Positions 1 through 64,000 of a stretch of DNA of 64,000 bases are shown piece after piece. The DNA comes from Candidatus Lloydbacteria bacterium RIFCSPHIGHO2_02_FULL_50_18 (GTDB lineage: Bacteria; Patescibacteriota; Minisyncoccia; Phycocordibacterales; UBA6899), in the NCBI GenBank assembly GCA_001821395.1, contig MHLM01000012.1, forward strand, positions 1 to 64,000, in the 5' to 3' direction. Each line of letters begins with the position of its first letter. Position 1 is the first letter of the stretch. A program made the translations under genes and the position numbers. The notes under the pieces were generated by a model, which was not told where the DNA came from, ran no database searches, and saw nothing but the letters and a program-made list of their open reading frames with translations.

Positions 1-121
1 GGTACGTGGAAAGATCGACGGCACCGGACAGCGGTCCAAGCGGGGCGAGGAGCGTGTAGGTGGGGGCGGCAGCGAGGGCGGAGAAAGGAAGCGTAAGGAG
101 CAAGGTTGCAAATTTTTTCAT
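1..121 (-). CDS. N-terminal fragment of a secreted protein; the gene continues beyond the window edge
   Basis: Minus-strand ATG at 121-119 reads MKKFATLLLTLPFSALAAAPTYTLL, a signal-peptide-like N-terminus. The ORF runs off the window start. Confidence 0.3.
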   Translation of the reverse strand, partial: MKKFATLLLTLPFSALAAAPTYTLLAPLGPLSGAVDLSTY

Positions 122-128
122 AGTGTTA

Positions 129-1499
129 TTATCGAATTGAACCTGCTGCATCTTTTTGTTCCTCAGGCGTTAGAGGGGGAAGTGTCTCGGAGACATTCAT
201 AGACCCAAGGTCTCCCGTGGGTTTCGGCAGCCGCATTGACCACAACGAATCATCTTCTTTGTTCACAAATATGAAGTGACGCCCACTCTTATCAATGAGC
301 GGCATGATAACATCGAAGTGTTTTTGGATGACCGATTCCGGATCCGCAATGAAGGTGATCTCCGTTGTATCGGTGTTCACCATCCAGAATGTATCACTCA
401 GACTAATGAGACCTTGATACCATTCATCAGGAAGTTTCGTTCCCGTTGAACCGACAAATGAACCGCAATAGAGCGTAGAGGGTAATACCCCCCATGCGCA
501 TTTCTCAGGAAGCGTCGCGAGTGGGATAAGTGCTTCGTGGTTCTCGACGCCCTCATGCGAGGAAAAACTTTTCTTTGTATACATTCCAAGGAATGGTGCA
601 TTTGCGACATTTTCGCCAAAGAGAATGCGACTCCCGACACTGTCTCCAAAAGTTGTGAGTCCATTCTTTTCTCGCACAATACGGGTAAGCGTTTTCTTGA
701 TCGGATCATACAAATAGGAATACCCGGCGATACCGGCAGATGGTTTTGTCGTGAGGAGAATAGTGCCATCGTCAAAAAGTTGAGGCAGCCATTCACTAAA
801 TGAGTTACGGAATACCTCCTTAGGGAAAAGCGTCGCATTGAGTGAGATGAGGGTGCCAGATACACCATCGGAAACAGGAAGCAGATAAAAAAGGCGAGTC
901 CCGTCAGGTGAAATGCTGACCGCACTGATATTGTCGGGAAGAAACTCCGTGCTACTGCGAATACTCCCCATACTTTCTTCATTGGTCGGAAGTTCAAGAT
1001 TTCCGAGATAGGTGACAATAACATCATTATTCAGCACACGTTTTAAGTAGCGCATGATGATCGTGTTGCCGTTGTTCCCAAAGAATGCCTCGTAGACACG
1101 AGGAATAGTCGTGTTGGTGATCTGACGGTCCGTTCCTGTTGACGGATCAACCTCATGGATATTCCCATTTTCTCGAAGCACGTAGCGTACATAGGTTATT
1201 CCGTCCCGAATCACGGTGGTAAATCCTGCAACGGACTCTTTCGACAATTGTCGGAACACTGGCTCTTCACCTGTGATTACCGGTGTCTCCTCGCTTCCTG
1301 TTGGAGTAATGTCTCCGATTATATCACTCACCGGTGTCTCCGGTAATACTTGTCCGAAGGGAAGGACTGCACCAACCTTTCTTGCGATAGAAGTATCCTT
1401 CCCAAGGGTGAGCAGTAGAACAAGAATGACCAGCAGAACGACGACGATTCCCGCAACGATCCATATCCACCACCTTTTGCGTTGTTCTTCTTGCTCCAT
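129..1499 (-). CDS. hypothetical membrane-anchored protein (N-terminal TM helix, large extracytoplasmic domain)
   Basis: 456-aa ORF. Its N-terminus WWIWIVAGIVVVLLVILVLLLTLG is a single TM anchor. No recognisable catalytic motif. Confidence 0.55.
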   Translation of the reverse strand: MEQEEQRKRWWIWIVAGIVVVLLVILVLLLTLGKDTSIARKVGAVLPFGQVLPETPVSDIIGDITPTGSEETPVITGEEPVFRQLSKESVAGFTTVIRDGITYVRYVLRENGNIHEVDPSTGTDRQITNTTIPRVYEAFFGNNGNTIIMRYLKRVLNNDVIVTYLGNLELPTNEESMGSIRSSTEFLPDNISAVSISPDGTRLFYLLPVSDGVSGTLISLNATLFPKEVFRNSFSEWLPQLFDDGTILLTTKPSAGIAGYSYLYDPIKKTLTRIVREKNGLTTFGDSVGSRILFGENVANAPFLGMYTKKSFSSHEGVENHEALIPLATLPEKCAWGVLPSTLYCGSFVGSTGTKLPDEWYQGLISLSDTFWMVNTDTTEITFIADPESVIQKHFDVIMPLIDKSGRHFIFVNKEDDSLWSMRLPKPTGDLGSMNVSETLPPLTPEEQKDAAGSIR

Positions 1500-1511
1500 A
1501 TGTTGATGAGA

Positions 1512-2501
1512 TTATTCTTGTGACGTAAATGATATAACTCCTTGAACTCTTGCATGCTGCAGAATACGTTTTGGATTTTGCACGTCGAGCGAGATCGTTT
1601 GTGATTCCAAATTTTTACCCGACCTCACGAGTGTCAGGTTCTGTGCGTCAACTTCTGATTGTCGATATTGATTGCCGACATTCCATTTATAGGAAAGTTC
1701 ACCATTGAGTAAGCCGTCAAGAGAAAAGAAATACGGCACAGCGCGTACAGTGAATTCCGTACCTGTCGTTTCCGTAGATTGTTTTAGTGCATGATGAAAG
1801 AGGGTGCCAAGAAGTGGTGCTTGCTCATAGAGTGTGACTTTTGGATCTGAAACAGGAATTGCGACGTATTTTGCCCCCTTCCACTCAGTCCCAGGAAGAC
1901 TTGTTTCGACATCGACGGGTACTGAGGACCCGGCATAACCAACGGGAATAACGATGCTGTTTCGTCCGATAGCTTCTCCCGCCCCCTTTATGCGGTCATA
2001 GGTCCATTTGTAATAGTATTCAGCAGGATTGCTTGTCAGGGTGTTGAATCTCGGGATCGCCGTTACCCGCACCATGCTTTTGTAGCTGGGGAGCGCTTTT
2101 CCTTTGTAGAATGGAGGTGTATATGTTTGAGCTTCCCAGAGAATGTCGACTTCTGCAGGGGCAATAACAAGCTGCTTATTAAGCGTCTGTCCTTCGGCGG
2201 TGAGAATGATTACGTCGATAATGGTCTGCTCTCCAAAGTCTCCCGTCCGAACAGTGATCGATTTTTCCGCCATGCCATTTTTGATTGGCTCTTTATTGAC
2301 ATACCAGGTGATATTTGCGGTACTGAGATTCACTGCGAAGGAATTCATGAGTACGAGGACGCTCTCGTTTGCGCCGGGTGTTTTTGGGGTCGTCGTGAAT
2401 TTCACGAGATCAAATCCTGCTGCAAATAGCGTTCCAGGAAAAGTTGTTAATGAGAAAATTATTCCAATGAGCAATAGTGCTCGTTTTGTACTAAGATACA
2501 T
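1512..2501 (-). CDS. hypothetical secreted protein
   Basis: 329-aa ORF with signal peptide MYLSTKRALLLIGIIFSLTTFPGTLFAAG. Confidence 0.55.
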   Translation of the reverse strand: MYLSTKRALLLIGIIFSLTTFPGTLFAAGFDLVKFTTTPKTPGANESVLVLMNSFAVNLSTANITWYVNKEPIKNGMAEKSITVRTGDFGEQTIIDVIILTAEGQTLNKQLVIAPAEVDILWEAQTYTPPFYKGKALPSYKSMVRVTAIPRFNTLTSNPAEYYYKWTYDRIKGAGEAIGRNSIVIPVGYAGSSVPVDVETSLPGTEWKGAKYVAIPVSDPKVTLYEQAPLLGTLFHHALKQSTETTGTEFTVRAVPYFFSLDGLLNGELSYKWNVGNQYRQSEVDAQNLTLVRSGKNLESQTISLDVQNPKRILQHARVQGVISFTSQE

Positions 2502-2642
2502 GGAATAATTTTACCTTATTTACCTCCAACCCTCAACTGAGTTATCAAGTACCGGTTGCTGTTTTCCTTGTGTTGTAAAGATCAATATTCTCCTCAACAG
2601 AGCTGGGGTGTATGTCGCGCGGATCAAGTCATTCAATCTGCA

Positions 2643-3089
2643 CTAAGTACTCGGAATAACGAGTCTCCCGGCACCAGAAATAACTTTTTTGGCAATGCCC
2701 ATTGCTCGTCCGACAAAGAAAGATGCAAAAAAGGCGATACTTGCGTCAGGGAGAAGATTAATGATGGGGATCATCCCCATAAGCGCACAAATACTGGTGA
2801 TCATAAATTTTGTCATGATCCCTCGACGTGAATAGAGGTGATAGATCATTGCGATGATTCCAACAGTAAGCGTCATAATCCCACCGAGAATCATGCAAGC
2901 GATAGAGATGGGAATACCGATGACCGTTGCCGCGGTCATTGCCTCAATGCCAGAAAGGAAGAGGTCGATAATGTCCTTAAGTATCATGATCCCTGCGACA
3001 AGCCAAAAAAAGAGCATATTTGTAGCTGCCTTCGCAGCAGATTCGCCGGAATTATCAGGTTTTGCTGTTTTTAGTGAAGATAGTGCCAT
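2643..3089 (-). CDS. small polytopic membrane protein; possible T4SS pilin / VirB2-VirB3-like subunit
   Basis: 148 aa with 3-4 hydrophobic helices. It sits immediately downstream of the VirB4-like ATPase in the same orientation. Confidence 0.45.
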   Translation of the reverse strand: MALSSLKTAKPDNSGESAAKAATNMLFFWLVAGIMILKDIIDLFLSGIEAMTAATVIGIPISIACMILGGIMTLTVGIIAMIYHLYSRRGIMTKFMITSICALMGMIPIINLLPDASIAFFASFFVGRAMGIAKKVISGAGRLVIPST

Positions 3090-3095
3090 TCTGTA

Positions 3096-4895
3096 TTATC
3101 CTTTAGCCTCCGCAAGCTCCTTTTTTGCCTTCGCTATTGCCAGCATTTGTGCCGGATCGGAGCTGACGATCTGGTCTTCGGTGTAAGAAGCGTAGACCTT
3201 GATAGCGACGTGCTTTAATCCTGCGAAGAAAAGTCCTTCCCCTACCCCTGACTCGAGTAAGAGATACTTTTCTTCATCAGTTAAATGGAACGTCTGCTGT
3301 ACAAGATCGATCGTCGTCGGTGATTGCTTGAGGAGTATTTGGATCGATGAGTTGGTGAGGATCGGAAGCCCATACGGAGAACGAAGGAAATCGTTGACGT
3401 CCTGGGTGATGGTCGCAATACCGAGGTAGTATTTACGACCGCGTTTCGCAAGACCAAAAAGGAATGATGCCGTATCCTCGGATTTCATCATCCACCACGC
3501 TTCATCAACAACGAGGAGGCGTTTGCGTATCTCCTTTCGTATCGCTGTCCAAATATGGTGCGTGACGATATAGACGGCGACTGGCTTCAACTCGTCCTCC
3601 ATGTTGCGGACAGAGAACACGGTGAAGCGCTTTGTGATATCCACATTCGTTGGCTGGTTCAAGAATCCCGACCAGGTTCCTCTCGTGTATTTCTCAAGGC
3701 GCTGAAGGAGCGACTCCGTTCCGTTCATTCCGGAGAGGACGATCTCGAAGTCCGACAGTAGTGGCGGCTCGATATCAGCAAAATTAATATCAGGCGTGAT
3801 ATCCTTGAGTGCGTATGTTTCTGAAATTGCACGGTCAATGATCGAGTCTTCCTCCGGAGTGAGTCCTCCGAGCATAATGCGGAACAGTCCGACGAGGAAG
3901 ATGATATTCGAGCGCAGCACGTCCGCACCGGACTCATCTTCGCGTGGGGCAGGAAGGTCGAACGGATTGATGTGATGTTCTGATGTCAGTGAGATATTAA
4001 AGTAGCGCCCTCCCGTCGCTTCCGCAAGAAATCCGTACTCTTGCTCAGGGTCGATAACGATCACATCCGCATCGAACATGAGTGTTCGGATGATCTCGAG
4101 TTTTGTTGAATAGGATTTTCCCGAACCTGAGACGGCAAATGTGACCGAATTGTAGTTCGGCATTGAGAATCGATCAAAAAGTACAAGCGAAGCATTGTGC
4201 CTGTTGATCCCCCAAAGAATTCCCTTGTCCGAGGTAAGGTCGAAGGAAACGAACGGGAATATCGACGAAAGTGGCGCAGAGTTCATCTTGTAGTGGACCT
4301 CAAGCTCGTCAGTCATGAGCGGGAGAACGCTGCGGTATGCTTGCTCTTGCTGGAAGATCGCCGGTTTTAAATATACGAGTTTCGCATCAAGGATCGACTT
4401 GAGCTCACTCTCTACTTTGTCGAGCTCGTTTCGATCGTTGGCATAGATCGTGATATAGACACCAACATCAAAAAGGCGCTCTTCCGCTTGTTGGAGCTTG
4501 TCACGCAGTCCCTCGAGGTCTTGGTATGCGATATCAAGCACCGGGTCACGGACAAACCCCTTGCGCTCACGTTCGTTGATCTGGCTCTGTACCTCAGCGA
4601 CCTTTTTCTGGAACGAACGGAGCGCGAGTTCTGTTTGCACGGGATGGATCATGATTGCGACATCGAACACTTTGTCGAGATTGATGATAGGAGTGAACCA
4701 ATCCTGCGACAAGAACCGAGGATAGGAGATCACGAACAACGTGCGTGCGATCTTGTCGCCGATAAAGATATCTTTTGGAGTGATGTCTACGGCGGCGGGA
4801 GCAAGAATATCCTTCATGTCGAGGTTTGTTGACTCGAATATATCAGAAGGAAGCACCCCGGTATTTAAATTTTCAAATCCTTTTTTTTCTGCCAT
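3096..4895 (-). CDS. virB4: VirB4/TrbE/CagE-family type IV secretion ATPase (ATPase domain portion)
   Basis: Walker A FAVSGSGKSYST and Walker B LLVVDEAWWMM, both typical of the VirB4 family. The N-terminal region TLFVISYPRFLSQDWF resembles the VirB4 central conserved block. Confidence 0.8.
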   Translation of the reverse strand: MAEKKGFENLNTGVLPSDIFESTNLDMKDILAPAAVDITPKDIFIGDKIARTLFVISYPRFLSQDWFTPIINLDKVFDVAIMIHPVQTELALRSFQKKVAEVQSQINERERKGFVRDPVLDIAYQDLEGLRDKLQQAEERLFDVGVYITIYANDRNELDKVESELKSILDAKLVYLKPAIFQQEQAYRSVLPLMTDELEVHYKMNSAPLSSIFPFVSFDLTSDKGILWGINRHNASLVLFDRFSMPNYNSVTFAVSGSGKSYSTKLEIIRTLMFDADVIVIDPEQEYGFLAEATGGRYFNISLTSEHHINPFDLPAPREDESGADVLRSNIIFLVGLFRIMLGGLTPEEDSIIDRAISETYALKDITPDINFADIEPPLLSDFEIVLSGMNGTESLLQRLEKYTRGTWSGFLNQPTNVDITKRFTVFSVRNMEDELKPVAVYIVTHHIWTAIRKEIRKRLLVVDEAWWMMKSEDTASFLFGLAKRGRKYYLGIATITQDVNDFLRSPYGLPILTNSSIQILLKQSPTTIDLVQQTFHLTDEEKYLLLESGVGEGLFFAGLKHVAIKVYASYTEDQIVSSDPAQMLAIAKAKKELAEAKG

Positions 4896-4900
4896 AGCGA

Positions 4901-5548
4901 TTACATGACTGAAGACTCAAGTTCTCCGGGATTAAATTTCTTGTAAAAAAGTTCGGTTATTTCTTCGGTTCCAAGTCGGATCGTGCGCAAGTCGCATCGG
5001 GAAAGACCTTGTTCGACGATTGATGCACGCTGCTCAAGCTGGACGCGTGCTTCCTCAAAGCTGTGTGTTTCTGCGGCGGTCAGTTTTTTGCTCGAGGCCT
5101 TCTTTCCGAAAATACCGGACAGGAGACCTCCTCCCCCGCTCCCCTTAGCAAGGCTCACTCCTCCCGAATATGGGATGATGATAAAAAAGTTCTTTGACAT
5201 GATATTCGTGCGGCTCGTGAAGTCTCTGACGAAGCTGATATATTCATGCACTTGAATCTTCATGGCATCAACGAGTTGTGCCCGTTCTCGTTCCTCAAGC
5301 ATCTTGAGGTATGGCCGGATGTCGAGACGCTTCGATTGGATGGAGATCTGAATAGGAAATTCGAGTGAGTTCAGGACATTTTGGAATTGCATCAGTATCG
5401 CGGCTTGCTCATCCCCAGATTTTAGTCCAAAGTTAAGGGATGAGGTCATCAGCATCATGCGGAGGTCGCCATTGTTGAGTACGATGACACCATTCCTGAT
5501 ATCACGAATGGGAACGAAATCTTGTGACGGTTTTCCTAATGTTGGCAT
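4901..5548 (-). CDS. VirB4 N-terminal-domain-like protein (apparent split VirB4); start assumed at MPTLGKP
   Basis: The segment IVLNNGDLRMMLMTSSLNFGLKSGDEQAAILMQFQNVLNSL matches the VirB4/TrbE N-terminal region pattern. It ends 5 nt before the ATPase ORF start. The two ORFs together are about 814 aa, the normal VirB4 length. Confidence 0.45.
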   Translation of the reverse strand: MPTLGKPSQDFVPIRDIRNGVIVLNNGDLRMMLMTSSLNFGLKSGDEQAAILMQFQNVLNSLEFPIQISIQSKRLDIRPYLKMLEERERAQLVDAMKIQVHEYISFVRDFTSRTNIMSKNFFIIIPYSGGVSLAKGSGGGGLLSGIFGKKASSKKLTAAETHSFEEARVQLEQRASIVEQGLSRCDLRTIRLGTEEITELFYKKFNPGELESSVM

Positions 5549-5562
5549 GCTGCAATTATAAC

Positions 5563-6009
5563 TTAAATAACGGCTGATTCCGAGCCTCGTTTCTCTATGA
5601 CCTTCGGTTTCGTGTCGATATCCATGGACCACGTAAGGTCACTCAGCTTATTTCCTGTTCCGGCGATCGGAAGTGACCCCACTTTGATTGTCGTTTGAAA
5701 ATTATTCAGATTGAGTTCGGTCGGCATGAGTGTTTTTTCTGATCTTTTCCACACGTAGCGACGCACATTTTTCATATAGTTAAATGCGGACTCGATCATG
5801 TTCGCAAACGGTTTTTTATTTGGGCGGTAGAATCCGAGTGCTCCCCCAAGACCAACGCACCCGAGAGCGAGGAACCAGCCGATAAATGGTATACGAGAGC
5901 ATATGTAGCCGAGACCGACACTGCCCGCGATGTAGAGAAACTGCTTGATCGTGAGCGGACCAATGACCTTATCTTCAACATCAAGAAATTGTGGTACCTG
6001 GAACTGCAT
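5563..6009 (-). CDS. PrgI/VirB3-like small T4SS membrane protein
   Basis: N-terminus MQFQVPQFLDVEDKVIGPLTIKQFLYIAGSVGLGYI followed by two TM helices, as in PrgI/TcpE-like proteins of monoderm conjugation systems. Start assumed at the internal Met. Confidence 0.5.
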   Translation of the reverse strand: MQFQVPQFLDVEDKVIGPLTIKQFLYIAGSVGLGYICSRIPFIGWFLALGCVGLGGALGFYRPNKKPFANMIESAFNYMKNVRRYVWKRSEKTLMPTELNLNNFQTTIKVGSLPIAGTGNKLSDLTWSMDIDTKPKVIEKRGSESAVI

Positions 6010-6105
6010 TATGGTTAGTTTACCTTTTTTTGTTTTAGGTGAACAGCGATCCGCCACTCACTGGGGAAGCACTAGCATTTCTTCCGCAAAGAGGCCTAGG
6101 AGTTT

Positions 6106-6750
6106 TTACCCTTCGGTCGTCTCCCTATAAGCATCTGGCTGTGTAGTCAGACTCGGTGCTTTTGTCTCGACAGGCTGAAAAGGAACAGTTGGCGTCGGTG
6201 GAGGGGGAACGACGAGCATGGGGTCCATGACCCGCTCCCTTGTCGGTGTCGGTATGGGGCTACTCATACGGAATGCGCCGCCAAGTTTTTGTTCGAATAT
6301 ACTCCCCACCGGCCTTGTCGGTGTCGGAGGTGTGGGGGTGACGATGATCGGTCGTTCTACGGTTGTTGTCGCCTGTGGTGCGCTCGCTGTCCCAGATCCG
6401 GAAATAGTTGACGGCGTGGTTTCAGTATATAGAGCGGTAAGAGAACCTTTGACACTGTTAAAGATATTTAAGTTGAGGTCCTGAGCAATAAGTGCTGCTT
6501 GTTCGCGAGATATCTTTAGCTCGTCTGTGAGCGCTATCACAAACTGCTGTGGCTGGGTGACGCCCATGAGGAGTAGACTGGATTGATGAGAGAGTGATTT
6601 TCGCTGCGCGGTACTGAGTACGAATTTTGTTGCGATCGCATCGTAGTACTCTGAAGTTTGCGGAGAAAAAATGACATCCTGAAGATCATCCGGCAGAGAG
6701 CGGTATATCGATAAAAGATCTTCTTTGGTATAAGTGTATGCCATGATCAC
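6106..6750 (-). CDS. hypothetical protein with Pro/Thr-rich C-terminal region
   Basis: 214 aa with PTPPTPTRP and PPPPTPTVP low-complexity linker-like stretches. It lies between the VirB6-like and PrgI-like genes. Confidence 0.45.
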   Translation of the reverse strand: MIMAYTYTKEDLLSIYRSLPDDLQDVIFSPQTSEYYDAIATKFVLSTAQRKSLSHQSSLLLMGVTQPQQFVIALTDELKISREQAALIAQDLNLNIFNSVKGSLTALYTETTPSTISGSGTASAPQATTTVERPIIVTPTPPTPTRPVGSIFEQKLGGAFRMSSPIPTPTRERVMDPMLVVPPPPTPTVPFQPVETKAPSLTTQPDAYRETTEG

Positions 6751-6753
6751 AGA

Positions 6754-9132
6754 TTAGCTCGCAAGCTTGTTTAGGTTGTCCTGGATCGATTTTTCACTTG
6801 CCTCTGCTGCATCGTGTGCTTTCTGCGCATCACCGATCTTTGTAGATATCCCCGTTGCTTTTGCCGCAGCAAGTCTCGCCTCTGTCTCTGCGCTTCTCAG
6901 TTTTGCTGCGCCGAGATCGATCTTCAGAGCGTCTCCACTCTTTGTTTTTGCAGCTCGAGCGATGTTGCGCTGGTAATTTTTCATATCACTTTCTTGGATG
7001 GTTCCCATTTCGAAAAGTGAAGATTTTCCTTCCGGAGAATTCATGTAGTTCACCACCTCTTCTCTCCCTCCGATTGCCACACTCTTAGTGAGCTTTTCTG
7101 TAACGCCTGCCTTGTAGCCGTCCTCGCTGACCGCCTTCCTCTGTATTGCATGAAGGTCTGCCTTCGTGAGATTACGTGCAAACGCGACACTTTCATAGTG
7201 GTCTTCTGCCAGCTTAGCTCGATCAATAGAAGTGAGGCCTTGCATTGCTTTCTTCATTTCTTCAGATACCTCCTTTGTTATTCGAATGACCTCATCATCA
7301 GCAGATTTGTTTATGGCGAGCTTCTCCTCATCTGTTTTGGCGTCTTTAATGGCAGCGGTGCGTTTCGTCTCGATATCGTTGATCCTTTCTTTTTCTGCTT
7401 TTGCGTGTTCCGCAATCTCCTCCTTGCTTTTTGCTAGGGCTATCCCCTTATTGAGCTCCTTTCGTGTCGCATCGTTACGCTTTGCGTCTGCGATGATCTC
7501 GCCAGGTTTGTTCGTAATATCTACCCCTCTTTGTTTTAAGTATGCTTGTTGCGCCGTCGGGTCATTTGGGAACCGTGCTTTTGCTGTGGCGATAAGCGCT
7601 TTCTCGTTTTCTGTGCCCACATAACCACCCACACCCTTATAAGAGAGAGAGCCCTCAGCGCCACCCGTTGTTGCATAACTCCTCTTGCTCCCAGCGCCTG
7701 TTTGAATCCCTACTGCTCCCAATGCGGCTCCGACACCAAGTCCTTTCATTGGCGCATTGCGTATGTCGTAGGTCCCCTTACTTGCTTTCTCTGCGGCGGC
7801 AAGTTTGAGGTTTGCGGAGCGGGCTGCAAACTTATCTCCTATCTTTGCGTCTTTCATACCACCCTTTGCAATAAGCTTATTTTGTTCAGCGACCCATTTT
7901 TCATTTTGGAGCTTACTCCTGCCCGCCCTACCCGCCGTTTGTCTCCCTACTGCTCCTGCGGCACCGAAACCGGCTGCGGCTCCATAGCCAAGGCCTCTCT
8001 TCGCCCACCTACTTCCACTGTCTCCCGCGCCCGCACTCACCGCATTTGCAACCGTGAGTGATGCGAGCAGCAGTATGATCATCAGTACGTAGTTGTAGAT
8101 GATTGGCAGACTACCAGGGTCTCCTGCGAGTGCGGCACCCCATTTTAATCCCTTGGCGCCGCCAAGAGTGTTGAGGTCAACACCGTTAATGATGATGATC
8201 ACGAGATAGAGCATCGCAAGGAATGCGGGCGCTACAAAGGCGTTGCCGATTAGTTTACTCAGCCATTTTTGGCTGAATCCGCCTCCCACAGGTAGGGCAA
8301 AAGAAAGAAAGGCAAATGGAGAAACGATCATCAGAAATATAAGGGTCACCGTGCGAATGATCATCATGATCGCTCCCGCGAGAAATACATATCCGGCAAC
8401 CAGCATAACGAGCGCACCGCCAATATAAATAAGGATACGATTTATGGGTTGTATGCCCGGAATCGTGTTTCCATCCTTATCTTTAAAGTCAGCGATCGAC
8501 TGGAGTTTTAACGCACCCAGGAGATGCTGTGCAGCAGAAGAATCTCCCGGCACTTTTCCCATCTCCATTTTTGACCAAAATCCCATAGCGAGCACGTTGC
8601 CGGCATCAATAACTACTTTTGTGGCAAAGAGGCTGAAATTGATCAGTATTGCGGCGAGGATCAGATTTGCAACCCAGCGTTTAGTGCTTGAGCCACCCAT
8701 GCCAAGAATCGTCTTGATGGCAATATAGAGTAGTGCAAAAATAAAGAACATATTTGAAAAGTCGCGCACCGTCGTCCAACCGACATTGATCACCTGGAGA
8801 CTCGAATACATATTGCTGTCGATAGTGGACTGAATTGCCATATCAAGCAAGAGGCCGCATCCCTCAAGAAACAAGCCGGCCGCCCAAAATATTGCCTGCG
8901 CGAGCATTTCCAGTAATGCGAGCGCAGCGTTCCCCGCCGCATCAAGTGCAGCTCCGCCAAAAAGCTTTGCTGCTACATACGACCCCCCCGCCCAGAGCGC
9001 CCAGGCAATTGGAAGAAATCCTCTAGAAGTACTATTGAAGCGATCTATCTTTTGGTTCTCTGCTGTGTCTGCCGAGTTCCGAAAAAGCGGTTTGAATTTT
9101 TTGTGTGCTATCGAGTAGTAATAAAGTTTCAT
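6754..9132 (-). CDS. VirB6/TrbL-like polytopic membrane protein with long hydrophilic Ala/Lys-rich C-terminal domain
   Basis: 792 aa. The N-terminal ~380 aa hold 6 or more TM helices separated by Gly-rich loops (TrbL/VirB6 architecture). The C-terminal half is charged and coiled-coil-like (KAEKERINDIETKRTAAIKDAK...). Confidence 0.55.
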   Translation of the reverse strand: MKLYYYSIAHKKFKPLFRNSADTAENQKIDRFNSTSRGFLPIAWALWAGGSYVAAKLFGGAALDAAGNAALALLEMLAQAIFWAAGLFLEGCGLLLDMAIQSTIDSNMYSSLQVINVGWTTVRDFSNMFFIFALLYIAIKTILGMGGSSTKRWVANLILAAILINFSLFATKVVIDAGNVLAMGFWSKMEMGKVPGDSSAAQHLLGALKLQSIADFKDKDGNTIPGIQPINRILIYIGGALVMLVAGYVFLAGAIMMIIRTVTLIFLMIVSPFAFLSFALPVGGGFSQKWLSKLIGNAFVAPAFLAMLYLVIIIINGVDLNTLGGAKGLKWGAALAGDPGSLPIIYNYVLMIILLLASLTVANAVSAGAGDSGSRWAKRGLGYGAAAGFGAAGAVGRQTAGRAGRSKLQNEKWVAEQNKLIAKGGMKDAKIGDKFAARSANLKLAAAEKASKGTYDIRNAPMKGLGVGAALGAVGIQTGAGSKRSYATTGGAEGSLSYKGVGGYVGTENEKALIATAKARFPNDPTAQQAYLKQRGVDITNKPGEIIADAKRNDATRKELNKGIALAKSKEEIAEHAKAEKERINDIETKRTAAIKDAKTDEEKLAINKSADDEVIRITKEVSEEMKKAMQGLTSIDRAKLAEDHYESVAFARNLTKADLHAIQRKAVSEDGYKAGVTEKLTKSVAIGGREEVVNYMNSPEGKSSLFEMGTIQESDMKNYQRNIARAAKTKSGDALKIDLGAAKLRSAETEARLAAAKATGISTKIGDAQKAHDAAEASEKSIQDNLNKLAS

Positions 9133-9201
9133 GTTGTGGGAATATGTGTGGCGAGATGGCTAGAGCGTGTTTTTTCCTCTTACAATTACATTGCACATAA
9201 A

Positions 9202-10752
9202 TTATGGGAATGCCCAACCCGAATATCCGGTATCAAGTGCGTCCTGCTGGTTTGTATCCGTGACGACAACAGCTGTTGATTGTGAATTGAATTTCATTTC
9301 ATCATAGATCATAAGCATTGTTGCTTGAGACCAGTAGGAGGTGTCTTTTGAGACACCAAAATATCCGATATACATTGTATCGTAGAGCTCCTTCACGAGC
9401 TCATTCACTGCGTTCTTGCTCGTTTGGAGTGGAGTGGTGTCGAAATCATTGAGCCCTTCCTGAGCTATTTGTGCTGACTGGGCTTCTGCAGGGTTGCCCG
9501 CACCAGAGTCAAGTGTTTTTGTATCACGCACTTGCTGATTACCGCTTCCCGCAGAATCACCAACGCTCCGTTGTGCTTCTCCTGCCGGGGTGACGGCGAT
9601 TGAGTTTTGTTGCTCAAGACAGTAGGGGTCATCAGGACGACCCGAGCATTCTGTCACGCTTGAGAAGCCGCTGCTCATCATATCTTGTCTCTTTGCTTCC
9701 TCTTGGCGCGCCAGTCGTCCCTGTACGACCTGGTCCGCTAGCGTGCTTGCACCGAGAGGAGAATTTGCAGGATTGTTCAGCATTGCACTAAACGTGGAAA
9801 TTCCGTCAACGAGATTGGCGGGGTCGTTGAAATTTTCCATGAATTTTGATGAATCACCAGGATTAAGGTATGTCGAAAGAGAGGATCCAGTTATCGATTG
9901 TGTGTAATTGAATGGATCTTCTGTTGATGACCGAGCATTATTGGCCATGTTTGCCGCAGTATCGAGACGCCAATCAGGGAATACATCCCATGAGCCGACA
10001 GGGTTTCCGGACAGTGGGTCCGATGCCGCCTGATCAACCGCGTGTTCAAGCTGGCGTGCTTTAACGTTGTAAATACTCTGTGAAGCATTGGTGTTGTAGA
10101 CAGCAGAATTTGACACCATTCCATTGTCGACGACCTCGTTTCCCGCTTTTGCCCAGTTTATGTTGGCGGCCGACATCTTGTTCATCAGCTGGTTGTTGAG
10201 CTGCGCGGTCTGCGCATCGGTAATATAGCTTTTGAGCAGCTGATGTATCTGGAGTGAGAGTCCTAATTTTTGCCATTCCACCTGTTCCTCGAGGAGGCAT
10301 CGGAGTGAGTGGCTATAATTGACCTGGACATATGGACCGGTTTTTGTTGCTGCTGGCGGACCTGCCGGAACTCCAAGGGGAAGTGTTGATGACGCCGAGG
10401 CATCCTTCCATGGTGTTGAACTGCCGGTAGTATAAGCAAATGCGGCATTTGGAAACCCCTCCATGTTATCACCCCTAATACATGGACCCCCCGCTTGTGC
10501 CATTGTGAGATTGTTTGCGGTAATGAGGTTCCGCAGTGAATCGGGATTATTTTTGAGGACATCGTTCATGTCTTTTGCATAAGTATCGAATTTCGTTGCG
10601 TACGAATTGAAGTCCGATATCAGGGTGGCATCATTGACCGGCACATATTGCGCGCTTGCATCTATCGGAGCAAGAAGGAGGACAAAAAATAATAGCATCA
10701 TCGTAAAAAAAACGTTGATGCTGTTCTCAATATTCATTATCTTATTGTACAT
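9202..10752 (-). CDS. hypothetical secreted protein
   Basis: 516 aa with signal peptide (FFTMMLLFFVLLLAPIDASA) and an Asn/Gln/Ser-rich mature region. Confidence 0.55.
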   Translation of the reverse strand: MYNKIMNIENSINVFFTMMLLFFVLLLAPIDASAQYVPVNDATLISDFNSYATKFDTYAKDMNDVLKNNPDSLRNLITANNLTMAQAGGPCIRGDNMEGFPNAAFAYTTGSSTPWKDASASSTLPLGVPAGPPAATKTGPYVQVNYSHSLRCLLEEQVEWQKLGLSLQIHQLLKSYITDAQTAQLNNQLMNKMSAANINWAKAGNEVVDNGMVSNSAVYNTNASQSIYNVKARQLEHAVDQAASDPLSGNPVGSWDVFPDWRLDTAANMANNARSSTEDPFNYTQSITGSSLSTYLNPGDSSKFMENFNDPANLVDGISTFSAMLNNPANSPLGASTLADQVVQGRLARQEEAKRQDMMSSGFSSVTECSGRPDDPYCLEQQNSIAVTPAGEAQRSVGDSAGSGNQQVRDTKTLDSGAGNPAEAQSAQIAQEGLNDFDTTPLQTSKNAVNELVKELYDTMYIGYFGVSKDTSYWSQATMLMIYDEMKFNSQSTAVVVTDTNQQDALDTGYSGWAFP

Positions 10753-10764
10753 GATTTTGGATAG

Positions 10765-11763
10765 TTATTGAATAGTCTGAACAGGTCCTGGCGTCTGCAT
10801 AAGGACTCGCGTGAATGGATACCCGGGTTCCCCCTCAGTGAAGACGATCCCGCTGGTCTTCAAAAATGAAACTACTTCACTGTATCCGGTGGTGACGTCA
10901 AGGCGAGTTTTTGTGTATGTTTGATATCCGGCTGCTCCATTGATCGGGTCAGAAAAAAGATGCTGCATACCAAGAAGGCCTCGCGACATACCGTCATAAC
11001 TATTCACAATAATGAGGTGTGACTGAGCTAGTCCTGAGGGGGTTTTTAATGCGCGCAGGTCAAGAGAAAATTTTTGATACACGATCGTGAGTAGCTGTAA
11101 TTCCTTGAGGGTTTCATCATCTTTTGTTTTTAGTCCATCAGCAAGTATCTCCTCTTCCGTGCGGAGGTGCGTAGAAGTGTATTTGTTGATGAGCTCACCG
11201 AAGGCGTTACCATAGGAACGCAGTGCCTCGGGACTATTGTCTCCGATGATATTGAGATCAGCGAGCTCATTCGCGGGTTTATATTTCTCCGGATTGAAAC
11301 CTTTGATAAGGTCGCGATAGGTTGTTTCACGGACCTCCTTACCTTGTAGTGCAAGAAACTTTGCATAGAATTCCTTTCGTTTTCCCTCTATGTCGGTCGT
11401 AGATGTTGCAAAATTGGGGTCTTGCATGATGGCAAGCTTGTCATCAGGTCCTGCCTTCACCGGGTTTCTGCCTTGTGCGACCTCTGCCCCATCGAGAGTG
11501 CCATCCCCATCTGTATCAGGGTTATGCGAATCGCTCCCATAAAGGCCTTCCTCCCAGTCAAGAAGACCATCATCGTCGGAATCTCGCGTGTCAATATTAT
11601 TTGCGTTGTTTAGACCCTGTTCAACAAGCTCTTGCGCATCGCTGCTGATTTGGGGTGCGCGGTTCACAAAAAAACCTACACCAACAATGGTAAGCGCGAC
11701 GAGGCTGCTGATCACAAGATTTTTGTGCGGTGAATGCAAAAAGTCCATAAGATTTCTCAACAA
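10765..11763 (-). CDS. membrane-anchored protein with Asp-rich calcium-binding (thrombospondin type-3-like) repeats
   Basis: TM anchor (LVISSLVALTIVGVGFFV) followed by DSDDDGLLDWEEGLYGSDSHNPDTDGDGTLDGAE, a DxDxDG-type motif. Confidence 0.55.
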   Translation of the reverse strand: MLRNLMDFLHSPHKNLVISSLVALTIVGVGFFVNRAPQISSDAQELVEQGLNNANNIDTRDSDDDGLLDWEEGLYGSDSHNPDTDGDGTLDGAEVAQGRNPVKAGPDDKLAIMQDPNFATSTTDIEGKRKEFYAKFLALQGKEVRETTYRDLIKGFNPEKYKPANELADLNIIGDNSPEALRSYGNAFGELINKYTSTHLRTEEEILADGLKTKDDETLKELQLLTIVYQKFSLDLRALKTPSGLAQSHLIIVNSYDGMSRGLLGMQHLFSDPINGAAGYQTYTKTRLDVTTGYSEVVSFLKTSGIVFTEGEPGYPFTRVLMQTPGPVQTIQ

Positions 11764-11897
11764 AAGAATGCTCCACTATTGTATCAATAATAGAATAAGA
11801 ACGGGTGAGAATATATATATGTGTGTGGATAACTGACGCTCGAGTAATCGATATTTCTGAATACAAAAAAGCGGAGCATGGTGCTCCGCATTCTCTC

Positions 11898-12464
11898 TTA
11901 CCGTCCTTTACCACCGATGATGCCAAGTGCTCTCTGGAGCGCATCCTTCGGTATCGCGTCGAGGATCTCTTGTGCCGCATTTCTTTCCGGTGTTTCACGC
12001 TTATCTGTCGCAAGATTGGGGTCATTTCCATTTCCCGAACCCGCGAATTGCTGTGCTTCACTGCTTTCAAAAATAAGGACACCTATGTTGTTTGCATCAA
12101 ATACAACCCAGGGTGTCAACTTGTGGCTGTTGATTTTCCAGACGCGGTCTACTGTTCCATGGATTATTGTTCGAATACGCCAAGCTTGCTTTCCATCCAC
12201 CGACCTCACGTCAAAACACCTGATACCCTGCCTTGAGGGGATGATGTTTCCATCCGGATCGCAACCCCCTATAGCGAAACCTCTCCCAACTATTTTTTTG
12301 GGCAGATATGGCCGTACGTAGGAATTTTTTTCAATAATAATCTCTTCCAAGGTCTGCTGCTTTGGGTCAGAGGCCGTGCGATTTTCGTCACCTTTATTGG
12401 CAAGTGCCAGTGGAGAAAAAGTGACCGCCAGTATTACCGAGGCTAAAAGAAACAATTTTTTCAT
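11898..12464 (-). CDS. hypothetical secreted protein
   Basis: 188 aa with signal peptide MKKLFLLASVILAVTFSPLALA. Confidence 0.55.
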   Translation of the reverse strand: MKKLFLLASVILAVTFSPLALANKGDENRTASDPKQQTLEEIIIEKNSYVRPYLPKKIVGRGFAIGGCDPDGNIIPSRQGIRCFDVRSVDGKQAWRIRTIIHGTVDRVWKINSHKLTPWVVFDANNIGVLIFESSEAQQFAGSGNGNDPNLATDKRETPERNAAQEILDAIPKDALQRALGIIGGKGR

Positions 12465-12622
12465 TCCGATCTCCTGTGTAAAGTAACATTCCGAGAGTCA
12501 TGTTATAACGAATTTGTGAATTGTCAATGGTCTTGAGGTGGAAAGCGATCATTTTGCAATAGTGCAGACAGAACGGAGGCACACTGCTATAATTTATTGT
12601 AATAGTTGCTTAACCACCCTAT

Positions 12623-13714
12623 ATGATGCACATGCGAACATTTATTATCCTTCTTGTATCGTGTTTTTCATTATTCACTGCACTCCCCGTCTTTGCCGCG
12701 ACCGATTGTGTGACCCTTTCGCGCAATCTCTCGCTTGGTATGAGCGGTACCGACGTTACGCTACTTCAGCAGGTTTTGAACAGAGACCCAAGAACCAATG
12801 TAGCCGTGACTGGTCCGGGGTCAGCCGGTTTTGAGAGTCGCTACTTTGGGCCGCTCACGAAGCAAGCGGTTGTTGCTTTTCAGAATATTTATGCCGGAGA
12901 AGTACTCAGTCCGGTCGGACTTACGACAGGGAGCGGTTATGTGGGGACATTCACAAGGGCGAAGATCCTCACGTTGTGTAATAAGTCGCAAGTAGCGATT
13001 TCCACTCCTATCACAACGCCAACCCCCATTCCCCCTAATCCCGTCACTCCAGTTGCAGTGGTCAATCAGGCACCTTCGACCGTAGCTCCGAGCACCGCCA
13101 CGACAAATAAGTCCGAGGTGGTGAATGATACTGTCGCATCACTTGCGGCATTTCATTCTGCAACCCCCGTCATGATGTTTCCCTCGACATATACTGCTTC
13201 GCGCGGAACTAAGGTGCTGCTCTATGGGGTCGGTCTTGCTACTGAAGGGAATATCGTTCACCTTGGTGACTATTTGATCGCTAGTACCAGTGTTGATAAG
13301 TTGGGTGTGCTCACCTTTATCGTCCCGGAAAACGCACCACGAGGAAAGCACGACCTCTGGATATCAAGCAGTAAGGGTGCAACAAACAAAATGTTCCTTA
13401 TCGTTACCGAATTGAATGTTCCTGCACCAACTATTGTCAGTTTTTCTCCGGCAGAGGGGCTGCTCGGCACCATGGTGACGGTTACCGGTACTGGGTTTAC
13501 TGCACAAGGGAATGAAGTTATCGGCGGACAAGGTTTTCAAAAAAATATTATCTCGGCAGATGGGAAGACGCTACAGTTTAAGGTTACCGCCGAAGTACCC
13601 GGAGTAGAACAAGGGATCGATTACTCGTCGGTTGACGCCCGTATCCCTGTTTGGTACGGCATCCTCAACGAAAACGGAATCTCTAAAAAATTAATGTTCA
13701 CCGTAATTATATAG
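12623..13714 (+). CDS. secreted protein with N-terminal peptidoglycan-binding domain (PG_binding_1-like) and Pro/Thr linker
   Basis: Signal peptide, then LSLGMSGTDVTLLQQVLN...FGPLTKQAVVAFQ (PGBD pattern), then TPITTPTPIPPNPVTP linker and a beta-rich C-terminus. Confidence 0.6.
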   Translation: MMHMRTFIILLVSCFSLFTALPVFAATDCVTLSRNLSLGMSGTDVTLLQQVLNRDPRTNVAVTGPGSAGFESRYFGPLTKQAVVAFQNIYAGEVLSPVGLTTGSGYVGTFTRAKILTLCNKSQVAISTPITTPTPIPPNPVTPVAVVNQAPSTVAPSTATTNKSEVVNDTVASLAAFHSATPVMMFPSTYTASRGTKVLLYGVGLATEGNIVHLGDYLIASTSVDKLGVLTFIVPENAPRGKHDLWISSSKGATNKMFLIVTELNVPAPTIVSFSPAEGLLGTMVTVTGTGFTAQGNEVIGGQGFQKNIISADGKTLQFKVTAEVPGVEQGIDYSSVDARIPVWYGILNENGISKKLMFTVII

Positions 13715-13750
13715 TTGGAATGCGCGTGCCATACTATAATCATCATACTT

Positions 13751-14179
13751 ATGAAATATCTTGCCATTCTTGTAAAAAAGCTTAAACAAAACATCAGTGC
13801 GGCATCCCGCATACTGATCGCAGTAACTGTTGTGATCGTTGGCGGAGCGATCGCATTTGGTGTTTACGTACACCCGACAGAGGCAGACACGGGTATCCCA
13901 TTCGGCGGACTTTCGACCTGGATCCAGTACTGCACTTGTACCGGCCCAGGAGTGATTGCGGTGACGGTGATGGATCTTAGTACCACGCCGGGAACTCCGA
14001 CTAATTATATTTATTATCCCGGCGGTACGATCCTTCACCCGGAGTACAATATCTACAGTTTGGGTGTGTGGCTGCTCGGTAATCGCAGCCCCGGTGGGGT
14101 ATGTATGTATTGGGTCGGAAAGATCTGCGTTACTTGGCCGACAGATGGAAGTATGGTTCGCGTTGGAACATCACTGTAA
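13751..14179 (+). CDS. small Cys-rich membrane-anchored/secreted hypothetical protein
   Basis: Start assumed at MKYLAILVKK. One TM helix (ILIAVTVVIVGGAIAFGV) and 6 Cys in the mature part. Confidence 0.4.
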   Translation: MKYLAILVKKLKQNISAASRILIAVTVVIVGGAIAFGVYVHPTEADTGIPFGGLSTWIQYCTCTGPGVIAVTVMDLSTTPGTPTNYIYYPGGTILHPEYNIYSLGVWLLGNRSPGGVCMYWVGKICVTWPTDGSMVRVGTSL

Positions 14180-14207
14180 GAGAAGTTACGTATACAAAAC
14201 ACCCTCA

Positions 14208-15050
14208 CTATTTTTCGTGAGGGTGTTTTGTATGACTTGAGATTTTCTTAGTAAGCCACATCCATGTTCCGATCGGCAGATCCTCTCCCCGTGCTTTTTT
14301 ATCAATACTGAGCTCGTCAAAGTACTCAATTATCTTGTCTTTATGTATACCTAATCCCTCTGAAAGATTTCCGACGAGCATTTTTCGTTTCGCGCGAAAA
14401 CCGGCCTTGATGAGGGTGAAGAATTCTTTTTCAGTAAAATCTTCGATCCTTTGTTTGCTGATATTGGTGATCATGAGGATCGCAGAATCGACCTTTGGCA
14501 CCGGATCAAAGGATTCCTTTGGGACCGTTGCAACATATACCGGGTCACCAAATATCTTAATTGAGAGTGAAAGGATCGTCTCTTTTTTGTTGCGCGAGAC
14601 GATCTGCTCCGCGACCTCTTTTTGTACGAGGAAGGTGAGCTGTGAAGGAGCACGGTGTTCCTCGAGAAAATAGCGGAAAAGCATTCCGGTAATGTAATAA
14701 GGAATGTTGGCGACGACTTTATATGTCGGCACATTACCGAGTAGTTCATCAAATAATTCCCGCGTAATATTTTTTTCCAGAATGTCGCCTTCTAAAAGTA
14801 TTAGGTGACCATCGCGAAGCGCATCAGCAAATCGGTCAGTAAGAATGGGGATGCAGCGCGTATCCTTTTCAATCGCGATCACATGAGCCCCAGCGTTCAA
14901 GAGGGCATTCGTGAGCGCCCCTTCCCCGGGGCCGACTTCAATGACGATGTCTCCGGGGAATATACCGGATGCATCAATGATCTTTTCAATGGTCGTTTCC
15001 GAGCGGAGAAAATTCTGTCCTAATGATTTTTTTGCTTGAATATTTTTCAT
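14208..15050 (-). CDS. rsmA: 16S rRNA (adenine1518/1519-N6)-dimethyltransferase
   Basis: KKSLGQNFL and VIEVGPGEGALT are the KsgA/RsmA signatures. Start taken at the internal Met MKNIQAKK. Confidence 0.85.
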   Translation of the reverse strand: MKNIQAKKSLGQNFLRSETTIEKIIDASGIFPGDIVIEVGPGEGALTNALLNAGAHVIAIEKDTRCIPILTDRFADALRDGHLILLEGDILEKNITRELFDELLGNVPTYKVVANIPYYITGMLFRYFLEEHRAPSQLTFLVQKEVAEQIVSRNKKETILSLSIKIFGDPVYVATVPKESFDPVPKVDSAILMITNISKQRIEDFTEKEFFTLIKAGFRAKRKMLVGNLSEGLGIHKDKIIEYFDELSIDKKARGEDLPIGTWMWLTKKISSHTKHPHEK

Positions 15051-15071
15051 AGAATCTACGCAAGCGGATGA

Positions 15072-15124
15072 AATTCGAGGCGTGGAGAAAGCGAAGAAGA
15101 CATATTCATATATGTTGACCGAGT
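15072..15124. repeat. short repeat, inverted copy of the one at 19503-19611
   Basis: The motifs GCTTTCTCCACGCCTCGAAT and GTCAACATATATGAATATGTCTT are shared (in reverse complement) with 19503-19611. Confidence 0.45.
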
Positions 15125-15170
15125 CGCAGAGGCTCCACAACGAAGAAGTTCGCCACTTGCGTAGATTCTA

Positions 15171-17195
15171 TTATATATAGACAACGCTGTCATTATCCTC
15201 ATCCCAGCCGAGGAGACTGACGCGTTTGCCGTTTGACTTGAAGGTATTCTCCGGAAAGGCTTCACCTTCTCGGGATTCATTCACCAGCAGTGCTTGGTCA
15301 AGGTCATCAAGAAATTCTGAAGGAATATTCACCGTACGGCTGCCGAAGATGGTGCGGAACGATGCGTAGGACAGAAAGACCTTCTTTGCAGCTCGGGTGA
15401 GTGCGACATAGAAAAGCCGCCGTTCTTCTTCTTGTTCGGATTGATCCTTGCTCTCATCGCGTGAGCGACGAGACGGGAAAAGGTCTTGTTCCATTCCGGT
15501 AATGAACACGTATGGGAATTCAAGACCCTTTGATGCGTGAATGGTCATGAGGCGTACTGCGTCAACCTCGCCCTTCATTGTGTCTTGATCGGACTCAAGT
15601 GCAACATCGGCAAGAAACTGCTCGATCCCTTCCTCTCCTTCAAAGACGTCATAGCGCGTGGCGACCGAGACGAGTTCGCGCACGTTCGCAAGTCGTTCCG
15701 TATCTTCTTCATCCCCGTCCGACAGTATACGCTCGATACCCGTCTCTTTGATGATGAAGGCGATGAGCACCGACGGCTTCATTGTCTCCTCGGCATGCTT
15801 GATCTTCTCAAGTAGTGCGTAGAATAGCGCGACCTTTGCACGCATCGTCGCGGGCAGTTTATCCGCTTCGCCTGCGAGGATCTTCATGAGCGTGACCTTC
15901 CCCACTCCCCGCGCGGGAACATTGATGACGCGCTCAAGATCAAACGGAGAGTTCGGATTTCGTGCGGCCTTCAGGTATGAAAGAACATCCTTCACTTCCT
16001 TGCGCTCATAGAAGCGGACCCCCAGCACTTGATACGGGATGCCTGCAAAGAGGAGTGCTTCCTCAAGCACGCGAGATTGGAAGTTCGTGCGGTAGAGAAT
16101 CGCCACTTCATTGGGACGCGCACCGCTTGATAAGAGGGCGGCAATGCGCATCGCAACGAAGCGCGCCTCGTCCGTTTCATCATATCCCGCAAAAAGTGAA
16201 AGCTTTTCTCCAGCAACATTTTCGGTGAATAACTTTTTTTGCTTGCGCATCGTGTTCTTGGCTATCACCGTGTTGGCTGCCGAGAGAATGTTCTGTGTTG
16301 AACGATAGTTCTGTTCGAGCAGGATCACCCGTGCACCGGGATAGTCCTCCTCGAAATTGAGAATATTCGCTATTGATGCACCGCGCCAGCTATAAATATT
16401 CTGGTCACTATCACCGACGACGCAGATATTCTTCGTTTTTCCTGCAAGCAGTCGAACGAGCTGATATTGGACTTGGTTTGTGTCTTGATATTCGTCGACG
16501 TGGATGTATTGCCATTGCGTCTGATAGTACCGGAGTATCTCCTCATGGGATTGGAGCAGTTTTACGGTCTTTTCCAGAAGATCATCAAAATCAAGCACGT
16601 TTGCTGACCGCAATGCCTCTTCGTAGAGCACAAAGACCCGCTTCAGTGTCGTTGCGAGGTAGCGGTTATTCGTCGTCTGCTCGATCGTATCTGGAGTTCC
16701 GAGATTTCCCTTATGGCGGGAAATGAGACCTTGAACCTTGCGCGGTTCGAACTGTTTTGGGTCAACTCCGGCTTTCACCATGGATTGTTTGATGAGTTTG
16801 AGTGATTCGTCTTGGGCAAGAATGCTCGCACTTTTCGGTATGCCAATCGCCTCCCCTTTTTCACGCAAAATGGAGATGCCGAGGCCGTGGAAGGTCCCGA
16901 TAAAGGGAAGATCTCTCCGGCGCCCGAACCCACCCACCATTCCTTCTGCCCCCAGCAGCGCAAAAACGCGTTCCCGCATTTCCTTGGCCGCTTTGTTGGT
17001 GAAAGTGATAGCGAGGATGGCACCACCCGGGACCCCTCCCTCCATAATATGGCCGATGCGATGGGTCAACGTTTTAGTTTTTCCCGCTCCTGCTCCGGCA
17101 ACAATGAGCACGGGGCCTTCCGTGGCAAGGACCGCCTTTTTCTGCGCTGGGTTCAGGTTTGCAAGGAGGTCTTTTGTCTTTTTTTCGGAATACAT
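15171..17195 (-). CDS. pcrA: ATP-dependent DNA helicase PcrA/UvrD family
   Basis: Walker A AGAGAGKTKTLTHRI, helicase motif YIHVDEYQDTNQVQY, and the UvrD-type motif III/IV spacing. 674 aa. Confidence 0.9.
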   Translation of the reverse strand: MYSEKKTKDLLANLNPAQKKAVLATEGPVLIVAGAGAGKTKTLTHRIGHIMEGGVPGGAILAITFTNKAAKEMRERVFALLGAEGMVGGFGRRRDLPFIGTFHGLGISILREKGEAIGIPKSASILAQDESLKLIKQSMVKAGVDPKQFEPRKVQGLISRHKGNLGTPDTIEQTTNNRYLATTLKRVFVLYEEALRSANVLDFDDLLEKTVKLLQSHEEILRYYQTQWQYIHVDEYQDTNQVQYQLVRLLAGKTKNICVVGDSDQNIYSWRGASIANILNFEEDYPGARVILLEQNYRSTQNILSAANTVIAKNTMRKQKKLFTENVAGEKLSLFAGYDETDEARFVAMRIAALLSSGARPNEVAILYRTNFQSRVLEEALLFAGIPYQVLGVRFYERKEVKDVLSYLKAARNPNSPFDLERVINVPARGVGKVTLMKILAGEADKLPATMRAKVALFYALLEKIKHAEETMKPSVLIAFIIKETGIERILSDGDEEDTERLANVRELVSVATRYDVFEGEEGIEQFLADVALESDQDTMKGEVDAVRLMTIHASKGLEFPYVFITGMEQDLFPSRRSRDESKDQSEQEEERRLFYVALTRAAKKVFLSYASFRTIFGSRTVNIPSEFLDDLDQALLVNESREGEAFPENTFKSNGKRVSLLGWDEDNDSVVYI

Positions 17196-17418
17196 TAGCC
17201 ATCATATTAGCACCCATTGGCAACAATTTCCTAAGATAAAAATATCTATATTTTAAGCCATATATTGCGACGCAGCAAAGAATTCCCCAGTTTGAAAAAT
17301 ATGGCTTAACATAGCCCGAATGTGACATCCTCATATGCTGTAAAAATGTATAGCGTATATTTATAGCCATATATTTGCCATATTTTTTTGCAAATTTGTT
17401 AATTCAAGCTAAAAAATG

Positions 17419-17448
17419 GTTGACTGAGTCGAATTGAGTTAGATATAA
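17419..17448 (+). promoter_or_regulatory. sigma70-like promoter upstream of the LysM-M23 peptidase gene
   Basis: TTGACT - 17 nt - ATATAAT, reading toward the 17575 gene. Confidence 0.4.
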
Positions 17449-17574
17449 TCTTTCTATACGGTTGTCAAATGGAAGTTCGGAAGAATGACGTTAAGGCAGG
17501 ACGAAAGAACGAAGGACGCGTAACTAAATAGGCTTATCGCATTTAACACCCCCCAAATACCTGAACTTCGCTTT

Positions 17575-18621
17575 TTGCGAAGTCTGGTCAGTCTGTTTCG
17601 GATGAGCACGCTTTCATTGAAAAAGCTGAGTTTTTCTCTATTTCTCCTCCTCATCATTCCCGGAGCTGTCGCATCTGCCAGCTTCTTTTCTTTTTTCGGA
17701 GACATCTTCAGCAAGGTGAGCACTCAGGAGAAGATCATCAATTCACAGAATGTTGCCCTGCTCGCAGCCGCGATAGGCCCCGGGGAATATATCAATCCAG
17801 ACTCTGCTGAGATCAGTACTGTCGGTGAAAGTGCGATATTGCCTGATGTTGGTCCGGACGGGGGGCTTTCGGATGTTGACGGAATGGAAGGCGGCCATGG
17901 ACAGATCAGTATTTACGTTGTCCACGAGGGTGATTCTCTTTCTGCGATCGCGCAGATGTTTGATGTTTCGGTGAACACCATTCTTTGGGCAAATAGCCTG
18001 CCTCGGGGCACGAAGCTTTCTGTCGGACAGACGCTGGTGATCCTTCCTGTGTCAGGGGTAAGGCATATCGTAAAACGAGGTGATACGGTATCGTCGATCG
18101 CGAAGAAGTATGCGGGGGATCCCGATGAGATCCGTTTATATAATGGCATTGATGGAGACACACTCGCGATCGACTCCGAGATCATCATTCCTGATGGAGA
18201 GGTTGCTGCGGTCGTGGTCAAGACAAAGCCCGCTTCCTCGAAATTAGGCGGCGGAAATGTCCCACTTTATAATGGGTACTATCAGGCGCCGTTCGGAGGT
18301 TATCGAAAGACACAGCGGCTTCATGGTTACAACGGCGTTGATCTCGTCTCCTCGCTCGGGATAGGGGCGCCGGTGATGGCCGCCGCAAGAGGAACAGTCA
18401 TTATTGCTCGACGGGGCGGCTATAATGGGGGGTACGGGAGTTACGTCGTCATTCAGCATGGCAATGGAACACAGACGCTCTACGGGCATCTAAAGTCGGT
18501 GACTGTGTCATCAGGAGAGATCGTCGTTCAGGGGCAGACGATCGGGACGATGGGAAATTCGGGGCGATCGACGGGACCACATTTGCACTTCGAGATCCGC
18601 GGCGCACGAAATCCTTTCTAA
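17575..18621 (+). CDS. secreted LysM-domain M23 (lysostaphin-like) peptidoglycan endopeptidase
   Basis: Signal peptide, two LysM motifs (VHEGDSLSAIAQMF, VKRGDTVSSIAKKY), and M23 motifs GVDLVSSLGIGAPVMAAARGTV and HLHFEI. Confidence 0.9.
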   Translation: MRSLVSLFRMSTLSLKKLSFSLFLLLIIPGAVASASFFSFFGDIFSKVSTQEKIINSQNVALLAAAIGPGEYINPDSAEISTVGESAILPDVGPDGGLSDVDGMEGGHGQISIYVVHEGDSLSAIAQMFDVSVNTILWANSLPRGTKLSVGQTLVILPVSGVRHIVKRGDTVSSIAKKYAGDPDEIRLYNGIDGDTLAIDSEIIIPDGEVAAVVVKTKPASSKLGGGNVPLYNGYYQAPFGGYRKTQRLHGYNGVDLVSSLGIGAPVMAAARGTVIIARRGGYNGGYGSYVVIQHGNGTQTLYGHLKSVTVSSGEIVVQGQTIGTMGNSGRSTGPHLHFEIRGARNPF

Positions 18622-18727
18622 ATTTGACGCATTACTTTGCTAAAGTATAAAAATGCGCTGCACCGTACTCAGAGTATGGCTTGCTTGCCTTAAGGCGGGG
18701 GTCGGTCGTTTTTGATACACTACAAAC

Positions 18728-19363
18728 GTGAAGAAGATAATTTTTGATAATGAAAAGATCGGCTTGAGTGAAAAAGAGCTGGAGATCTTCTCTGCGCTCG
18801 GCACCCCCGCAGCAATTCAGTCGTTTGTTTCCGCTATTCCCCATAATTTCGAACGAAACGGTGATTCGTGCATGTCGGTGCGTGAGGTCCTTGCGAAGCG
18901 TCGCGCGCATTGCATCGAGGGTGCAGTGGTCGCAGCACTCGCATTTTGGGTTCACGGAGAGAAGCCGCTCTTAATGGACCTCGTCGCCGGTGGCGGTGAT
19001 TTTGATCATGTTGTTGCGTTGTTCAAGCGGAATGGCTGTTGGGGTGCGATATCGAAAGGCAATCACGCGTATACGCTGTATCGTGATCCCATATATCGCA
19101 CACTACGCGAACTCGCAATGTCATATTTTCATGAATACTACGACACCGATGGCATCAAGACGCTTCGTGCATACTCGCTGCCTTTTGATATACGAAAATA
19201 TCAGCCTGAAGAATGGGTGACCGGTGAGGATGCTTGGACCATCGCGGAAGATATCGGTAAGGTACGACATTTCCCGCTCATCTCCGCACACCAGGCGTCA
19301 TCATTGCGAGAGATCGATGATATTGAGCGTACTGTGGCGAAGATCACCATAACGAAGCGTTAG
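18728..19363 (+). CDS. hypothetical protein with conserved Cys/His/Asp pattern (possible transglutaminase-like/papain-like fold)
   Basis: 211 aa containing CIEGAVVAALAFWVHG ... DFDHVVALFKRNGCWGAIS. No secure family assignment. Confidence 0.5.
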   Translation: MKKIIFDNEKIGLSEKELEIFSALGTPAAIQSFVSAIPHNFERNGDSCMSVREVLAKRRAHCIEGAVVAALAFWVHGEKPLLMDLVAGGGDFDHVVALFKRNGCWGAISKGNHAYTLYRDPIYRTLRELAMSYFHEYYDTDGIKTLRAYSLPFDIRKYQPEEWVTGEDAWTIAEDIGKVRHFPLISAHQASSLREIDDIERTVAKITITKR

Positions 19364-19502
19364 CGAGTCAACAAAAGCACCCATTTGCTTTGTTGTGTTT
19401 CCCTACAGGAACTGTCCACTCGTTGGGTTTCTTTTTCACTTCATTCAAAGAATCCTCAACGAGTCTTGCGAAGCTCCATGTATTCGCTTCTCACCTCAGC
19501 AA

Positions 19503-19611
19503 CTCAGTCAACGTATATGAATACGTCTTTCCCCATACTGGGACTTCCAAATTCATACTCCCTACGGTCGTTGAATTTTAGGTCGCTCGTTGCTTTCTCC
19601 ACGCCTCGCAT
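19503..19611. repeat. short repeat, inverted copy of the one at 15072-15124
   Basis: CTCAGTCAACGTATATGAATACGTCTTT and GCTTTCTCCACGCCTCGCAT match the reverse complement of the 15072-15124 motifs, with a ~60-nt divergent insert. Confidence 0.45.
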
Positions 19612-19631
19612 CTGGGTTCTTTTGTCGACGC

Positions 19632-21188
19632 TCATGCAAATAATCTTTTTGGGCGATACTGCAACGCCTCGAGGATGTGTGCTTCCTTGATGTGGCGTGA
19701 TTCATCGATGTCGGCGATGGTTCGCGCAAGTTTGATGATGCGATGGTATGCGCGCGGTGAGAGGTCGAGGCGTTTTGCGCTCTCATTCAATAGTGTGATG
19801 ACGCTCTCGTCGAGCTTGATGAATTGGTCGATCGCATGAACGCTCATTTTTGCATTTTGTGTGACCGTGGAGCCGGCGAATCGTTTTGCTTGATGTGCGC
19901 GAGCGCGAGCGATGTCTGATTGGAGTTGCTCTATTTCCTTGTTGTCGTTTTTTCTTTTTCCCGGTGCTAATGTGTCGTGTGCAATTCGCGGGACCTCGAT
20001 CCAAAGATCGATCCGGTCGATGATCGGGCCGGATATCTTGCGTTGGTAGCGTTGAATAGCACCCGGTACGCACACGCAGGGTTTTTTGGTGTCCCCCCAA
20101 TACCCACACGGGCAAGGATTCATCGCCGCGATAAGGATGAATTCCGCAGGAAAATGTTCCGAACCTTTCGCGCGAGATACGTGCACGTAACCCTCTTCGA
20201 GCGGTTGGCGCAGTGATTCGATGACGCGCTTATCAAACTCAGGGAACTCGTCGAGAAAAAGCACACCACGATGCGCAAGTGTCACTTCACCCGGCTTTGG
20301 AATAGCACCGCCTCCGATGATGGAGACATAGGATGAGGTGTGATGCGGTGCGCGCATGGGCGAAGTCACGATGATCTCACTCGTGAGTGCCCCCGCAACG
20401 GAGTGGATCGCGGTGACCTCCAGTGCTTCTTTTTCAGAAAGTGGCGGTAAGAGTTCGGTGAATGCTTTTGCGAGCATGGTCTTTCCTGTGCCGGGAGGTC
20501 CCCAGAGGGCAATGTTGTGTCCGCCTGCGGCGGCGATCATGAGTCCACGCTTCGCACCTTCTTGCCCGCGAATATCGCTCCATGATCGATGTACTATTCG
20601 TGAAAGTGGTGTGTCGAGTGGCGTGGCTTCTTGCGGAGTGATGCGTTCATGCGCCGCCCCGCCTTTGAGGTCTGGTGTGAGGTGCGCGATCACTTGCTTC
20701 AATGAGGTGACAGGATAAACAGTGATACCGGAGACGAGTGCCGCCTCGCGCGCATTTTCTTTGGGCACGAAGACCTCCGTCATTCCAAGATTCTTTGCCG
20801 CACTCGCGATCGCAAGCGCCCCTCTGATCGCACGCACGTCGCCATTGAGCGCAAGTTCCCCTGCGAACGACCTGTTTTCCGTGGCGAAGCGGCAGTCTTC
20901 CGTTGCAAGGAGATAACAGAGCGCGATCGGTAGATCAAAAGACGGTCCTTCTTTTTTGAGTGAGGCGGGTGCGAGGGCAACCGTGATCTTTTGGTTGCGC
21001 TGTTTTGGTGATTTGTATCCGCTATTTTTAATTGCGGCACTGACGCGGTCGCGTGATTCTTCGACGGCCTTGTCGGGAAGTCCTACGATTGTAAAGGCGT
21101 GAATACCTTTCGTAAGATCAGCCTCAATCGTGATACGATGTCCGCCGGAAAGCGTCGGTTGGATGGAATACAGTTTTGCAAATGCCAT
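19632..21188 (-). CDS. comM: Mg-chelatase-like AAA+ ATPase ComM/YifB family
   Basis: MAFAKLYSIQPTLSGGHRITIEADLTKGIHAFTIVGLPD is a ComM N-terminus. Walker A GPPGTGKTMLAKA, Walker B VLFLDEFPEF, and a Cys-rich zinc motif NPCPCGYWGDTKKPCVC. Confidence 0.85.
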   Translation of the reverse strand: MAFAKLYSIQPTLSGGHRITIEADLTKGIHAFTIVGLPDKAVEESRDRVSAAIKNSGYKSPKQRNQKITVALAPASLKKEGPSFDLPIALCYLLATEDCRFATENRSFAGELALNGDVRAIRGALAIASAAKNLGMTEVFVPKENAREAALVSGITVYPVTSLKQVIAHLTPDLKGGAAHERITPQEATPLDTPLSRIVHRSWSDIRGQEGAKRGLMIAAAGGHNIALWGPPGTGKTMLAKAFTELLPPLSEKEALEVTAIHSVAGALTSEIIVTSPMRAPHHTSSYVSIIGGGAIPKPGEVTLAHRGVLFLDEFPEFDKRVIESLRQPLEEGYVHVSRAKGSEHFPAEFILIAAMNPCPCGYWGDTKKPCVCVPGAIQRYQRKISGPIIDRIDLWIEVPRIAHDTLAPGKRKNDNKEIEQLQSDIARARAHQAKRFAGSTVTQNAKMSVHAIDQFIKLDESVITLLNESAKRLDLSPRAYHRIIKLARTIADIDESRHIKEAHILEALQYRPKRLFA

Positions 21189-21199
21189 GATGCGTCGGG

Positions 21200-21559
21200 T
21201 TATTCCATGTGTGCGATGCACGTGGTTGCTGCGGGATTTGCCAGCAGCCGGGATTCTTCGATGTCCATATTGCAAACGACACAACTTCCGTAGGTGCCTG
21301 CGTCGATCGCGGTGAGTGCGGCGTTGACTTCGTTCCATCTTTTTTCGAGTTCAAATTCGACCGCGCTGCGATCTTCAAAGTTAGTGATCTCACCCGCCCT
21401 TTCCTCCTCTTCGGCAGTATCGAGATTCAGGTCTGCCGCAACGGGTTCCCAGTCCGCGAGATTGTCCGGATTAATGCGCCCAACCTTCTGTAATTCTTGA
21501 ACAAGTATTGCTTTCTCTTCTTCGAGTTTTTGTTTTAATTGTGCGAATTGTGTTCCCAT
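21200..21559 (-). CDS. DksA/TraR-family C4 zinc-finger protein
   Basis: C-terminal YGSCVVCNMDIEESRLLANPAATTCIAHME (CxxC-17-C) preceded by a coiled-coil N-terminus. Confidence 0.65.
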   Translation of the reverse strand: MGTQFAQLKQKLEEEKAILVQELQKVGRINPDNLADWEPVAADLNLDTAEEEERAGEITNFEDRSAVEFELEKRWNEVNAALTAIDAGTYGSCVVCNMDIEESRLLANPAATTCIAHME

Positions 21560-21603
21560 ATGTAGTTATCATACGCGAAAAAAGTATAGTGGCAACATTT
21601 TTT

Positions 21604-22536
21604 CTACTGTACGGTTGTCTCGGTAAGAGAGAGAATGAGTCCTCGCAATGCTTCTTCGCCGCCGGCGATGACGAGTGTTTTTCTTTCGAGGATCGTGTAT
21701 GCGATAAGTAGTATTCCGGAATCGTCACGCAGTACGCGTGCATCGACACCCTCAAGGCGTTCATCAGTGAAGGGCTTGTTGCGAACGGTCACGAGGCCGG
21801 TCCTTCCATAATTGGGGTTAAGTGCCGGGGCGAGGTCGTTCGCCATGCTATTTTCCCACTCAAGCATTCCCGCAAAGGTTTCCGGATATGAGCGTGAGGT
21901 GACCTTGAAAAATCCCGCGAGTGAGTGTTCCCCTGTATAAATTCCATATGTGTTGGTCTCATCGAGCGAACGGAGCAATGTTTCAGGCGGAATGGAGTGT
22001 GCAAGTGCGGTGAAAAGTTCTGCTGTAGACGCGTCACTCGTGCCACCTTCGACATTGTTCACCGTGAACGCTATTTCACGTATTTTTCCCGATGCAAGCG
22101 TTGTGTCGCCGAAAGCAATGAAAATGTCAGCCATGATCTGCTCGCGCGGGGAGCCGGTGATAGCAATCTCCGCTGATATTTGGCGCTCAGGTTTGTTGGG
22201 TGTCGTTACCTCCGTGGTAGTGGTTGTTTTTGATCCCACAAGTACATAGAGTGCGATGCCGATACCGAAAGTGAGCACGAGCAGAAGGACAAAGATGATC
22301 CTGCCAAGATGAGATCCCCCTTCATGTATAGTGCGTGTTTCCCCTCGCTCTTCGCGACGCTCCGTCTCTGCGATGACCATTTGTGTTTTGGTCATGTTTT
22401 GTTTTGTGACGAGGTCGGCTACATCGCCGCGAAAAGTACGTAGCGGTGGTACTTTTTCCGAGCCGCGGCTGCGCGCCTTCTTTCTGCGCTGTTCGCTCTC
22501 GTCGTACGTTGGTCCATCGTAGGATATCTCTTTCAT
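21604..22536 (-). CDS. hypothetical single-pass membrane protein
   Basis: 310 aa with a charged N-terminus, one TM (IIFVLLLVLTFGIGIALYVLVG) and a Thr-rich stalk. Confidence 0.5.
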   Translation of the reverse strand: MKEISYDGPTYDESEQRRKKARSRGSEKVPPLRTFRGDVADLVTKQNMTKTQMVIAETERREERGETRTIHEGGSHLGRIIFVLLLVLTFGIGIALYVLVGSKTTTTTEVTTPNKPERQISAEIAITGSPREQIMADIFIAFGDTTLASGKIREIAFTVNNVEGGTSDASTAELFTALAHSIPPETLLRSLDETNTYGIYTGEHSLAGFFKVTSRSYPETFAGMLEWENSMANDLAPALNPNYGRTGLVTVRNKPFTDERLEGVDARVLRDDSGILLIAYTILERKTLVIAGGEEALRGLILSLTETTVQ

Positions 22537-22640
22537 GTGTTTGCATTATACCGTTGTTCTCTTTTGTGAGGAAATTACATTTGAACAGCAATAGGTCATA
22601 CGTCCGACAGATAAACATGTTTTCGATCCGAGTTGAAAAT

Positions 22641-22668
22641 GAAAGACCATCCTTGGCGGTGGTCTTTC
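22641..22668 (-). terminator. hairpin terminator downstream of pnp
   Basis: GAAAGACCA ... TGGTCTTTC perfect 9-bp stem just 3' of the pnp stop. Confidence 0.45.
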
Positions 22669-22674
22669 ATCTAG

Positions 22675-24870
22675 CTATATCCCCGGTTTTGGCGTGGGGA
22701 CGAATCTTTTTGGTGTCGGACCGGTGTCATCGCCATGAGATTCACTCATCATCTTTGCATCTCGCTCGTTTGGCTTGATGAAATCCTTGTCGGCGCGCTT
22801 GATGGAGAGGTTGATGCGACCCTTATCATCGACTTCTTTGACGACGACGGGGACTTCCATTCCCTCCTTAACATAATCAGCGACGCGCTCGATACGGAAT
22901 GGGGCAATTTCAGAGACGTGAACGAGTCCTTCCGCGCTGTGCCCTATCTTTACAAAGGCACCAAAGTCCATGAGTCGCGTGACGACACCCTTGAACATTT
23001 CTCCTGCAACGTACTCGTGGGTCATTTCCGCAATAATATCGCGTGCCTTCTCCGCGGAGCCGCTCTTTCCGGTGCAGAACACTGTGCCATCATCTTCAAT
23101 ATCGATCTCCGCTCCTGTTTGCTCGCGGATCTCTTTTACTGTTTTTCCTCCGGAGCCGATTACCATCCCGATCTGGTCGGGCTTGATCTTGATGACCACG
23201 ATCTTCGGAGCAAAGGGAGAAATGTCCGCACGTGGTGCTGCAATTGCGGCCTTCATTGTCTCAAGAATAGTGAGGCGAGCGGCTTTCGCTTTTGCAAACG
23301 CTTCCGCGAGTATCGGTAGTGGAATTCCATTAACCTTTACATCCATTTGAATTGCAGTAACACCGTTCTTTGTGCCGGCAACCTTGAAATCCATATCGCC
23401 GTGATGATCCTCAGGTCCCTGGATATCAGTGAGTACCTTATACTTTGTCGGTGTTTCCATCATCAGTCCCGATGCGATGCCTGCGACCGGCTCCGTAATG
23501 GGCACGCCTGCATCCATGAGGGCCAACGTGGAACCGCAGACCGAGGCCATTGATGTCGAACCATTCGAGGCCATTGATTCAGAAACGATGCGGATGGTGT
23601 ACGGAAAGGCCTCCTTCGCAGGAAGTACCGGCAGGAGTGCCTTTTCGGCAAGCGCCCCGTGCCCGATCGCTCGGCGGTTCATTCCCCCCATGCGTCCTGT
23701 CTCACCCGAAGAAAATGGCGGAAAGTTGTAATGATGCAGGTAGCGTTTCTTCCCCTGCACCTCCATTCCTTCAATGATGAGTGAATCCTGCGGTCCGCCT
23801 AATGTGAGTACGGAAAGCACGTGTGTTCCTCCGCGATAAAAGACTCCCGATCCGTGAAGTACGGGCGAGATCCCTCCTGCCTCTGCAAGAAGCGGGCGTA
23901 CCTCATCGAATGAGCGGCCATCAGGGCGCTTGTTCTCGTTGATTGCCTTTTTGTGCAGGAGATCATTTACCTCGTCATCAAAATATTGTGCTGCAAGTTT
24001 GTCATTCATCCCCTCGACGGCTTTGACGCATGTCATCCACTCATCCATGAGTGCATATTCGCGTGTACGGCCGGCCTCTCCCCAGATTGTTGATTCAAAT
24101 TTTGGAGCGATCTTCTCTGTAAACAATGCCTTGATGTCTTCACCAACCTCGTCGAGCTCTATGATGCGTTTCGTTTTTCCTAGTTTTGCAATAATCGCTT
24201 CCTGAAACTTTTGTAGTTTCTCGATCTCAGCACTTGCATAGGTGAGTCCTTCCATGACGACATCTTCTGAGATCTGCTCTCCCCCCATCTCGATCATGTT
24301 GACGTTGCCGTCCTTGCCGCAGACGATAAGCTCGCAGTCACCTTCAATGATCTCTACATTTTCTTCGACACGAAATGACGGCATCGTGACCCATTTTCCG
24401 TTCTGTCTAGAAACGCGTACCGCAGAGACCGGCCCGCCGAACGGAATCTCGGAAACCGCAAGCGCGATCGACGCACCGTTCACCGCGAGTACGTCCGGCT
24501 CGTCTTTATCGATCGAAAGAACGGTGATGACGACTTGTACGTCGTATCGTATGCGTCCATCGAAAAGTGGGCGTATTGCACGGTCGATGATGCGACCGGA
24601 CAAAACCGCGACATCCGAGGGACGTCCCTCGCGGCGCATGTATTGGCTACCAAGGATCTTGCCTGCGGCATAAAAGCGCTCCTCATAATCCACCGTAAGC
24701 GGGAAAAAATCTCCTCCCTCACGCTTCTTATTCGACATCACCGCGGTCGCAAGGATAGTCGTATTCCCATATCGGATAAAGACCGAACCGTGGGCTTGGT
24801 TCGCAAGGTCATTGAACTCCGCGATAAGCTTCTTTCCCCCGATCTCGATCTCGAATGATTCTTTTTTCAT
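22675..24870 (-). CDS. pnp: polyribonucleotide nucleotidyltransferase (PNPase)
   Basis: 731 aa with two RNase PH domains, KH and S1 C-terminal domains (GEMFKGVVTRLMDFGAFVKIG) and N-terminus MKKESFEIEIGGKKL. Confidence 0.95.
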   Translation of the reverse strand: MKKESFEIEIGGKKLIAEFNDLANQAHGSVFIRYGNTTILATAVMSNKKREGGDFFPLTVDYEERFYAAGKILGSQYMRREGRPSDVAVLSGRIIDRAIRPLFDGRIRYDVQVVITVLSIDKDEPDVLAVNGASIALAVSEIPFGGPVSAVRVSRQNGKWVTMPSFRVEENVEIIEGDCELIVCGKDGNVNMIEMGGEQISEDVVMEGLTYASAEIEKLQKFQEAIIAKLGKTKRIIELDEVGEDIKALFTEKIAPKFESTIWGEAGRTREYALMDEWMTCVKAVEGMNDKLAAQYFDDEVNDLLHKKAINENKRPDGRSFDEVRPLLAEAGGISPVLHGSGVFYRGGTHVLSVLTLGGPQDSLIIEGMEVQGKKRYLHHYNFPPFSSGETGRMGGMNRRAIGHGALAEKALLPVLPAKEAFPYTIRIVSESMASNGSTSMASVCGSTLALMDAGVPITEPVAGIASGLMMETPTKYKVLTDIQGPEDHHGDMDFKVAGTKNGVTAIQMDVKVNGIPLPILAEAFAKAKAARLTILETMKAAIAAPRADISPFAPKIVVIKIKPDQIGMVIGSGGKTVKEIREQTGAEIDIEDDGTVFCTGKSGSAEKARDIIAEMTHEYVAGEMFKGVVTRLMDFGAFVKIGHSAEGLVHVSEIAPFRIERVADYVKEGMEVPVVVKEVDDKGRINLSIKRADKDFIKPNERDAKMMSESHGDDTGPTPKRFVPTPKPGI

Positions 24871-24982
24871 AACATGAATTTACGTTGTGGTGTCCAGATT
24901 CTCGCATTGAAAGAGTGCCTTCAATTCGATGATCCGGACGCCGCAGCGGCTGGTAATGGAGTCACTATAGCAAACGCAGATA

Positions 24983-25222
24983 AAAATAAAAGGTAATTAA
25001 ACCCTAGGGCACAAGCCCTGGACTCGCAGTGAGCTCGCAAAGCCTCGCGCGAGTCCAGGGCTTGTGCCGCCAGGATATCGAACCTTTTTAGCACTCCTCG
25101 GCACCACGGGGAGTACTTCCATTTTTCTAAAGCAGAATACTGCTAAGAAAAATTGGTCGCCCGGAAATGAAAAAGAAGACTTTTTTATTTCGCTCGCTCT
25201 ACGTCGGCAATAAAAGCGGGGC
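24983..25222. repeat. copy A of a 230-290 bp intergenic repeat element containing a ~20-bp perfect-stem hairpin; copy B is at 51613-51905 in inverted orientation
   Basis: GGCACAAGCCCTGGACTCGC...GCGAGTCCAGGGCTTGTGCC hairpin plus a shared ~150-nt flank (…CTCCTCGGCACCACGGGGAGTACTTCCATTTTTCTAAAGCAGAATACTGCTAAGAAAAATTGGTCGCCCGGAAATGAAAAAGAAGAC…). Confidence 0.6.
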
Positions 25223-25247
25223 AATGGCCACACCTTTTTCCAGATTC

Positions 25248-25847
25248 CTAAAGCGACACTGCGCGCCGGGGTCGCGGCTCATTTCCCTCCCTTCCGCTCC
25301 GTCCTCCTCCGCGTGGCACACTTCTGCGTTTTTCCTTGAATCCCAAGAGATATGCGCTCGGATCTCCGGAAAGATCAAAGAAGTCGTCGGCGGCATCGCG
25401 CAATTTTGATGAAGCAGACTTACCGAATGCAACGACTTCGACTTGGATGCCCATATTGATTTGAAGGTATTTTACAAGCGGTTCGAAATCGCCGTCTCCG
25501 GAGGCGATGATGATCGCATCAAGTTTCGGTGCAAGCGTGATTGCGTCGACTGCGAGGCCGACGTCCCAGTCACCCTTCTTAGCTCCACCCCAGAATTCCT
25601 GGAGTTCTTTCGATCGTGTTTCGATGCCAATCTTACCGAGTGCCTCGAAGAATGCCTGTTCCTCACCGGATTTTGTTGAGATGACATATGCCATTGCGCG
25701 AATAAGTTTTCTGCCCGCAACGGCATCTTCGAGAATGTTACTAAAATTCACTCGGGCATCATCATAAAGATTCTTTGCACTGTGATAGAGATTCTGCGCA
25801 TCAATAAAGACACCGACGCGCTGGTCTTTGTGTTTTGTGACTGACAT
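25248..25847 (-). CDS. NYN-domain (LabA-like) putative ribonuclease
   Basis: RVGVFIDAQNLYHSAKN ... IIIASGDGDFEPLV, typical NYN/LabA residues. It lies between rpsO and pnp. Confidence 0.65.
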   Translation of the reverse strand: MSVTKHKDQRVGVFIDAQNLYHSAKNLYDDARVNFSNILEDAVAGRKLIRAMAYVISTKSGEEQAFFEALGKIGIETRSKELQEFWGGAKKGDWDVGLAVDAITLAPKLDAIIIASGDGDFEPLVKYLQINMGIQVEVVAFGKSASSKLRDAADDFFDLSGDPSAYLLGFKEKRRSVPRGGGRSGREGNEPRPRRAVSL

Positions 25848-26070
25848 AAGTGTGGCGATTCGCGGATCTTGATGAATTTCTTCGCTGTCTTCACGTCAAG
25901 GTCCCTAAGAACTTACGGTGAGTAAGTCTGGAGAGCCCCGCTCGGCTCGACGCCTCGAACTTCATTCAAGATCTACAAAACGTTAGTTATAAAAAGTAAT
26001 CAAACGTTTATAAAAATGTGCGAACAGTAGATAGATTAAATAATGCGGTCTCGAAAATTCTCACACAAAA

Positions 26071-26103
26071 AATAATAATGCACGCTTGTCGTGCATTATT
26101 ATT
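26071..26103 (-). terminator. rho-independent terminator after rpsO
   Basis: AATAATAATGCACG-loop-CGTGCATTATTATT perfect stem followed by a T-run on the coding strand. Confidence 0.55.
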
Positions 26104-26367
26104 TTACTTGATTCCTAATTTCTTGACGAGTGAGTTGTACTTTGCCTCACTCTTCTTTTTTAAATATTTGAGGTGGGCACGGCGGTCAGAAACCATTTTG
26201 AGCAAACCGCGGCGTGAATGATTGTCCTTCTTGTTCTCCTTCAGGTGCGCTGCAAGCTCATTGATCTTTTGACTTAAAATAGCGATCTGAACCTCCGGAG
26301 AACCGGTATCGGTATCGTGACGCTGGGTTTTGGCCATAACGACCTGCTTTTTCTTTGCTGTTAACAT
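26104..26367 (-). CDS. rpsO: 30S ribosomal protein S15
   Basis: [59 protein letters not shown] matches the S15 consensus. Start trimmed to MLTAKKK. Confidence 0.85.
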
Positions 26368-26415
26368 GGGAGACATCCTAGCACGAAAGAAAAAAAAACG
26401 CAACCTTGATCGCTG

Positions 26416-26646
26416 CTAAAATTTTTCGTCAAGAAATCGCTGAAGTTCTTGGTCGGGGGTAAGACTGACATGTGAATATTCGATACTATCGTCTGCAGCA
26501 AGCATTTGTTTTGTCTCGTCATTTATCGCTCTGATGTCGACGGGGGTGCTGCCCCCCTCCTCTTCTTCGCTAAAAATATCCCCATCTTTGATAAAGATGA
26601 TCTGCGTGCCGAGGCTTTGTTTTCCCGTGTAACTTGGGATTGGCAT
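26416..26646 (-). CDS. small acidic hypothetical protein
   Basis: 76-aa ORF, Glu/Asp-rich, no motif recognised. Confidence 0.4.
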   Translation of the reverse strand: MPIPSYTGKQSLGTQIIFIKDGDIFSEEEEGGSTPVDIRAINDETKQMLAADDSIEYSHVSLTPDQELQRFLDEKF

Positions 26647-26657
26647 AGTGGTTTGTA

Positions 26658-26978
26658 CTATTCTGCGTAGTGAGATGACCTGAAGGCTTCAAGCGCATCA
26701 GGGCTTAAGTTTGTCGCGTTCAGGACGTCCTCGATATTTTCCACCTCAATCTCTTCCGGTAGTTGCTCGAGTCCATCTTCGGCGGAAGCATATGCTCTTC
26801 GGAGCATAGTACTAATATCTGCTTCGTTTTCTTCTCCTCCTTCGAACACTGGTGCTTCGTTTGGGTTAAACATAGATTCTGTTGCTCTCATCGTATCACT
26901 CGTGTTTGTTTTTTTCAACAAGCAAAGATATGCACAACCTTTCTTTTTCATTATGTCTAACCCCATCTTCTGCGCCAA
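26658..26978 (-). CDS. small acidic hypothetical protein (start uncertain, possibly internal Met MRATES)
   Basis: 106-aa ORF with an acidic C-terminal half (EEIEVENIEDVLN). Confidence 0.4.
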   Translation of the reverse strand: MAQKMGLDIMKKKGCAYLCLLKKTNTSDTMRATESMFNPNEAPVFEGGEENEADISTMLRRAYASAEDGLEQLPEEIEVENIEDVLNATNLSPDALEAFRSSHYAE

Positions 26979-27006
26979 AGATCGATTCGCTTGCTACAAT
27001 GAATAA

Positions 27007-27948
27007 ATGGACTTACATGAGTGGAAAAAACATTTTCTTGAATACACGGAAATAGAAAAAGGAAGAAGTATTCATACGGTAGAAAATTATGATCGCTATT
27101 TGACGCGTTTTCTTGAATATTCGAAGCTGACGCAGCCGTCGGATATTACCTATGACGTCGTCCGTGAATACCGTCTTTGGCTCAATAGGCAGCTCGCAAC
27201 GGAGTCGCGTCGGGGGGTTCCGGAAACTACATTAAAAAAGCGGACACAGAACTATTATCTGATCGCTCTTCGCGCATTCCTGAAATATTTGATGCGTCAG
27301 GGTGCTGAAAATATCATGTCGCCGGAGAAGATCGAGCTCGCAAAAGTTTCAGAGCGTGAATTAGACCTGATATCCACACAGGATCTTGATCGTCTGCTCA
27401 TGGCCCCACGGGGTGATACGCTTGTTGCGCTTCGCGATACAGCGATACTGGAATTATTATTCTCCACCGGTCTGCGTGTATCTGAATTGTGCGGGCTGCC
27501 ACGCGACTTGGATCTTTCCCGCGATGAGTTTTCCGTGCGGGGAAAGGGTGAAAAGGTGCGTGTCGTATTTTTGTCCGAGACGGCGAAAGCAGCACTGAAG
27601 GCTTATCTTCACAGAAGGACAGATGTTGATGACGCCCTTTTTGTGCAGGTGGGCCGCGGCGGAGAACGATCCCAAATCAAAAAAGAAGGTTCGTTAAGGC
27701 TTACTTCCCGTTCCGTGGAACGCCTTGTGAAACACTATGCAATAAAGTCAGGAATCTCAAAAAAGGTCACCCCTCATGTTATTCGTCACAGTTTTGCCAC
27801 TGACCTATTGGAAAATGGGGCCGACCTTCGTTCCGTGCAGGCGTTATTGGGGCATGCAAATATTGCCACCACGCAGATATACACACATGTGACTGATAGC
27901 AAACTTCGTGAAGTGCATAAGCTGTTTCACGATAAGCGCAAAAGGTGA
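27007..27948 (+). CDS. tyrosine site-specific recombinase, XerC/XerD family
   Basis: C-terminal catalytic block HVIRHSFATDLLENGADLRSVQALLGHANIATTQIYTHV (R..H..R..Y). The N-terminal SAM-like domain has the conserved W/Y residues. Confidence 0.9.
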   Translation: MDLHEWKKHFLEYTEIEKGRSIHTVENYDRYLTRFLEYSKLTQPSDITYDVVREYRLWLNRQLATESRRGVPETTLKKRTQNYYLIALRAFLKYLMRQGAENIMSPEKIELAKVSERELDLISTQDLDRLLMAPRGDTLVALRDTAILELLFSTGLRVSELCGLPRDLDLSRDEFSVRGKGEKVRVVFLSETAKAALKAYLHRRTDVDDALFVQVGRGGERSQIKKEGSLRLTSRSVERLVKHYAIKSGISKKVTPHVIRHSFATDLLENGADLRSVQALLGHANIATTQIYTHVTDSKLREVHKLFHDKRKR

Positions 27949-28055
27949 TCGTTCCGTGAAACGTAATGCTTTTGTTATTCGTGTAACAATTTAGTTTTTT
28001 ATAGGCGTTCTACTGGTGATAGGCGGGAATATTTCTTTTGCGATATAATCATGAA

Positions 28056-28823
28056 ATGTATTACGTTTCATGGAATGTGAATGGACTTCGTGCAGCAGCA
28101 AAGAAGGGATTTTTGGATTGGCTGTATGAAACGCAGCCCGATGTACTCGGGTTGCAGGAAACAAAAGTAGAAGCGGAGCAGTTGCCTGAAGAAGTGCGCA
28201 GTCCAAAGGGGTATTTTGCTTACTTCACGCATTCAAAAGGGCGGAAGGGTTACAGTGGTGTCGCCTTGTACTCAAGGACAAAGCCCGACAAGGTAGAATA
28301 CGGTATAGGAATTAAGCGCTTTGACGACGAAGGACGGATCATTATCGGACATTATGGAGATCTTGTCCTTTTGAATGTCTATTTCCCGAACGGAGGTGGG
28401 GGGCCAGAGCGCCTCAAGTATAAACTCGATTTTTATGATGCTTTCTTGCTGCATATAGAAAAGCTGCGGAAACAAGGGAAAAAGGTCATGGTCTGCGGGG
28501 ACGTCAATACGGCACATGAGGAGATTGACCTGGCGCGACCGAAAGAGAATGAGAACAACACGGGATTCCTTCCGGAAGAACGCGCGTGGATCGACGAGCT
28601 TGTGTATCACGGCTATGTTGATACGTTTCGTTATTTTCATCCGAACAAAGAAGGTGCGTATAGTTTTTGGGATATGAAGACACATGCTCGAGAGCGCAAT
28701 GTTGGATGGAGGATCGATTATTTTTTTGTTGTACCTGATCTTGTCAGCAAACTTAAGTCGGCAGGTATCTCGGACCAGACGCCTGGCTCCGATCACTGTC
28801 CAGTATGGGTGGTTCTTAAATAA
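28056..28823 (+). CDS. xth: exodeoxyribonuclease III (AP endonuclease, ExoIII/APE1 family)
   Basis: MYYVSWNVNGLRA, LQETK, the GDVNTAHEEIDL region, and the C-terminal SDHCPVWVVLK. Confidence 0.85.
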   Translation: MYYVSWNVNGLRAAAKKGFLDWLYETQPDVLGLQETKVEAEQLPEEVRSPKGYFAYFTHSKGRKGYSGVALYSRTKPDKVEYGIGIKRFDDEGRIIIGHYGDLVLLNVYFPNGGGGPERLKYKLDFYDAFLLHIEKLRKQGKKVMVCGDVNTAHEEIDLARPKENENNTGFLPEERAWIDELVYHGYVDTFRYFHPNKEGAYSFWDMKTHARERNVGWRIDYFFVVPDLVSKLKSAGISDQTPGSDHCPVWVVLK

Positions 28824-28879
28824 TAAATAGAATAAAAAATCCGCACCAGAGTATGGTGCGGAGAAGTCTATGGTGGGAC

Positions 28880-29656
28880 TCATTGCTGGATCACGGGAAT
28901 GTAGTTTTTCGCCCAATGCGAGGTGTTGTACACACCGCGAGCAAGCGGAAGGGTGCGTTGAATCAACTCATAAACAGGTTTTGGTAGTGTGGCTCCAAAC
29001 ATGTCCCATAGTGTGATGATCGCAGTGGCAACCGCGAGCCGTTGTGTTTGCGGAAGCACCCTCTTTTCGGCGGAACTTGTCGTTCGTAACAGTTCTTCCG
29101 GCGAAAGCACGCGACGATCCCCGGTTTCTCCATTGTGTGCACGGTATGCACTGAGCCGATCATCAACGGAAGCAACGAAGTATGCATCAGCGCAGACCTT
29201 ACCGTTCATCATCTTGACCTCACTCGATCGATCTTCCGTTATTGTCCGGAGGCCGACGAGCTTGACTTCGTTAGGGTTAAGGTCGATACCTAATTCTTCC
29301 TTCACTTCACGGAGCAGGCAGTCGATTACGGACTCTTCTGCATCGACATCGCCTTCTTCACGAAATTCGCCGGAGTAGGGTTCGAGCCGCCCCCCGCCGA
29401 GCGTGTTATCACAGACGCCCGAACGCAGGTCTTCGCTGCAGACAATGCCATACTCGTCGCCAAGCGGCCCTCCGGGGAGTTCTCGTCCGATGAGGGTTAT
29501 GCGCGTCGAGGTGACGGAGTATTCCGTTGGGAGACCTTGGTCGTTGACTACCACGACAGAGTCTGAGGGGATTGCGCAGGCTTCCAGGCTGTTCGGATTG
29601 AAGAGGCGAGCGATTTGGTAACCGTCTCGCAAGAGAAAAGCGGTGTTCTTGTCCAC
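28880..29656 (-). CDS. NUDIX hydrolase
   Basis: Nudix box GGGRLEPYSGEFREEGDVDAEESVIDCLLREVKEELGI. Confidence 0.75.
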   Translation of the reverse strand: MDKNTAFLLRDGYQIARLFNPNSLEACAIPSDSVVVVNDQGLPTEYSVTSTRITLIGRELPGGPLGDEYGIVCSEDLRSGVCDNTLGGGRLEPYSGEFREEGDVDAEESVIDCLLREVKEELGIDLNPNEVKLVGLRTITEDRSSEVKMMNGKVCADAYFVASVDDRLSAYRAHNGETGDRRVLSPEELLRTTSSAEKRVLPQTQRLAVATAIITLWDMFGATLPKPVYELIQRTLPLARGVYNTSHWAKNYIPVIQQ

Positions 29657-29851
29657 GACGTACTCCTAAAAAAGTTGATGGTTGATGGCTCCAGAATTTG
29701 TAAGGTGCCTACTCTTCATACTACACAGATTGTGCGATTTGTCAATACATTGCCTGCGTGTTGAGGTCTGAAACACAAAGACCATAAAGTCCTGCGCTGC
29801 GAGTTGAGGTCGTGACGGCAGTGACGTTCTTTGTGAGCGCGCAAAGATCGC

Positions 29852-31339
29852 CTACTTCACTCCATATTTCTTGCGTATGGCACTCACCTCACCTTTTTCC
29901 TCCGCTTCTTTTTTCTCCTTACCCGCTTCTCCGAGTTGCTCAAGCTCCCTTCTCGGAAGCGTGTAGAGTGCTATCGCTCGTTGTTTAAGATAGTCAGCCG
30001 TGTTCTTTTCGGGATTATCAAGCACTTCATTGAAGAGTGCATGAAGTATCCATCCTATTTCCCGCCCCGGCTTCAAGTTGGCTGCGCTCATTATTCCCGC
30101 ACCATCGATTTTCAGCATACCCACCGATACCGGTGCACGCATTGCTTCCTCGATCATTGAATGATATTTGCGTAGTCGATAGGGGGTTTCTTTCGGACGC
30201 CCCATTCCGATACGGTCGCAGGCACGCACGTTCATGAGATCCCACACAAGTTCGGGTCCCACATGCGCAACGATGCGTCGTACTGCAGAGAGCGTAATCT
30301 TCTCAATATCGGAAAAAAATAAATGATAACGCACTAGCGTCGAGACGTCATGAATGAATTGCTTCGGAAAACGCAAGCGTTCAAGAATTTTTGCCGCCAT
30401 GCGCCCTCCGACGACATCGTGCCCGTAGAACGTCCAATCTTTCTTTTCGTCCGACCACTTACGCGTGTGGGGCTTCCCAACATCATGGAGTAACGCCGCG
30501 ATGCGCACGTGGAGCGGCCATCCCCTTTCTTTTGCATGCTGCAGAGCGCGCAGGTTATGTTCCCACACTTCATAGATGTGGTCGCCATTTTGCTCGCATC
30601 CAATGCCTGCCTCGAGTTCCGGTGCGATATATTTGAGTACCCCCGTTCTATTGAGCAGAACGATACCCTCCATGGGGCGATCCGACATGATGATCTTGAT
30701 GAACTCGTCACGAATGCGTTCCCCCGCGATGTGTTCAAGTCGGTGCGTAAATTTTACGACCGCATCCATGGTCTCTTTCTCGATGGCAAAGCCGAGCTCT
30801 GCGCCAAAGCGCACCGCGCGCAGTATGCGCAACGCGTCCTCGTGAAAACGATCTTCCGGCGCACCTACGGTTTTTATCAAATGGCGTTCGATGTCTTCTT
30901 CCCCTCCGTAGGGATCGATGATCATTCCTTGTGAAACATTGTACGCGATAGCATTCATGGTGAAATCGCGACGCTGTAGATCATCAGTAAGACTGCCGGA
31001 GAATGCAATCTCATCAGGATGGCGAAAGTTTGAATAGGCGCTTTCTTTGCGATATGGGGTCACTTCGACGATGCGCATGCTTCCCCGCTCCGCATCGTCT
31101 TCTGCGATGTCTTCATTGACGACGCCCACTGTTCCGTAATCATTCTCATAAAATGTTTTTGGGAAAAGTGCGATGATCTCTTCCGGCTTCGCGTTCGTTG
31201 TGACATCCCAATCCTTTGGCTTGACCCCTCGGTAAAGATCACGAACGCAACCACCTACGAGATATGCTTCATAGCCGGCTGCTTCGAGCGTTTTATTGAC
31301 CTGTGATATTTCGGGTGGAATAGTAAAGTGTTTCTGCAT
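29852..31339 (-). CDS. cca: CCA-adding tRNA nucleotidyltransferase with HD domain
   Basis: LVGGCVRDLYRGVKPKDWDVTT polymerase-beta-like head. HD motif LLHDVGKP. 495 aa. Confidence 0.85.
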   Translation of the reverse strand: MQKHFTIPPEISQVNKTLEAAGYEAYLVGGCVRDLYRGVKPKDWDVTTNAKPEEIIALFPKTFYENDYGTVGVVNEDIAEDDAERGSMRIVEVTPYRKESAYSNFRHPDEIAFSGSLTDDLQRRDFTMNAIAYNVSQGMIIDPYGGEEDIERHLIKTVGAPEDRFHEDALRILRAVRFGAELGFAIEKETMDAVVKFTHRLEHIAGERIRDEFIKIIMSDRPMEGIVLLNRTGVLKYIAPELEAGIGCEQNGDHIYEVWEHNLRALQHAKERGWPLHVRIAALLHDVGKPHTRKWSDEKKDWTFYGHDVVGGRMAAKILERLRFPKQFIHDVSTLVRYHLFFSDIEKITLSAVRRIVAHVGPELVWDLMNVRACDRIGMGRPKETPYRLRKYHSMIEEAMRAPVSVGMLKIDGAGIMSAANLKPGREIGWILHALFNEVLDNPEKNTADYLKQRAIALYTLPRRELEQLGEAGKEKKEAEEKGEVSAIRKKYGVK

Positions 31340-31389
31340 GACTCTATTATATAGGATTCACAATTATTGGAATGGTTGGATTCACGAAA

Positions 31390-31503
31390 GAAATATTCGC
31401 CAGGAATTTCGACCCCTACTGGGTCAGTACCTCATTCCCATTTTTCAGATTAAGAAATCTTCAAAAACATGGTAATGGGCTTCGAATCCTGTCGAAGCTG
31501 AAG
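31390..31503 (-). repeat. tRNA-3'-associated structured element (Arg copy) plus degenerate duplicate of the tRNA-Arg 3' end
   Basis: Read on the minus strand: GGATTCGAAGCCC...TTTTTGAAGATTTCTTAATCTGAAAAATGGGAATGAGGTACTGACCCAGTAGGGGTCGAAATTCCTGGCG. It is homologous to the elements at 32048-32150 and 35191-35302. Confidence 0.5.
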
Positions 31504-31543
31504 CAGTTCAGCTTCTCGGGAGCACAACTCGCTTCGCTCTTTG

Positions 31544-31615
31544 TGCTCCCGCCAGGATTCGAACCTGGAATAACTGCTTCGAAGGCAGTCGTGATATCCA
31601 TTTCACTACGAGAGC
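31544..31615 (-). tRNA. tRNA-Arg (anticodon TCG)
   Basis: Manual cloverleaf: acceptor GCTCTCG/CGGGAGC, D-stem GTGA/TCAC, anticodon stem ACTGC/GCAGT with loop CTTCGAA, T-arm CCAGG-TTCGAAT-CCTGG. Confidence 0.85.
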
Positions 31616-31731
31616 GTACTTTGTATTAAAGCAGATGATCAATGATAAAGCACGGCCAATAGAGATGAAGCGCTTGAAGGATGTATCCCTGTTTGCCATT
31701 TTCGTGTGAATTCGTTAGTATTGGTCCACAA

Positions 31732-31805
31732 GCGGGTATGGTTTAGTGGTAGAATACGTCCTTGCCAAGGATGAGACGGGAGTTCGATTCTCCCTACCCG
31801 CACCA
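31732..31805 (+). tRNA. tRNA-Gly (anticodon GCC), CCA encoded
   Basis: Acceptor GCGGGTA/TACCCGC, anticodon loop TTGCCAA, T-arm GGGAG-TTCGATT-CTCCC, 3' ACCA. Confidence 0.9.
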
Positions 31806-31828
31806 GGGTTGAGTGAAGCGGAAGTTAG

Positions 31829-31888
31829 CAAATCGTGAAATAGCAAAAATAACGAGATATCTCGTTATTTTTGCTATTTCACGATTTG
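31829..31888. repeat. 60-bp perfect palindrome immediately downstream of tRNA-Gly
   Basis: CAAATCGTGAAATAGCAAAAATAACGAGAT|ATCTCGTTATTTTTGCTATTTCACGATTTG has exact dyad symmetry. Confidence 0.7.
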
Positions 31889-32047
31889 TAACGATTTCCA
31901 TTTCCGAAAATCGCCGTGCGAGGAAAACTCTGCTTACCCGCATTAATTTTGCACTGTGCATGGTTTAAGGAAAGAAATCGTTCCGCCTCACTCAACTCTG
32001 TTGTTTCATATGCAAGCCTGTTTGGAAGTGTTTTGCCCCACTTCCGT

Positions 32048-32150
32048 GGGAGAATCGAAGCCTTTTCCCTTATTTTTGAAGGATTCATATCCTGAAAAAA
32101 TGGGAAATGGGCACTGAAACTGTAAGTTTCGATTCTCCCTACCCGCACTA
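32048..32150 (+). repeat. tRNA-3'-associated structured element (Gly copy) followed by a duplicate of the tRNA-Gly 3' end (att-like)
   Basis: GGGAGAATCGAAGCC...TTTTTGAAGGATTCATATCCTGAAAAAATGGGAAATGGGCACTGAAACTGTAAG, then TTTCGATTCTCCCTACCCGCACTA (compare the tRNA 3' end TTCGATTCTCCCTACCCGCACCA). Confidence 0.55.
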
Positions 32151-32310
32151 GGAACGAGCGTGATAAAAGGCCCTTCATAGGGCTTTTTATCACCGAGTGA
32201 CGACGTGCGGGAGGCTTTGCCTACGCGCACTAGGATGAACAACGAGCGTGATAAAAGGCCCTTCATAGGGCTTTTTATCACCGAGTGACGACGTGCGGGA
32301 GGCTTTGCCT
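32144..32310. repeat. tandem direct repeat (2 units of about 85 bp), each unit carrying a bidirectional terminator-like hairpin
   Basis: The unit CGCACTAGGA(TGAAC)AACGAGCGTGATAAAAGGCCCTTCATAGGGCTTTTTATCACCGAGTGACGACGTGCGGGAGGCTTTGCCTAC occurs twice. The hairpin is AAAAGGCCC-TTCAT-AGGGCTTTTT. Confidence 0.6.
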
Positions 32311-32496
32311 ACTCAGCAGTCATTTTTGATCAACTTGAGCTTTTGGTGTGCTGCTCACAAAGAATATACGTTTTTTATGAAATACAGGTAAATGCAAAGC
32401 ATTTTCTCCTTAAAAAATTAAACGTCGGCAATAAAATATTTTTTCTGAAATTCGTCAATAATTCCTAAAATATGTGATTTTAAGCATTTTTTGAAC

Positions 32497-32544
32497 TTAT
32501 CCACACCTGCTGTGCATAAAAACTGTGGATAAGTCTGTGGAAAG
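32497..32544. promoter_or_regulatory. cluster of DnaA boxes (three matches to TTATNCACA plus one 7/9) beside an AT-rich tract
   Basis: TTATCCACA at 32497-32505. TGTGCATAA at 32511-32519 and TGTGGATAA at 32524-32532 are reverse-complement boxes. TGTGGAAAG sits at 32536-32544. The stretch 32380-32490 is highly AT-rich. Confidence 0.5.
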
Positions 32545-32706
32545 TGGGTATAAAGGACATTATAATGACTTTTATTATGTCCTTTAGGAATTTGATTGAG
32601 GGCGGCGTTGTGCCGTTTCACGGAAAGCAAAGAATTAATGTTACTACGTAACAAATTAAGCAACAGTACAATATATCTGACTTGAATAACGTAAATTGGG
32701 TTTCAC

Positions 32707-33126
32707 ATGAAACTGAATAGTGAGAAACTTGAAAAAATGGGACAAATTACTGAAAAACAGCAAATAGGGAGGACCGGAGAGGATATTGCATGCTTGTTTC
32801 TCGTGAAACGTGGCTTTCAAATCGTTGAGCGTAATTTTTGGAAGAAGGTCGGTGAAATAGATATTATTTGCACAAAAGAGGAAAAATTTTACTTTGTTGA
32901 AGTAAAAACGATCGTAAAAAGAGGTGTTTCACGTGAAATGAGCGATAATTATCGTCCAGAAGATAATCTGCATGCTCAAAAGATCGTTCGACTTGGAAGA
33001 GCAATTGATATTTACCTTGAAGAGCAAAATATTGATGGTGATTGGGAAATACTTGGGGTCATGATAATTATTGACCCAAAGACTAAGATTGCAAAAGTGT
33101 CGCTTTTGGAAAATTTCGCCTGGTAG
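32707..33126 (+). CDS. YraN/UPF0102-family endonuclease
   Basis: GEDIACLFLVKRGFQIVERNFW...GEIDIICTKEEKFYFVEVKT matches the YraN signature. Confidence 0.7.
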   Translation: MKLNSEKLEKMGQITEKQQIGRTGEDIACLFLVKRGFQIVERNFWKKVGEIDIICTKEEKFYFVEVKTIVKRGVSREMSDNYRPEDNLHAQKIVRLGRAIDIYLEEQNIDGDWEILGVMIIIDPKTKIAKVSLLENFAW

Positions 33127-33403
33127 TCTTTTCACGTGAAACATAATGAACGAGAAGGATGACGGACCCAGGTCATAAGGTCGTTTTGTCTATTATGGGT
33201 GTTTCACGTGAAATCCTGCCTCAAATCTGTCTTGATCATCGCTTTGTTTTTGCGGTTTTATGTTTAGTGAAAGATAACTACAAAGTATAAATGAGCATAG
33301 CGCTGCTTGGGGATTACTCTTGAATTTTTTATGAGTATAATATGGAAAAGACAATCTTTATGAACAGGTTGCGTAGTTTAAAATTCTATGATATAATATT
33401 TCC

Positions 33404-33688
33404 ATGACTGATTCAAAACGCACCGAGTTGACACTGCATGCGATCGAGATCATTCACGGATCTCGTCTTTCAAGCGACGAGAAGATGATGCTTGAGGGGA
33501 GAATCCCGTTTATCTCTGATTCCATGCTTGAAATGTTTGTGCAGGTTTGCGATGAAGATCCGTTCGGCGTTGATGCAATCGTTAAAAATCTAAAGAAGAA
33601 ACTTGATGCAGGAGGGAATTTAAAACGATTGCATGAGATCGTAAAACAGGAGCGCAGGGAAATCGAAGATTCATTAGTCCTAGGATAA
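33404..33688 (+). CDS. hypothetical small protein
   Basis: 94-aa ORF, helical and charged, no motif. Confidence 0.45.
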   Translation: MTDSKRTELTLHAIEIIHGSRLSSDEKMMLEGRIPFISDSMLEMFVQVCDEDPFGVDAIVKNLKKKLDAGGNLKRLHEIVKQERREIEDSLVLG

Positions 33689-33698
33689 TAAATTTTAT

Positions 33699-34835
33699 AT
33701 GAGCGAGAAAATTCAGCAACAGGCAGAAGACGGAGAGGTGCAGCAAATTTCTTCCTTGACTGACATTGATTCAAGCACTAGGACGACAAGCACCGAGGAA
33801 GGTGATGGCGTTGTCACGGGTGATATCGGTACATCAGAAACGGTTTTTCCGCAGTTTGGTACCGTCGGAGATGTGGGAGAAACCTATGAATTGACGAGTA
33901 ATTTTTCCGAACTCGGTGATCCGATGCAAACTCTGGAACGATCACAACTACTTTGGGATGCACTTGCGCCGGAGGTTGTTGATCGACTCCTCGCAGATTC
34001 TCCGTTTAGCAGCGAGGAATTTTTGGCACTACCTGATGCAGATAAGAATGCCGCGCTTAATATCGTTGAAGATAGCGCAGTCGCTGCTGCCATGGCGCAG
34101 GAAGCCCCATCCGCCCGTGTCGCAGTGGTTTCATCAGAACTTACCCTAGCTGACGATCAGTCGATCGCGGCGAAGTCGATGAGGTGGGGTCGGTCTCTCG
34201 GTGCCGCATTAATAGTGGGGCTTGGCGCAACCCTTGCGCCGGGTGTTGCAAGTGCCGGTGGTCATGATGATAATATTTTCAAGTCATTTGGAGATAGCAT
34301 CGTGCATGGAGTTAAAAGAGATGTGCGTGAGGCGGGGAGAGATAGCGGCGCGGTGTTGGGAGGGGTTGTGCGCATCATCATCGATCGTTCGGTAAATCAG
34401 ACAGCAGTGCAAATACTTGGAGCGGCCGGAGTGCCGGCACAGCAGGCCCCGGAGGAAGTTGTTGTTGTGCCGAGAAGTGTTCCTGGCGCGTATGGCGGCG
34501 GATACGGAGGTCAATACGAAGTACGCGGACGGAGTGCCGGCGAATACGAAGCGCATGGATACGGCGGTCGCGGAATGGAGAGCAGTGAGCGTATTCGCAT
34601 AAAACAGGATATTAACCGTCTCGTGTCACAAGAGAGGGCACTCACAATTCAGGCGGAAAATTCACGGAGAACGGTAATGCAAACTTACGCTCAGTTGAGC
34701 GGGAGCAGAAATGACCTGAGTCTTCGGGCAAGATATGATGCAGAGCGGAGCCAGTACGAATATACCGTGGGAATGATTAGGACTCTCCGGGGTCAGATCG
34801 GCGACCTGAGCGGTAGACTCAGTCAGACGCCATAA
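33699..34835 (+). CDS. hypothetical protein, acidic N-terminal part, Gly/Tyr-rich segment and coiled-coil C-terminus
   Basis: 378 aa containing GAYGGGYGGQYEVRGRSAGEYEAHGYGGRG low-complexity and C-terminal heptad-like repeats. Confidence 0.5.
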   Translation: MSEKIQQQAEDGEVQQISSLTDIDSSTRTTSTEEGDGVVTGDIGTSETVFPQFGTVGDVGETYELTSNFSELGDPMQTLERSQLLWDALAPEVVDRLLADSPFSSEEFLALPDADKNAALNIVEDSAVAAAMAQEAPSARVAVVSSELTLADDQSIAAKSMRWGRSLGAALIVGLGATLAPGVASAGGHDDNIFKSFGDSIVHGVKRDVREAGRDSGAVLGGVVRIIIDRSVNQTAVQILGAAGVPAQQAPEEVVVVPRSVPGAYGGGYGGQYEVRGRSAGEYEAHGYGGRGMESSERIRIKQDINRLVSQERALTIQAENSRRTVMQTYAQLSGSRNDLSLRARYDAERSQYEYTVGMIRTLRGQIGDLSGRLSQTP

Positions 34836-34946
34836 GGTGTTGATCAGCGTCTGGTGAAAAACATCCCATATTCGATGGGGTGTTTTTATTATCGCAAACG
34901 AGATAGTTGCCCTAATTTGAATTTTAAGCTACTCTTGCGACACGAC

Positions 34947-34983
34947 CGAAGTATATCGGGGCGTGGTGTAATGGCTAACATGT
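34947..34983 (+). pseudogene. tRNA-Pro 5'-half pseudo-copy (degenerate duplicate upstream of the intact gene)
   Basis: CGGGGCGTGGTGTAATGGCTAACATGTCTGGTTTT is near-identical to the 5' half of tRNA-Pro at 35047. The anticodon loop is disrupted (TTTTCAGGATAGAGA) and the T-arm is missing. Confidence 0.5.
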
Positions 34984-35046
34984 CTGGTTTTCAGGATAGA
35001 GACCAGATGACAAGAGACAGCGTGACGTAGTGAGGAAGAAGTATAT

Positions 35047-35119
35047 CGGGGCGTGGTGTAACGGCTAACATGTCTGGTTTGGGACCAGATGACTCCGGGT
35101 TCGAATCCCGGCGCCCCGA
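35047..35119 (+). tRNA. tRNA-Pro (anticodon TGG)
   Basis: Acceptor CGGGGCG/CGCCCCG, anticodon stem TCTGG/CCAGA with loop TTTGGGA, T-arm CCGGG-TTCGAAT-CCCGG. Confidence 0.9.
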
Positions 35120-35163
35120 CTAAATAAAGAAAAGACCTTCAAGGAGGTCTTTTCTTTATTTAG
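35120..35163 (+). terminator. long AT-rich hairpin immediately 3' of tRNA-Pro
   Basis: CTAAATAAAGAAAAGACC-loop-GGTCTTTTCTTTATTTAG perfect 18-bp inverted repeat. Confidence 0.45.
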
Positions 35164-35190
35164 TCGAAGGCGCGAGGAGCACAGCTCCGA

Positions 35191-35302
35191 GAGGGATTCG
35201 AAGCCCTTCTCCCATATTTATGAAGGATTCTTATCCTGAGTAAATGGGAAAGGGGTACTGACGCAGTAGGCGTCGAAATTCCCGGCGCCCCGACTAAATA
35301 AA
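35191..35302 (+). repeat. tRNA-3'-associated structured element (Pro copy) followed by an exact duplicate of the tRNA-Pro 3' end plus 11 nt (att-like)
   Basis: GAGGGATTCGAAGCCCTTCTCCCATATTTATGAAGGATTCTTATCCTGAGTAAATGGGAAAGGGGTACTGACGCAGTAGGCG, then TCGAAATTCCCGGCGCCCCGACTAAATAAA. Confidence 0.55.
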
Positions 35303-35476
35303 AAAACTGCCTTTTGGCGGTTTTTTTATTAAATCTTCAAGATTGAAAATCACCTGCGGCGGTAAGGGTAGATCTCAGTTTTCAATGACTGAGAAGGCGT
35401 CATCGATAAAAAGTGTTTCACGTGGAACACCTGCGAGCTCGCAATGAATAACTTCTCACGATAGAATGAGTTTCTT

Positions 35477-36058
35477 GTGAAGAATCCCGAATACGAAGAA
35501 GGTGGACATGATGAAAAAAAAGACCTATTCCTTTTTGAGTTGGACGGGGATCTTTACGCTGTACCCGTTGAACTCGTCGATCGAGTAATGAAAATACCTC
35601 CGATCACTCCGATCCCCAATGCGCCGGCGGCAATTGTTGGTATCTTCCACTTGCGCGGAAAGGTCGTTTTGACCCTCGACCTCTCAAGTCGTATGGGTAT
35701 TTCCAGAATGAAGCCCTTAAGTCAAAACTTTCTTTTTGTCGTGCGGTATAAAAATGATCAGTTCGCCATTTTGATCGATACACCTAAGGTCATTGTACAC
35801 ATCCCAGCGAGCGAAATTCATCGTCCCGACTCCATTCTTACGGCCCGATTATCACCGCAATATGTCCAGGGAACCTTCATGTTTCAGGAGGTAACAAAAG
35901 TGAAAGTCCCTAATCATTCGATCTTCATCGAGCATATTGGTGGGGTTGACCGGAGGCCTGAAGAAATTCCACCATCACTTCGACCGGTACTCCTCCTTGA
36001 CCTTGAGCGAGTCCTTGACCAGGAGGATCTTCAGCACATGTTTATTTCACAGGAGTAA
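35477..36058 (+). CDS. cheW: chemotaxis coupling protein CheW
   Basis: CheW-like domain LFLFELDGDLYAVPVELVDRVMKIPPITPIPNAPAAIVGIFHLRGKVVLTLDL. Confidence 0.8.
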   Translation: MKNPEYEEGGHDEKKDLFLFELDGDLYAVPVELVDRVMKIPPITPIPNAPAAIVGIFHLRGKVVLTLDLSSRMGISRMKPLSQNFLFVVRYKNDQFAILIDTPKVIVHIPASEIHRPDSILTARLSPQYVQGTFMFQEVTKVKVPNHSIFIEHIGGVDRRPEEIPPSLRPVLLLDLERVLDQEDLQHMFISQE

Positions 36059-36079
36059 AGTCTATGGTACAATTTTAGT

Positions 36080-36442
36080 ATGGCAAAGGATATAAAAATA
36101 CTTCTTGTTGATGACTCAGCTTTTATGCGTAAGGTATTGCGTGACATCTTTGAAAGTGCCGGATATACGAATTTCATAGAGGCGGGAAATGGAACAGAAG
36201 CGATCCAAAAATTCAGAACAGAGAAGCCCGATTTTATCTTTCTTGATATCATCATGCCTGACGTGAACGGTATGGATGTACTTCGTGAGATCGGGAGCGA
36301 AGCGAAGGTCATCGTCGTATCGGCGGTTGGACAAAAGGATGTGATCGAGCAGGCAAAAACACTTGGTGCACTCGATTACATCGTAAAGCCTTTTGATCGT
36401 GATCAGGTGCTCGAAAAGGCCCAGCGGCATTTCGGTCAGTAA
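36080..36442 (+). CDS. cheY: chemotaxis response regulator CheY
   Basis: 120-aa single REC domain KILLVDDSAFMRKVL...DFIFLDIIMPDVNGMDVL...KP with the phospho-acceptor Asp. Confidence 0.85.
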   Translation: MAKDIKILLVDDSAFMRKVLRDIFESAGYTNFIEAGNGTEAIQKFRTEKPDFIFLDIIMPDVNGMDVLREIGSEAKVIVVSAVGQKDVIEQAKTLGALDYIVKPFDRDQVLEKAQRHFGQ

Positions 36443-36456
36443 GTAGCCCGACACGC

Positions 36457-37566
36457 TTGGTCAAATGTTTCATGAATAGTCAACCAACCGAAAAGATCCG
36501 TGTACTTATTGCAGATGATTCTTTTTTTATACGCACCTATCTTCAGGAGGTATTGAAAGCAAGTGAATCGATCGAAGTCGTTGGGCTTGCTTCATCGGGA
36601 ATCGAAGTAGTTGAGTTGGCACGTAAATTAAAACCCCATGTGATCACGATGGATTATCACATGCCGGGAAAAAATGGAATTGAAGCAACCGCAGAGATTA
36701 TGCGTGATGATCACCCGCTTCCGGCAATCATCATGCTTTCTGCTTTCGAGGGGGATGATGGCGAACATGTTCGAAAGACCCTTTTGTCCACCGGTGCCCA
36801 TGTGATCGAAAAACCGTCGGGAGAAGTGTCTCTTGATATAGAAAAGATTGCACGCACTATCGTACAACGGATCGAGGAGGTCGGGTGGACCGAAGTACGC
36901 ATGCGACACTCCTTTGCCCGCATGAAACACACTAGGGAACGAAGCCTAAATGGGCAGGATCGCACACTGCCATTTTCGGGGGTTGTCGTGATCGGTGCGT
37001 CTACCGGTGGGCCATCCTTGGTTGAAGGTTTGATCAAGTCGTTTGATCAGTATCACGGAATTTCGATCGTGATAGTTCAGCACATGTCTGCATATTTTAC
37101 TTCGCTGTTTGCTGAGCGGCTCGGACACGTTACCTCATTCCGTGTTTATGAAGCAAAGAGCGGAGACGTTCTTCTTCCGAACGATGCCCTCGTTGTCCCC
37201 GGTGGTTCTTTTTTGTTACCTACTTCGCTACCGGGTTCCCCGATGTGCAGCTTTGATATTATCGAAAGTGAAACTCATGCACCGGAGGCGCAGATCGACA
37301 ATTCGATGCGCGCGATAGCCGCTTGTTACCAGGGACCAATCGCCGGCGTATTACTTTCCGGAATGGGAAATGACGGAGCCGTCGGACTGCACGCACTGCG
37401 ATTGCGTGGAGGACTTTGTCTTGCGCAGGATCCGGAAACAGCACCGGTGCGTTCTATGCCGGCGCATGCGATTGATAGCGGTGAGGCAGTCGGAGTGCGG
37501 ATAGAGGATATCCCCGAACGTATCATGAGTCATTTTCGTCGACCATCACCGTCACGGCTTGCGTGA
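36457..37566 (+). CDS. cheB: chemotaxis protein-glutamate methylesterase CheB (REC + CheB_methylest)
   Basis: N-terminal REC (IRVLIADDSFFIR). C-terminal VVVIGASTGGPSLVEGLI, HMSAYFT and a GMGNDGAVG-like catalytic region. Confidence 0.85.
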   Translation: MVKCFMNSQPTEKIRVLIADDSFFIRTYLQEVLKASESIEVVGLASSGIEVVELARKLKPHVITMDYHMPGKNGIEATAEIMRDDHPLPAIIMLSAFEGDDGEHVRKTLLSTGAHVIEKPSGEVSLDIEKIARTIVQRIEEVGWTEVRMRHSFARMKHTRERSLNGQDRTLPFSGVVVIGASTGGPSLVEGLIKSFDQYHGISIVIVQHMSAYFTSLFAERLGHVTSFRVYEAKSGDVLLPNDALVVPGGSFLLPTSLPGSPMCSFDIIESETHAPEAQIDNSMRAIAACYQGPIAGVLLSGMGNDGAVGLHALRLRGGLCLAQDPETAPVRSMPAHAIDSGEAVGVRIEDIPERIMSHFRRPSPSRLA

Positions 37567-39250
37567 TATAATCAACCATATGCCGTTGAACATGAATAAG
37601 TATAAGGATCTCTTCTGCGCGGAAGCAGAGGAGCAGCTTGCAATACTCTCTCGTTTATTGCTTGTGCTTGAGAAATCAACAAACCACATGGAATACCATG
37701 AGGAGTTAATGCGCAGCGCACACACCATCAAGGGTGCCGCTGCGACAATGGGGTATGCTTCAATGGCAGAACTTGCTCATGCGGTTGAAGATATTTTTCA
37801 TGCAGCCGAGCGGGGTGCCCTTGTGGTTGATACACGGATCATTACACTATTGCTCTCAGCGATCGACCTCATGACGCATTCACTCGCCTCGATCAAGAGT
37901 AGTGACGTTGAACTTCCCAGTAAGGAAGTTGTTGATAAATTGAAAAAAATTCTTGAAGAAAATGCCGGTGTACAGACCGTTGTTCCGCAAGAAAAAACCG
38001 GTACTGATGTTCAGCAATTGCATATCGTCACTCCGGATACCATCAAGGTTAGTGTCGAAAAACTCGATACATTAATGGGGCTATTTGAGGAAATGTTGAT
38101 GCTCAGACTGAAGGCAAATTCAATGATCGAGCCTGCTGTGGAATTTGTTCGGACGACGACTGACCCTGTATTGAAGCAGCAATTATTCTTCATTGCCGAG
38201 CTCGAGGCATTGTTTGCAGAACTTGCGCGGCTCATGACTGAGCATCAAGACGCTCTTCTTGCTATTCGCCTCGTTCCCCTTGAACAGATCTTCGGCCAGT
38301 TCCCTCGTATGGTGAGGGATCTGTCGGTGCGAGAAGAAAAAGCGATCGAATTTTTTGTTGAAGGTGGAGATATCGCCTTAGACCGTACCGTGATCGAGGG
38401 CCTTGGCGGTGCACTAGCGCATCTTCTTCGCAATGCGGTCGACCACGGGATCGTTTCACGTGGAACAATATCTCTTTCGGCGGTAAGGGAAAAGGGACGC
38501 GTACGGATCTTTGTGGAGGATTCGGGCGCCGGGATCGATTATGGGCGGGTCAAAGAGGTGGCAACGGCTCAAGGGGTAGGCACGAGTGAAGAGATCGCAC
38601 TTATGGGAAACGAACAGCTCGCAGAATTATTGTTTCATCAAAATATGTCGACCAACAAAGTGGTGACGGATATTTCGGGAAGAGGAGTTGGTCTTGCTGC
38701 GGTGCGCGGGTTTGCTGAGGATGTCGGAGGACGCGTTGAAGTCATTTCTCCCATTCCGGAAATAGGGAAGGGGACCCGCTTTGTTCTTGATCTTCCGATC
38801 TCTCTTGCAACAGTGCGCGTGCTCGTCGTGCAAGCACGAGGGTACACATTTGCGATACCTTTCGATCATGTCATTAAAACACTTCACTTTGAAACGCGGG
38901 AGGTCGGTGACGCGGCGCATCAGGAAACACTTTTTCTCGACGGGACATTGTTGCCGCTGATGCATCTCGATAAAATTCTCAAACTATCATACGGTTCCGC
39001 TCCATCTCCGGAACATTCTCGAACCGCGGTGTTGATCCGAACGGGAGAGAAAACATTTCTTCTCGAAGTAGATGCGTGCACGGGTGAACAAGACCTATTG
39101 ATCAAATCGCTTCCTCCGGTTCTCCGTAATAATAAGGGATTTTCAGGCTCAGCGCTTCTCCCGGACGGACGAACAATATTATTACTCGATGGCCATGGTT
39201 TACTCATACAAGCAATAGACGATATACTGAACACCCAATCATTATCTTAA
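37559..39250 (+). CDS. cheA: chemotaxis histidine kinase CheA
   Basis: HPt motif HTIKGAAATMGY, HATPase_c HLLRNAVDHGI ... GRGVGLAAV, and a C-terminal CheW-like domain. Confidence 0.85.
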   Translation: MRDIINHMPLNMNKYKDLFCAEAEEQLAILSRLLLVLEKSTNHMEYHEELMRSAHTIKGAAATMGYASMAELAHAVEDIFHAAERGALVVDTRIITLLLSAIDLMTHSLASIKSSDVELPSKEVVDKLKKILEENAGVQTVVPQEKTGTDVQQLHIVTPDTIKVSVEKLDTLMGLFEEMLMLRLKANSMIEPAVEFVRTTTDPVLKQQLFFIAELEALFAELARLMTEHQDALLAIRLVPLEQIFGQFPRMVRDLSVREEKAIEFFVEGGDIALDRTVIEGLGGALAHLLRNAVDHGIVSRGTISLSAVREKGRVRIFVEDSGAGIDYGRVKEVATAQGVGTSEEIALMGNEQLAELLFHQNMSTNKVVTDISGRGVGLAAVRGFAEDVGGRVEVISPIPEIGKGTRFVLDLPISLATVRVLVVQARGYTFAIPFDHVIKTLHFETREVGDAAHQETLFLDGTLLPLMHLDKILKLSYGSAPSPEHSRTAVLIRTGEKTFLLEVDACTGEQDLLIKSLPPVLRNNKGFSGSALLPDGRTILLLDGHGLLIQAIDDILNTQSLS

Positions 39251-39255
39251 GTATT

Positions 39256-39921
39256 ATGCCATCACTATTTCAACTCACAGAAAATGATAATGACCAGTTA
39301 CGAGAACTTGTAAATATCGGAGTTTCGCATGCCGGAGACACGTTGTCTTTGATGATGGGGAAACATATCACGGTAAGTATTCCGGGGATATCCGTACAAA
39401 GCGCATCCACTACGCTCTGTTTGCCGCAAGGTGATGAGGATCTCACCGTCTCAGTGTTGCTCCGCGTATACGGGTTAATTAATGGATATGTCTTTTTGTT
39501 TTTTCCGCGCACTGCCGCTCTCCGCTTGCTGCAAGTACTTTCAGGAAAGAGTATCAGCGATGTGCGCGCACTCGATCGATTCGACCGGTCAATATTTCAA
39601 GAACTAGGAAACGTGATCACCGGCGGTACGTTGAACGGACTATCAAAATTTCTCCACATCGAGATGCTTCACTCCGTCCCCAACGTTGTCGTGGATATGA
39701 GTGGTGCAATATTCAATTCCTTATCAGCATCGATGGTGAAGCAGCACGAGGAATTTCTTTCTCTTGATGTTTCGATCTGCATCGATTCTCCATCGAGCTC
39801 TGCTGTGTGTGTTGATAGCGAGGCCTCCGCTGCGCGCATGTATCTTTTTATGGGACCGGATGCCGTGGAGAGGATCCTTGCGATCACCAATGCGATGATC
39901 GGCAAAAAAAATGACCTATGA
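39256..39921 (+). CDS. cheC: CheC-family CheY-P phosphatase
   Basis: Two CheC-type motifs (NIGVSHAGDTLSLMMG and ELGNVITGGTLNGLS). Confidence 0.65.
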   Translation: MPSLFQLTENDNDQLRELVNIGVSHAGDTLSLMMGKHITVSIPGISVQSASTTLCLPQGDEDLTVSVLLRVYGLINGYVFLFFPRTAALRLLQVLSGKSISDVRALDRFDRSIFQELGNVITGGTLNGLSKFLHIEMLHSVPNVVVDMSGAIFNSLSASMVKQHEEFLSLDVSICIDSPSSSAVCVDSEASAARMYLFMGPDAVERILAITNAMIGKKNDL

Positions 39922-40406
39922 GCAATACTATCGAAATACGGATTGCTGAGCTTTTTGTTGGTGATCAGTCGAATGTCATCATCACAAAGGGGGTCGGCTC
40001 ATGTATCGTGATCGTCCTCTATGATCGCCTCGTGCGCATCGGAGGGATGGCACATGCGATACTTCCAGAAGCGAGCATCGAGCATGCAGAGGTTGGTGTG
40101 CATGTGGATTTAGGAAAACGATTTGTGAAGTATGCGGATCTTGCAGTGGACACATTGATCGCTGATATGGAGTCATTGGGTGGAACACGGCAGCATCTTG
40201 TCGCAAAATTGATCGGAGGTGCGCATATGTTTGCGTTGCTTGAAGGTGATACGTTTGGTATCGGGTGGGAAAATACAGAAAGTGCACGCGCGCGATTGGT
40301 CCACCATGGAATACCGATTGAAACGGAGGTGGTAGGCGGAACGGTCGGTCGGAATGTACGTCTTGATTGTGCAACAGGCATCGTCGAGATTATCACGAAG
40401 GTTTAA
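39918..40406 (+). CDS. cheD: chemoreceptor glutamine deamidase CheD
   Basis: GVGSCIVIVLYDRLVRIGGMAHAILP matches the CheD catalytic Cys/His region. 4-nt overlap with cheC. Confidence 0.8.
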   Translation: MSNTIEIRIAELFVGDQSNVIITKGVGSCIVIVLYDRLVRIGGMAHAILPEASIEHAEVGVHVDLGKRFVKYADLAVDTLIADMESLGGTRQHLVAKLIGGAHMFALLEGDTFGIGWENTESARARLVHHGIPIETEVVGGTVGRNVRLDCATGIVEIITKV

Positions 40407-40454
40407 CCTGAAGGTATCCTCAGTCAACTCACGCTTCATTGAATTTTATCTATT

Positions 40455-40994
40455 TTGCTATACACTGGGCAAATGCTCATCCGTCGTAACCCACTAACCC
40501 TTTTGTCCTTTGTGCTGTTCGTTATTGCTCTCTACTCTGCGGGCATGCTTTCTTCTTCAGCTCGTGTTACACATGAAACAACGATCCCCGAAAACCTTTT
40601 TTCTGTGAAACAGGGTGTTACTCAGGATGGAACGGTGTCTATTTCCGAGGTTTCACGGGTTCCCGCCGTCCCGATCTTTCTAAAGAGTGCGAATCATCCA
40701 CGAACACTGCGAGCATTTGTCGGACCAAGTCAGGGTGACAAAGCATCACTTTTTATAGAGTCGGTACTACCGCGTGGCTATTTTGTTATTTCAGGAGGTT
40801 ATACTGTTTCACAAGATTTCCCGACACTTTTATGGAATAACGCAGTGACACTTCAGTTTTACGGAACAAAAGAGAACAACGAGCAGCTCTACCGTATTCG
40901 TCTTAACGTGCATGCACTTACGGTTGATGCTTTGCCCGTTGATCCGACAGCAACCAGTAGCGATCCGACGGGGTATCGTGTGACGCCGGATTAA
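40455..40994 (+). CDS. hypothetical membrane-anchored protein
   Basis: 179 aa with N-terminal TM LTLLSFVLFVIALYSAGML. Confidence 0.5.
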   Translation: MLYTGQMLIRRNPLTLLSFVLFVIALYSAGMLSSSARVTHETTIPENLFSVKQGVTQDGTVSISEVSRVPAVPIFLKSANHPRTLRAFVGPSQGDKASLFIESVLPRGYFVISGGYTVSQDFPTLLWNNAVTLQFYGTKENNEQLYRIRLNVHALTVDALPVDPTATSSDPTGYRVTPD

Positions 40995-40998
40995 TACT

Positions 40999-41652
40999 AT
41001 GTCCGATATTCACCTTTGTTCCGATGCAGGATCAAAAAAAGCACGCGCGCTGTGCATGCTACGCAATCTGAAACTCCTGTTTCCTGACGCAAAAATGTTT
41101 TTGCAATTCAGCAACAATTGGGAGCTGCTCGTAGCCGTCGAGCTATCAGCACAATGCACCGATAAGAAGGTGAACGAGATCACCCCGGCGTTGTTTCAGA
41201 AGTATCCGACACTTGAGGACTACATTCGCGCCAAGCCAGTCGAGTTCGAACAAATGATCTTTCAGTCAGGATTTTATCGCAATAAGACGAAAAATATTCT
41301 CGCGGCGGCAAAAATAATTCACGATAAATTTGGGGGAAAAATTCCAAAAACAATGACGGAAATGTTATCGATTCCCGGCGTGGCAAGAAAGACCGCCAAT
41401 GTCGTATTGGGAAATGCGTATGGAATTGTGGAGGGTGTTGCTGTTGATACGCACGTGAAACGATTGGCATCTGTACTCGGTCTTTCTTCAGAAAAAGATC
41501 CGAATAAGATCGAGAAAGACCTCATGGCATTATTTCCAAAAAAAGAGTGGTTTTATCTTACCTATCTTTTGATTGAATTTGGTCGCACCTATTGCCCGGC
41601 GCGTAAACATGACCATGATGCATGCCGGGTACTTCTTGGTCTTAAGCATTGA
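40999..41652 (+). CDS. nth: endonuclease III (HhH-GPD DNA glycosylase)
   Basis: LVAVELSAQCTD and the HhH motif IPGVARKTANVVLGNAYG. The C-terminal region has Cys residues. Confidence 0.8.
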   Translation: MSDIHLCSDAGSKKARALCMLRNLKLLFPDAKMFLQFSNNWELLVAVELSAQCTDKKVNEITPALFQKYPTLEDYIRAKPVEFEQMIFQSGFYRNKTKNILAAAKIIHDKFGGKIPKTMTEMLSIPGVARKTANVVLGNAYGIVEGVAVDTHVKRLASVLGLSSEKDPNKIEKDLMALFPKKEWFYLTYLLIEFGRTYCPARKHDHDACRVLLGLKH

Positions 41653-41662
41653 GTAATAATAA

Positions 41663-43006
41663 TTATTTTACGAGATTGATGAGGGAAAGCAGTTCAAGCT
41701 TTTTGTCTTCCAGTATCATCGATGTATCACCCTCAATATTTAATCGTACAAGAGGTTCGGTGTTTGATGCGCGGAGAGAAAACCACCAATTGGGATAACT
41801 GATTTTGATACCGTCTAATGTGTCAAGTTTACCATCAGCATATTTTTCTTTCGTGATTGTAAAAAGTGCAGCAGAATTTTTTATTGCGAAATTCAATTCC
41901 CCGGAGTGTGCATAGCGACTGACATGTTGCACGAGTTCAGAAAGTTTTTTTCCTGATGACGCCATTATGTTCATTATGAGGATTGCGGGAAGTGCCCCCA
42001 TTTCTGCCGCATATCCGTTTTCCGTAAAATAATAATGGCCTGAAAGTTCTCCTGCAAATACTGCTCCTGTTTCGCGCATGTGCTTTTTAATATTTGCATG
42101 ACCAACCATGCATTCTTTCGCGATTCCACCTGCGGCTTCGATCTCTTCTTTTACTGTGCGCGATGAGCGAAGATCATAAAGTATTGTTGCACCTGGATGA
42201 CGTCGCAATACTTCCGGTGCAATGATCGCGGTGATGAGGTCCATCGGGACAGGATTTCCAAGTTCGTCGACAAAGCCAACACGGTCGGCATCACCATCAA
42301 ACGCAACTCCCATATCCGCCTTTTTTTCTTTTACTAGAAGAGAGAGTTCCTCGAGTGTTTCTGTGTTGAGAGGATTTGCTTCATGGGGGCACGTACCGGG
42401 AGCTTCTAGTGTGTCGTAAAGTGAGCCTACAATTTCAATATTTTTAATCTGATGAAAAATTGGAAGCTCAAGTACTCCCATTGCGTGAGCAGGGTCAAAT
42501 GCAAGTCGAAAATTCATGTCATGCAGATCCGCGAATGATAATAAAAAACTGTGATAGTCCGCAGTGATGGAGCGAGTCGTCATATTCCCCCTCTCCCCGT
42601 CTTTTTTAAAATTGGACTTCATCATGATGTCGCGAATGTCACTCAGCCCACTGTTGAGACCAAGCGGTATCGCATTTTCTTGACAGATCTTTAGTCCATT
42701 ATATTGACCTGGATTGTGTGATGCGGTAATCATTACGGCTCCATCAACAGAAAGGGTTGCTGATGCAAAATAGAGCATAGGAGTGGACACAAGTCCGAGG
42801 TCGATAATCGTACAGCCCTCATCCATCGCACCCCTGGTGAATGCGTCAAATAAAGAAGGGGAGGAGTCACGATTGTCACGTCCTACCGCAAGTGATTTTG
42901 CTCTTAGTTTTATAACCGTTGCGTGCCCGATTTTCTCGATAATTTCCTCGTTTAATTCTGAAGGATAAACGCCACGAATGTCATAGGATTTAAAGATATT
43001 GGTCAT
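41663..43006 (-). CDS. phosphoglucomutase/phosphomannomutase family protein
   Basis: Active-site loop TASHNPGQYNGLK and the Mg-binding FDGDADRVGFVDE. Confidence 0.85.
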   Translation of the reverse strand: MTNIFKSYDIRGVYPSELNEEIIEKIGHATVIKLRAKSLAVGRDNRDSSPSLFDAFTRGAMDEGCTIIDLGLVSTPMLYFASATLSVDGAVMITASHNPGQYNGLKICQENAIPLGLNSGLSDIRDIMMKSNFKKDGERGNMTTRSITADYHSFLLSFADLHDMNFRLAFDPAHAMGVLELPIFHQIKNIEIVGSLYDTLEAPGTCPHEANPLNTETLEELSLLVKEKKADMGVAFDGDADRVGFVDELGNPVPMDLITAIIAPEVLRRHPGATILYDLRSSRTVKEEIEAAGGIAKECMVGHANIKKHMRETGAVFAGELSGHYYFTENGYAAEMGALPAILIMNIMASSGKKLSELVQHVSRYAHSGELNFAIKNSAALFTITKEKYADGKLDTLDGIKISYPNWWFSLRASNTEPLVRLNIEGDTSMILEDKKLELLSLINLVK

Positions 43007-43088
43007 ACAACCATTATATCGTTGTTTGGATATTGTAAAAGTTGTGCTTGTTGTCTCTCTGCCTTCAATCTGCTAGGATGTGCTCATT

Positions 43089-43159
43089 GCGGGATTAGTT
43101 TAGTGGCAAAATAGGAGTTTTCCAAACTCTTGTCGCCGGTTCGATTCCGGCATCCCGCA
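43089..43159 (+). tRNA. tRNA-Gly (anticodon TCC)
   Basis: Acceptor GCGGGAT/ATCCCGC, anticodon stem GGAGT/ACTCT with loop TTTCCAA, T-arm GCCGG-TTCGATT-CCGGC. Confidence 0.75.
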
Positions 43160-43434
43160 CAGAAATGAGATTCAAAGAGCGCATTACTGCGCTCTTTGTA
43201 TTTTTGTGAACCACAGCGATGTTTCGCCAGCGGGTGAAACTGCAGGGTGGGGCCACGAATACTTACATTTTTTGTGCGAGTAGCTATAAAAAATCTAGTG
43301 ATTCGTGATCTGGGATACGAAACACTACCGATAGATGGTTGTTTTGTATGTGCGCGGAAGGCTGCCAGAATGACTTGGTCAGGGCTAAATCGGAAGGTTC
43401 TTCGACAACGACCGACTAATTTTTTCTTGTAACA

Positions 43435-44004
43435 GTGTTGCACGTATGGCGATGTCGGTTATATAGTATGTTCATGCCAAAAAAAGAAAAGATCGGAAGC
43501 GACGGATATTCTGAGGAAATTTATGACGCTAAGCGTAATGAGCTTGAGGAGCTGGGAATTGCTTATCAGCCCCCGTCTCCGGAGCGAAATTCCGATGAAG
43601 AGTGGAAATCGCTCAACGATGAGGTCTCGCATGAGGCAAAGAAGATCATCGCAACACTCGATCGACTGAGTGCAAACGCAAAACGACTTGCCGAAAAAGA
43701 TGAGTTACATCGTGAATATCTTGGGCTGGTTCCGAGAGTAGAAGAGGCAAGAGAGGAGATCAAAAAAACTCTTGCAGAGGTTTCTGACACCGCCTCATTT
43801 GGGGTGGTGCGCGAGGCGGGGGAAGTACTGCGGATGGGCGATGAGCTTGAGGATGTATTACAAAGTGAATCGCCGGTTCAGCCGCGTTCACTCGTCAGAA
43901 TGCTTATCGAGGAGTTTTTAAATGCAAAAAAATACGTGTTGGGAAAATTGCGAAAGTGGCTCGGTTTGCAGCATCGGTATGGTGATCCGCTGCCTCCCGC
44001 TTGA
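43435..44004 (+). CDS. hypothetical charged helical protein (start probably at MFMPKK, 43471)
   Basis: 189-aa ORF, Glu/Lys-rich, followed by a strong terminator. Confidence 0.5.
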   Translation: MLHVWRCRLYSMFMPKKEKIGSDGYSEEIYDAKRNELEELGIAYQPPSPERNSDEEWKSLNDEVSHEAKKIIATLDRLSANAKRLAEKDELHREYLGLVPRVEEAREEIKKTLAEVSDTASFGVVREAGEVLRMGDELEDVLQSESPVQPRSLVRMLIEEFLNAKKYVLGKLRKWLGLQHRYGDPLPPA

Positions 44005-44021
44005 CGAATGCTTCTTGTACT

Positions 44022-44049
44022 AAAAAACCCGCCATAAGGCGGGTTTTTT
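44022..44049. terminator. bidirectional rho-independent terminator between the convergent genes 43435-44004 and hup
   Basis: AAAAAACCCGCC-ATAA-GGCGGGTTTTTT. Confidence 0.65.
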
Positions 44050-44070
44050 AGTGTATGTTTGATTCACTGC

Positions 44071-44346
44071 TTATTCCTTGACGGCGTCCTTGAGTGCCTT
44101 TGCGGGGCGGAACTTAGGAACGCGCATTGCTGCGACCTTGATGGCCTCACCTGTGCGTGGATTGCGCGCAGTGCGTGCAGCACGAGTCTTCACGGACCAG
44201 ATGCCGAGGCCGGCAACCGAGACCTCGTCGCCCTTCTTGAGGGCTCCGGTGATCGTCTCGATCATCGTCTCAACAGCCTGCTCTGCAGCGACCTTTGTGC
44301 CGCCGAGCTTTTCGTGGACTGCCTCAACTATTGACTGCTTGTTCAT
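44071..44346 (-). CDS. hup: DNA-binding protein HU
   Basis: MNKQSIVEAVHEKLGGTKVAAEQAVETMIETITGALKKGDEVSVAGLGIWSVKTRAARTARNPRTGEAIKV with the HU/IHF arm motif. Confidence 0.9.
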   Translation of the reverse strand: MNKQSIVEAVHEKLGGTKVAAEQAVETMIETITGALKKGDEVSVAGLGIWSVKTRAARTARNPRTGEAIKVAAMRVPKFRPAKALKDAVKE

Positions 44347-44510
44347 CGTTTTCTGATTAGCAGATGCTAATAAATCTTTGTTATGTACGATCACTCGCAA
44401 TAACCCTGCATGCAGAGGTTTCTAGCCTCTATATATATTATATAGGAGCGGTACTTTCGCGCAACAGAGCCATTATTTTGCGGTGGATAACGGAATAAGT
44501 GTCAAAATAT

Positions 44511-44545
44511 TGACAAACATAAAGCAATATGCTAAAATATGACTA
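44511..44545 (+). promoter_or_regulatory. strong sigma70-type promoter (TTGACA-17-TAAAAT)
   Basis: TTGACAAACATAAAGCAATATGCTAAAATAT. Confidence 0.5.
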
Positions 44546-44546
44546 C

Positions 44547-44708
44547 GAGTGCGATCTCAGAAAATTGAGGAAAGAGTGAATCAAGAAATTTTTTACTCCA
44601 TGTCACTTCTCTTCAGCAGTATTAAGGATTTAATGGGTAATTATGCCCAGTCAGTAGTATAAAAAAGAGCAGCATTCCCGAAAAACCGCTAGACAAAGCG
44701 GTTTTTCA
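44547..44708 (+). ncRNA. candidate small non-coding RNA (about 160 nt) bracketed by a consensus promoter and an intrinsic terminator
   Basis: No ORF longer than 19 codons and no ribosome-binding site. It ends with GAAAAACCGCT-AGACAA-AGCGGTTTTTC. Identity unknown. Confidence 0.35.
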
Positions 44709-44713
44709 ACACA

Positions 44714-44744
44714 TTGACAAATCGCCCAAATCAGGTACAATCAC
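44714..44744 (+). promoter_or_regulatory. second sigma70-type promoter (TTGACA-16-TACAAT)
   Basis: TTGACAAATCGCCCAAATCAGGTACAATC, upstream of the micro-ORF at 44771. Confidence 0.4.
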
Positions 44745-44770
44745 TGTAGGTCATGTAGATGGAGACATCC

Positions 44771-44875
44771 ATGGGAAACAACTGGATTGGATATTTGGCG
44801 ATAGGGTTTGTGGCATTGGTCGTGTGTTTTGGCGCTTGGGAGGCCTGGCGCGCATATCAGAAAAGACCGCGATAG
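44771..44875 (+). CDS. candidate 34-aa hydrophobic micro-protein
   Basis: GGAGACATCC then ATG. It encodes MGNNWIGYLAIGFVALVVCFGAWEAWRAYQKRPR, a single TM helix. It is below the ORF-track size cutoff. Confidence 0.3.
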   Translation: MGNNWIGYLAIGFVALVVCFGAWEAWRAYQKRPR

Positions 44876-44960
44876 AATCTGGAGGAGCAGAAGCCGCTCG
44901 ACTGAGTGGCTTTTTTTATGCAGTATTCTTACTCCCTACCTACTACTTGATGCACTTTAA

Positions 44961-46490
44961 TTATCTCGCGTACTCGATGCAGCGCATCTCACGGATAACG
45001 GTTATCTTGATCTCCCCGGGATATTTCATTTCCTGCTCTATTTGAAGAGCGATATCTCGTGCGAGTGCATGTGCCTCAAGGTCACTGATTGTCTGCGGTG
45101 TAACGAAGACACGCATTTCGCGGCCAGCCTGAAGCGCGTAGGCTTTTTCTACGCCCGGTTTTGCGCAAGCAATCTTCTCAAGTTCCTCAAGTTTTTTGAG
45201 ATAATTCTCCACCGACGCGCGTCGCGCACCAGGTCTTCCTCCTGAGATCGCATCGGCAGTCTGCACGATGATCGATTCGATCGTTTCATAAGGATATTCC
45301 TCATGGTGGGATTGCATTGCCTTCACGATGCGCTCATCTGCACCGAATTTCGCTAAGATGCGCCGTCCGATCTCCACATGAGTTCCTTGCACTTCATGGT
45401 CAAGCGCCTTTCCGATGTCATGGAAGAGCGCCCCCGCTCGTGCTATCTGCACATTTGCACCCAACTCCTCCGCAAGCATGCCGGAAATATGAGCCATTTC
45501 AATGGAATGCTGAAGCACGTTCTGTCCGTAACTCGTACGGAAGTAAAGCCGTCCGAGAATAGAGACAAGACGGGGATCCATGTTGAGCACGCCGCATTCG
45601 TAGCATGCTTGTTCACCCTTCTCTTTGATGATCTTATTGATGTCGAGGCTGGCTTTTTCCACGAGTTCTTCGATCTTGGAAGGCTGAATGCGTCCGTCGA
45701 GAATAAGATTCTCGAGTGCAACACGTGCGATCTGCCGTCGCACCGGGTCAAATGCGGAAATGATGATCGTTCCCGGAGTGTCATCAACAATGAGTTCAAC
45801 ACCGGCAACGCGCTCGAAGGTGCGGATGTTGCGCCCTTCTTTGCCGATGATCTTACCTTTGATCTCATCGTTTGGAATATTGACCGCTGAGGTCATGATG
45901 TCACCGGCGGTTGACGCAGCGAGGCGTTGAATTGAGGTGGAAAGGATGTCTTTCGCGCGTCGGTCGAGCCGCTCGATGCCCTCGCGCTCCAGCTTTTGTA
46001 ATCGCACACGAAAATCTTCCTCGAACCGTTCGTCGATCTTTTTGACAAGGGCCTGCTTTGCTTCTTCCTCGGAGAGCCCCGCAACCTTCTCAAGTTCCTT
46101 CTCAACAAGCTGTTTCCGCTCTTCGATCGTTGTTTTGATGGCGCGGATCTCTTCTGCTTTTGCCTTGATATTGTCGACTTCCTTGTCGACGTCCTCTTGC
46201 TTTCGGTCGAGTGTTTCCTCCTTCTTTATGAGACGTTCTTCCGTTTTACGCCACTCGTGCTCCTTTTCCTTTTCCTGAGCACGCAATTCTTCGGCTTTTC
46301 TCTCCCCTTTTTTCTCTGATTCTTGAATGATCTTCTGCGCCTCTTCCTTTGCGGAAAGCAGCAATTGCTTGACCTCGATCTCGATCGTACCCTTTTTGCC
46401 TACAGTGAGAGCCCAGCGGATGACATATCCGGCGATAAGGCCGAAAATGCCGCTGCCCACACCAATGGCGATAACCATGGTGAAATCCAT
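44961..46490 (-). CDS. rny: ribonuclease Y
   Basis: N-terminal TM, Glu/Lys coiled coil, KH domain, and HD domain HSIEMAHISGMLAEELGANVQIARAGALFHDIGK. 509 aa. Confidence 0.9.
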   Translation of the reverse strand: MDFTMVIAIGVGSGIFGLIAGYVIRWALTVGKKGTIEIEVKQLLLSAKEEAQKIIQESEKKGERKAEELRAQEKEKEHEWRKTEERLIKKEETLDRKQEDVDKEVDNIKAKAEEIRAIKTTIEERKQLVEKELEKVAGLSEEEAKQALVKKIDERFEEDFRVRLQKLEREGIERLDRRAKDILSTSIQRLAASTAGDIMTSAVNIPNDEIKGKIIGKEGRNIRTFERVAGVELIVDDTPGTIIISAFDPVRRQIARVALENLILDGRIQPSKIEELVEKASLDINKIIKEKGEQACYECGVLNMDPRLVSILGRLYFRTSYGQNVLQHSIEMAHISGMLAEELGANVQIARAGALFHDIGKALDHEVQGTHVEIGRRILAKFGADERIVKAMQSHHEEYPYETIESIIVQTADAISGGRPGARRASVENYLKKLEELEKIACAKPGVEKAYALQAGREMRVFVTPQTISDLEAHALARDIALQIEQEMKYPGEIKITVIREMRCIEYAR

Positions 46491-46812
46491 ATATGTAAAA
46501 ACCGTACCCTACATGACGGATTCGTGTGCGTGCGAAAAAATACGGATGTTCTTTAGGTTTCTTAGCGTAGGTCGGTGAAAGTCGAGAGCATCTGGAGATT
46601 TAAGTGCATACGAGTGGTGTAGGAGGAGGTTCAGATTACGTTGATAAATAACGATATTTCTTCAAATGTCAGTTTGCGTGCCTGCGTGAGATGGATACTG
46701 ACATTCTCAATGTATCAGATTGTCACATAAAGGCAAATTCGATAATGTATTTGGGGATATAAATAAAAAACGACGCATAGTGCGCCGTTGTGGTTGCTGA
46801 GCCCTCGTTTCG

Positions 46813-47103
46813 TCATGAAAGGTATCCCGCATACCAAGTAGTTGCAATAATCATCGCAAGTATTAGTGTTTTTACAAAATAGGTCTTCGATATGTCGCGA
46901 AGCGACGGATGCCAGAGAGCAAAAAACCCGACATAGAGCGCCCAGACCACAATTGCCACAGCAAGTGGAAGGGATCCAATTAGTCCGATTAGCAGGCTAA
47001 TGATCATGACGCGCATGGTCATATTTCTCTCTGAGTGACCGAAGATGATCGCTCCGCCGAGGCGATAGATAGCCTCAAGGCACGTGTAGAAAAACTCCTC
47101 CAT
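46813..47103 (-). CDS. small hydrophobic membrane protein
   Basis: 96 aa with 2-3 TM helices. Confidence 0.45.
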   Translation of the reverse strand: MEEFFYTCLEAIYRLGGAIIFGHSERNMTMRVMIISLLIGLIGSLPLAVAIVVWALYVGFFALWHPSLRDISKTYFVKTLILAMIIATTWYAGYLS

Positions 47104-47170
47104 CTATTTCCCCTCTAAAAAACATCCCATGAATATTCTTTCATGGGATGTCTGTTATTGCAAGCAGTGG

Positions 47171-47767
47171 CTATTTGCTGTTCATTTTTGGTTTCAGCAC
47201 CTCATCGATGAGACCATACTTTTTGGACTCATCGGCAGACATGTAGTTGTCTCGGTCGGAGTCTTTTTCTATCTGATCAATGTTTTTTCCGGTGTTTTTG
47301 GCAAGAATACGATTTAAGTTCTCTTTGGTGCGAAGAATATGTTTCGCGGAAATAGCGATATCGGAGGCTTGTCCCTCGACGCCACCCATCACTTGATGGA
47401 TCATGACCTCAGCGTTCGGAAGTGCGAACCGCTTTCCCTTTGTACCGGAGGCGAGCAATACGGCCGCCATGCTTGCGGCGATGCCGACGCAGATCGTCGA
47501 AACATCAGGCTTGATATGATTCATCGTGTCATAGATCGCTAGTCCTGCGCTCACTGACCCGCCAGGGGAGTGAATATATAATTTAATGTCTTTCTTCGGG
47601 TCTTCTGACTCAAGAAAGAGCATTTGTGCAATGATGATATTGGCGGAATCATCATCAATAGCACCGGACATGAAAATGATACGCTCTTTTAAAAGACGTG
47701 AGTAAATATCATATGCGCGTTCGCCCATGGATGTTTTTTCGATGACCGTTGGAATGAGGTAGCCCAT
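47171..47767 (-). CDS. clpP: ATP-dependent Clp protease proteolytic subunit
   Basis: [15 protein letters not shown], catalytic GIAASMAA (Ser) and MIHQ (His). Start taken at MGYLIPTV. Confidence 0.9.
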
Positions 47768-47821
47768 AGTTTGTAGGTTAGTTAGATAACGGGACCAATG
47801 TAGCACGCAAATCTTCCCTTG

Positions 47822-48553
47822 TCAAAATGCTTTCGTTCCAGCATTTTTGTTTTTTGCTGCAGCGATGAATGCCTGAAAAAGTCTTGTCGACGGTTCATCT
47901 AAGAGCTCTTCCGGATGCCATTGAACACCAATATAAAATGGATGACCCCGTAGTTCGACAGCCTCAATGAGTCCGTCACTGGTCGCACCAGAAGCGGTGA
48001 GTTTGTTAGACAGTCTTTTTATTCCCTGATGGTGAAGACTATTAGTCATAGCTTTCCCCCCTCCATATATTTGTGCGAGCAGCGACCCACTCTTGATTTC
48101 CACTTCGTGTGCGAGAAAGTTGCGTTTTTGACCATCGTGCATGTCGTGTGTGAGTGACCCTGAAAGATCCGTCGTGAGGTGTTGATAGAGTGATCCTCCG
48201 AGAGTAATATTCATTACTTGTAATCCACGACAGATCCCGAGAATTGGTATATTTTTTTCTTGAGCAAGGCGTGCCAGCGTTATCTCTACTCGGTCACGGT
48301 CCTGATCAACGTTGCATGTATGTTCATTTTTTTCTTCTCCGTATGTGTTGGGATCTACGTCATGACCGCCGGCAAGTAAAATTCCATCGATAGTAGAAAG
48401 TAGTTCTTGCAGTGTTTGATCGTCCGGACGTGCAACCATGATAGGGTTGCCACCCGCACGACAGATCGCTTCCGCATATGTTTGATTCAGCTTGTATATT
48501 ATCGGGCGTTGGTCATTTTGAGTAGCGAGCGGGATCAATATGTTTGGTATCAT
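47822..48553 (-). CDS. class I glutamine amidotransferase-like / gamma-glutamyl hydrolase (peptidase C26, PuuD-like)
   Basis: PILGICRGLQVMN (nucleophile Cys) and SLHHQGI (His). Start trimmed to MIPNILIP. Confidence 0.7.
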   Translation of the reverse strand: MIPNILIPLATQNDQRPIIYKLNQTYAEAICRAGGNPIMVARPDDQTLQELLSTIDGILLAGGHDVDPNTYGEEKNEHTCNVDQDRDRVEITLARLAQEKNIPILGICRGLQVMNITLGGSLYQHLTTDLSGSLTHDMHDGQKRNFLAHEVEIKSGSLLAQIYGGGKAMTNSLHHQGIKRLSNKLTASGATSDGLIEAVELRGHPFYIGVQWHPEELLDEPSTRLFQAFIAAAKNKNAGTKAF

Positions 48554-48615
48554 TATTTGTTGAGTATATGAAAACCCACGCTTTGTGTAAACGTGGGTCT
48601 GTGTGCGTAACGATA

Positions 48616-49149
48616 TCAATACCAGGCATGTCGCACCATCTGCGTATGCGATGGAGTGAACCAGTGGATATGTTCTTTGGCGTTTTCTCTCTTGAGGAAT
48701 GAGCGCATGCCCACATTGTCCGACTTGGTGTCGCAATAGAGAGGTAGTGCAAGCAGTGTGGCCAGCCACTTTGCGTTATCAAGCAGCATCGCGCCGTATC
48801 CATTTCCCCGTTCATCAAGAAGAATGATGAGCCTGCGAATGAATATTCCGCTCACTGATGCTTGTTGCACCCCATCAAAAACATATTGCTGTTCATACGC
48901 TGTAGGTTTTGCATTTTGGACGACAGAAACCCCGATACATCCAATTACTGCACCATTCGCATTTGTCATTGTTTTCTCGAGGCGTATCCGCGAGCGGAGA
49001 ACGAGAGTCCTTGCGTTGTATTGTTCCGTGTTTTTTATTTCCGCGAGAATATCCTTCAGATACGGCATGCCACCCATGGCATTTTTCATTTTTGTATCCG
49101 CAGTAAAAAGTTGACGAATACTTTCTATTTTTGAAAGGAGCACGAGCAT
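48616..49149 (-). CDS. putative GNAT-family acetyltransferase
   Basis: IRRLIILLDERGNGYGAMLL resembles GNAT motif A. Weak assignment. Confidence 0.45.
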   Translation of the reverse strand: MLVLLSKIESIRQLFTADTKMKNAMGGMPYLKDILAEIKNTEQYNARTLVLRSRIRLEKTMTNANGAVIGCIGVSVVQNAKPTAYEQQYVFDGVQQASVSGIFIRRLIILLDERGNGYGAMLLDNAKWLATLLALPLYCDTKSDNVGMRSFLKRENAKEHIHWFTPSHTQMVRHAWY

Positions 49150-49208
49150 TCTCCTCTATATTTTATTCTTTACGCACACTAACAACAGAAAAAACTTTCT
49201 GCAAGACC

Positions 49209-50276
49209 CTAGGAAATTTGAGACTCTAGGAATTCGAACACCTTTTCATTCGTAAGCAGCATGTGTACATAACTGTGAATGCGATCTTTTTCCGCTTCGG
49301 GGTAGCGTGCTTGAAGTGCTTTTACGTCACGCTCAATAAGTGTTTGGTCAGGTTCAATTTTTTCCGCATCGGCGATCTTTCCGACAAGGATCTGAATGAT
49401 CGCTCTTTTGATCGCATCAGGGCGCCAGTCTTTCCGCATGTCTTCTTTTGTTTTTTCAACTTTCTTTAAGTATCCCTCGATATCGAGTCCCATGCGCGCA
49501 ACATCCGCGGAAAATTCATCTTCCATACGCAAAAGCTCCTGGTCGATGATGATCTCGGGAAGTTCGATCTTCGTATCAGCGACGATCGCTTCCATGATGG
49601 CAATACGTTTTTTATCTTTTACTTCGCGCGACTTCTCGGTGAGCATGTTTTCCTGTAATTTCGCCCTGAGTTCCTCAAGGTTTTTGAACTCACCAAGCGT
49701 TGCCACGTACGCATCGTCTAATTCGGGGAGCGGTGCACTCTCATCAAATTCTTTTCCTTCACTCTCCGCTATGCTCTGTGCACGCATACGACGTATCTGT
49801 TCGAGGGTCTTCGTCATGTCTTCCTCGTTCACGGTGACCTCTGCTTTTGTCTTTCCCGCCTTCGCCGCAATCTTTTTGTAGTCGGGGAGTTCATACTCCG
49901 GAAATACGGCTGTTGTGATCGTGAACTCAAGGGGATTCCCTCGTGCGATCTTCGAGATGTGTATCTCCGGTCGTCCAAGTACGTCGATCTTCTCCGCGAC
50001 GACGATCGTCGGATATGCCCTACTGATCGAAATTTCCGCCATTTCCTCAAGGAGCGCAGCTTCCCCGATCTTGGTGATCAAGACCTTCTCAGGAACGTGG
50101 CCTTTCCGGAAGCCCGGAAGTTCGACGTCGGCACCGATACGCCTTATCGCTTCACTCTGCGTCGCGTCAAATTCGTCTGCACCGACAGATGTCTTTATTT
50201 CAATTCGTGAGCCTGATAATTTTTTGATCGCTACCGGATATGTTGTGTTGGTTTGTTGGTCCATAAGTGCGCGCAT
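49209..50276 (-). CDS. tig: trigger factor (short form)
   Basis: N-terminal ribosome-binding signature ELPGFRKGHVPEKVL. The position upstream of clpP is typical. Start assumed at MRALMDQQ. Confidence 0.75.
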   Translation of the reverse strand: MRALMDQQTNTTYPVAIKKLSGSRIEIKTSVGADEFDATQSEAIRRIGADVELPGFRKGHVPEKVLITKIGEAALLEEMAEISISRAYPTIVVAEKIDVLGRPEIHISKIARGNPLEFTITTAVFPEYELPDYKKIAAKAGKTKAEVTVNEEDMTKTLEQIRRMRAQSIAESEGKEFDESAPLPELDDAYVATLGEFKNLEELRAKLQENMLTEKSREVKDKKRIAIMEAIVADTKIELPEIIIDQELLRMEDEFSADVARMGLDIEGYLKKVEKTKEDMRKDWRPDAIKRAIIQILVGKIADAEKIEPDQTLIERDVKALQARYPEAEKDRIHSYVHMLLTNEKVFEFLESQIS

Positions 50277-50358
50277 AGTAGCGTTTTTGCGGCATTTTCG
50301 CAAGCAAAAAACACGACATCGTGGGATGTCGTGTTTTTCAGCAAAGTGCACGCAACGA

Positions 50359-50658
50359 CTATATGCTATTTATGTCATTGAGCGAGTTGAGGTCTGTTGC
50401 CTCTAGATCCGCATCGATGGCGCTGATCTCGTCCGAGGTGCCTTGCACCTGGAACGCGGCTGTCGCAGTGTCGACCTCGGTGCTTGCCGCACCCGTCGTA
50501 TCCGAAGGGGTTGCTGCAGGCGATCCCGCGTCGTATTGCTGCATGAAGATGTACCAGCCGCCGACGAGGAGGGCGATGAGTAATGATAATCCGGCAATGA
50601 CGTTTCCTAACGTTCGGTGATGCCCCGCTAGTACGGGAATGTTTGTGTCTTGATCCAT
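50359..50658 (-). CDS. small membrane-anchored hypothetical protein
   Basis: 99 aa with one TM GLSLLIALLVGGWYIF and an acidic Thr/Ala-rich tail. Confidence 0.45.
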   Translation of the reverse strand: MDQDTNIPVLAGHHRTLGNVIAGLSLLIALLVGGWYIFMQQYDAGSPAATPSDTTGAASTEVDTATAAFQVQGTSDEISAIDADLEATDLNSLNDINSI

Positions 50659-50667
50659 AGTGATGAA

Positions 50668-51450
50668 TTAATTAACTGTGGATGAAGCGGTGCTTGTAGC
50701 TGCAACCCCCTCGATCTTCACATTGGCTTTTAATGATACTATCGCCACGACAAGCGCCTTGTGTGCTGCGACGACGGCAATGCGGGCTTCCTCGAGGGCT
50801 TCACGGACCGGTTTGCCTGCGTCGCTCGGAGTTGTACTCCCGGTCATCGCATCAGCCTGAGTCGCCGCTCCCAATATTGAAGCTTCTGCTTTTGCGACTG
50901 CCGCTCTAGCCTCAGTAATCTTTGTTCGCGTGATTGCTACATTTGCAGTAGCGGAAGTAGTATCGACCCCTTTTTCTATGAGTTTTGCGATCCGTGAATC
51001 AACACGATCCGCTAATTTTTCGATGCGCTCGATCGCAGCATTCATGCGTCCGATCATTTGCCGAGCCATGCGTTTCAATATTTCGCTGCGGCGCTCTTCT
51101 TTGCGATCATTCATTTCCTGGCGCCGCTCGTCGATGCGCTCCTTGCGCTCCCCAAGAGGTGGCGTGCCACTCCCGATCAATCGGTCGCGTTCCTCCATTT
51201 CACGCTTGATCTGTGGAGGTAATGACCTCGTGCCACTGGCAACCATGCGCTCTTTTGTTGCGGGGGTACCGAGTGGTTGCGACCGCGTCGTCGTGGCACC
51301 ACGCGGGGGCAGCGGCATGACTCTTGGTAAATTGTTGCGCATCATTACCGGCGCAACGGTTGCTTCTTCAGATTGTTGCGCAAGCGCCGAAAGCGGGGTG
51401 CACAGTAAGAGTCCGAGGACACTGAATGAAATGAGTTGTGTTGTTTTCAT
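50668..51450 (-). CDS. secreted coiled-coil hypothetical protein
   Basis: Start at MKTTQLISFSVLGLLLCTPLSALA (signal peptide). The rest is Arg/Glu-rich helical (ERRQEMNDRKEERRSEILKRM). Confidence 0.55.
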   Translation of the reverse strand: MKTTQLISFSVLGLLLCTPLSALAQQSEEATVAPVMMRNNLPRVMPLPPRGATTTRSQPLGTPATKERMVASGTRSLPPQIKREMEERDRLIGSGTPPLGERKERIDERRQEMNDRKEERRSEILKRMARQMIGRMNAAIERIEKLADRVDSRIAKLIEKGVDTTSATANVAITRTKITEARAAVAKAEASILGAATQADAMTGSTTPSDAGKPVREALEEARIAVVAAHKALVVAIVSLKANVKIEGVAATSTASSTVN

Positions 51451-51612
51451 AAAAAGTGTGGATAAATTAATACTAAAATTACTTTCTCCAGTATAGCAAA
51501 ACCCACACTTTTTGTGACGATACCGATCGCAACAGAGAAATTCAGCAAAATGAAAGCCATCCGACCACGCTTCTCCGCGGGGCATTCGCCTCCGCTGGTG
51601 TTCGGTAATAGT

Positions 51613-51905
51613 GCTTTATTGCCGACGTAGAGCGAGCGACCTAAAATTTCATCGAGTCTCTGCGAGTACTGAAATTTGGAAGTACTCTCTGTGGTGCGAA
51701 ATGAAAAAGTCTTCTTTTTCATTTCCGGGCGACCAATTTTTCTTAGCAGTATTCTGCTTTAGAAAAATGGAAGTACTCACCGTGGTGCCGAGGAGAGCTA
51801 AAAAAGGTTTAATACCCCGCGGCACAGCCCTAGACTCGCGCGAGGCTTTGCGAGCCCATCGCGAGTCCAGGGCTTGCCCTGGGGTTTAATACCTTTTATT
51901 AAACA
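51613..51905. repeat. copy B of the 230-290 bp hairpin-containing repeat element (inverted relative to copy A at 24983-25222), with a ~55-bp internal partial duplication
   Basis: The reverse complement aligns with copy A across the hairpin GCCCTAGACTCGCG...CGCGAGTCCAGGGC and the flank GAAATGAAAAAGTCTTCTTTTTCATTTCCGGGCGACCAATTTTTCTTAGCAGTATTCTGCTTTAGAAAAATGGAAGTACTC. Confidence 0.6.
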
Positions 51906-51957
51906 AAACGTCCCCAATGTAACATTGGGGACGTTTGCGCGAAAAGATTGCCCGATA

Positions 51958-53961
51958 CTATTTTGCCATTAAGGCGACAAGGAGCAATGCAACAATGTTC
52001 AAAATCTTGATCATCGGATTGATTGCGGGTCCAGCAGTATCTTTATAAGGATCACCGACCGTGTCACCGGTTACTGCGGCCTTATGGGCATCACTGCCCT
52101 TGCCGCCAAAGTTCCCTTGCTCGATATACTTCTTTGCGTTGTCCCACGCACCTCCACCCGTGGTCATGGAAATTGCCACAAAGAGTCCAGTAACGATGCT
52201 TCCCACGAGGAGTCCACCGAGTGCCTCGGGGCCAAGCACGAACCAAACGATAACTGGAGCAAGCACAGGAATAAGTGCCGGAACGATCATTTCTTTCAGT
52301 GCAGCTGCGGTGACGATCTCAACTGCCTTGGAATAATCGGGTTTTCCGGTACCGTCCATGATTCCCTTGATCTCGCGAAATTGTCTGCGAACTTCTTCCA
52401 CAACGCTCCCCGCTGTTTTTCCGACAGCCTCCATGCAGAGTGCAGCGAAGTAGTAGGGAAGCATTCCTCCGATAAAGAGTCCGACGATAACGTACGGGTC
52501 CCCGAGCTCAAAGACCAATTTGTGACCGATGGCCTCAAACTCCTGCGTGTATGATGCAAAAAGAACGAGTGCCGCAAGTCCTGCTGAGCCGATCGCATAA
52601 CCTTTGGTTACCGCCTTCGTGGTGTTTCCCACGGCATCGAGAGGGTCAGTGATCGCACGTACTGACTCAGGAAGTTCTGCCATTTCCGCAATCCCTCCGG
52701 CATTGTCGGTGATTGGACCGAATGTGTCGATTGCGATGATAACTCCAGCGATAGAGAGCATGCTCATTGCGGCAACTGCGATGCCGTAGATTCCGGCGAA
52801 GGAGTGCGCAATTAAAATTCCCCCCACGATTGCAATGACGGGGAGTGCCGTTGCCTTCATCGAGATTGCCAGTCCTTGGATGACGTTTGTCCCATGTCCT
52901 GAGGTCGACGCCTTCGCTATCGACTGAACTGGTGCGTGGTTTGTGCCAGTGTAGTAGTCAGTAATGACGACAAGCAATCCGGTTACCACAAGACCAACGA
53001 GCGCCGCGATGAAAAGATTAATGGTTGGCCATGATCCGTTGTCGGTCATGAGCATATTTGTGACAGGGTAAAACGCGGCGGCTGATACAATCCCAGATAC
53101 GATGAGCGCCTTATAAAGCGCGCCCATGATATTTTGTGATTTACCGAGTTTGACGAACCACGTCCCTATAATTGATGCGATGATGGAAACTCCGCCGAGC
53201 ACAAGGGGGAACACGACCGCATTGGGAAAGTTGGGGAACATGAGTTCTCCGAGCAGCATCGCTGCGATTGATGTCACTGCATATGTTTCGAATAGGTCTG
53301 CTGCCATTCCTGCGCAGTCTCCGACGTTGTCTCCGACGTTGTCTGCAATGACCGCGGGATTTCGTGGATCATCTTCAGGGATACCTGCCTCTACTTTTCC
53401 AACCAAGTCCGCACCCACATCGGCTGCTTTGGTAAAAATTCCACCACCCAATCGGGCAAAGACAGATATCAAACTCGCACCAAAGCCAAGTCCGATAAGT
53501 GACTTTACATCACCAGTCCACCAAAAGAAGACGGTCAACGAAAGAAGCGCGAGTCCAACCACCATGAGGCCGGTGACGGCACCACCGCGAAATGCGACGG
53601 ATAGCGCGGGTGCTAATCCACCCTTTGCTGCCTCCGCTGTTCGGACGTTGGAGCGCACTGATACGTTCATTCCAATATACCCTGCAATGGCAGATGAAAC
53701 TGCACCAACGAGAAACCCTATTCCCGTAGTAATATCAAGAAAGTACGAGAGCAATCCAAATATGATGAGCGCTATTGGCGCAATCGCTTTGTATTGCTTA
53801 TTGAGGAACGCCTCTGCACCGATACGAATGGCACCCGATATCTCTTGCATGCGTGCGCTTCCCGCACTCATGCTCAAGATGCTTTTTGCAGTCCATAGAC
53901 CATAGAGAATGGCCAACAGAGAACTTGCTATTGCGAACAGAATATAATTACTCATATACAT
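51958..53961 (-). CDS. hppA: membrane-bound proton/sodium-translocating pyrophosphatase
   Basis: About 16 TM helices with the motifs [32 protein letters not shown] and [19 protein letters not shown]. Confidence 0.9.
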
Positions 53962-54050
53962 CTTTATACTATTTTTAATAATGAGATTTCCAAAGATTAT
54001 CGCTATTTTACCTACAAAGCACATGCTCGCGCAATACGCGAATGTGACCG

Positions 54051-55397
54051 CTAGTTATTGTCGGTGTTCGTATTTTCCTCGACAACCTCTTTGTCTTCTG
54101 CGGCCTCCTCCGCCTCGGTAACAAGCTCAGTGTTTGGCTCTCCGGCTGACTCGTCGGATGCGATGAATTCCGCCACTTCTTCCTCGGGAGTACTCATTGG
54201 TTCAGCAATCGCTCCCGGTGTCCCCGCATAGGCCTCCCCTTCGGTTGATTTGATGTCGATACGGAATCCCGTAAGTTTTGCGGCAAGGCGTACATTCTGT
54301 CCGCCGCGTCCGATCGCAAGGGAGAGCTGATCAGAGGTAACTTCCACGGTCGCATGTCGTTCTTCTTTGTTGACGATCACACTGCGAACCTTTGCCGGAG
54401 AAAGGGCGTCTGAAATGAATTTTTCGATATCGGGTGACCATTCAATGACATCGATCTTCTCTCCCGCAAGTTCGGAGATGACCGTTGCGACACGTACCCC
54501 GCGTTGTCCGACGCACGAACCAACAGGATCGATGTGTGGATCGTTTGAATACACCGCAATCTTCGTGCGGGATCCCGCTTCACGCGCGATCTCTTTCAGT
54601 TCGACTACGCCGGTGGATACTTCAGGTGCTTCGATCGCAAAGAGTGCGCGAACAAAGTTTGGATGGGCGCGTGAGAGTCGAAGATTAATCCCTCGCGGTG
54701 ATTCCTCAACACTATAGAGGTAACTACGCAAACGTTCTCCGGTACGATAACGCTCCCCCGGGATCTGGTCTTCATATGACAGCAGTCCTGGTGCGCGCCC
54801 AAGGTCAATAAAGATATTTCCGCGCTCGATGCGCTGGACGATACCCGTCACGATCTCCTCTCCCTTTTGTGCGAATTCGTCTAAGACCGAAGACTTCTCA
54901 GCCTCACGGATCTTTTGGATGATCACCTGCTTTGCGGTCTGAGCGGCAATTCGGCCGTAATCATCCTTTGCTTCGAGATTAAAGACGAGCTCTTCGCCAA
55001 GCTCCGCGTCTTTTTTGATGAGTCGCGCATCTTCGATCATGATGTGATGCTCAGGATTGAAGCGCACGCGCGTGTCGATGTCTCCCTCTCCCTCAGCGCC
55101 GACGATCGGCTCGGGTGCGGAAACGAACGGACGCACTGGAGCATCATCTTCTTCCTCCTCTCCCTCGATCGGCTGGCGCACCATCGTGTCGTCGACGACG
55201 ATCTTTACCTGCTCAAAGTCCGTCTTTCCGGTGTCCATGTCGAGTCTTGCGCGCACGATCTGCCCCTTTTTGCCGTAGTCTTTCTTGTATGCGGCAGCAA
55301 GCGCAGCCTCGATGGCGTCGATGATCTTTTCCTTCGAGATACCGCGCTCCTCCTCAAGCTGCTCTAGAGCCGACTTCATTGTTTTTAGATCCAACAT
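54051..55397 (-). CDS. nusA: transcription termination/antitermination factor NusA
   Basis: N-terminal domain, S1 domain ([21 protein letters not shown]), two KH domains and an acidic C-terminal tail. Confidence 0.9.
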
Positions 55398-55518
55398 ATA
55401 TAGTACGAATTATGAATAACTGGTAATTCATGGTTTCCCTTAAATAGGAAAAATTAAAACAGCGTACCGTAGTACCCTGTTTATGATGATTGAATGCTAG
55501 CAAGGGGAGTGATTCCCG

Positions 55519-55944
55519 TCAATGCTTGATCCCGGTTGCGTGATTCTTCTCCGATTTTTTGGCTGAACCATTCTTCTGCACTACGAATTCGGGTGCAAAT
55601 ACGAAATGTTCCCGCTTTTCACCGCATCTCGGACATTTGTACGCGACGCCATAGCTGCGGACATGAGTGTTGAGTCTGTCGGGTCTTCCTCCGAGCCACT
55701 TCAGCTCATATTCTGTATCCGGAGGCAGCGCACCGGAGACCCCAGAGATCACCCCCCTCGCGATGTAGTGCTTATTACTCATAAGGCACTCGCGTTGCTC
55801 CAATATCGTGACCTTGTCCCCGACCTTTGCAACGGCGGCTTCGACCGGCAGTTTTTCGCATGCCTCGCACGCTTTTTTGGATGAATACGCCGTTTTACAC
55901 GTTTTGCAAATATAGGTTGTGACGATCTTCCTCTTCGCTTTCAT
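55519..55944 (-). CDS. zinc-ribbon hypothetical protein (start at MKAKRKIV with AAGGGGGG ribosome-binding site)
   Basis: CKTCKTAY...CEACEK and CPRCGEKREH cysteine pairs. Confidence 0.5.
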   Translation of the reverse strand: MKAKRKIVTTYICKTCKTAYSSKKACEACEKLPVEAAVAKVGDKVTILEQRECLMSNKHYIARGVISGVSGALPPDTEYELKWLGGRPDRLNTHVRSYGVAYKCPRCGEKREHFVFAPEFVVQKNGSAKKSEKNHATGIKH

Positions 55945-56041
55945 GTTCTGACCCCCCTTATGATGAACGACTTTTTGCATCATACACGCAATTATCGGTG
56001 TTGCAACGGGTAATCCTTGATATAATGAATCAAGCAAATTT

Positions 56042-57793
56042 ATGCTCGTCCAAGAAAGCAAATTAAAGAAATTTATTCTCGATTCCGGGCTCACATCACG
56101 GTCGGAGATCCTTGCCGCCGAGAAAGATGCCGAGAAGGAAGGTGGGAGTATCGGAGATGTATTAGTGAAGCAGGGCAAAATATCCTCTGATGACCTGCGC
56201 CGTGTCCAGGCATATATTCTCGGCATTCCATTTGTGGATCTGCGCGGGCAGAAGATCGATTTTGCCATCCTTTCATTGATCCCCGAGCCGATTGCACGCA
56301 AGCACAATATCGTCGCATTTCGAAAAACGGATTCCGGTCTTGAGGTCGCAATGCTTGACGTTGATGATCTTGAGGCGATCGACTTTGTGCGTAAAAAGGT
56401 GGGGTTACGTATTCTCCCGCGATTGACGGATCAAGAGTCGGTAAAGGGATCATTGCTGCAGTATCAAAAATCTCTGAAGGCGGAGTTTGGTGACCTCATT
56501 CAGCAAGAAGCACAGTCGATACAAATGCTTGCCGAAGATGAAGATAATCCTGCGTCAGAAAAAGATCTGAAGAAACTCGCGGAAGACCTTCCTGTGGTGC
56601 GTATTGTTGATACGCTCTTGAATCATGCCATCATTCAGTCAGCGTCCGACATTCATATTGAACCGATGGAAAATCAATTGCTGGTGCGCTATCGCATCGA
56701 CGGTATTCTTCACGATGCCATGGTGCTTCCACGAAATTCTGCACCGGGTATTACCGCGCGTATCAAGGTGCTTTCGAATTTAAAATTGGATGAAAAGCGG
56801 TTGCCTCAGGACGGACGGTTCAAGATCCAATTGAACAATGAGAAGGTCTCTTTTCGTGTCTCGACGCTTCCGACACATCATGGAGAGAAGACGGTTATGC
56901 GTCTTTTGCGCGAATCATCAGGAGGTTTCTCGCTTGAATCATTGGGTTTTCACGGGCAGGGACTTGAGGCGCTCCATTCGGCGATGAATCAGCACGTCGG
57001 AATGCTGCTCGTGACCGGGCCGACCGGTTCCGGTAAGACAACGACGCTCTATACATTGCTCGATATCCTGAATACTCCCGATGTGAACATCTCCACCATT
57101 GAGGATCCCGTTGAGTATCAGATGCCGCGTATCAATCAGACACAAGTGAAGCCGGAGATCGGCCTCACCTTTGCCATGGGGTTACGCGCACTCCTTCGCC
57201 AGGACCCCGATATCATCATGGTGGGAGAGATCCGCGACGGTGAGACAGCCTCACTTGGAATCAATGCCGCGCTTACGGGACATTTAGTGCTGTCGACCCT
57301 GCATACGAATTCCGCCGCCGGAACATTACCGCGTTTCATTGATATGGGCGCAGAGCCGTTCCTCATCATCTCAACGGTGAACGTCATCATCGGACAACGG
57401 CTCGTACGTAAGTTGTGCGCCACGAAAGAGAAATATAATCTCTCAAAGGCGGAGCTTGATGCATTAGGGAAAAAGGCAAACCTCGATATCGTCCTCGCTT
57501 CACTCAAGGAGGAGGGGATAGTAGCAAAAGATATAGCGTGGGCGGATGTCCCGTTTTATAAAGCGAAACCTTCCCCTGAATGTGATGAGGGCTATAAGGG
57601 GCGTCTGAGTATTCATGAAGTGCTACACATGTCGTCGGGGATCCGTGAACTTGCCGTCGCAAGTGCATCTGCAGAAAAGATCGAGATACAGGCGCGCAAA
57701 GAAGGGATGCTGACGATGCTTGAAGACGGGATATTCAAGGCAGCCCAAGGACTCACGTCCATCGAAGAAGTCTATAGAGTAGTCAGCGAGTGA
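56042..57793 (+). CDS. pilB: type IV pilus assembly ATPase PilB (GspE family)
   Basis: N-terminal T2SSE_N-like domain. Walker A LVTGPTGSGKTTTLY, Asp box, Walker B, His box. C-terminal tetracysteine-like CxxC region. Confidence 0.9.
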   Translation: MLVQESKLKKFILDSGLTSRSEILAAEKDAEKEGGSIGDVLVKQGKISSDDLRRVQAYILGIPFVDLRGQKIDFAILSLIPEPIARKHNIVAFRKTDSGLEVAMLDVDDLEAIDFVRKKVGLRILPRLTDQESVKGSLLQYQKSLKAEFGDLIQQEAQSIQMLAEDEDNPASEKDLKKLAEDLPVVRIVDTLLNHAIIQSASDIHIEPMENQLLVRYRIDGILHDAMVLPRNSAPGITARIKVLSNLKLDEKRLPQDGRFKIQLNNEKVSFRVSTLPTHHGEKTVMRLLRESSGGFSLESLGFHGQGLEALHSAMNQHVGMLLVTGPTGSGKTTTLYTLLDILNTPDVNISTIEDPVEYQMPRINQTQVKPEIGLTFAMGLRALLRQDPDIIMVGEIRDGETASLGINAALTGHLVLSTLHTNSAAGTLPRFIDMGAEPFLIISTVNVIIGQRLVRKLCATKEKYNLSKAELDALGKKANLDIVLASLKEEGIVAKDIAWADVPFYKAKPSPECDEGYKGRLSIHEVLHMSSGIRELAVASASAEKIEIQARKEGMLTMLEDGIFKAAQGLTSIEEVYRVVSE

Positions 57794-58069
57794 CGGGCAT
57801 TCTCGCGGATTATTTCGTTGAAAGCTTGCGAGGCTCATTCACCGTACTCAGAAGTACGCCTCATATCGCTTCGCGCTTTCGCCTCGTACTCCATCGAGAA
57901 TACCAATCACTCTATTCGGCTAAATCTGGCGTCTATATTTGTTAGCGGCCCACTGCCCGTCCTTCCTAGCTTTCGTTTCGCATCAAGATCATTCACTCAC
58001 TCGGGAACAGCGAATGAATGATTTTGCGTTTTATTTGTGAAAAGAGTAGAACTACAAAGGAACAATTGA

Positions 58070-58375
58070 ATGAAATTTCACATGAAACTTATTCGTGACA
58101 AGATACCCGGCATCGCTCATGCAAAGGGTGAACAGCTGCAGTGCCATAAGGCGGATCCCGCAGAATATCGCTATCATCTTCGAGAAAAGATTCTTGAAGA
58201 GGTTCATGAATTTCGTGAGTCTGGAGAGGCAGAGGAATTAGCTGATATTCTGGAGGTTGTACGGGCGATAGCAAATGAGCGCGGTTTATCGATGCGCAAT
58301 CTTTATCTCCTTCGTGATAAAAAGCGCCGAGCACGGGGAGGATTTGACGGACGGATCATTTGGCAAAATGAGTAG
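58070..58375 (+). CDS. MazG-like/PRA-PH-superfamily nucleotide pyrophosphohydrolase
   Basis: MKLIRDKIP...EELADILEVVRAIANERGLS...RGGFDGRI. 101 aa. Confidence 0.55.
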   Translation: MKFHMKLIRDKIPGIAHAKGEQLQCHKADPAEYRYHLREKILEEVHEFRESGEAEELADILEVVRAIANERGLSMRNLYLLRDKKRRARGGFDGRIIWQNE

Positions 58376-58527
58376 ATCGAGCAAGTCGGCTTGTAGGATC
58401 GGACATCGTGTCCGGTCTTTTGTTATTGCCCATGAGAATGCCATGAGTTTCGGTCACGACCATGCGCGAGTAAGGAGTGTGGAAAAGCGTGTCACGCAGA
58501 CTATTTTCCTATATAATAAAATGAACT

Positions 58528-59745
58528 ATGCCCAAGTACACCTATAAAGCACAATTGCTCGCAACTGGTAGTGAGATGGAAGGAACCGCAGAAGCAGCGG
58601 ATAAATTTGAACTTGCAAAGAATATAAAGATGGAAGGAAAACTTCTTCTTAGCGCAACCGAGCTCTCCGATTCACCCTGGAACATGGACAAGATCAACGC
58701 CTTGCTGACGAAGGTTGACCTGCGTGAAAAGATCTTGTTTGCGCGCAATATGGCGACGATGATCCAGGCAGGACTTCCTCTTTCACGAGCATTGCAGATC
58801 TTTGTGAAACAAACGAAGAATCCGAAGTTTCGTACGGTATTGAGCTCCATCATCGAAGACATTAATAAAGGCACTTCTTTTTCCGATGCCATGGGAAAAT
58901 TCGAAGATATTTTTCCGGCCGTCTTCATTTCAATGGTACGTGCAGGTGAGGAATCCGGCGGACTCGTTGAGGCGCTCAATGTTGTTGGCGGACAGATGGA
59001 AAAGACCTATACGATAAAGAAAAAAGTAAAAGGCGCAATGATGTATCCTGGGATCGTCCTCATCGTCATGCTTGCGGTGGGGGTGCTGATGATGATCTAC
59101 GTTGTTCCCGGACTTGCGGCAGGGTTCAAGGAGGCCGGCGCTGAATTGCCCCCCCTGACAAAGGCCATCGTGGCTATAAGTGATTTTCTGCAGAATGACC
59201 TCCTCCTCGCATTGCTCGGTGTCGCCGGTGTCACTGCAGCATTCTGGTGGTACAAGCGCACGACGCTCGGTTCTCGTTCCATTGACTGGCTAGTAATCCG
59301 CCTCCCTGTTTTTGGTAAATTGATCAAGGAGTTCAACTCCGCACTTGCTACTCGTACGCTGTCATCACTCATATCTGCGGGGGTGGATATCGTCCATGCG
59401 ATCGAGATCACCCAAGACGTGCTCGGTAATATCTTTTATAAAGAAACGCTAGAACAGGCGAAGATTAATGTGCAGAAAGGAGTCCCTCTTTCCCAGGTGT
59501 TCATCGAAAATAATGAGATCTACCCGGTCATGGTGGGAGACATGATGGAGGTTGGGGAAGAGACCGGACAGCTCTCGGGAATGCTGCTCAAGATCGCGAC
59601 GTTCTATGAAGAAGAGGTTAGTCAGGCGACCGAGGACATGTCAAAGCTCATCGAACCGCTGCTCATGGCCATCATCGCCGTCTTTGTCGGCATTTTCGCG
59701 GTCGCAATGATCACCCCCATGTACTCGATGATGCAAAATATCTAA
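58528..59745 (+). CDS. pilC: type IV pilus inner-membrane platform protein PilC (GspF family)
   Basis: Two T2SSF repeats and 3 TM helices. 405 aa. Confidence 0.9.
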   Translation: MPKYTYKAQLLATGSEMEGTAEAADKFELAKNIKMEGKLLLSATELSDSPWNMDKINALLTKVDLREKILFARNMATMIQAGLPLSRALQIFVKQTKNPKFRTVLSSIIEDINKGTSFSDAMGKFEDIFPAVFISMVRAGEESGGLVEALNVVGGQMEKTYTIKKKVKGAMMYPGIVLIVMLAVGVLMMIYVVPGLAAGFKEAGAELPPLTKAIVAISDFLQNDLLLALLGVAGVTAAFWWYKRTTLGSRSIDWLVIRLPVFGKLIKEFNSALATRTLSSLISAGVDIVHAIEITQDVLGNIFYKETLEQAKINVQKGVPLSQVFIENNEIYPVMVGDMMEVGEETGQLSGMLLKIATFYEEEVSQATEDMSKLIEPLLMAIIAVFVGIFAVAMITPMYSMMQNI

Positions 59746-59885
59746 GCATTTATTTGTATTATCGTTTCATGAGGTGTGACGACGGAGGATGCATGCGGAG
59801 GGGGCGGACATGCTGCGGTGCTTCGGTCTCGCGGTGATCGTTGGATTTTCGGCAAACGAAAATATTTTAGGCGACATTTCGAATT

Positions 59886-60359
59886 ATGCTCAATTCACAA
59901 CACACAACTCGCGGAGTGACACTCGTTGAAATATTGCTGGTGATCGCAATCACGATACTGCTTGCGTCTGTCGTGCTTTCTTCGTTTGGACAATATCGGT
60001 TGCGGCAGAGTCTCGCAGGTTCGATCGAAAGCGTGCTCGCGGCAATAAGCGCGGCACATCTGAATACCATTTCTTCAAAAAATGACAGTCCTTATGGGGT
60101 CAATCTCAAGCCTGACGAGGCGATCTATTTTGCCGGTGATTCTTATCCGGGAGATACCGATCCCGCTAATATTCATTACGTGCTACCGGCGACGATCGAG
60201 ATCGCAAATGTCAGTCTTAATGGTGGTGATACAAAAATATATTTTAAGAAGCTTATGGGGGCTACCGACAATTATGGAACATTTGATATTCGCGCAAAAA
60301 CAAGCACCGGCGTAGGTACGACAGTGACGATCTATCAGACCGGGGCGACATCCATCTGA
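59886..60359 (+). CDS. type IV pilin-like protein (prepilin N-terminal motif)
   Basis: TTRG|VTLVEILLVIAITILLASVVL is a class III signal with Glu+5. Confidence 0.75.
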   Translation: MLNSQHTTRGVTLVEILLVIAITILLASVVLSSFGQYRLRQSLAGSIESVLAAISAAHLNTISSKNDSPYGVNLKPDEAIYFAGDSYPGDTDPANIHYVLPATIEIANVSLNGGDTKIYFKKLMGATDNYGTFDIRAKTSTGVGTTVTIYQTGATSI

Positions 60360-60373
60360 TTGTTCATATAAAT

Positions 60374-60943
60374 ATGATGAAACTCAAACACACAAAGACA
60401 GCAGTAAGAGCAGCACTGAATGGAGGCAGCTTCTTCCTCACTTGCCGTCCGTCGCGATGCCGTCGAGGTCCGACATCGGGATTTTCCATCGTTGAGATCA
60501 TTCTTGGTATCGGAATGCTGACAACGGCACTCGTTGCTGTTTCAGCGTACTATATAAGGCTGCTCACCGTCAGTGAGTTGACTACCGAGCACATTCAGTC
60601 AGGGTTCTTGCTTGAGGAGGGGGTTGAGGTTATGAAGCTGTTGCGTGACGAGAGTTGGTCGACAACAATCGCCCCACTTTCCACTACGACGACGTACTAT
60701 TTGTCCTGGAATGGAACGAAGTGGACAGCGACAACAACAAAGCAGGTCATAGAGAATATTTTCACACGCTCATTGGAGATCAGTGACGTGAATCGTGACA
60801 ATGTAACCTACAATATTGATCCTACGGGTACATATGATCCTGGAACTAAGAAGGTCACCGTGAGTATTGGATGGCAGAGAAGAGGCGGGAACGTCGCTAC
60901 CGACACGGCGCAAACTTACATCATGAACCTTTTTAATAATTAG
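60374..60943 (+). CDS. type IV pilin-like protein (long leader)
   Basis: PTSG|FSIVEIILGIGMLTTALVAV. Confidence 0.7.
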   Translation: MMKLKHTKTAVRAALNGGSFFLTCRPSRCRRGPTSGFSIVEIILGIGMLTTALVAVSAYYIRLLTVSELTTEHIQSGFLLEEGVEVMKLLRDESWSTTIAPLSTTTTYYLSWNGTKWTATTTKQVIENIFTRSLEISDVNRDNVTYNIDPTGTYDPGTKKVTVSIGWQRRGGNVATDTAQTYIMNLFNN

Positions 60944-60944
60944 T

Positions 60945-61478
60945 ATGATCTTTTTACGAAACAATTCGGACAGGACACAGAGCAGGGGCTTCACTCTTGT
61001 TGAAATGGTCCTTTATATTGGACTGTTCGTATTGCTTTCAACGATGTCGATGACTGCGCTCTTTCAGACGGTTAGGGCTTTCAACGAACTACGGGTATCC
61101 CGCGATATCGATGATTCTGCAGTAAAGATCATGGAGCGACTGACGCGCGATATTAAGAGCTCGACATCTGTCGATCTTGCAAACAGCACCTTTGGGTCAT
61201 CTCCGGGAAGGTTGACGCTATTAACGGTCAATGCCTCAGGAACACCCCTCACCGTCGAATACTATGTCTCAGGTTCCATATTGAGCATAAGAGAGAACGG
61301 CGTCGACAGAGGAGCGCTTATGTCTGCTCGTACGAACATCGATGCATTGGTATTTTATTACATCAGCTCGGGCCCAACATTTGGAATAAAAACAGAATTG
61401 CACATTTCATCGACGCGCGGAAAGGCCGGCGAGGTGGATGATTTCTACGATACCAGTGTCCTACGGGGATCGTATTAA
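60945..61478 (+). CDS. type IV pilin-like protein
   Basis: QSRG|FTLVEMVLYIGLFVLLST. Confidence 0.75.
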   Translation: MIFLRNNSDRTQSRGFTLVEMVLYIGLFVLLSTMSMTALFQTVRAFNELRVSRDIDDSAVKIMERLTRDIKSSTSVDLANSTFGSSPGRLTLLTVNASGTPLTVEYYVSGSILSIRENGVDRGALMSARTNIDALVFYYISSGPTFGIKTELHISSTRGKAGEVDDFYDTSVLRGSY

Positions 61479-61483
61479 CGCTT

Positions 61484-63340
61484 ATGAAGATATTTTTTAT
61501 GCAAATTCGCTCACGATCCGCACATATGTTTTCTCATGCAAGTCAGACGAGGGGTGCCGCGCTCATTATCTTGGTCTTCTTTTTTATCTCGATATCTCTC
61601 GCGATCATTCAAACCGCTACCATCGGTGCTCTTGTCGAACTTCGGACCTATCGCACGATTGCGAGCTCTAAGGCCGCGTACGCCGCCGCCGAGGCGGGCG
61701 TTGAAGATATTTTTTACCGCACGATAAATAGTAAGCCCGTCCCAGTAAGCGAGTCACTCACATTGGACGGGGCAACGGCCAGCGTGGGAGTGGCGCCTAT
61801 TTCGGCGTCCCAGAGTGATGTGTATGTCGTCGGCACGGCTGGTAACGGCGAAGTACGCAAGCTGTATCTGTCGATATCGAAGAACAGAACGGCTTCGTTT
61901 TCCTACGGCGCACAGGTCGGAGAGGGCGGGATTATCATGGATAACAACGTGGATATCGATGGTATGGGTCTTGCAAATGGTGATATTTACTCGAACGGTC
62001 AGGTTGTCGGCGGTACGAATGTCCACGTGATGGGTAACGTTATTTCATCATCCAGTTTGTTCGCTGACCAGATCGCAAGTTCCACGTTGTGTGAGAGTGA
62101 TGAGGCTGTCGGCAAAACAAATCCGCGCATTGATTATGCGCAAAGCTTTATGCTCTCTACTACGACGGCGAGCATTGACCTTGCCAGTGTCTCGCTCTAC
62201 ATCAAGCGGAATAATGGTCCGACCGGCGCGAATATTCGCATTACCGCAGATGATAGCGGTAAGCCGTCAACGGTCGCTCTCGCTACTCAACCGCTTCCAT
62301 ATTCAAGTGTCGCCACTACTTACGGATGGGTGACGGTCAGCTTTGCGACACCCGCCACGCTTGACCCCGGGACATTGTACTGGATCGTTCTTGACGCGAC
62401 GCAGAATGCGTCAAAGTATTGGTATTGGTGCAGGAGTAACGCCGACAATTATGCAACCGGTACCCCGGCCTACAAGCTCGACAGTTCTACGTCCGGTGCG
62501 TGGACGGCGGTATCGGGTGATATGGCGTTTGGAACGACATTTGGCGGCGGTATCAGTAAGATCGATGATGTTGACGTCCTTGGTATCGCTAAGGCCGATA
62601 CGATAACAGATTCGCATATTCACAGTGATGCTTACTACAAGACCATCTCCGATTCGACCGTCGACGGGGCGTCCTATGCCGGAACACCGACTCCTCCATA
62701 TGTCCCACTTCCGATCTCGAGTTCGACGATCACACAGTGGGAGGGCGATGCCGCTAGTGGTGGTATCATAAGCGGTGATTGTGGCGTTGGCGGCATCGCG
62801 GCATGCAACACGTTTCCCCTCTCTCTCGGGCCGAAGCGGATCAACGGCAACCTCGTCGTTGATAATGGAGCAGTGCTGACCGTCACTGGGACGATCTATG
62901 TTACCGGGAATGTCGTCATTGATAATGGCGGATCGATCCGTTGCGCATTCGGCTTCATGGGTAATAGCTGTATCATCATCGCAGATGGCCATATCAGTGT
63001 ATCCAACAATGCGACCTTCGGCGGATCCGGAGTGTCCGGAAGTTTTATCATGTTACTGTCAACAAAGGAGGGCTGTCTGGGGACAAGCGGCACCGGCTGC
63101 GCTACAAATTTTAGCGCAATAGGAATAAAGAATAATGTTACCGGTGCGCTCTTCTATACCAGTAGATCGCTTATCGATATTTCGAATCAGGCTACCGTGA
63201 CTGCGGTTGTCGGGTATATGCTTATGCTGCAAAACGGATCCGGAATCATGTATGATCCGCTGGTTGCGAACATCTCATTTGCGCCGGCCACGAGTGGAGT
63301 AACCGGCGCCTGGAATGCAGTTCGCTGGAATGAATATTGA
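61484..63340 (+). CDS. large pilus-associated protein with degenerate pilin-like N-terminus (candidate tip/adhesin component)
   Basis: N-terminal TRG|AALIILVFFFISISLAI is hydrophobic and pilin-like but lacks Glu+5. The 600-aa Gly/Thr/Ser-rich beta-type body follows three pilin genes. Confidence 0.5.
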   Translation: MKIFFMQIRSRSAHMFSHASQTRGAALIILVFFFISISLAIIQTATIGALVELRTYRTIASSKAAYAAAEAGVEDIFYRTINSKPVPVSESLTLDGATASVGVAPISASQSDVYVVGTAGNGEVRKLYLSISKNRTASFSYGAQVGEGGIIMDNNVDIDGMGLANGDIYSNGQVVGGTNVHVMGNVISSSSLFADQIASSTLCESDEAVGKTNPRIDYAQSFMLSTTTASIDLASVSLYIKRNNGPTGANIRITADDSGKPSTVALATQPLPYSSVATTYGWVTVSFATPATLDPGTLYWIVLDATQNASKYWYWCRSNADNYATGTPAYKLDSSTSGAWTAVSGDMAFGTTFGGGISKIDDVDVLGIAKADTITDSHIHSDAYYKTISDSTVDGASYAGTPTPPYVPLPISSSTITQWEGDAASGGIISGDCGVGGIAACNTFPLSLGPKRINGNLVVDNGAVLTVTGTIYVTGNVVIDNGGSIRCAFGFMGNSCIIIADGHISVSNNATFGGSGVSGSFIMLLSTKEGCLGTSGTGCATNFSAIGIKNNVTGALFYTSRSLIDISNQATVTAVVGYMLMLQNGSGIMYDPLVANISFAPATSGVTGAWNAVRWNEY

Positions 63341-63442
63341 TGGAGCTCGTAAGTGTTTTAGCGCGGAGTATCCCGGAGGCGTCTTTATTTGGTGTTTACG
63401 TTCATCGCCCGTTATACTGCAGATGAACATTCATATTGCATC

Positions 63443-64000
63443 ATGAAGTCATTTTTATCTTTTAACCAGCGACAAGACCAGGGGCTATCACTTATTGAGA
63501 CAGTGATTGGCGCTGCGCTTTTTGCTTTTATTTCGATGATGCTCGCTACTACCTATCAACGGGTCTTTGTCGTTGCGCGGGCGGCGCAGGAACGAGTGGA
63601 TGCGATCGCGCTTGCGAACGCGCAATTTGAAATTGTGCGTAATCTTTCTTATGCAAATGTCGGTACGGTGGGTGGAATTCCCAATGGGGTACTTCCGCAG
63701 GTGAGGACACTCATGAGCGGTGGAAAAACCTTCGTAGCTACGACGACGGTGCGAAATATTGACCTGCCGTTTGATGGTACTGCGGGGGGTGTTCCGGACG
63801 ACCTCTCTCCCGCAGACAATAAGCTCGTGGAAATGGAAGTGACCTGTACAAGTTGCAAAAATTTTCGACCGCTCATCTTCACCACCTCCGTCGGTCCGAG
63901 AGACCTGGAGAATGTATCAACGAATGGCTCCCTCTTTGTGAGGGTGCTTGATGCGAGCGGTGCTCCTGTCCCGGGTGCTACTGTTAAAGTAGTGAACAAT
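63443..64000 (+). CDS. type IV pilin-like protein, 3'-truncated by the window end
   Basis: MKSFLSFNQRQDQG|LSLIETVIGAALFAFISMM. The ORF is open to the end of the window. Confidence 0.6.
   Translation, partial: MKSFLSFNQRQDQGLSLIETVIGAALFAFISMMLATTYQRVFVVARAAQERVDAIALANAQFEIVRNLSYANVGTVGGIPNGVLPQVRTLMSGGKTFVATTTVRNIDLPFDGTAGGVPDDLSPADNKLVEMEVTCTSCKNFRPLIFTTSVGPRDLENVSTNGSLFVRVLDASGAPVPGATVKVVNN

Follow-up and report, generated by a model that had tools for sequence, protein, structure and literature searches.

A ComZ-like pilin with an additional sugar-binding-type module, predicted for the pilus tip, in an otherwise ordinary type IV pilus operon of Candidatus Lloydbacteria

Type IV pili are regarded as central to the ways in which Patescibacteria find their hosts, hold on to them, and take up DNA. 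To our knowledge, experimental information on these pili comes almost exclusively from the Saccharibacteria; for the Paceibacteria-type lineages, which make up a large share of the group and have no cultured member, annotation is the only source of knowledge. One Paceibacteria-type member of the Patescibacteria, the uncultured groundwater bacterium Candidatus Lloydbacteria bacterium RIFCSPHIGHO2_02_FULL_50_18 (GCA_001821395.1), carries a run of pilus genes that raises two questions: what is the role of a giant pilin-like protein encoded among much smaller pilins, and does a MazG-like gene lodged between pilB and pilC belong to the pilus? The window (i.e., the whole stretch of DNA analysed) comprises 64,000 nt (contig MHLM01000012.1, positions 1-64,000), and the pilus region under study spans 56042-64000; labels such as L001 and L004 denote related contigs or loci, and L001 is identical to the window across the entire region (0 mismatches).

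Open reading frame calls recovered every gene named in a preliminary description of the region, all on the + strand: pilB, a 101-aa MazG-superfamily gene, pilC, three small pilins, the giant, and a partial pilin (Table 1). The identification of a type IV pilus locus in that description holds, since a T2SSE-family ATPase gene near a two-domain T2SSF platform gene, the combination that defines a type IV filament assembly core, adjoins prepilin-type ORFs. PilB matches Pfam T2SSE (2.3e-125) and MshEN (3.8e-13), and PilC matches T2SSF (7.6e-61). Amongst the NCBIfam models, PilB scores 545 bits against PilB TIGR02538 and 524 bits against GspE, and PilC matches the PilC and GspF models at 2.8e-91 and 5.4e-86; because the equivalog cut-offs for PilB, GspE, and PilC are unreached, these models do not settle the subtype. 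The region is read, at a probability of about 0.68, as an ordinary type IV pilus operon consisting of an assembly core and a priming/tip module of a type IVa-like pilus.

Table 1. Features of the pilus region, in window coordinates (a slash follows Gly-1 of the prepilin signal).
Feature	Position	Strand	Evidence or remark
pilB, type IV pilus assembly ATPase, 583 aa, N-terminal MshEN-type domain	56042..57793	+	Pfam T2SSE and MshEN
MazG-superfamily (all-alpha NTP pyrophosphohydrolase) gene, 101 aa	58070..58375 (start may be Met5, 58082)	+	homologue names, motif
terminator-like hairpin, 11 pairs, T-rich tail	58395..58419	+	consensus scan only; just 3' of MazG-like gene
sigma-70-like promoter match GTGTCA-17-TATAAT, best in region	58489..58517	+	consensus scan; 11 bp 5' of pilC
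pilC, inner-membrane platform protein, 405 aa	58528..59745	+	Pfam T2SSF, two stretches
H-position minor pilin, 157 aa, FimU/GspH fold	59886..60359	+	TRG/VTLVE
I-position minor pilin, 189 aa, 35-aa leader	60374..60943	+	TSG/FSIVE, hydrophobic helix
J-position minor pilin, 177 aa	60945..61478	+	SRG/FTLVE
K-position modular pilin, predicted tip subunit, 604 aa	61526..63340 (ORF opens 61484, 618 aa)	+	TRG/AALII, without Glu5
603-aa pilin (start), CarboxypepD_reg/Ig-like domains	63443..64000, cut by window edge	+	DQG/LSLIE

The gene order from the small pilins to the giant corresponds to gspH-I-J-K of type II secretion, fimU-pilV-pilW-pilX of Pseudomonas, and pilA1-pilA2-pilA3-comZ of Thermus, and the four genes are accordingly referred to by the positions H, I, J, and K. 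The order pilB-pilC-H-I-J-K is kept in 62 of 72 species-level Patescibacteria loci, about half of which run on into pilM-pilN; pilM, often with pilN, directly follows the K gene in ~36 related loci, including that of a complete Nealsonbacteria genome. In the relative L011 the K gene is followed by a GspG-like pilin, which has no counterpart as a major pilin after K in the window genome. Pfam scans of ~45 ORFs found no PilD, PilM, PilN, PilO, PilQ, or PilT in the 64-kb window, PilM/N/O of a relative used as phmmer queries gave no match at E<=1, the PilB profile recovered pilB alone and no second PilB-type ATPase, and the window holds no major pilin. The earlier statement that the window lacks pilM/N/O/Q and a prepilin peptidase is therefore correct, and since a major pilin, prepilin peptidase, PilM/N/O, and PilT are missing from it, the window does not establish that this genome encodes a complete machine.

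Five of the ORFs had been credited with class III prepilin signals, and this stands for four of them (157, 189, 177, and 603 aa), in which the pattern G/[VFL][TS][LI][VI]E is followed by a hydrophobic stretch; the giant is the exception, as it has no Glu5. A relaxed prepilin pattern applied to six frames of the 64 kb returned only these four Glu5 pilins, all within the pilus block, a clustering that is far from chance. Mature N-termini of the pilins align to residue 1 of solved pilins (E down to 6e-7), and Glu5 is invariant across the H, I, and J families. Pfam N_methyl, which had been suggested as a check, does not confirm the assignment at its own threshold, with no ORF reaching the gathering score (16-20 bits for the Glu5 pilins versus 21.2). 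The H pilin has a GspH/FimU globular fold behind the pilin helix. The I pilin, whose leader is unusually long and offers no alternative start, keeps its place between H and J in relatives; its assignment to the GspI/PilV class follows from that position only, a PDB profile search having been uninformative. For the J pilin, N_methyl (6.4e-4) is under cut-off, the best NCBIfam matches are weak (ComGF 0.011, GspJ 0.014), and an alignment of its profile to the N-terminal 86 residues of Thermus PilA4 (5e-7) shows type IV pilin membership only, so that the I and J assignments are those of position together with very weak HMM hits.

The giant begins at Met15 of its ORF in public gene calls, giving 604 rather than 618 aa. 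Its description as having a pilin-like N-terminus without Glu5 is correct and extends to the family: 63 of 63 homologues retain Gly-1, and position +5 is Ile, Leu, Met, Thr, Phe, or Ala, with Glu in 0 of 67. Some family members match Pfam PilX_N and one matches NCBIfam GspK. A content of 42.7% Gly+Ala+Ser+Thr and 8 Cys at conserved positions suggest a protein that is extracellular in character. In the predicted structure, an N-terminal helix (residues 9-67) and a small pilin sheet (75-118) lead into a beta-solenoid, into which a jelly roll (~203-340) is inserted, and the chain ends in a C-terminal strand (597-603). The jelly roll coincides with a match to NCBIfam choice_anchor_R (NF041539) at residues 212-344 (43.3 bits versus a cut-off of 30), a cut-off that L008 and an L010 paralogue pass as well, and NCBI annotation already names homologues of the K protein choice-of-anchor R. 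Structural neighbours of the jelly roll include carbohydrate-binding modules (CBMs), lectins, PHR domains, the lectin-like domain of Cwp84, and a baseplate protein of phage phi812, and those best matching the solenoid are non-enzymatic ice-binding proteins and ComZ. The pilin domain has a GspK-type fold in the model and occupies the last place of an H-I-J-K set. The K protein is thus predicted to combine a GspK-like pilin domain, a beta-solenoid of the ComZ/ice-binding-protein type, and a lectin/CBM-like jelly roll. The preliminary view that the giant contains no recognisable domain has to be abandoned, given choice_anchor_R above cut-off and the ComZ-type solenoid on a GspK-like pilin domain, while the expectation that it has no clear unrelated enzymatic homologue was upheld, its structural matches being non-enzymatic solenoids, pilins, lectins, and carbohydrate-binding modules.

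These likenesses are ones of fold. The K protein has no match to NCBIfam GspK or Pfam, and it would work like GspK without being a GspK orthologue. No Pfam match to the ice-binding protein family (DUF3494) was found at E<=0.1, and PDB profile searches with the K protein did not find ComZ even at E<=10, which points to a relationship to ComZ at the level of the predicted fold only. The order of secondary-structure elements suggests a ComZ-type topology, with the solenoid inserted before the last pilin strand.

ComZ of Thermus thermophilus HB27 (PDB 6QVI) joins a GspK-like pilin domain to an ice-binding-protein-like solenoid, has been proposed to lie at the pilus tip, binds the neighbouring GspI-like PilA2, and is not predicted by PilFind to be a PilD substrate (PMC6561018). 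The K protein resembles it in the lack of a canonical PilD signal, in being encoded fourth, after three small minor pilins, as in the pilA1-pilA2-pilA3-comZ-pilA4 locus, in the large solenoid predicted on its pilin domain, and in being too bulky for the filament body; this ComZ-like bulk argues for placement at the tip. Differences are that the two have no detectable sequence similarity, that ComZ lacks the inserted jelly roll, that the K protein is acidic, that no major pilin gene follows, and that the host lacks an outer membrane and a secretin through which the pilus would have to pass. GspH-I-J-K and FimU-PilV-PilW-PilX (Pseudomonas aeruginosa) share with this locus the gene order and an H protein of the FimU/GspH fold, and the K protein, like GspK/XcpX and PilX, presumably caps the priming complex. 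Unlike in GspK/XcpX, the helical insertion domain is missing from the K model, where solenoid and jelly roll take its place; this locus does not reach the NCBIfam models for GspK, GspI, and GspJ, and no PilY1 partner is encoded. PilY1 does not belong to the pilins, and ComP is a small pilin that binds DNA. The preliminary comparison of the giant with PilY1/ComP-like proteins was therefore apt as to a tip or priming role, which remains the best reading, but the proper class is GspK/PilX/ComZ, without Glu5 and last in the H-I-J-K set.

In Nanosynbacter lyticus TM7x, PilX1 (with a jelly roll) and PilX2 (with a propeller) are large and lack a PilD signal, and PilX2 is a proposed tip adhesin needed for efficient host binding (PMC11623550). 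Like these, the K protein is of Patescibacteria origin, is the largest pilin of its locus (as they are of theirs), carries a lectin-like accessory domain, and is not predicted to be processed by PilD. Compared by description rather than by sequence, the TM7x proteins differ in having C-terminal extra domains and no reported solenoid, and the K family comes from Paceibacteria-type lineages without a cultured member. The principle of adding a functional module for adhesion to a pilin, or to a protein associated with the pilus, is also seen in modular (bimodular) minor pilins such as Streptococcus sanguinis PilB and in the pilus-locus tapirins of Caldicellulosiruptor; the module of the former is a vWA domain, whereas the K protein has three parts and a slot with a variable number of modules, and tapirins are not pilins.

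The K family is large, comprising 1137 clusters (50% identity, E<=1e-30), and sequence comparison among its members indicates the existence of such a slot. Short K forms (416-428 aa) lack profile block 180-337, i.e., the jelly roll, the K protein of L047 has three copies of this block, those of L050, L053, and L082 carry another insert at this position (an unrelated 340-aa insert occurs among relatives), and in L054 the jelly-roll piece is found on the I pilin instead of on K. The insertion point in the solenoid thus appears to be a slot that holds none, one, three, or an unrelated module, and it is this variable number and kind of modules in a fixed place that leads the jelly roll to be read as the ligand-binding head of a tip adhesin. 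Its ligand would most likely be a glycan on the surface of a host cell or partner cell, with DNA as the main alternative.

In the proposed working of the pilus, the H, I, J, and K proteins would assemble in the membrane via their N-terminal helices, as in the minor-pilin priming-complex model, with the Glu5-less K subunit on top because there is no subunit above it for a salt bridge. This complex would prime polymerisation of a major pilin encoded elsewhere and end up at the pilus tip, where the solenoid would serve as a rigid scaffold and the jelly roll as the head; a tip-located subunit of the priming complex is the best reading of K. The same PilB/PilC machine probably also uses another set of minor pilins. 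Beyond the window edge, L001 encodes the rest of the 603-aa pilin, then a pilin of 252 aa and a second protein without Glu5 (490 aa), followed by TIM and PGK, and the three proteins best match the I, J, and K profiles in that order (E 3e-6, 4e-5, and 3e-4), which marks the 603-aa pilin as the apparent first gene of a second, paralogous I'-J'-K' set.

The tip reading of K has to be weighed against a competence pilus in which K would be a ComZ-like receptor for extracellular DNA, a reading that is unlikely though not negligible. Patescibacteria lack nucleotide synthesis and would take up DNA through ComEC, the operon order is that of the Thermus locus, L008, L010, and L011 encode RecJ, RNase H, and ComEC 4-8 kb downstream (in L001, RecJ), and these bacteria have been described as widely possessing pili as well as competence genes (PMC6744442). 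The domains of K are also about equally conserved, the jelly roll not being hypervariable, which fits a generic ligand (such as DNA, a universal one) better than a host-specific adhesin. Against DNA stand the acidity of K (pI 4.7, 29 K+R versus 44 D+E), the type of its extra module (lectin/CBM), the absence from the H pilin sequence of the FimT-like C-terminal GRxR motif, and the housekeeping genes, TIM-PGK among them, that separate the operon from the downstream competence genes; the lack of sequence similarity means that the two DNA-binding lysines of ComZ cannot be mapped onto K, and differences between lineages in the content of the slot are hard to explain for a DNA receptor. It is quite improbable that K is a membrane-anchored surface adhesin or enzyme, with its helix a plain signal-anchor and its pilin neighbours there by chance. 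Such a protein could lack Glu5 and a match to N_methyl, as K does, and beta-solenoids are common in tailspikes and depolymerases; ComZ and TM7x PilX1/2 are likewise not predicted PilD substrates. The invariant Gly-1, the relatives matching PilX_N or GspK, the fourth place after three pilins in the conserved loci, often ahead of pilM, and the non-enzymatic nature of the best solenoid matches all speak for a pilin. A type II secretion-like pseudopilus, acting as a protein-export piston rather than an external pilus, has hardly any probability: although the GspE/GspF models score nearly as high as those for PilB/PilC and the minor pilins belong to pseudopilin types H and K, no GspC, GspD, GspL, GspM, or secretin was found in the window or related loci, relatives have pilM-pilN, and a 60-kDa tip subunit with an adhesin-type module fits no known piston role. 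These bacteria are described, moreover, as lacking an outer membrane and PilQ but carrying pili (PMC6744442; PMC11623550).

The MazG-superfamily identity of the inserted gene, proposed in the preliminary description, is supported by the naming of its homologues ('house-cleaning noncanonical NTP pyrophosphatase (MazG superfamily)', the distant ones carrying PF01503) and by the acidic motif EExxE...ELAD, whose residues E43, E44, E47, E56, and D59 do not vary among 8 aligned homologues. Size, motif, and a conserved KLIRDKIP N-terminus are those of small (~100 aa) MazG/HisE pyrophosphohydrolases, from which the protein differs in reaching no Pfam or NCBIfam threshold and in its apparently incidental location in a pilus operon; its PDB profile matches are weak (E 0.013-0.6), 7 of 8 being to HisE/PRA-PH, MazG-like proteins, or MazZ. 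PADLOC defence models match neither it nor the 203-aa and 221-aa gap ORFs. PADLOC also gave, in L006, weak CasR/Csa3-like matches for a TrmB-type regulator and a weak match for a NUDIX protein. A working pilus accessory, tuning for example the pool of nucleotides or second messengers to which the MshEN-domain PilB is exposed, is very improbable, even though the gene lies on the same strand between pilB and pilC with no opposite-strand gene between, is the only gap ORF common to different genomes (four, all related), and neighbours a PilB with a weak cyclic-di-GMP motif match (E 5.6e-4, under cut-off). Conservation in relatives, which would make it a feature of the operon, was not found: pilC directly follows pilB in 42 of 54 loci, gaps of >400 bp in 8-9 genomes are filled with unrelated ORFs, and the close relatives L015 and L051 lack the gene and have other gap contents. 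In L006, 4.7 kb of opposite-strand genes separate it from pilB, in L004 and L010 it shares the gap with other unrelated genes, and its family occurs in archaea and proteobacteria with no pilus context evident. Consensus scans place a terminator-like hairpin of its own, then a promoter-like site, ahead of pilC, although promoter-like sites are no more numerous in the region than in shuffled sequence. Most likely the gene is a sporadic passenger, one of several unrelated ones, that would have landed in a gap that repeatedly accepts foreign genes, and its product, judged by sequence, is most likely an independent house-cleaning nucleotide pyrophosphatase rather than a pilus component.

The pilus operon findings do not overturn current views. 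They add that Paceibacteria-type lineages have in common a compact pilB-pilC-H-I-J-K(-pilM-pilN) operon, and that its K gene represents a large family with a ComZ-like architecture and a module slot. A false lead is also disposed of, in that the MazG-like gene is recognised as a passenger. The K protein provides a concrete candidate for a host- or ligand-recognition subunit. A tentative extension, possible but doubtful at present, is that Paceibacteria-type K proteins are conserved solenoid scaffolds with a slot in which ligand modules are swapped, multiplied, or lost, forming the main attachment determinant, and that two alternative tip complexes are used on one PilB/PilC. If this is true, the H-I-J-K and I'-J'-K' sets (the latter with an Ig-domain-rich I' pilin) would give one genome two functionally different pili, and the choice of attachment target in these uncultured episymbionts would depend mainly on K.

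The locus at the end of the window is a typical type IV pilus operon of Patescibacteria, in which an ATPase gene (pilB) and a platform gene (pilC) precede four pilin genes in the order H-I-J-K (see the table). The nearest NCBIfam models for pilB and pilC are the PilB/GspE and PilC/GspF equivalogs, with scores under the curated cut-offs, and the same library gives only a sub-threshold motif match for c-di-GMP binding by the MshEN domain of PilB. The tetracysteine zinc motif usual in PilB/GspE ATPases is impossible here, since PilB contains only two cysteines. A 154-aa zinc-ribbon-like ORF (55519-55983, minus strand) lies divergently 58 bp from pilB and is kept at the same place in two related loci, L001 (identical to the window over 56042-64000) and L006; a longer 262-aa version of this ORF would overlap pilB. 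ORF and profile searches found no major pilin, PilD, PilM/N/O or PilT within the 64-kb window, bearing out the preliminary description with respect to pilM/N/O and the prepilin peptidase.

A relaxed pattern scan in six frames matched four prepilin signals in the whole 64-kb window (TRG|VTLVE, TSG|FSIVE, SRG|FTLVE, and DQG|LSLIE), all in the pilus block and each followed by ~20 hydrophobic residues. Five ORFs after pilC had originally been credited with such signals; four carry them with Glu5, but the giant (K) does not. These four ORFs all score slightly below the gathering score of Pfam N_methyl. The signals are nevertheless supported by the invariance of Glu5 among the homologues of each of the three small pilins and by the 157-aa (H) family profile, whose predicted mature end coincides with residue 1 in alignments to many solved pilins (best E 6e-7), and on these sequence criteria the prepilin signals of this block are considered real. 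The leader of the 189-aa I pilin comprises 35 residues (60374-60481), and the frame offers no other start codon; this exceeds the usual length in type IVa-like prepilins (leaders in relatives range from ~3 to 23 residues). The best NCBIfam matches of the 177-aa protein (ComGF and GspJ) are weak and the 189-aa protein has none, so the labels J and I are positional. Against the PDB, the I profile gave chance-level matches only, and the J profile aligned with residues 1-86 of Thermus PilA4, a match that major and minor pilins could both give. The 157-aa protein was rejected as the major pilin because of its FimU/GspH fold, whereas the 177-aa protein might formally still have that role; a FimT-like DNA-binding role for the H pilin was rejected, as the C-terminal GRxR motif is not present in its sequence. 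The order H-I-J-K is assigned because H stands first and a GspK-like, Glu5-less protein stands last, and it is the same as in gspH-I-J-K, fimU-pilV-pilW-pilX, and pilA1-pilA2-pilA3-comZ.

Public gene calls start K at Met15 (61526), giving a protein of 604 aa. Its N-terminus (TRG|AALIILVFFF) retains the Gly and has Ile at +5, and none of 67 homologues has Glu at +5, the Gly being kept in all 63 ungapped ones, in agreement with the initial view of a pilin N-terminus without Glu+5. The accompanying statement that the giant has no recognisable domain does not hold, as residues 212-344 match the NCBIfam choice-of-anchor R domain at 43.3 bits (cut-off 30). Homologues are named in databases as 'choice-of-anchor R domain-containing protein', 'Tfp pilus assembly protein PilX', or 'pilus assembly PilX N-terminal domain-containing protein'. 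The AlphaFold2 model built with the 67 homologues is confident (mean pLDDT 91.7), and its structural neighbours are tapirins (at 9-10) and several PHR domains, carbohydrate-binding modules, and lectins (at 7-11). The beta-sandwich that interrupts the solenoid, a lectin-type jelly roll, was matched by Foldseek to a phage phi812 baseplate protein, the Cwp84 lectin-like domain, and several CBMs. The composition of K (pI 4.7; 42.7% Gly/Ala/Ser/Thr) and its eight cysteines at conserved positions fit an extracellular protein.

The predicted layout of K matches the published description of ComZ, the Thermus solenoid pilin, which combines a GspK-like pilin domain with a large ice-binding-protein-type solenoid, is not predicted as a PilD substrate, has too much bulk to fit into the filament body, and has the adjacent GspI-like pilin PilA2 as a binding partner (PMC6561018). 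This is a likeness of modelled fold only: in a PDB search with a profile of the K family (67 homologues), ComZ was missed at thresholds up to E<=10, and the only two matches were at chance level, giving no sequence-level tie to ComZ or any solved protein.

Comparison of K forms by domain coordinates from the family profile demonstrates a modular architecture. Short forms (416-428 aa) cover profile positions 1-179 and 337-596, that is, the pilin domain and solenoid with the jelly roll absent; a single jelly roll is present in the window form and a tandem of three in L047 (909 aa), and the corresponding site in L050, L053, and L082 (965-988 aa) is occupied by another kind of insert, ~340 aa long. 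Given these variable contents, the solenoid looks like a scaffold with a single slot for variable modules, as would be expected of a ligand-binding head. Conservation is about even over all domains in the 600-aa subfamily, and the ligand of this subfamily is therefore probably generic rather than strain-specific. In L054 (6340-7434), the I-position pilin (364 aa) contains a jelly-roll-like block that the K of the same locus lacks, which suggests that modules may move between subunits of the tip complex.

The K family is large: of 1.84 billion clusters at 50% identity, 1137 have a representative that matches at E<=1e-30. A locus scan with a profile from 27 closer K sequences, taking one genome per species, yielded 72 loci, all but two of them titled Patescibacteria or simply 'bacterium' (including Lloyd-, Yonath-, Giovannoni-, Niyogi-, Zambryski-, Staskawicz-, Nealson-, and Terrybacteria). 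When profiles of PilB, PilC, H, I, J, K, and the MazG-like protein were mapped on all loci, the H-I-J-K run was found in 62 of the 72, most others being cut by contig ends. The gene directly after K is pilM, often accompanied by pilN, in ~36 loci, one of them on a complete Nealsonbacteria chromosome; in the Lloyd/Yonath clade, TIM-PGK takes the place of pilM after the pilin block. With the conserved run and the pilM linkage in relatives, the K gene is an integral member of the pilus operon in this class.

The ORF cut by the window edge is, in L001, a 603-aa pilin with CarboxypepD_reg/Ig-like domains; downstream of it come a pilin of 252 aa (G|FTLIE), a 490-aa protein whose N-terminus (SRG|GILIQ) lacks Glu5 and which has no family match, and then TIM and PGK. 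The three proteins best match the I, J, and K profiles in order (E 3e-6, 4e-5, and 3e-4) and the N-termini of the two K-type proteins (604 and 490 aa) align, so that these genes can be read as a paralogous second set, I'-J'-K'. This set is also present in L004, and duplicated tip sets or tandem K genes occur in L004, L010, L019, L027, and L039.

The 101-aa protein encoded between pilB and pilC has no Pfam, NCBIfam, or PADLOC match. Homologues are annotated as 'house-cleaning noncanonical NTP pyrophosphatase (MazG superfamily)', distant ones carrying PF01503; an EExxE...ELAD acidic motif is kept in 8 aligned homologues; and a PDB profile search gave only weak matches (E 0.013-0.6), seven of eight to HisE/PRA-PH, MazG-like proteins, or MazZ. 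Together these make membership in the MazG superfamily likely, as the preliminary description proposed. The insertion itself is not a conserved operon feature, since in 42 of 54 loci the two genes are neighbours, separated by <=150 bp. Distances >400 bp between pilB and pilC were seen in the window genome, L004=L018, L010=L024, L015, L028, L036, L051, and L064, and L006 has 4.7 kb of opposite-strand genes. The only gap ORF common to several genomes is the MazG-like gene, in four related ones; the others are mutually unrelated, and the close relatives L015 and L051 have other gap contents and lack the MazG-like gene. From this sporadic occurrence, the variable gap contents, and the hairpin and promoter-like sites, it is concluded that the MazG-like gene is an incidental passenger in an insertion-tolerant gap. 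A reading of the gap as a defence island was rejected, as neither the MazG-like protein nor neighbouring gap ORFs have a PADLOC match. The pilB-pilC junction recurs as an insertion site for 1.2-4.7 kb of unrelated ORFs (L006 5252-10000; L015, L028, L036, L051, L064), those of L006 including a NUDIX hydrolase and a TrmB-type regulator with weak CasR/Csa3-like matches.

Features of the pilus locus, of the K model, and of other parts of the window
Feature	Position	Strand	Remarks
pilB	56042-57793	+	583 aa; Pfam T2SSE 2.3e-125, MshEN 3.8e-13
101-aa ORF (MazG-like)	58070-58375	+	
Terminator-like hairpin	58395-58419		3' of MazG-like gene; consensus match only
Best promoter-like site of region	58489-58517		upstream of pilC; consensus match only
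pilC	58528-59745	+	405 aa; Pfam T2SSF 7.6e-61, two stretches
Small ORF (H)	59886-60359	+	157 aa
Small ORF (I)	60374-60943	+	189 aa
Small ORF (J)	60945-61478	+	177 aa
Giant ORF (K)	61484-63340	+	618 aa
ORF cut by window edge	from 63443	+	
I'-J'-K' set	L001 11918-15923		
K model, long N-terminal helix	residues 9-67		
K model, four-stranded sheet	residues 75-118		
K model, larger beta-sandwich	residues ~203-340		breaks a long series of short strands
K model, last strand	residues 597-603		
VirB4/TraG-like P-loop ATPase	3096-4895	-	
PrgI-family protein	5563-6057	-	just under cut-off
TSP3-repeat protein	10765-11763	-	

Elsewhere in the window, a chemotaxis cluster (35477-40406, plus strand) encodes CheW, a CheY-like receiver (36080-36442), CheB, CheA, CheC/CheX, and CheD. 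No flagellar genes were seen among the window ORFs scanned, and the cluster might steer pilus-based movement in a pilus-bearing Patescibacterium; a search for literature on chemotaxis in Patescibacteria found nothing relevant. A series of large ORFs at 129-12464 (minus strand), mostly lacking Pfam matches, looks from its gene content like a Gram-positive-type type IV secretion or conjugation-like cluster. A tyrosine recombinase gene (27007-27948, plus strand) and, a few kb from it, a low-GC patch beside tRNA genes (32001-34000; 0.40 versus ~0.48) may be the remnant of an integrated element.

By analogy with the established priming-complex model, the four H/I/J/K proteins would assemble in the membrane with K on top as a cap, prime a major pilin encoded elsewhere, and end at the pilus tip with the jelly roll on display. 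The type of module, the variability of the slot, the acidic charge, and the precedent of TM7x (Saccharibacteria) favour a surface glycan as the ligand of K; in TM7x, host binding requires the large signal-less PilX2, and sugars disturb the binding (PMC11623550). The main alternative is DNA, to which the likeness to ComZ and the presence of RecJ and ComEC genes close by in relatives both point. A HIT-RecJ-RNase H-ComEC block following TIM-PGK lies 4-8 kb downstream of the pilin block in L008, L010, and L011, and RecJ is also found in L001 (20144-21811), placing DNA-uptake genes close to pilus genes in several relatives. Searches for literature on ComZ together with Patescibacteria and on Lloydbacteria found nothing relevant, and no description of this K family was found in the searchable literature. 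In an otherwise typical pilus operon, the element of interest is thus a GspK/ComZ-like tip pilin in three parts, Glu5-less and with a lectin-type module, that belongs to a large family auto-annotated in databases.
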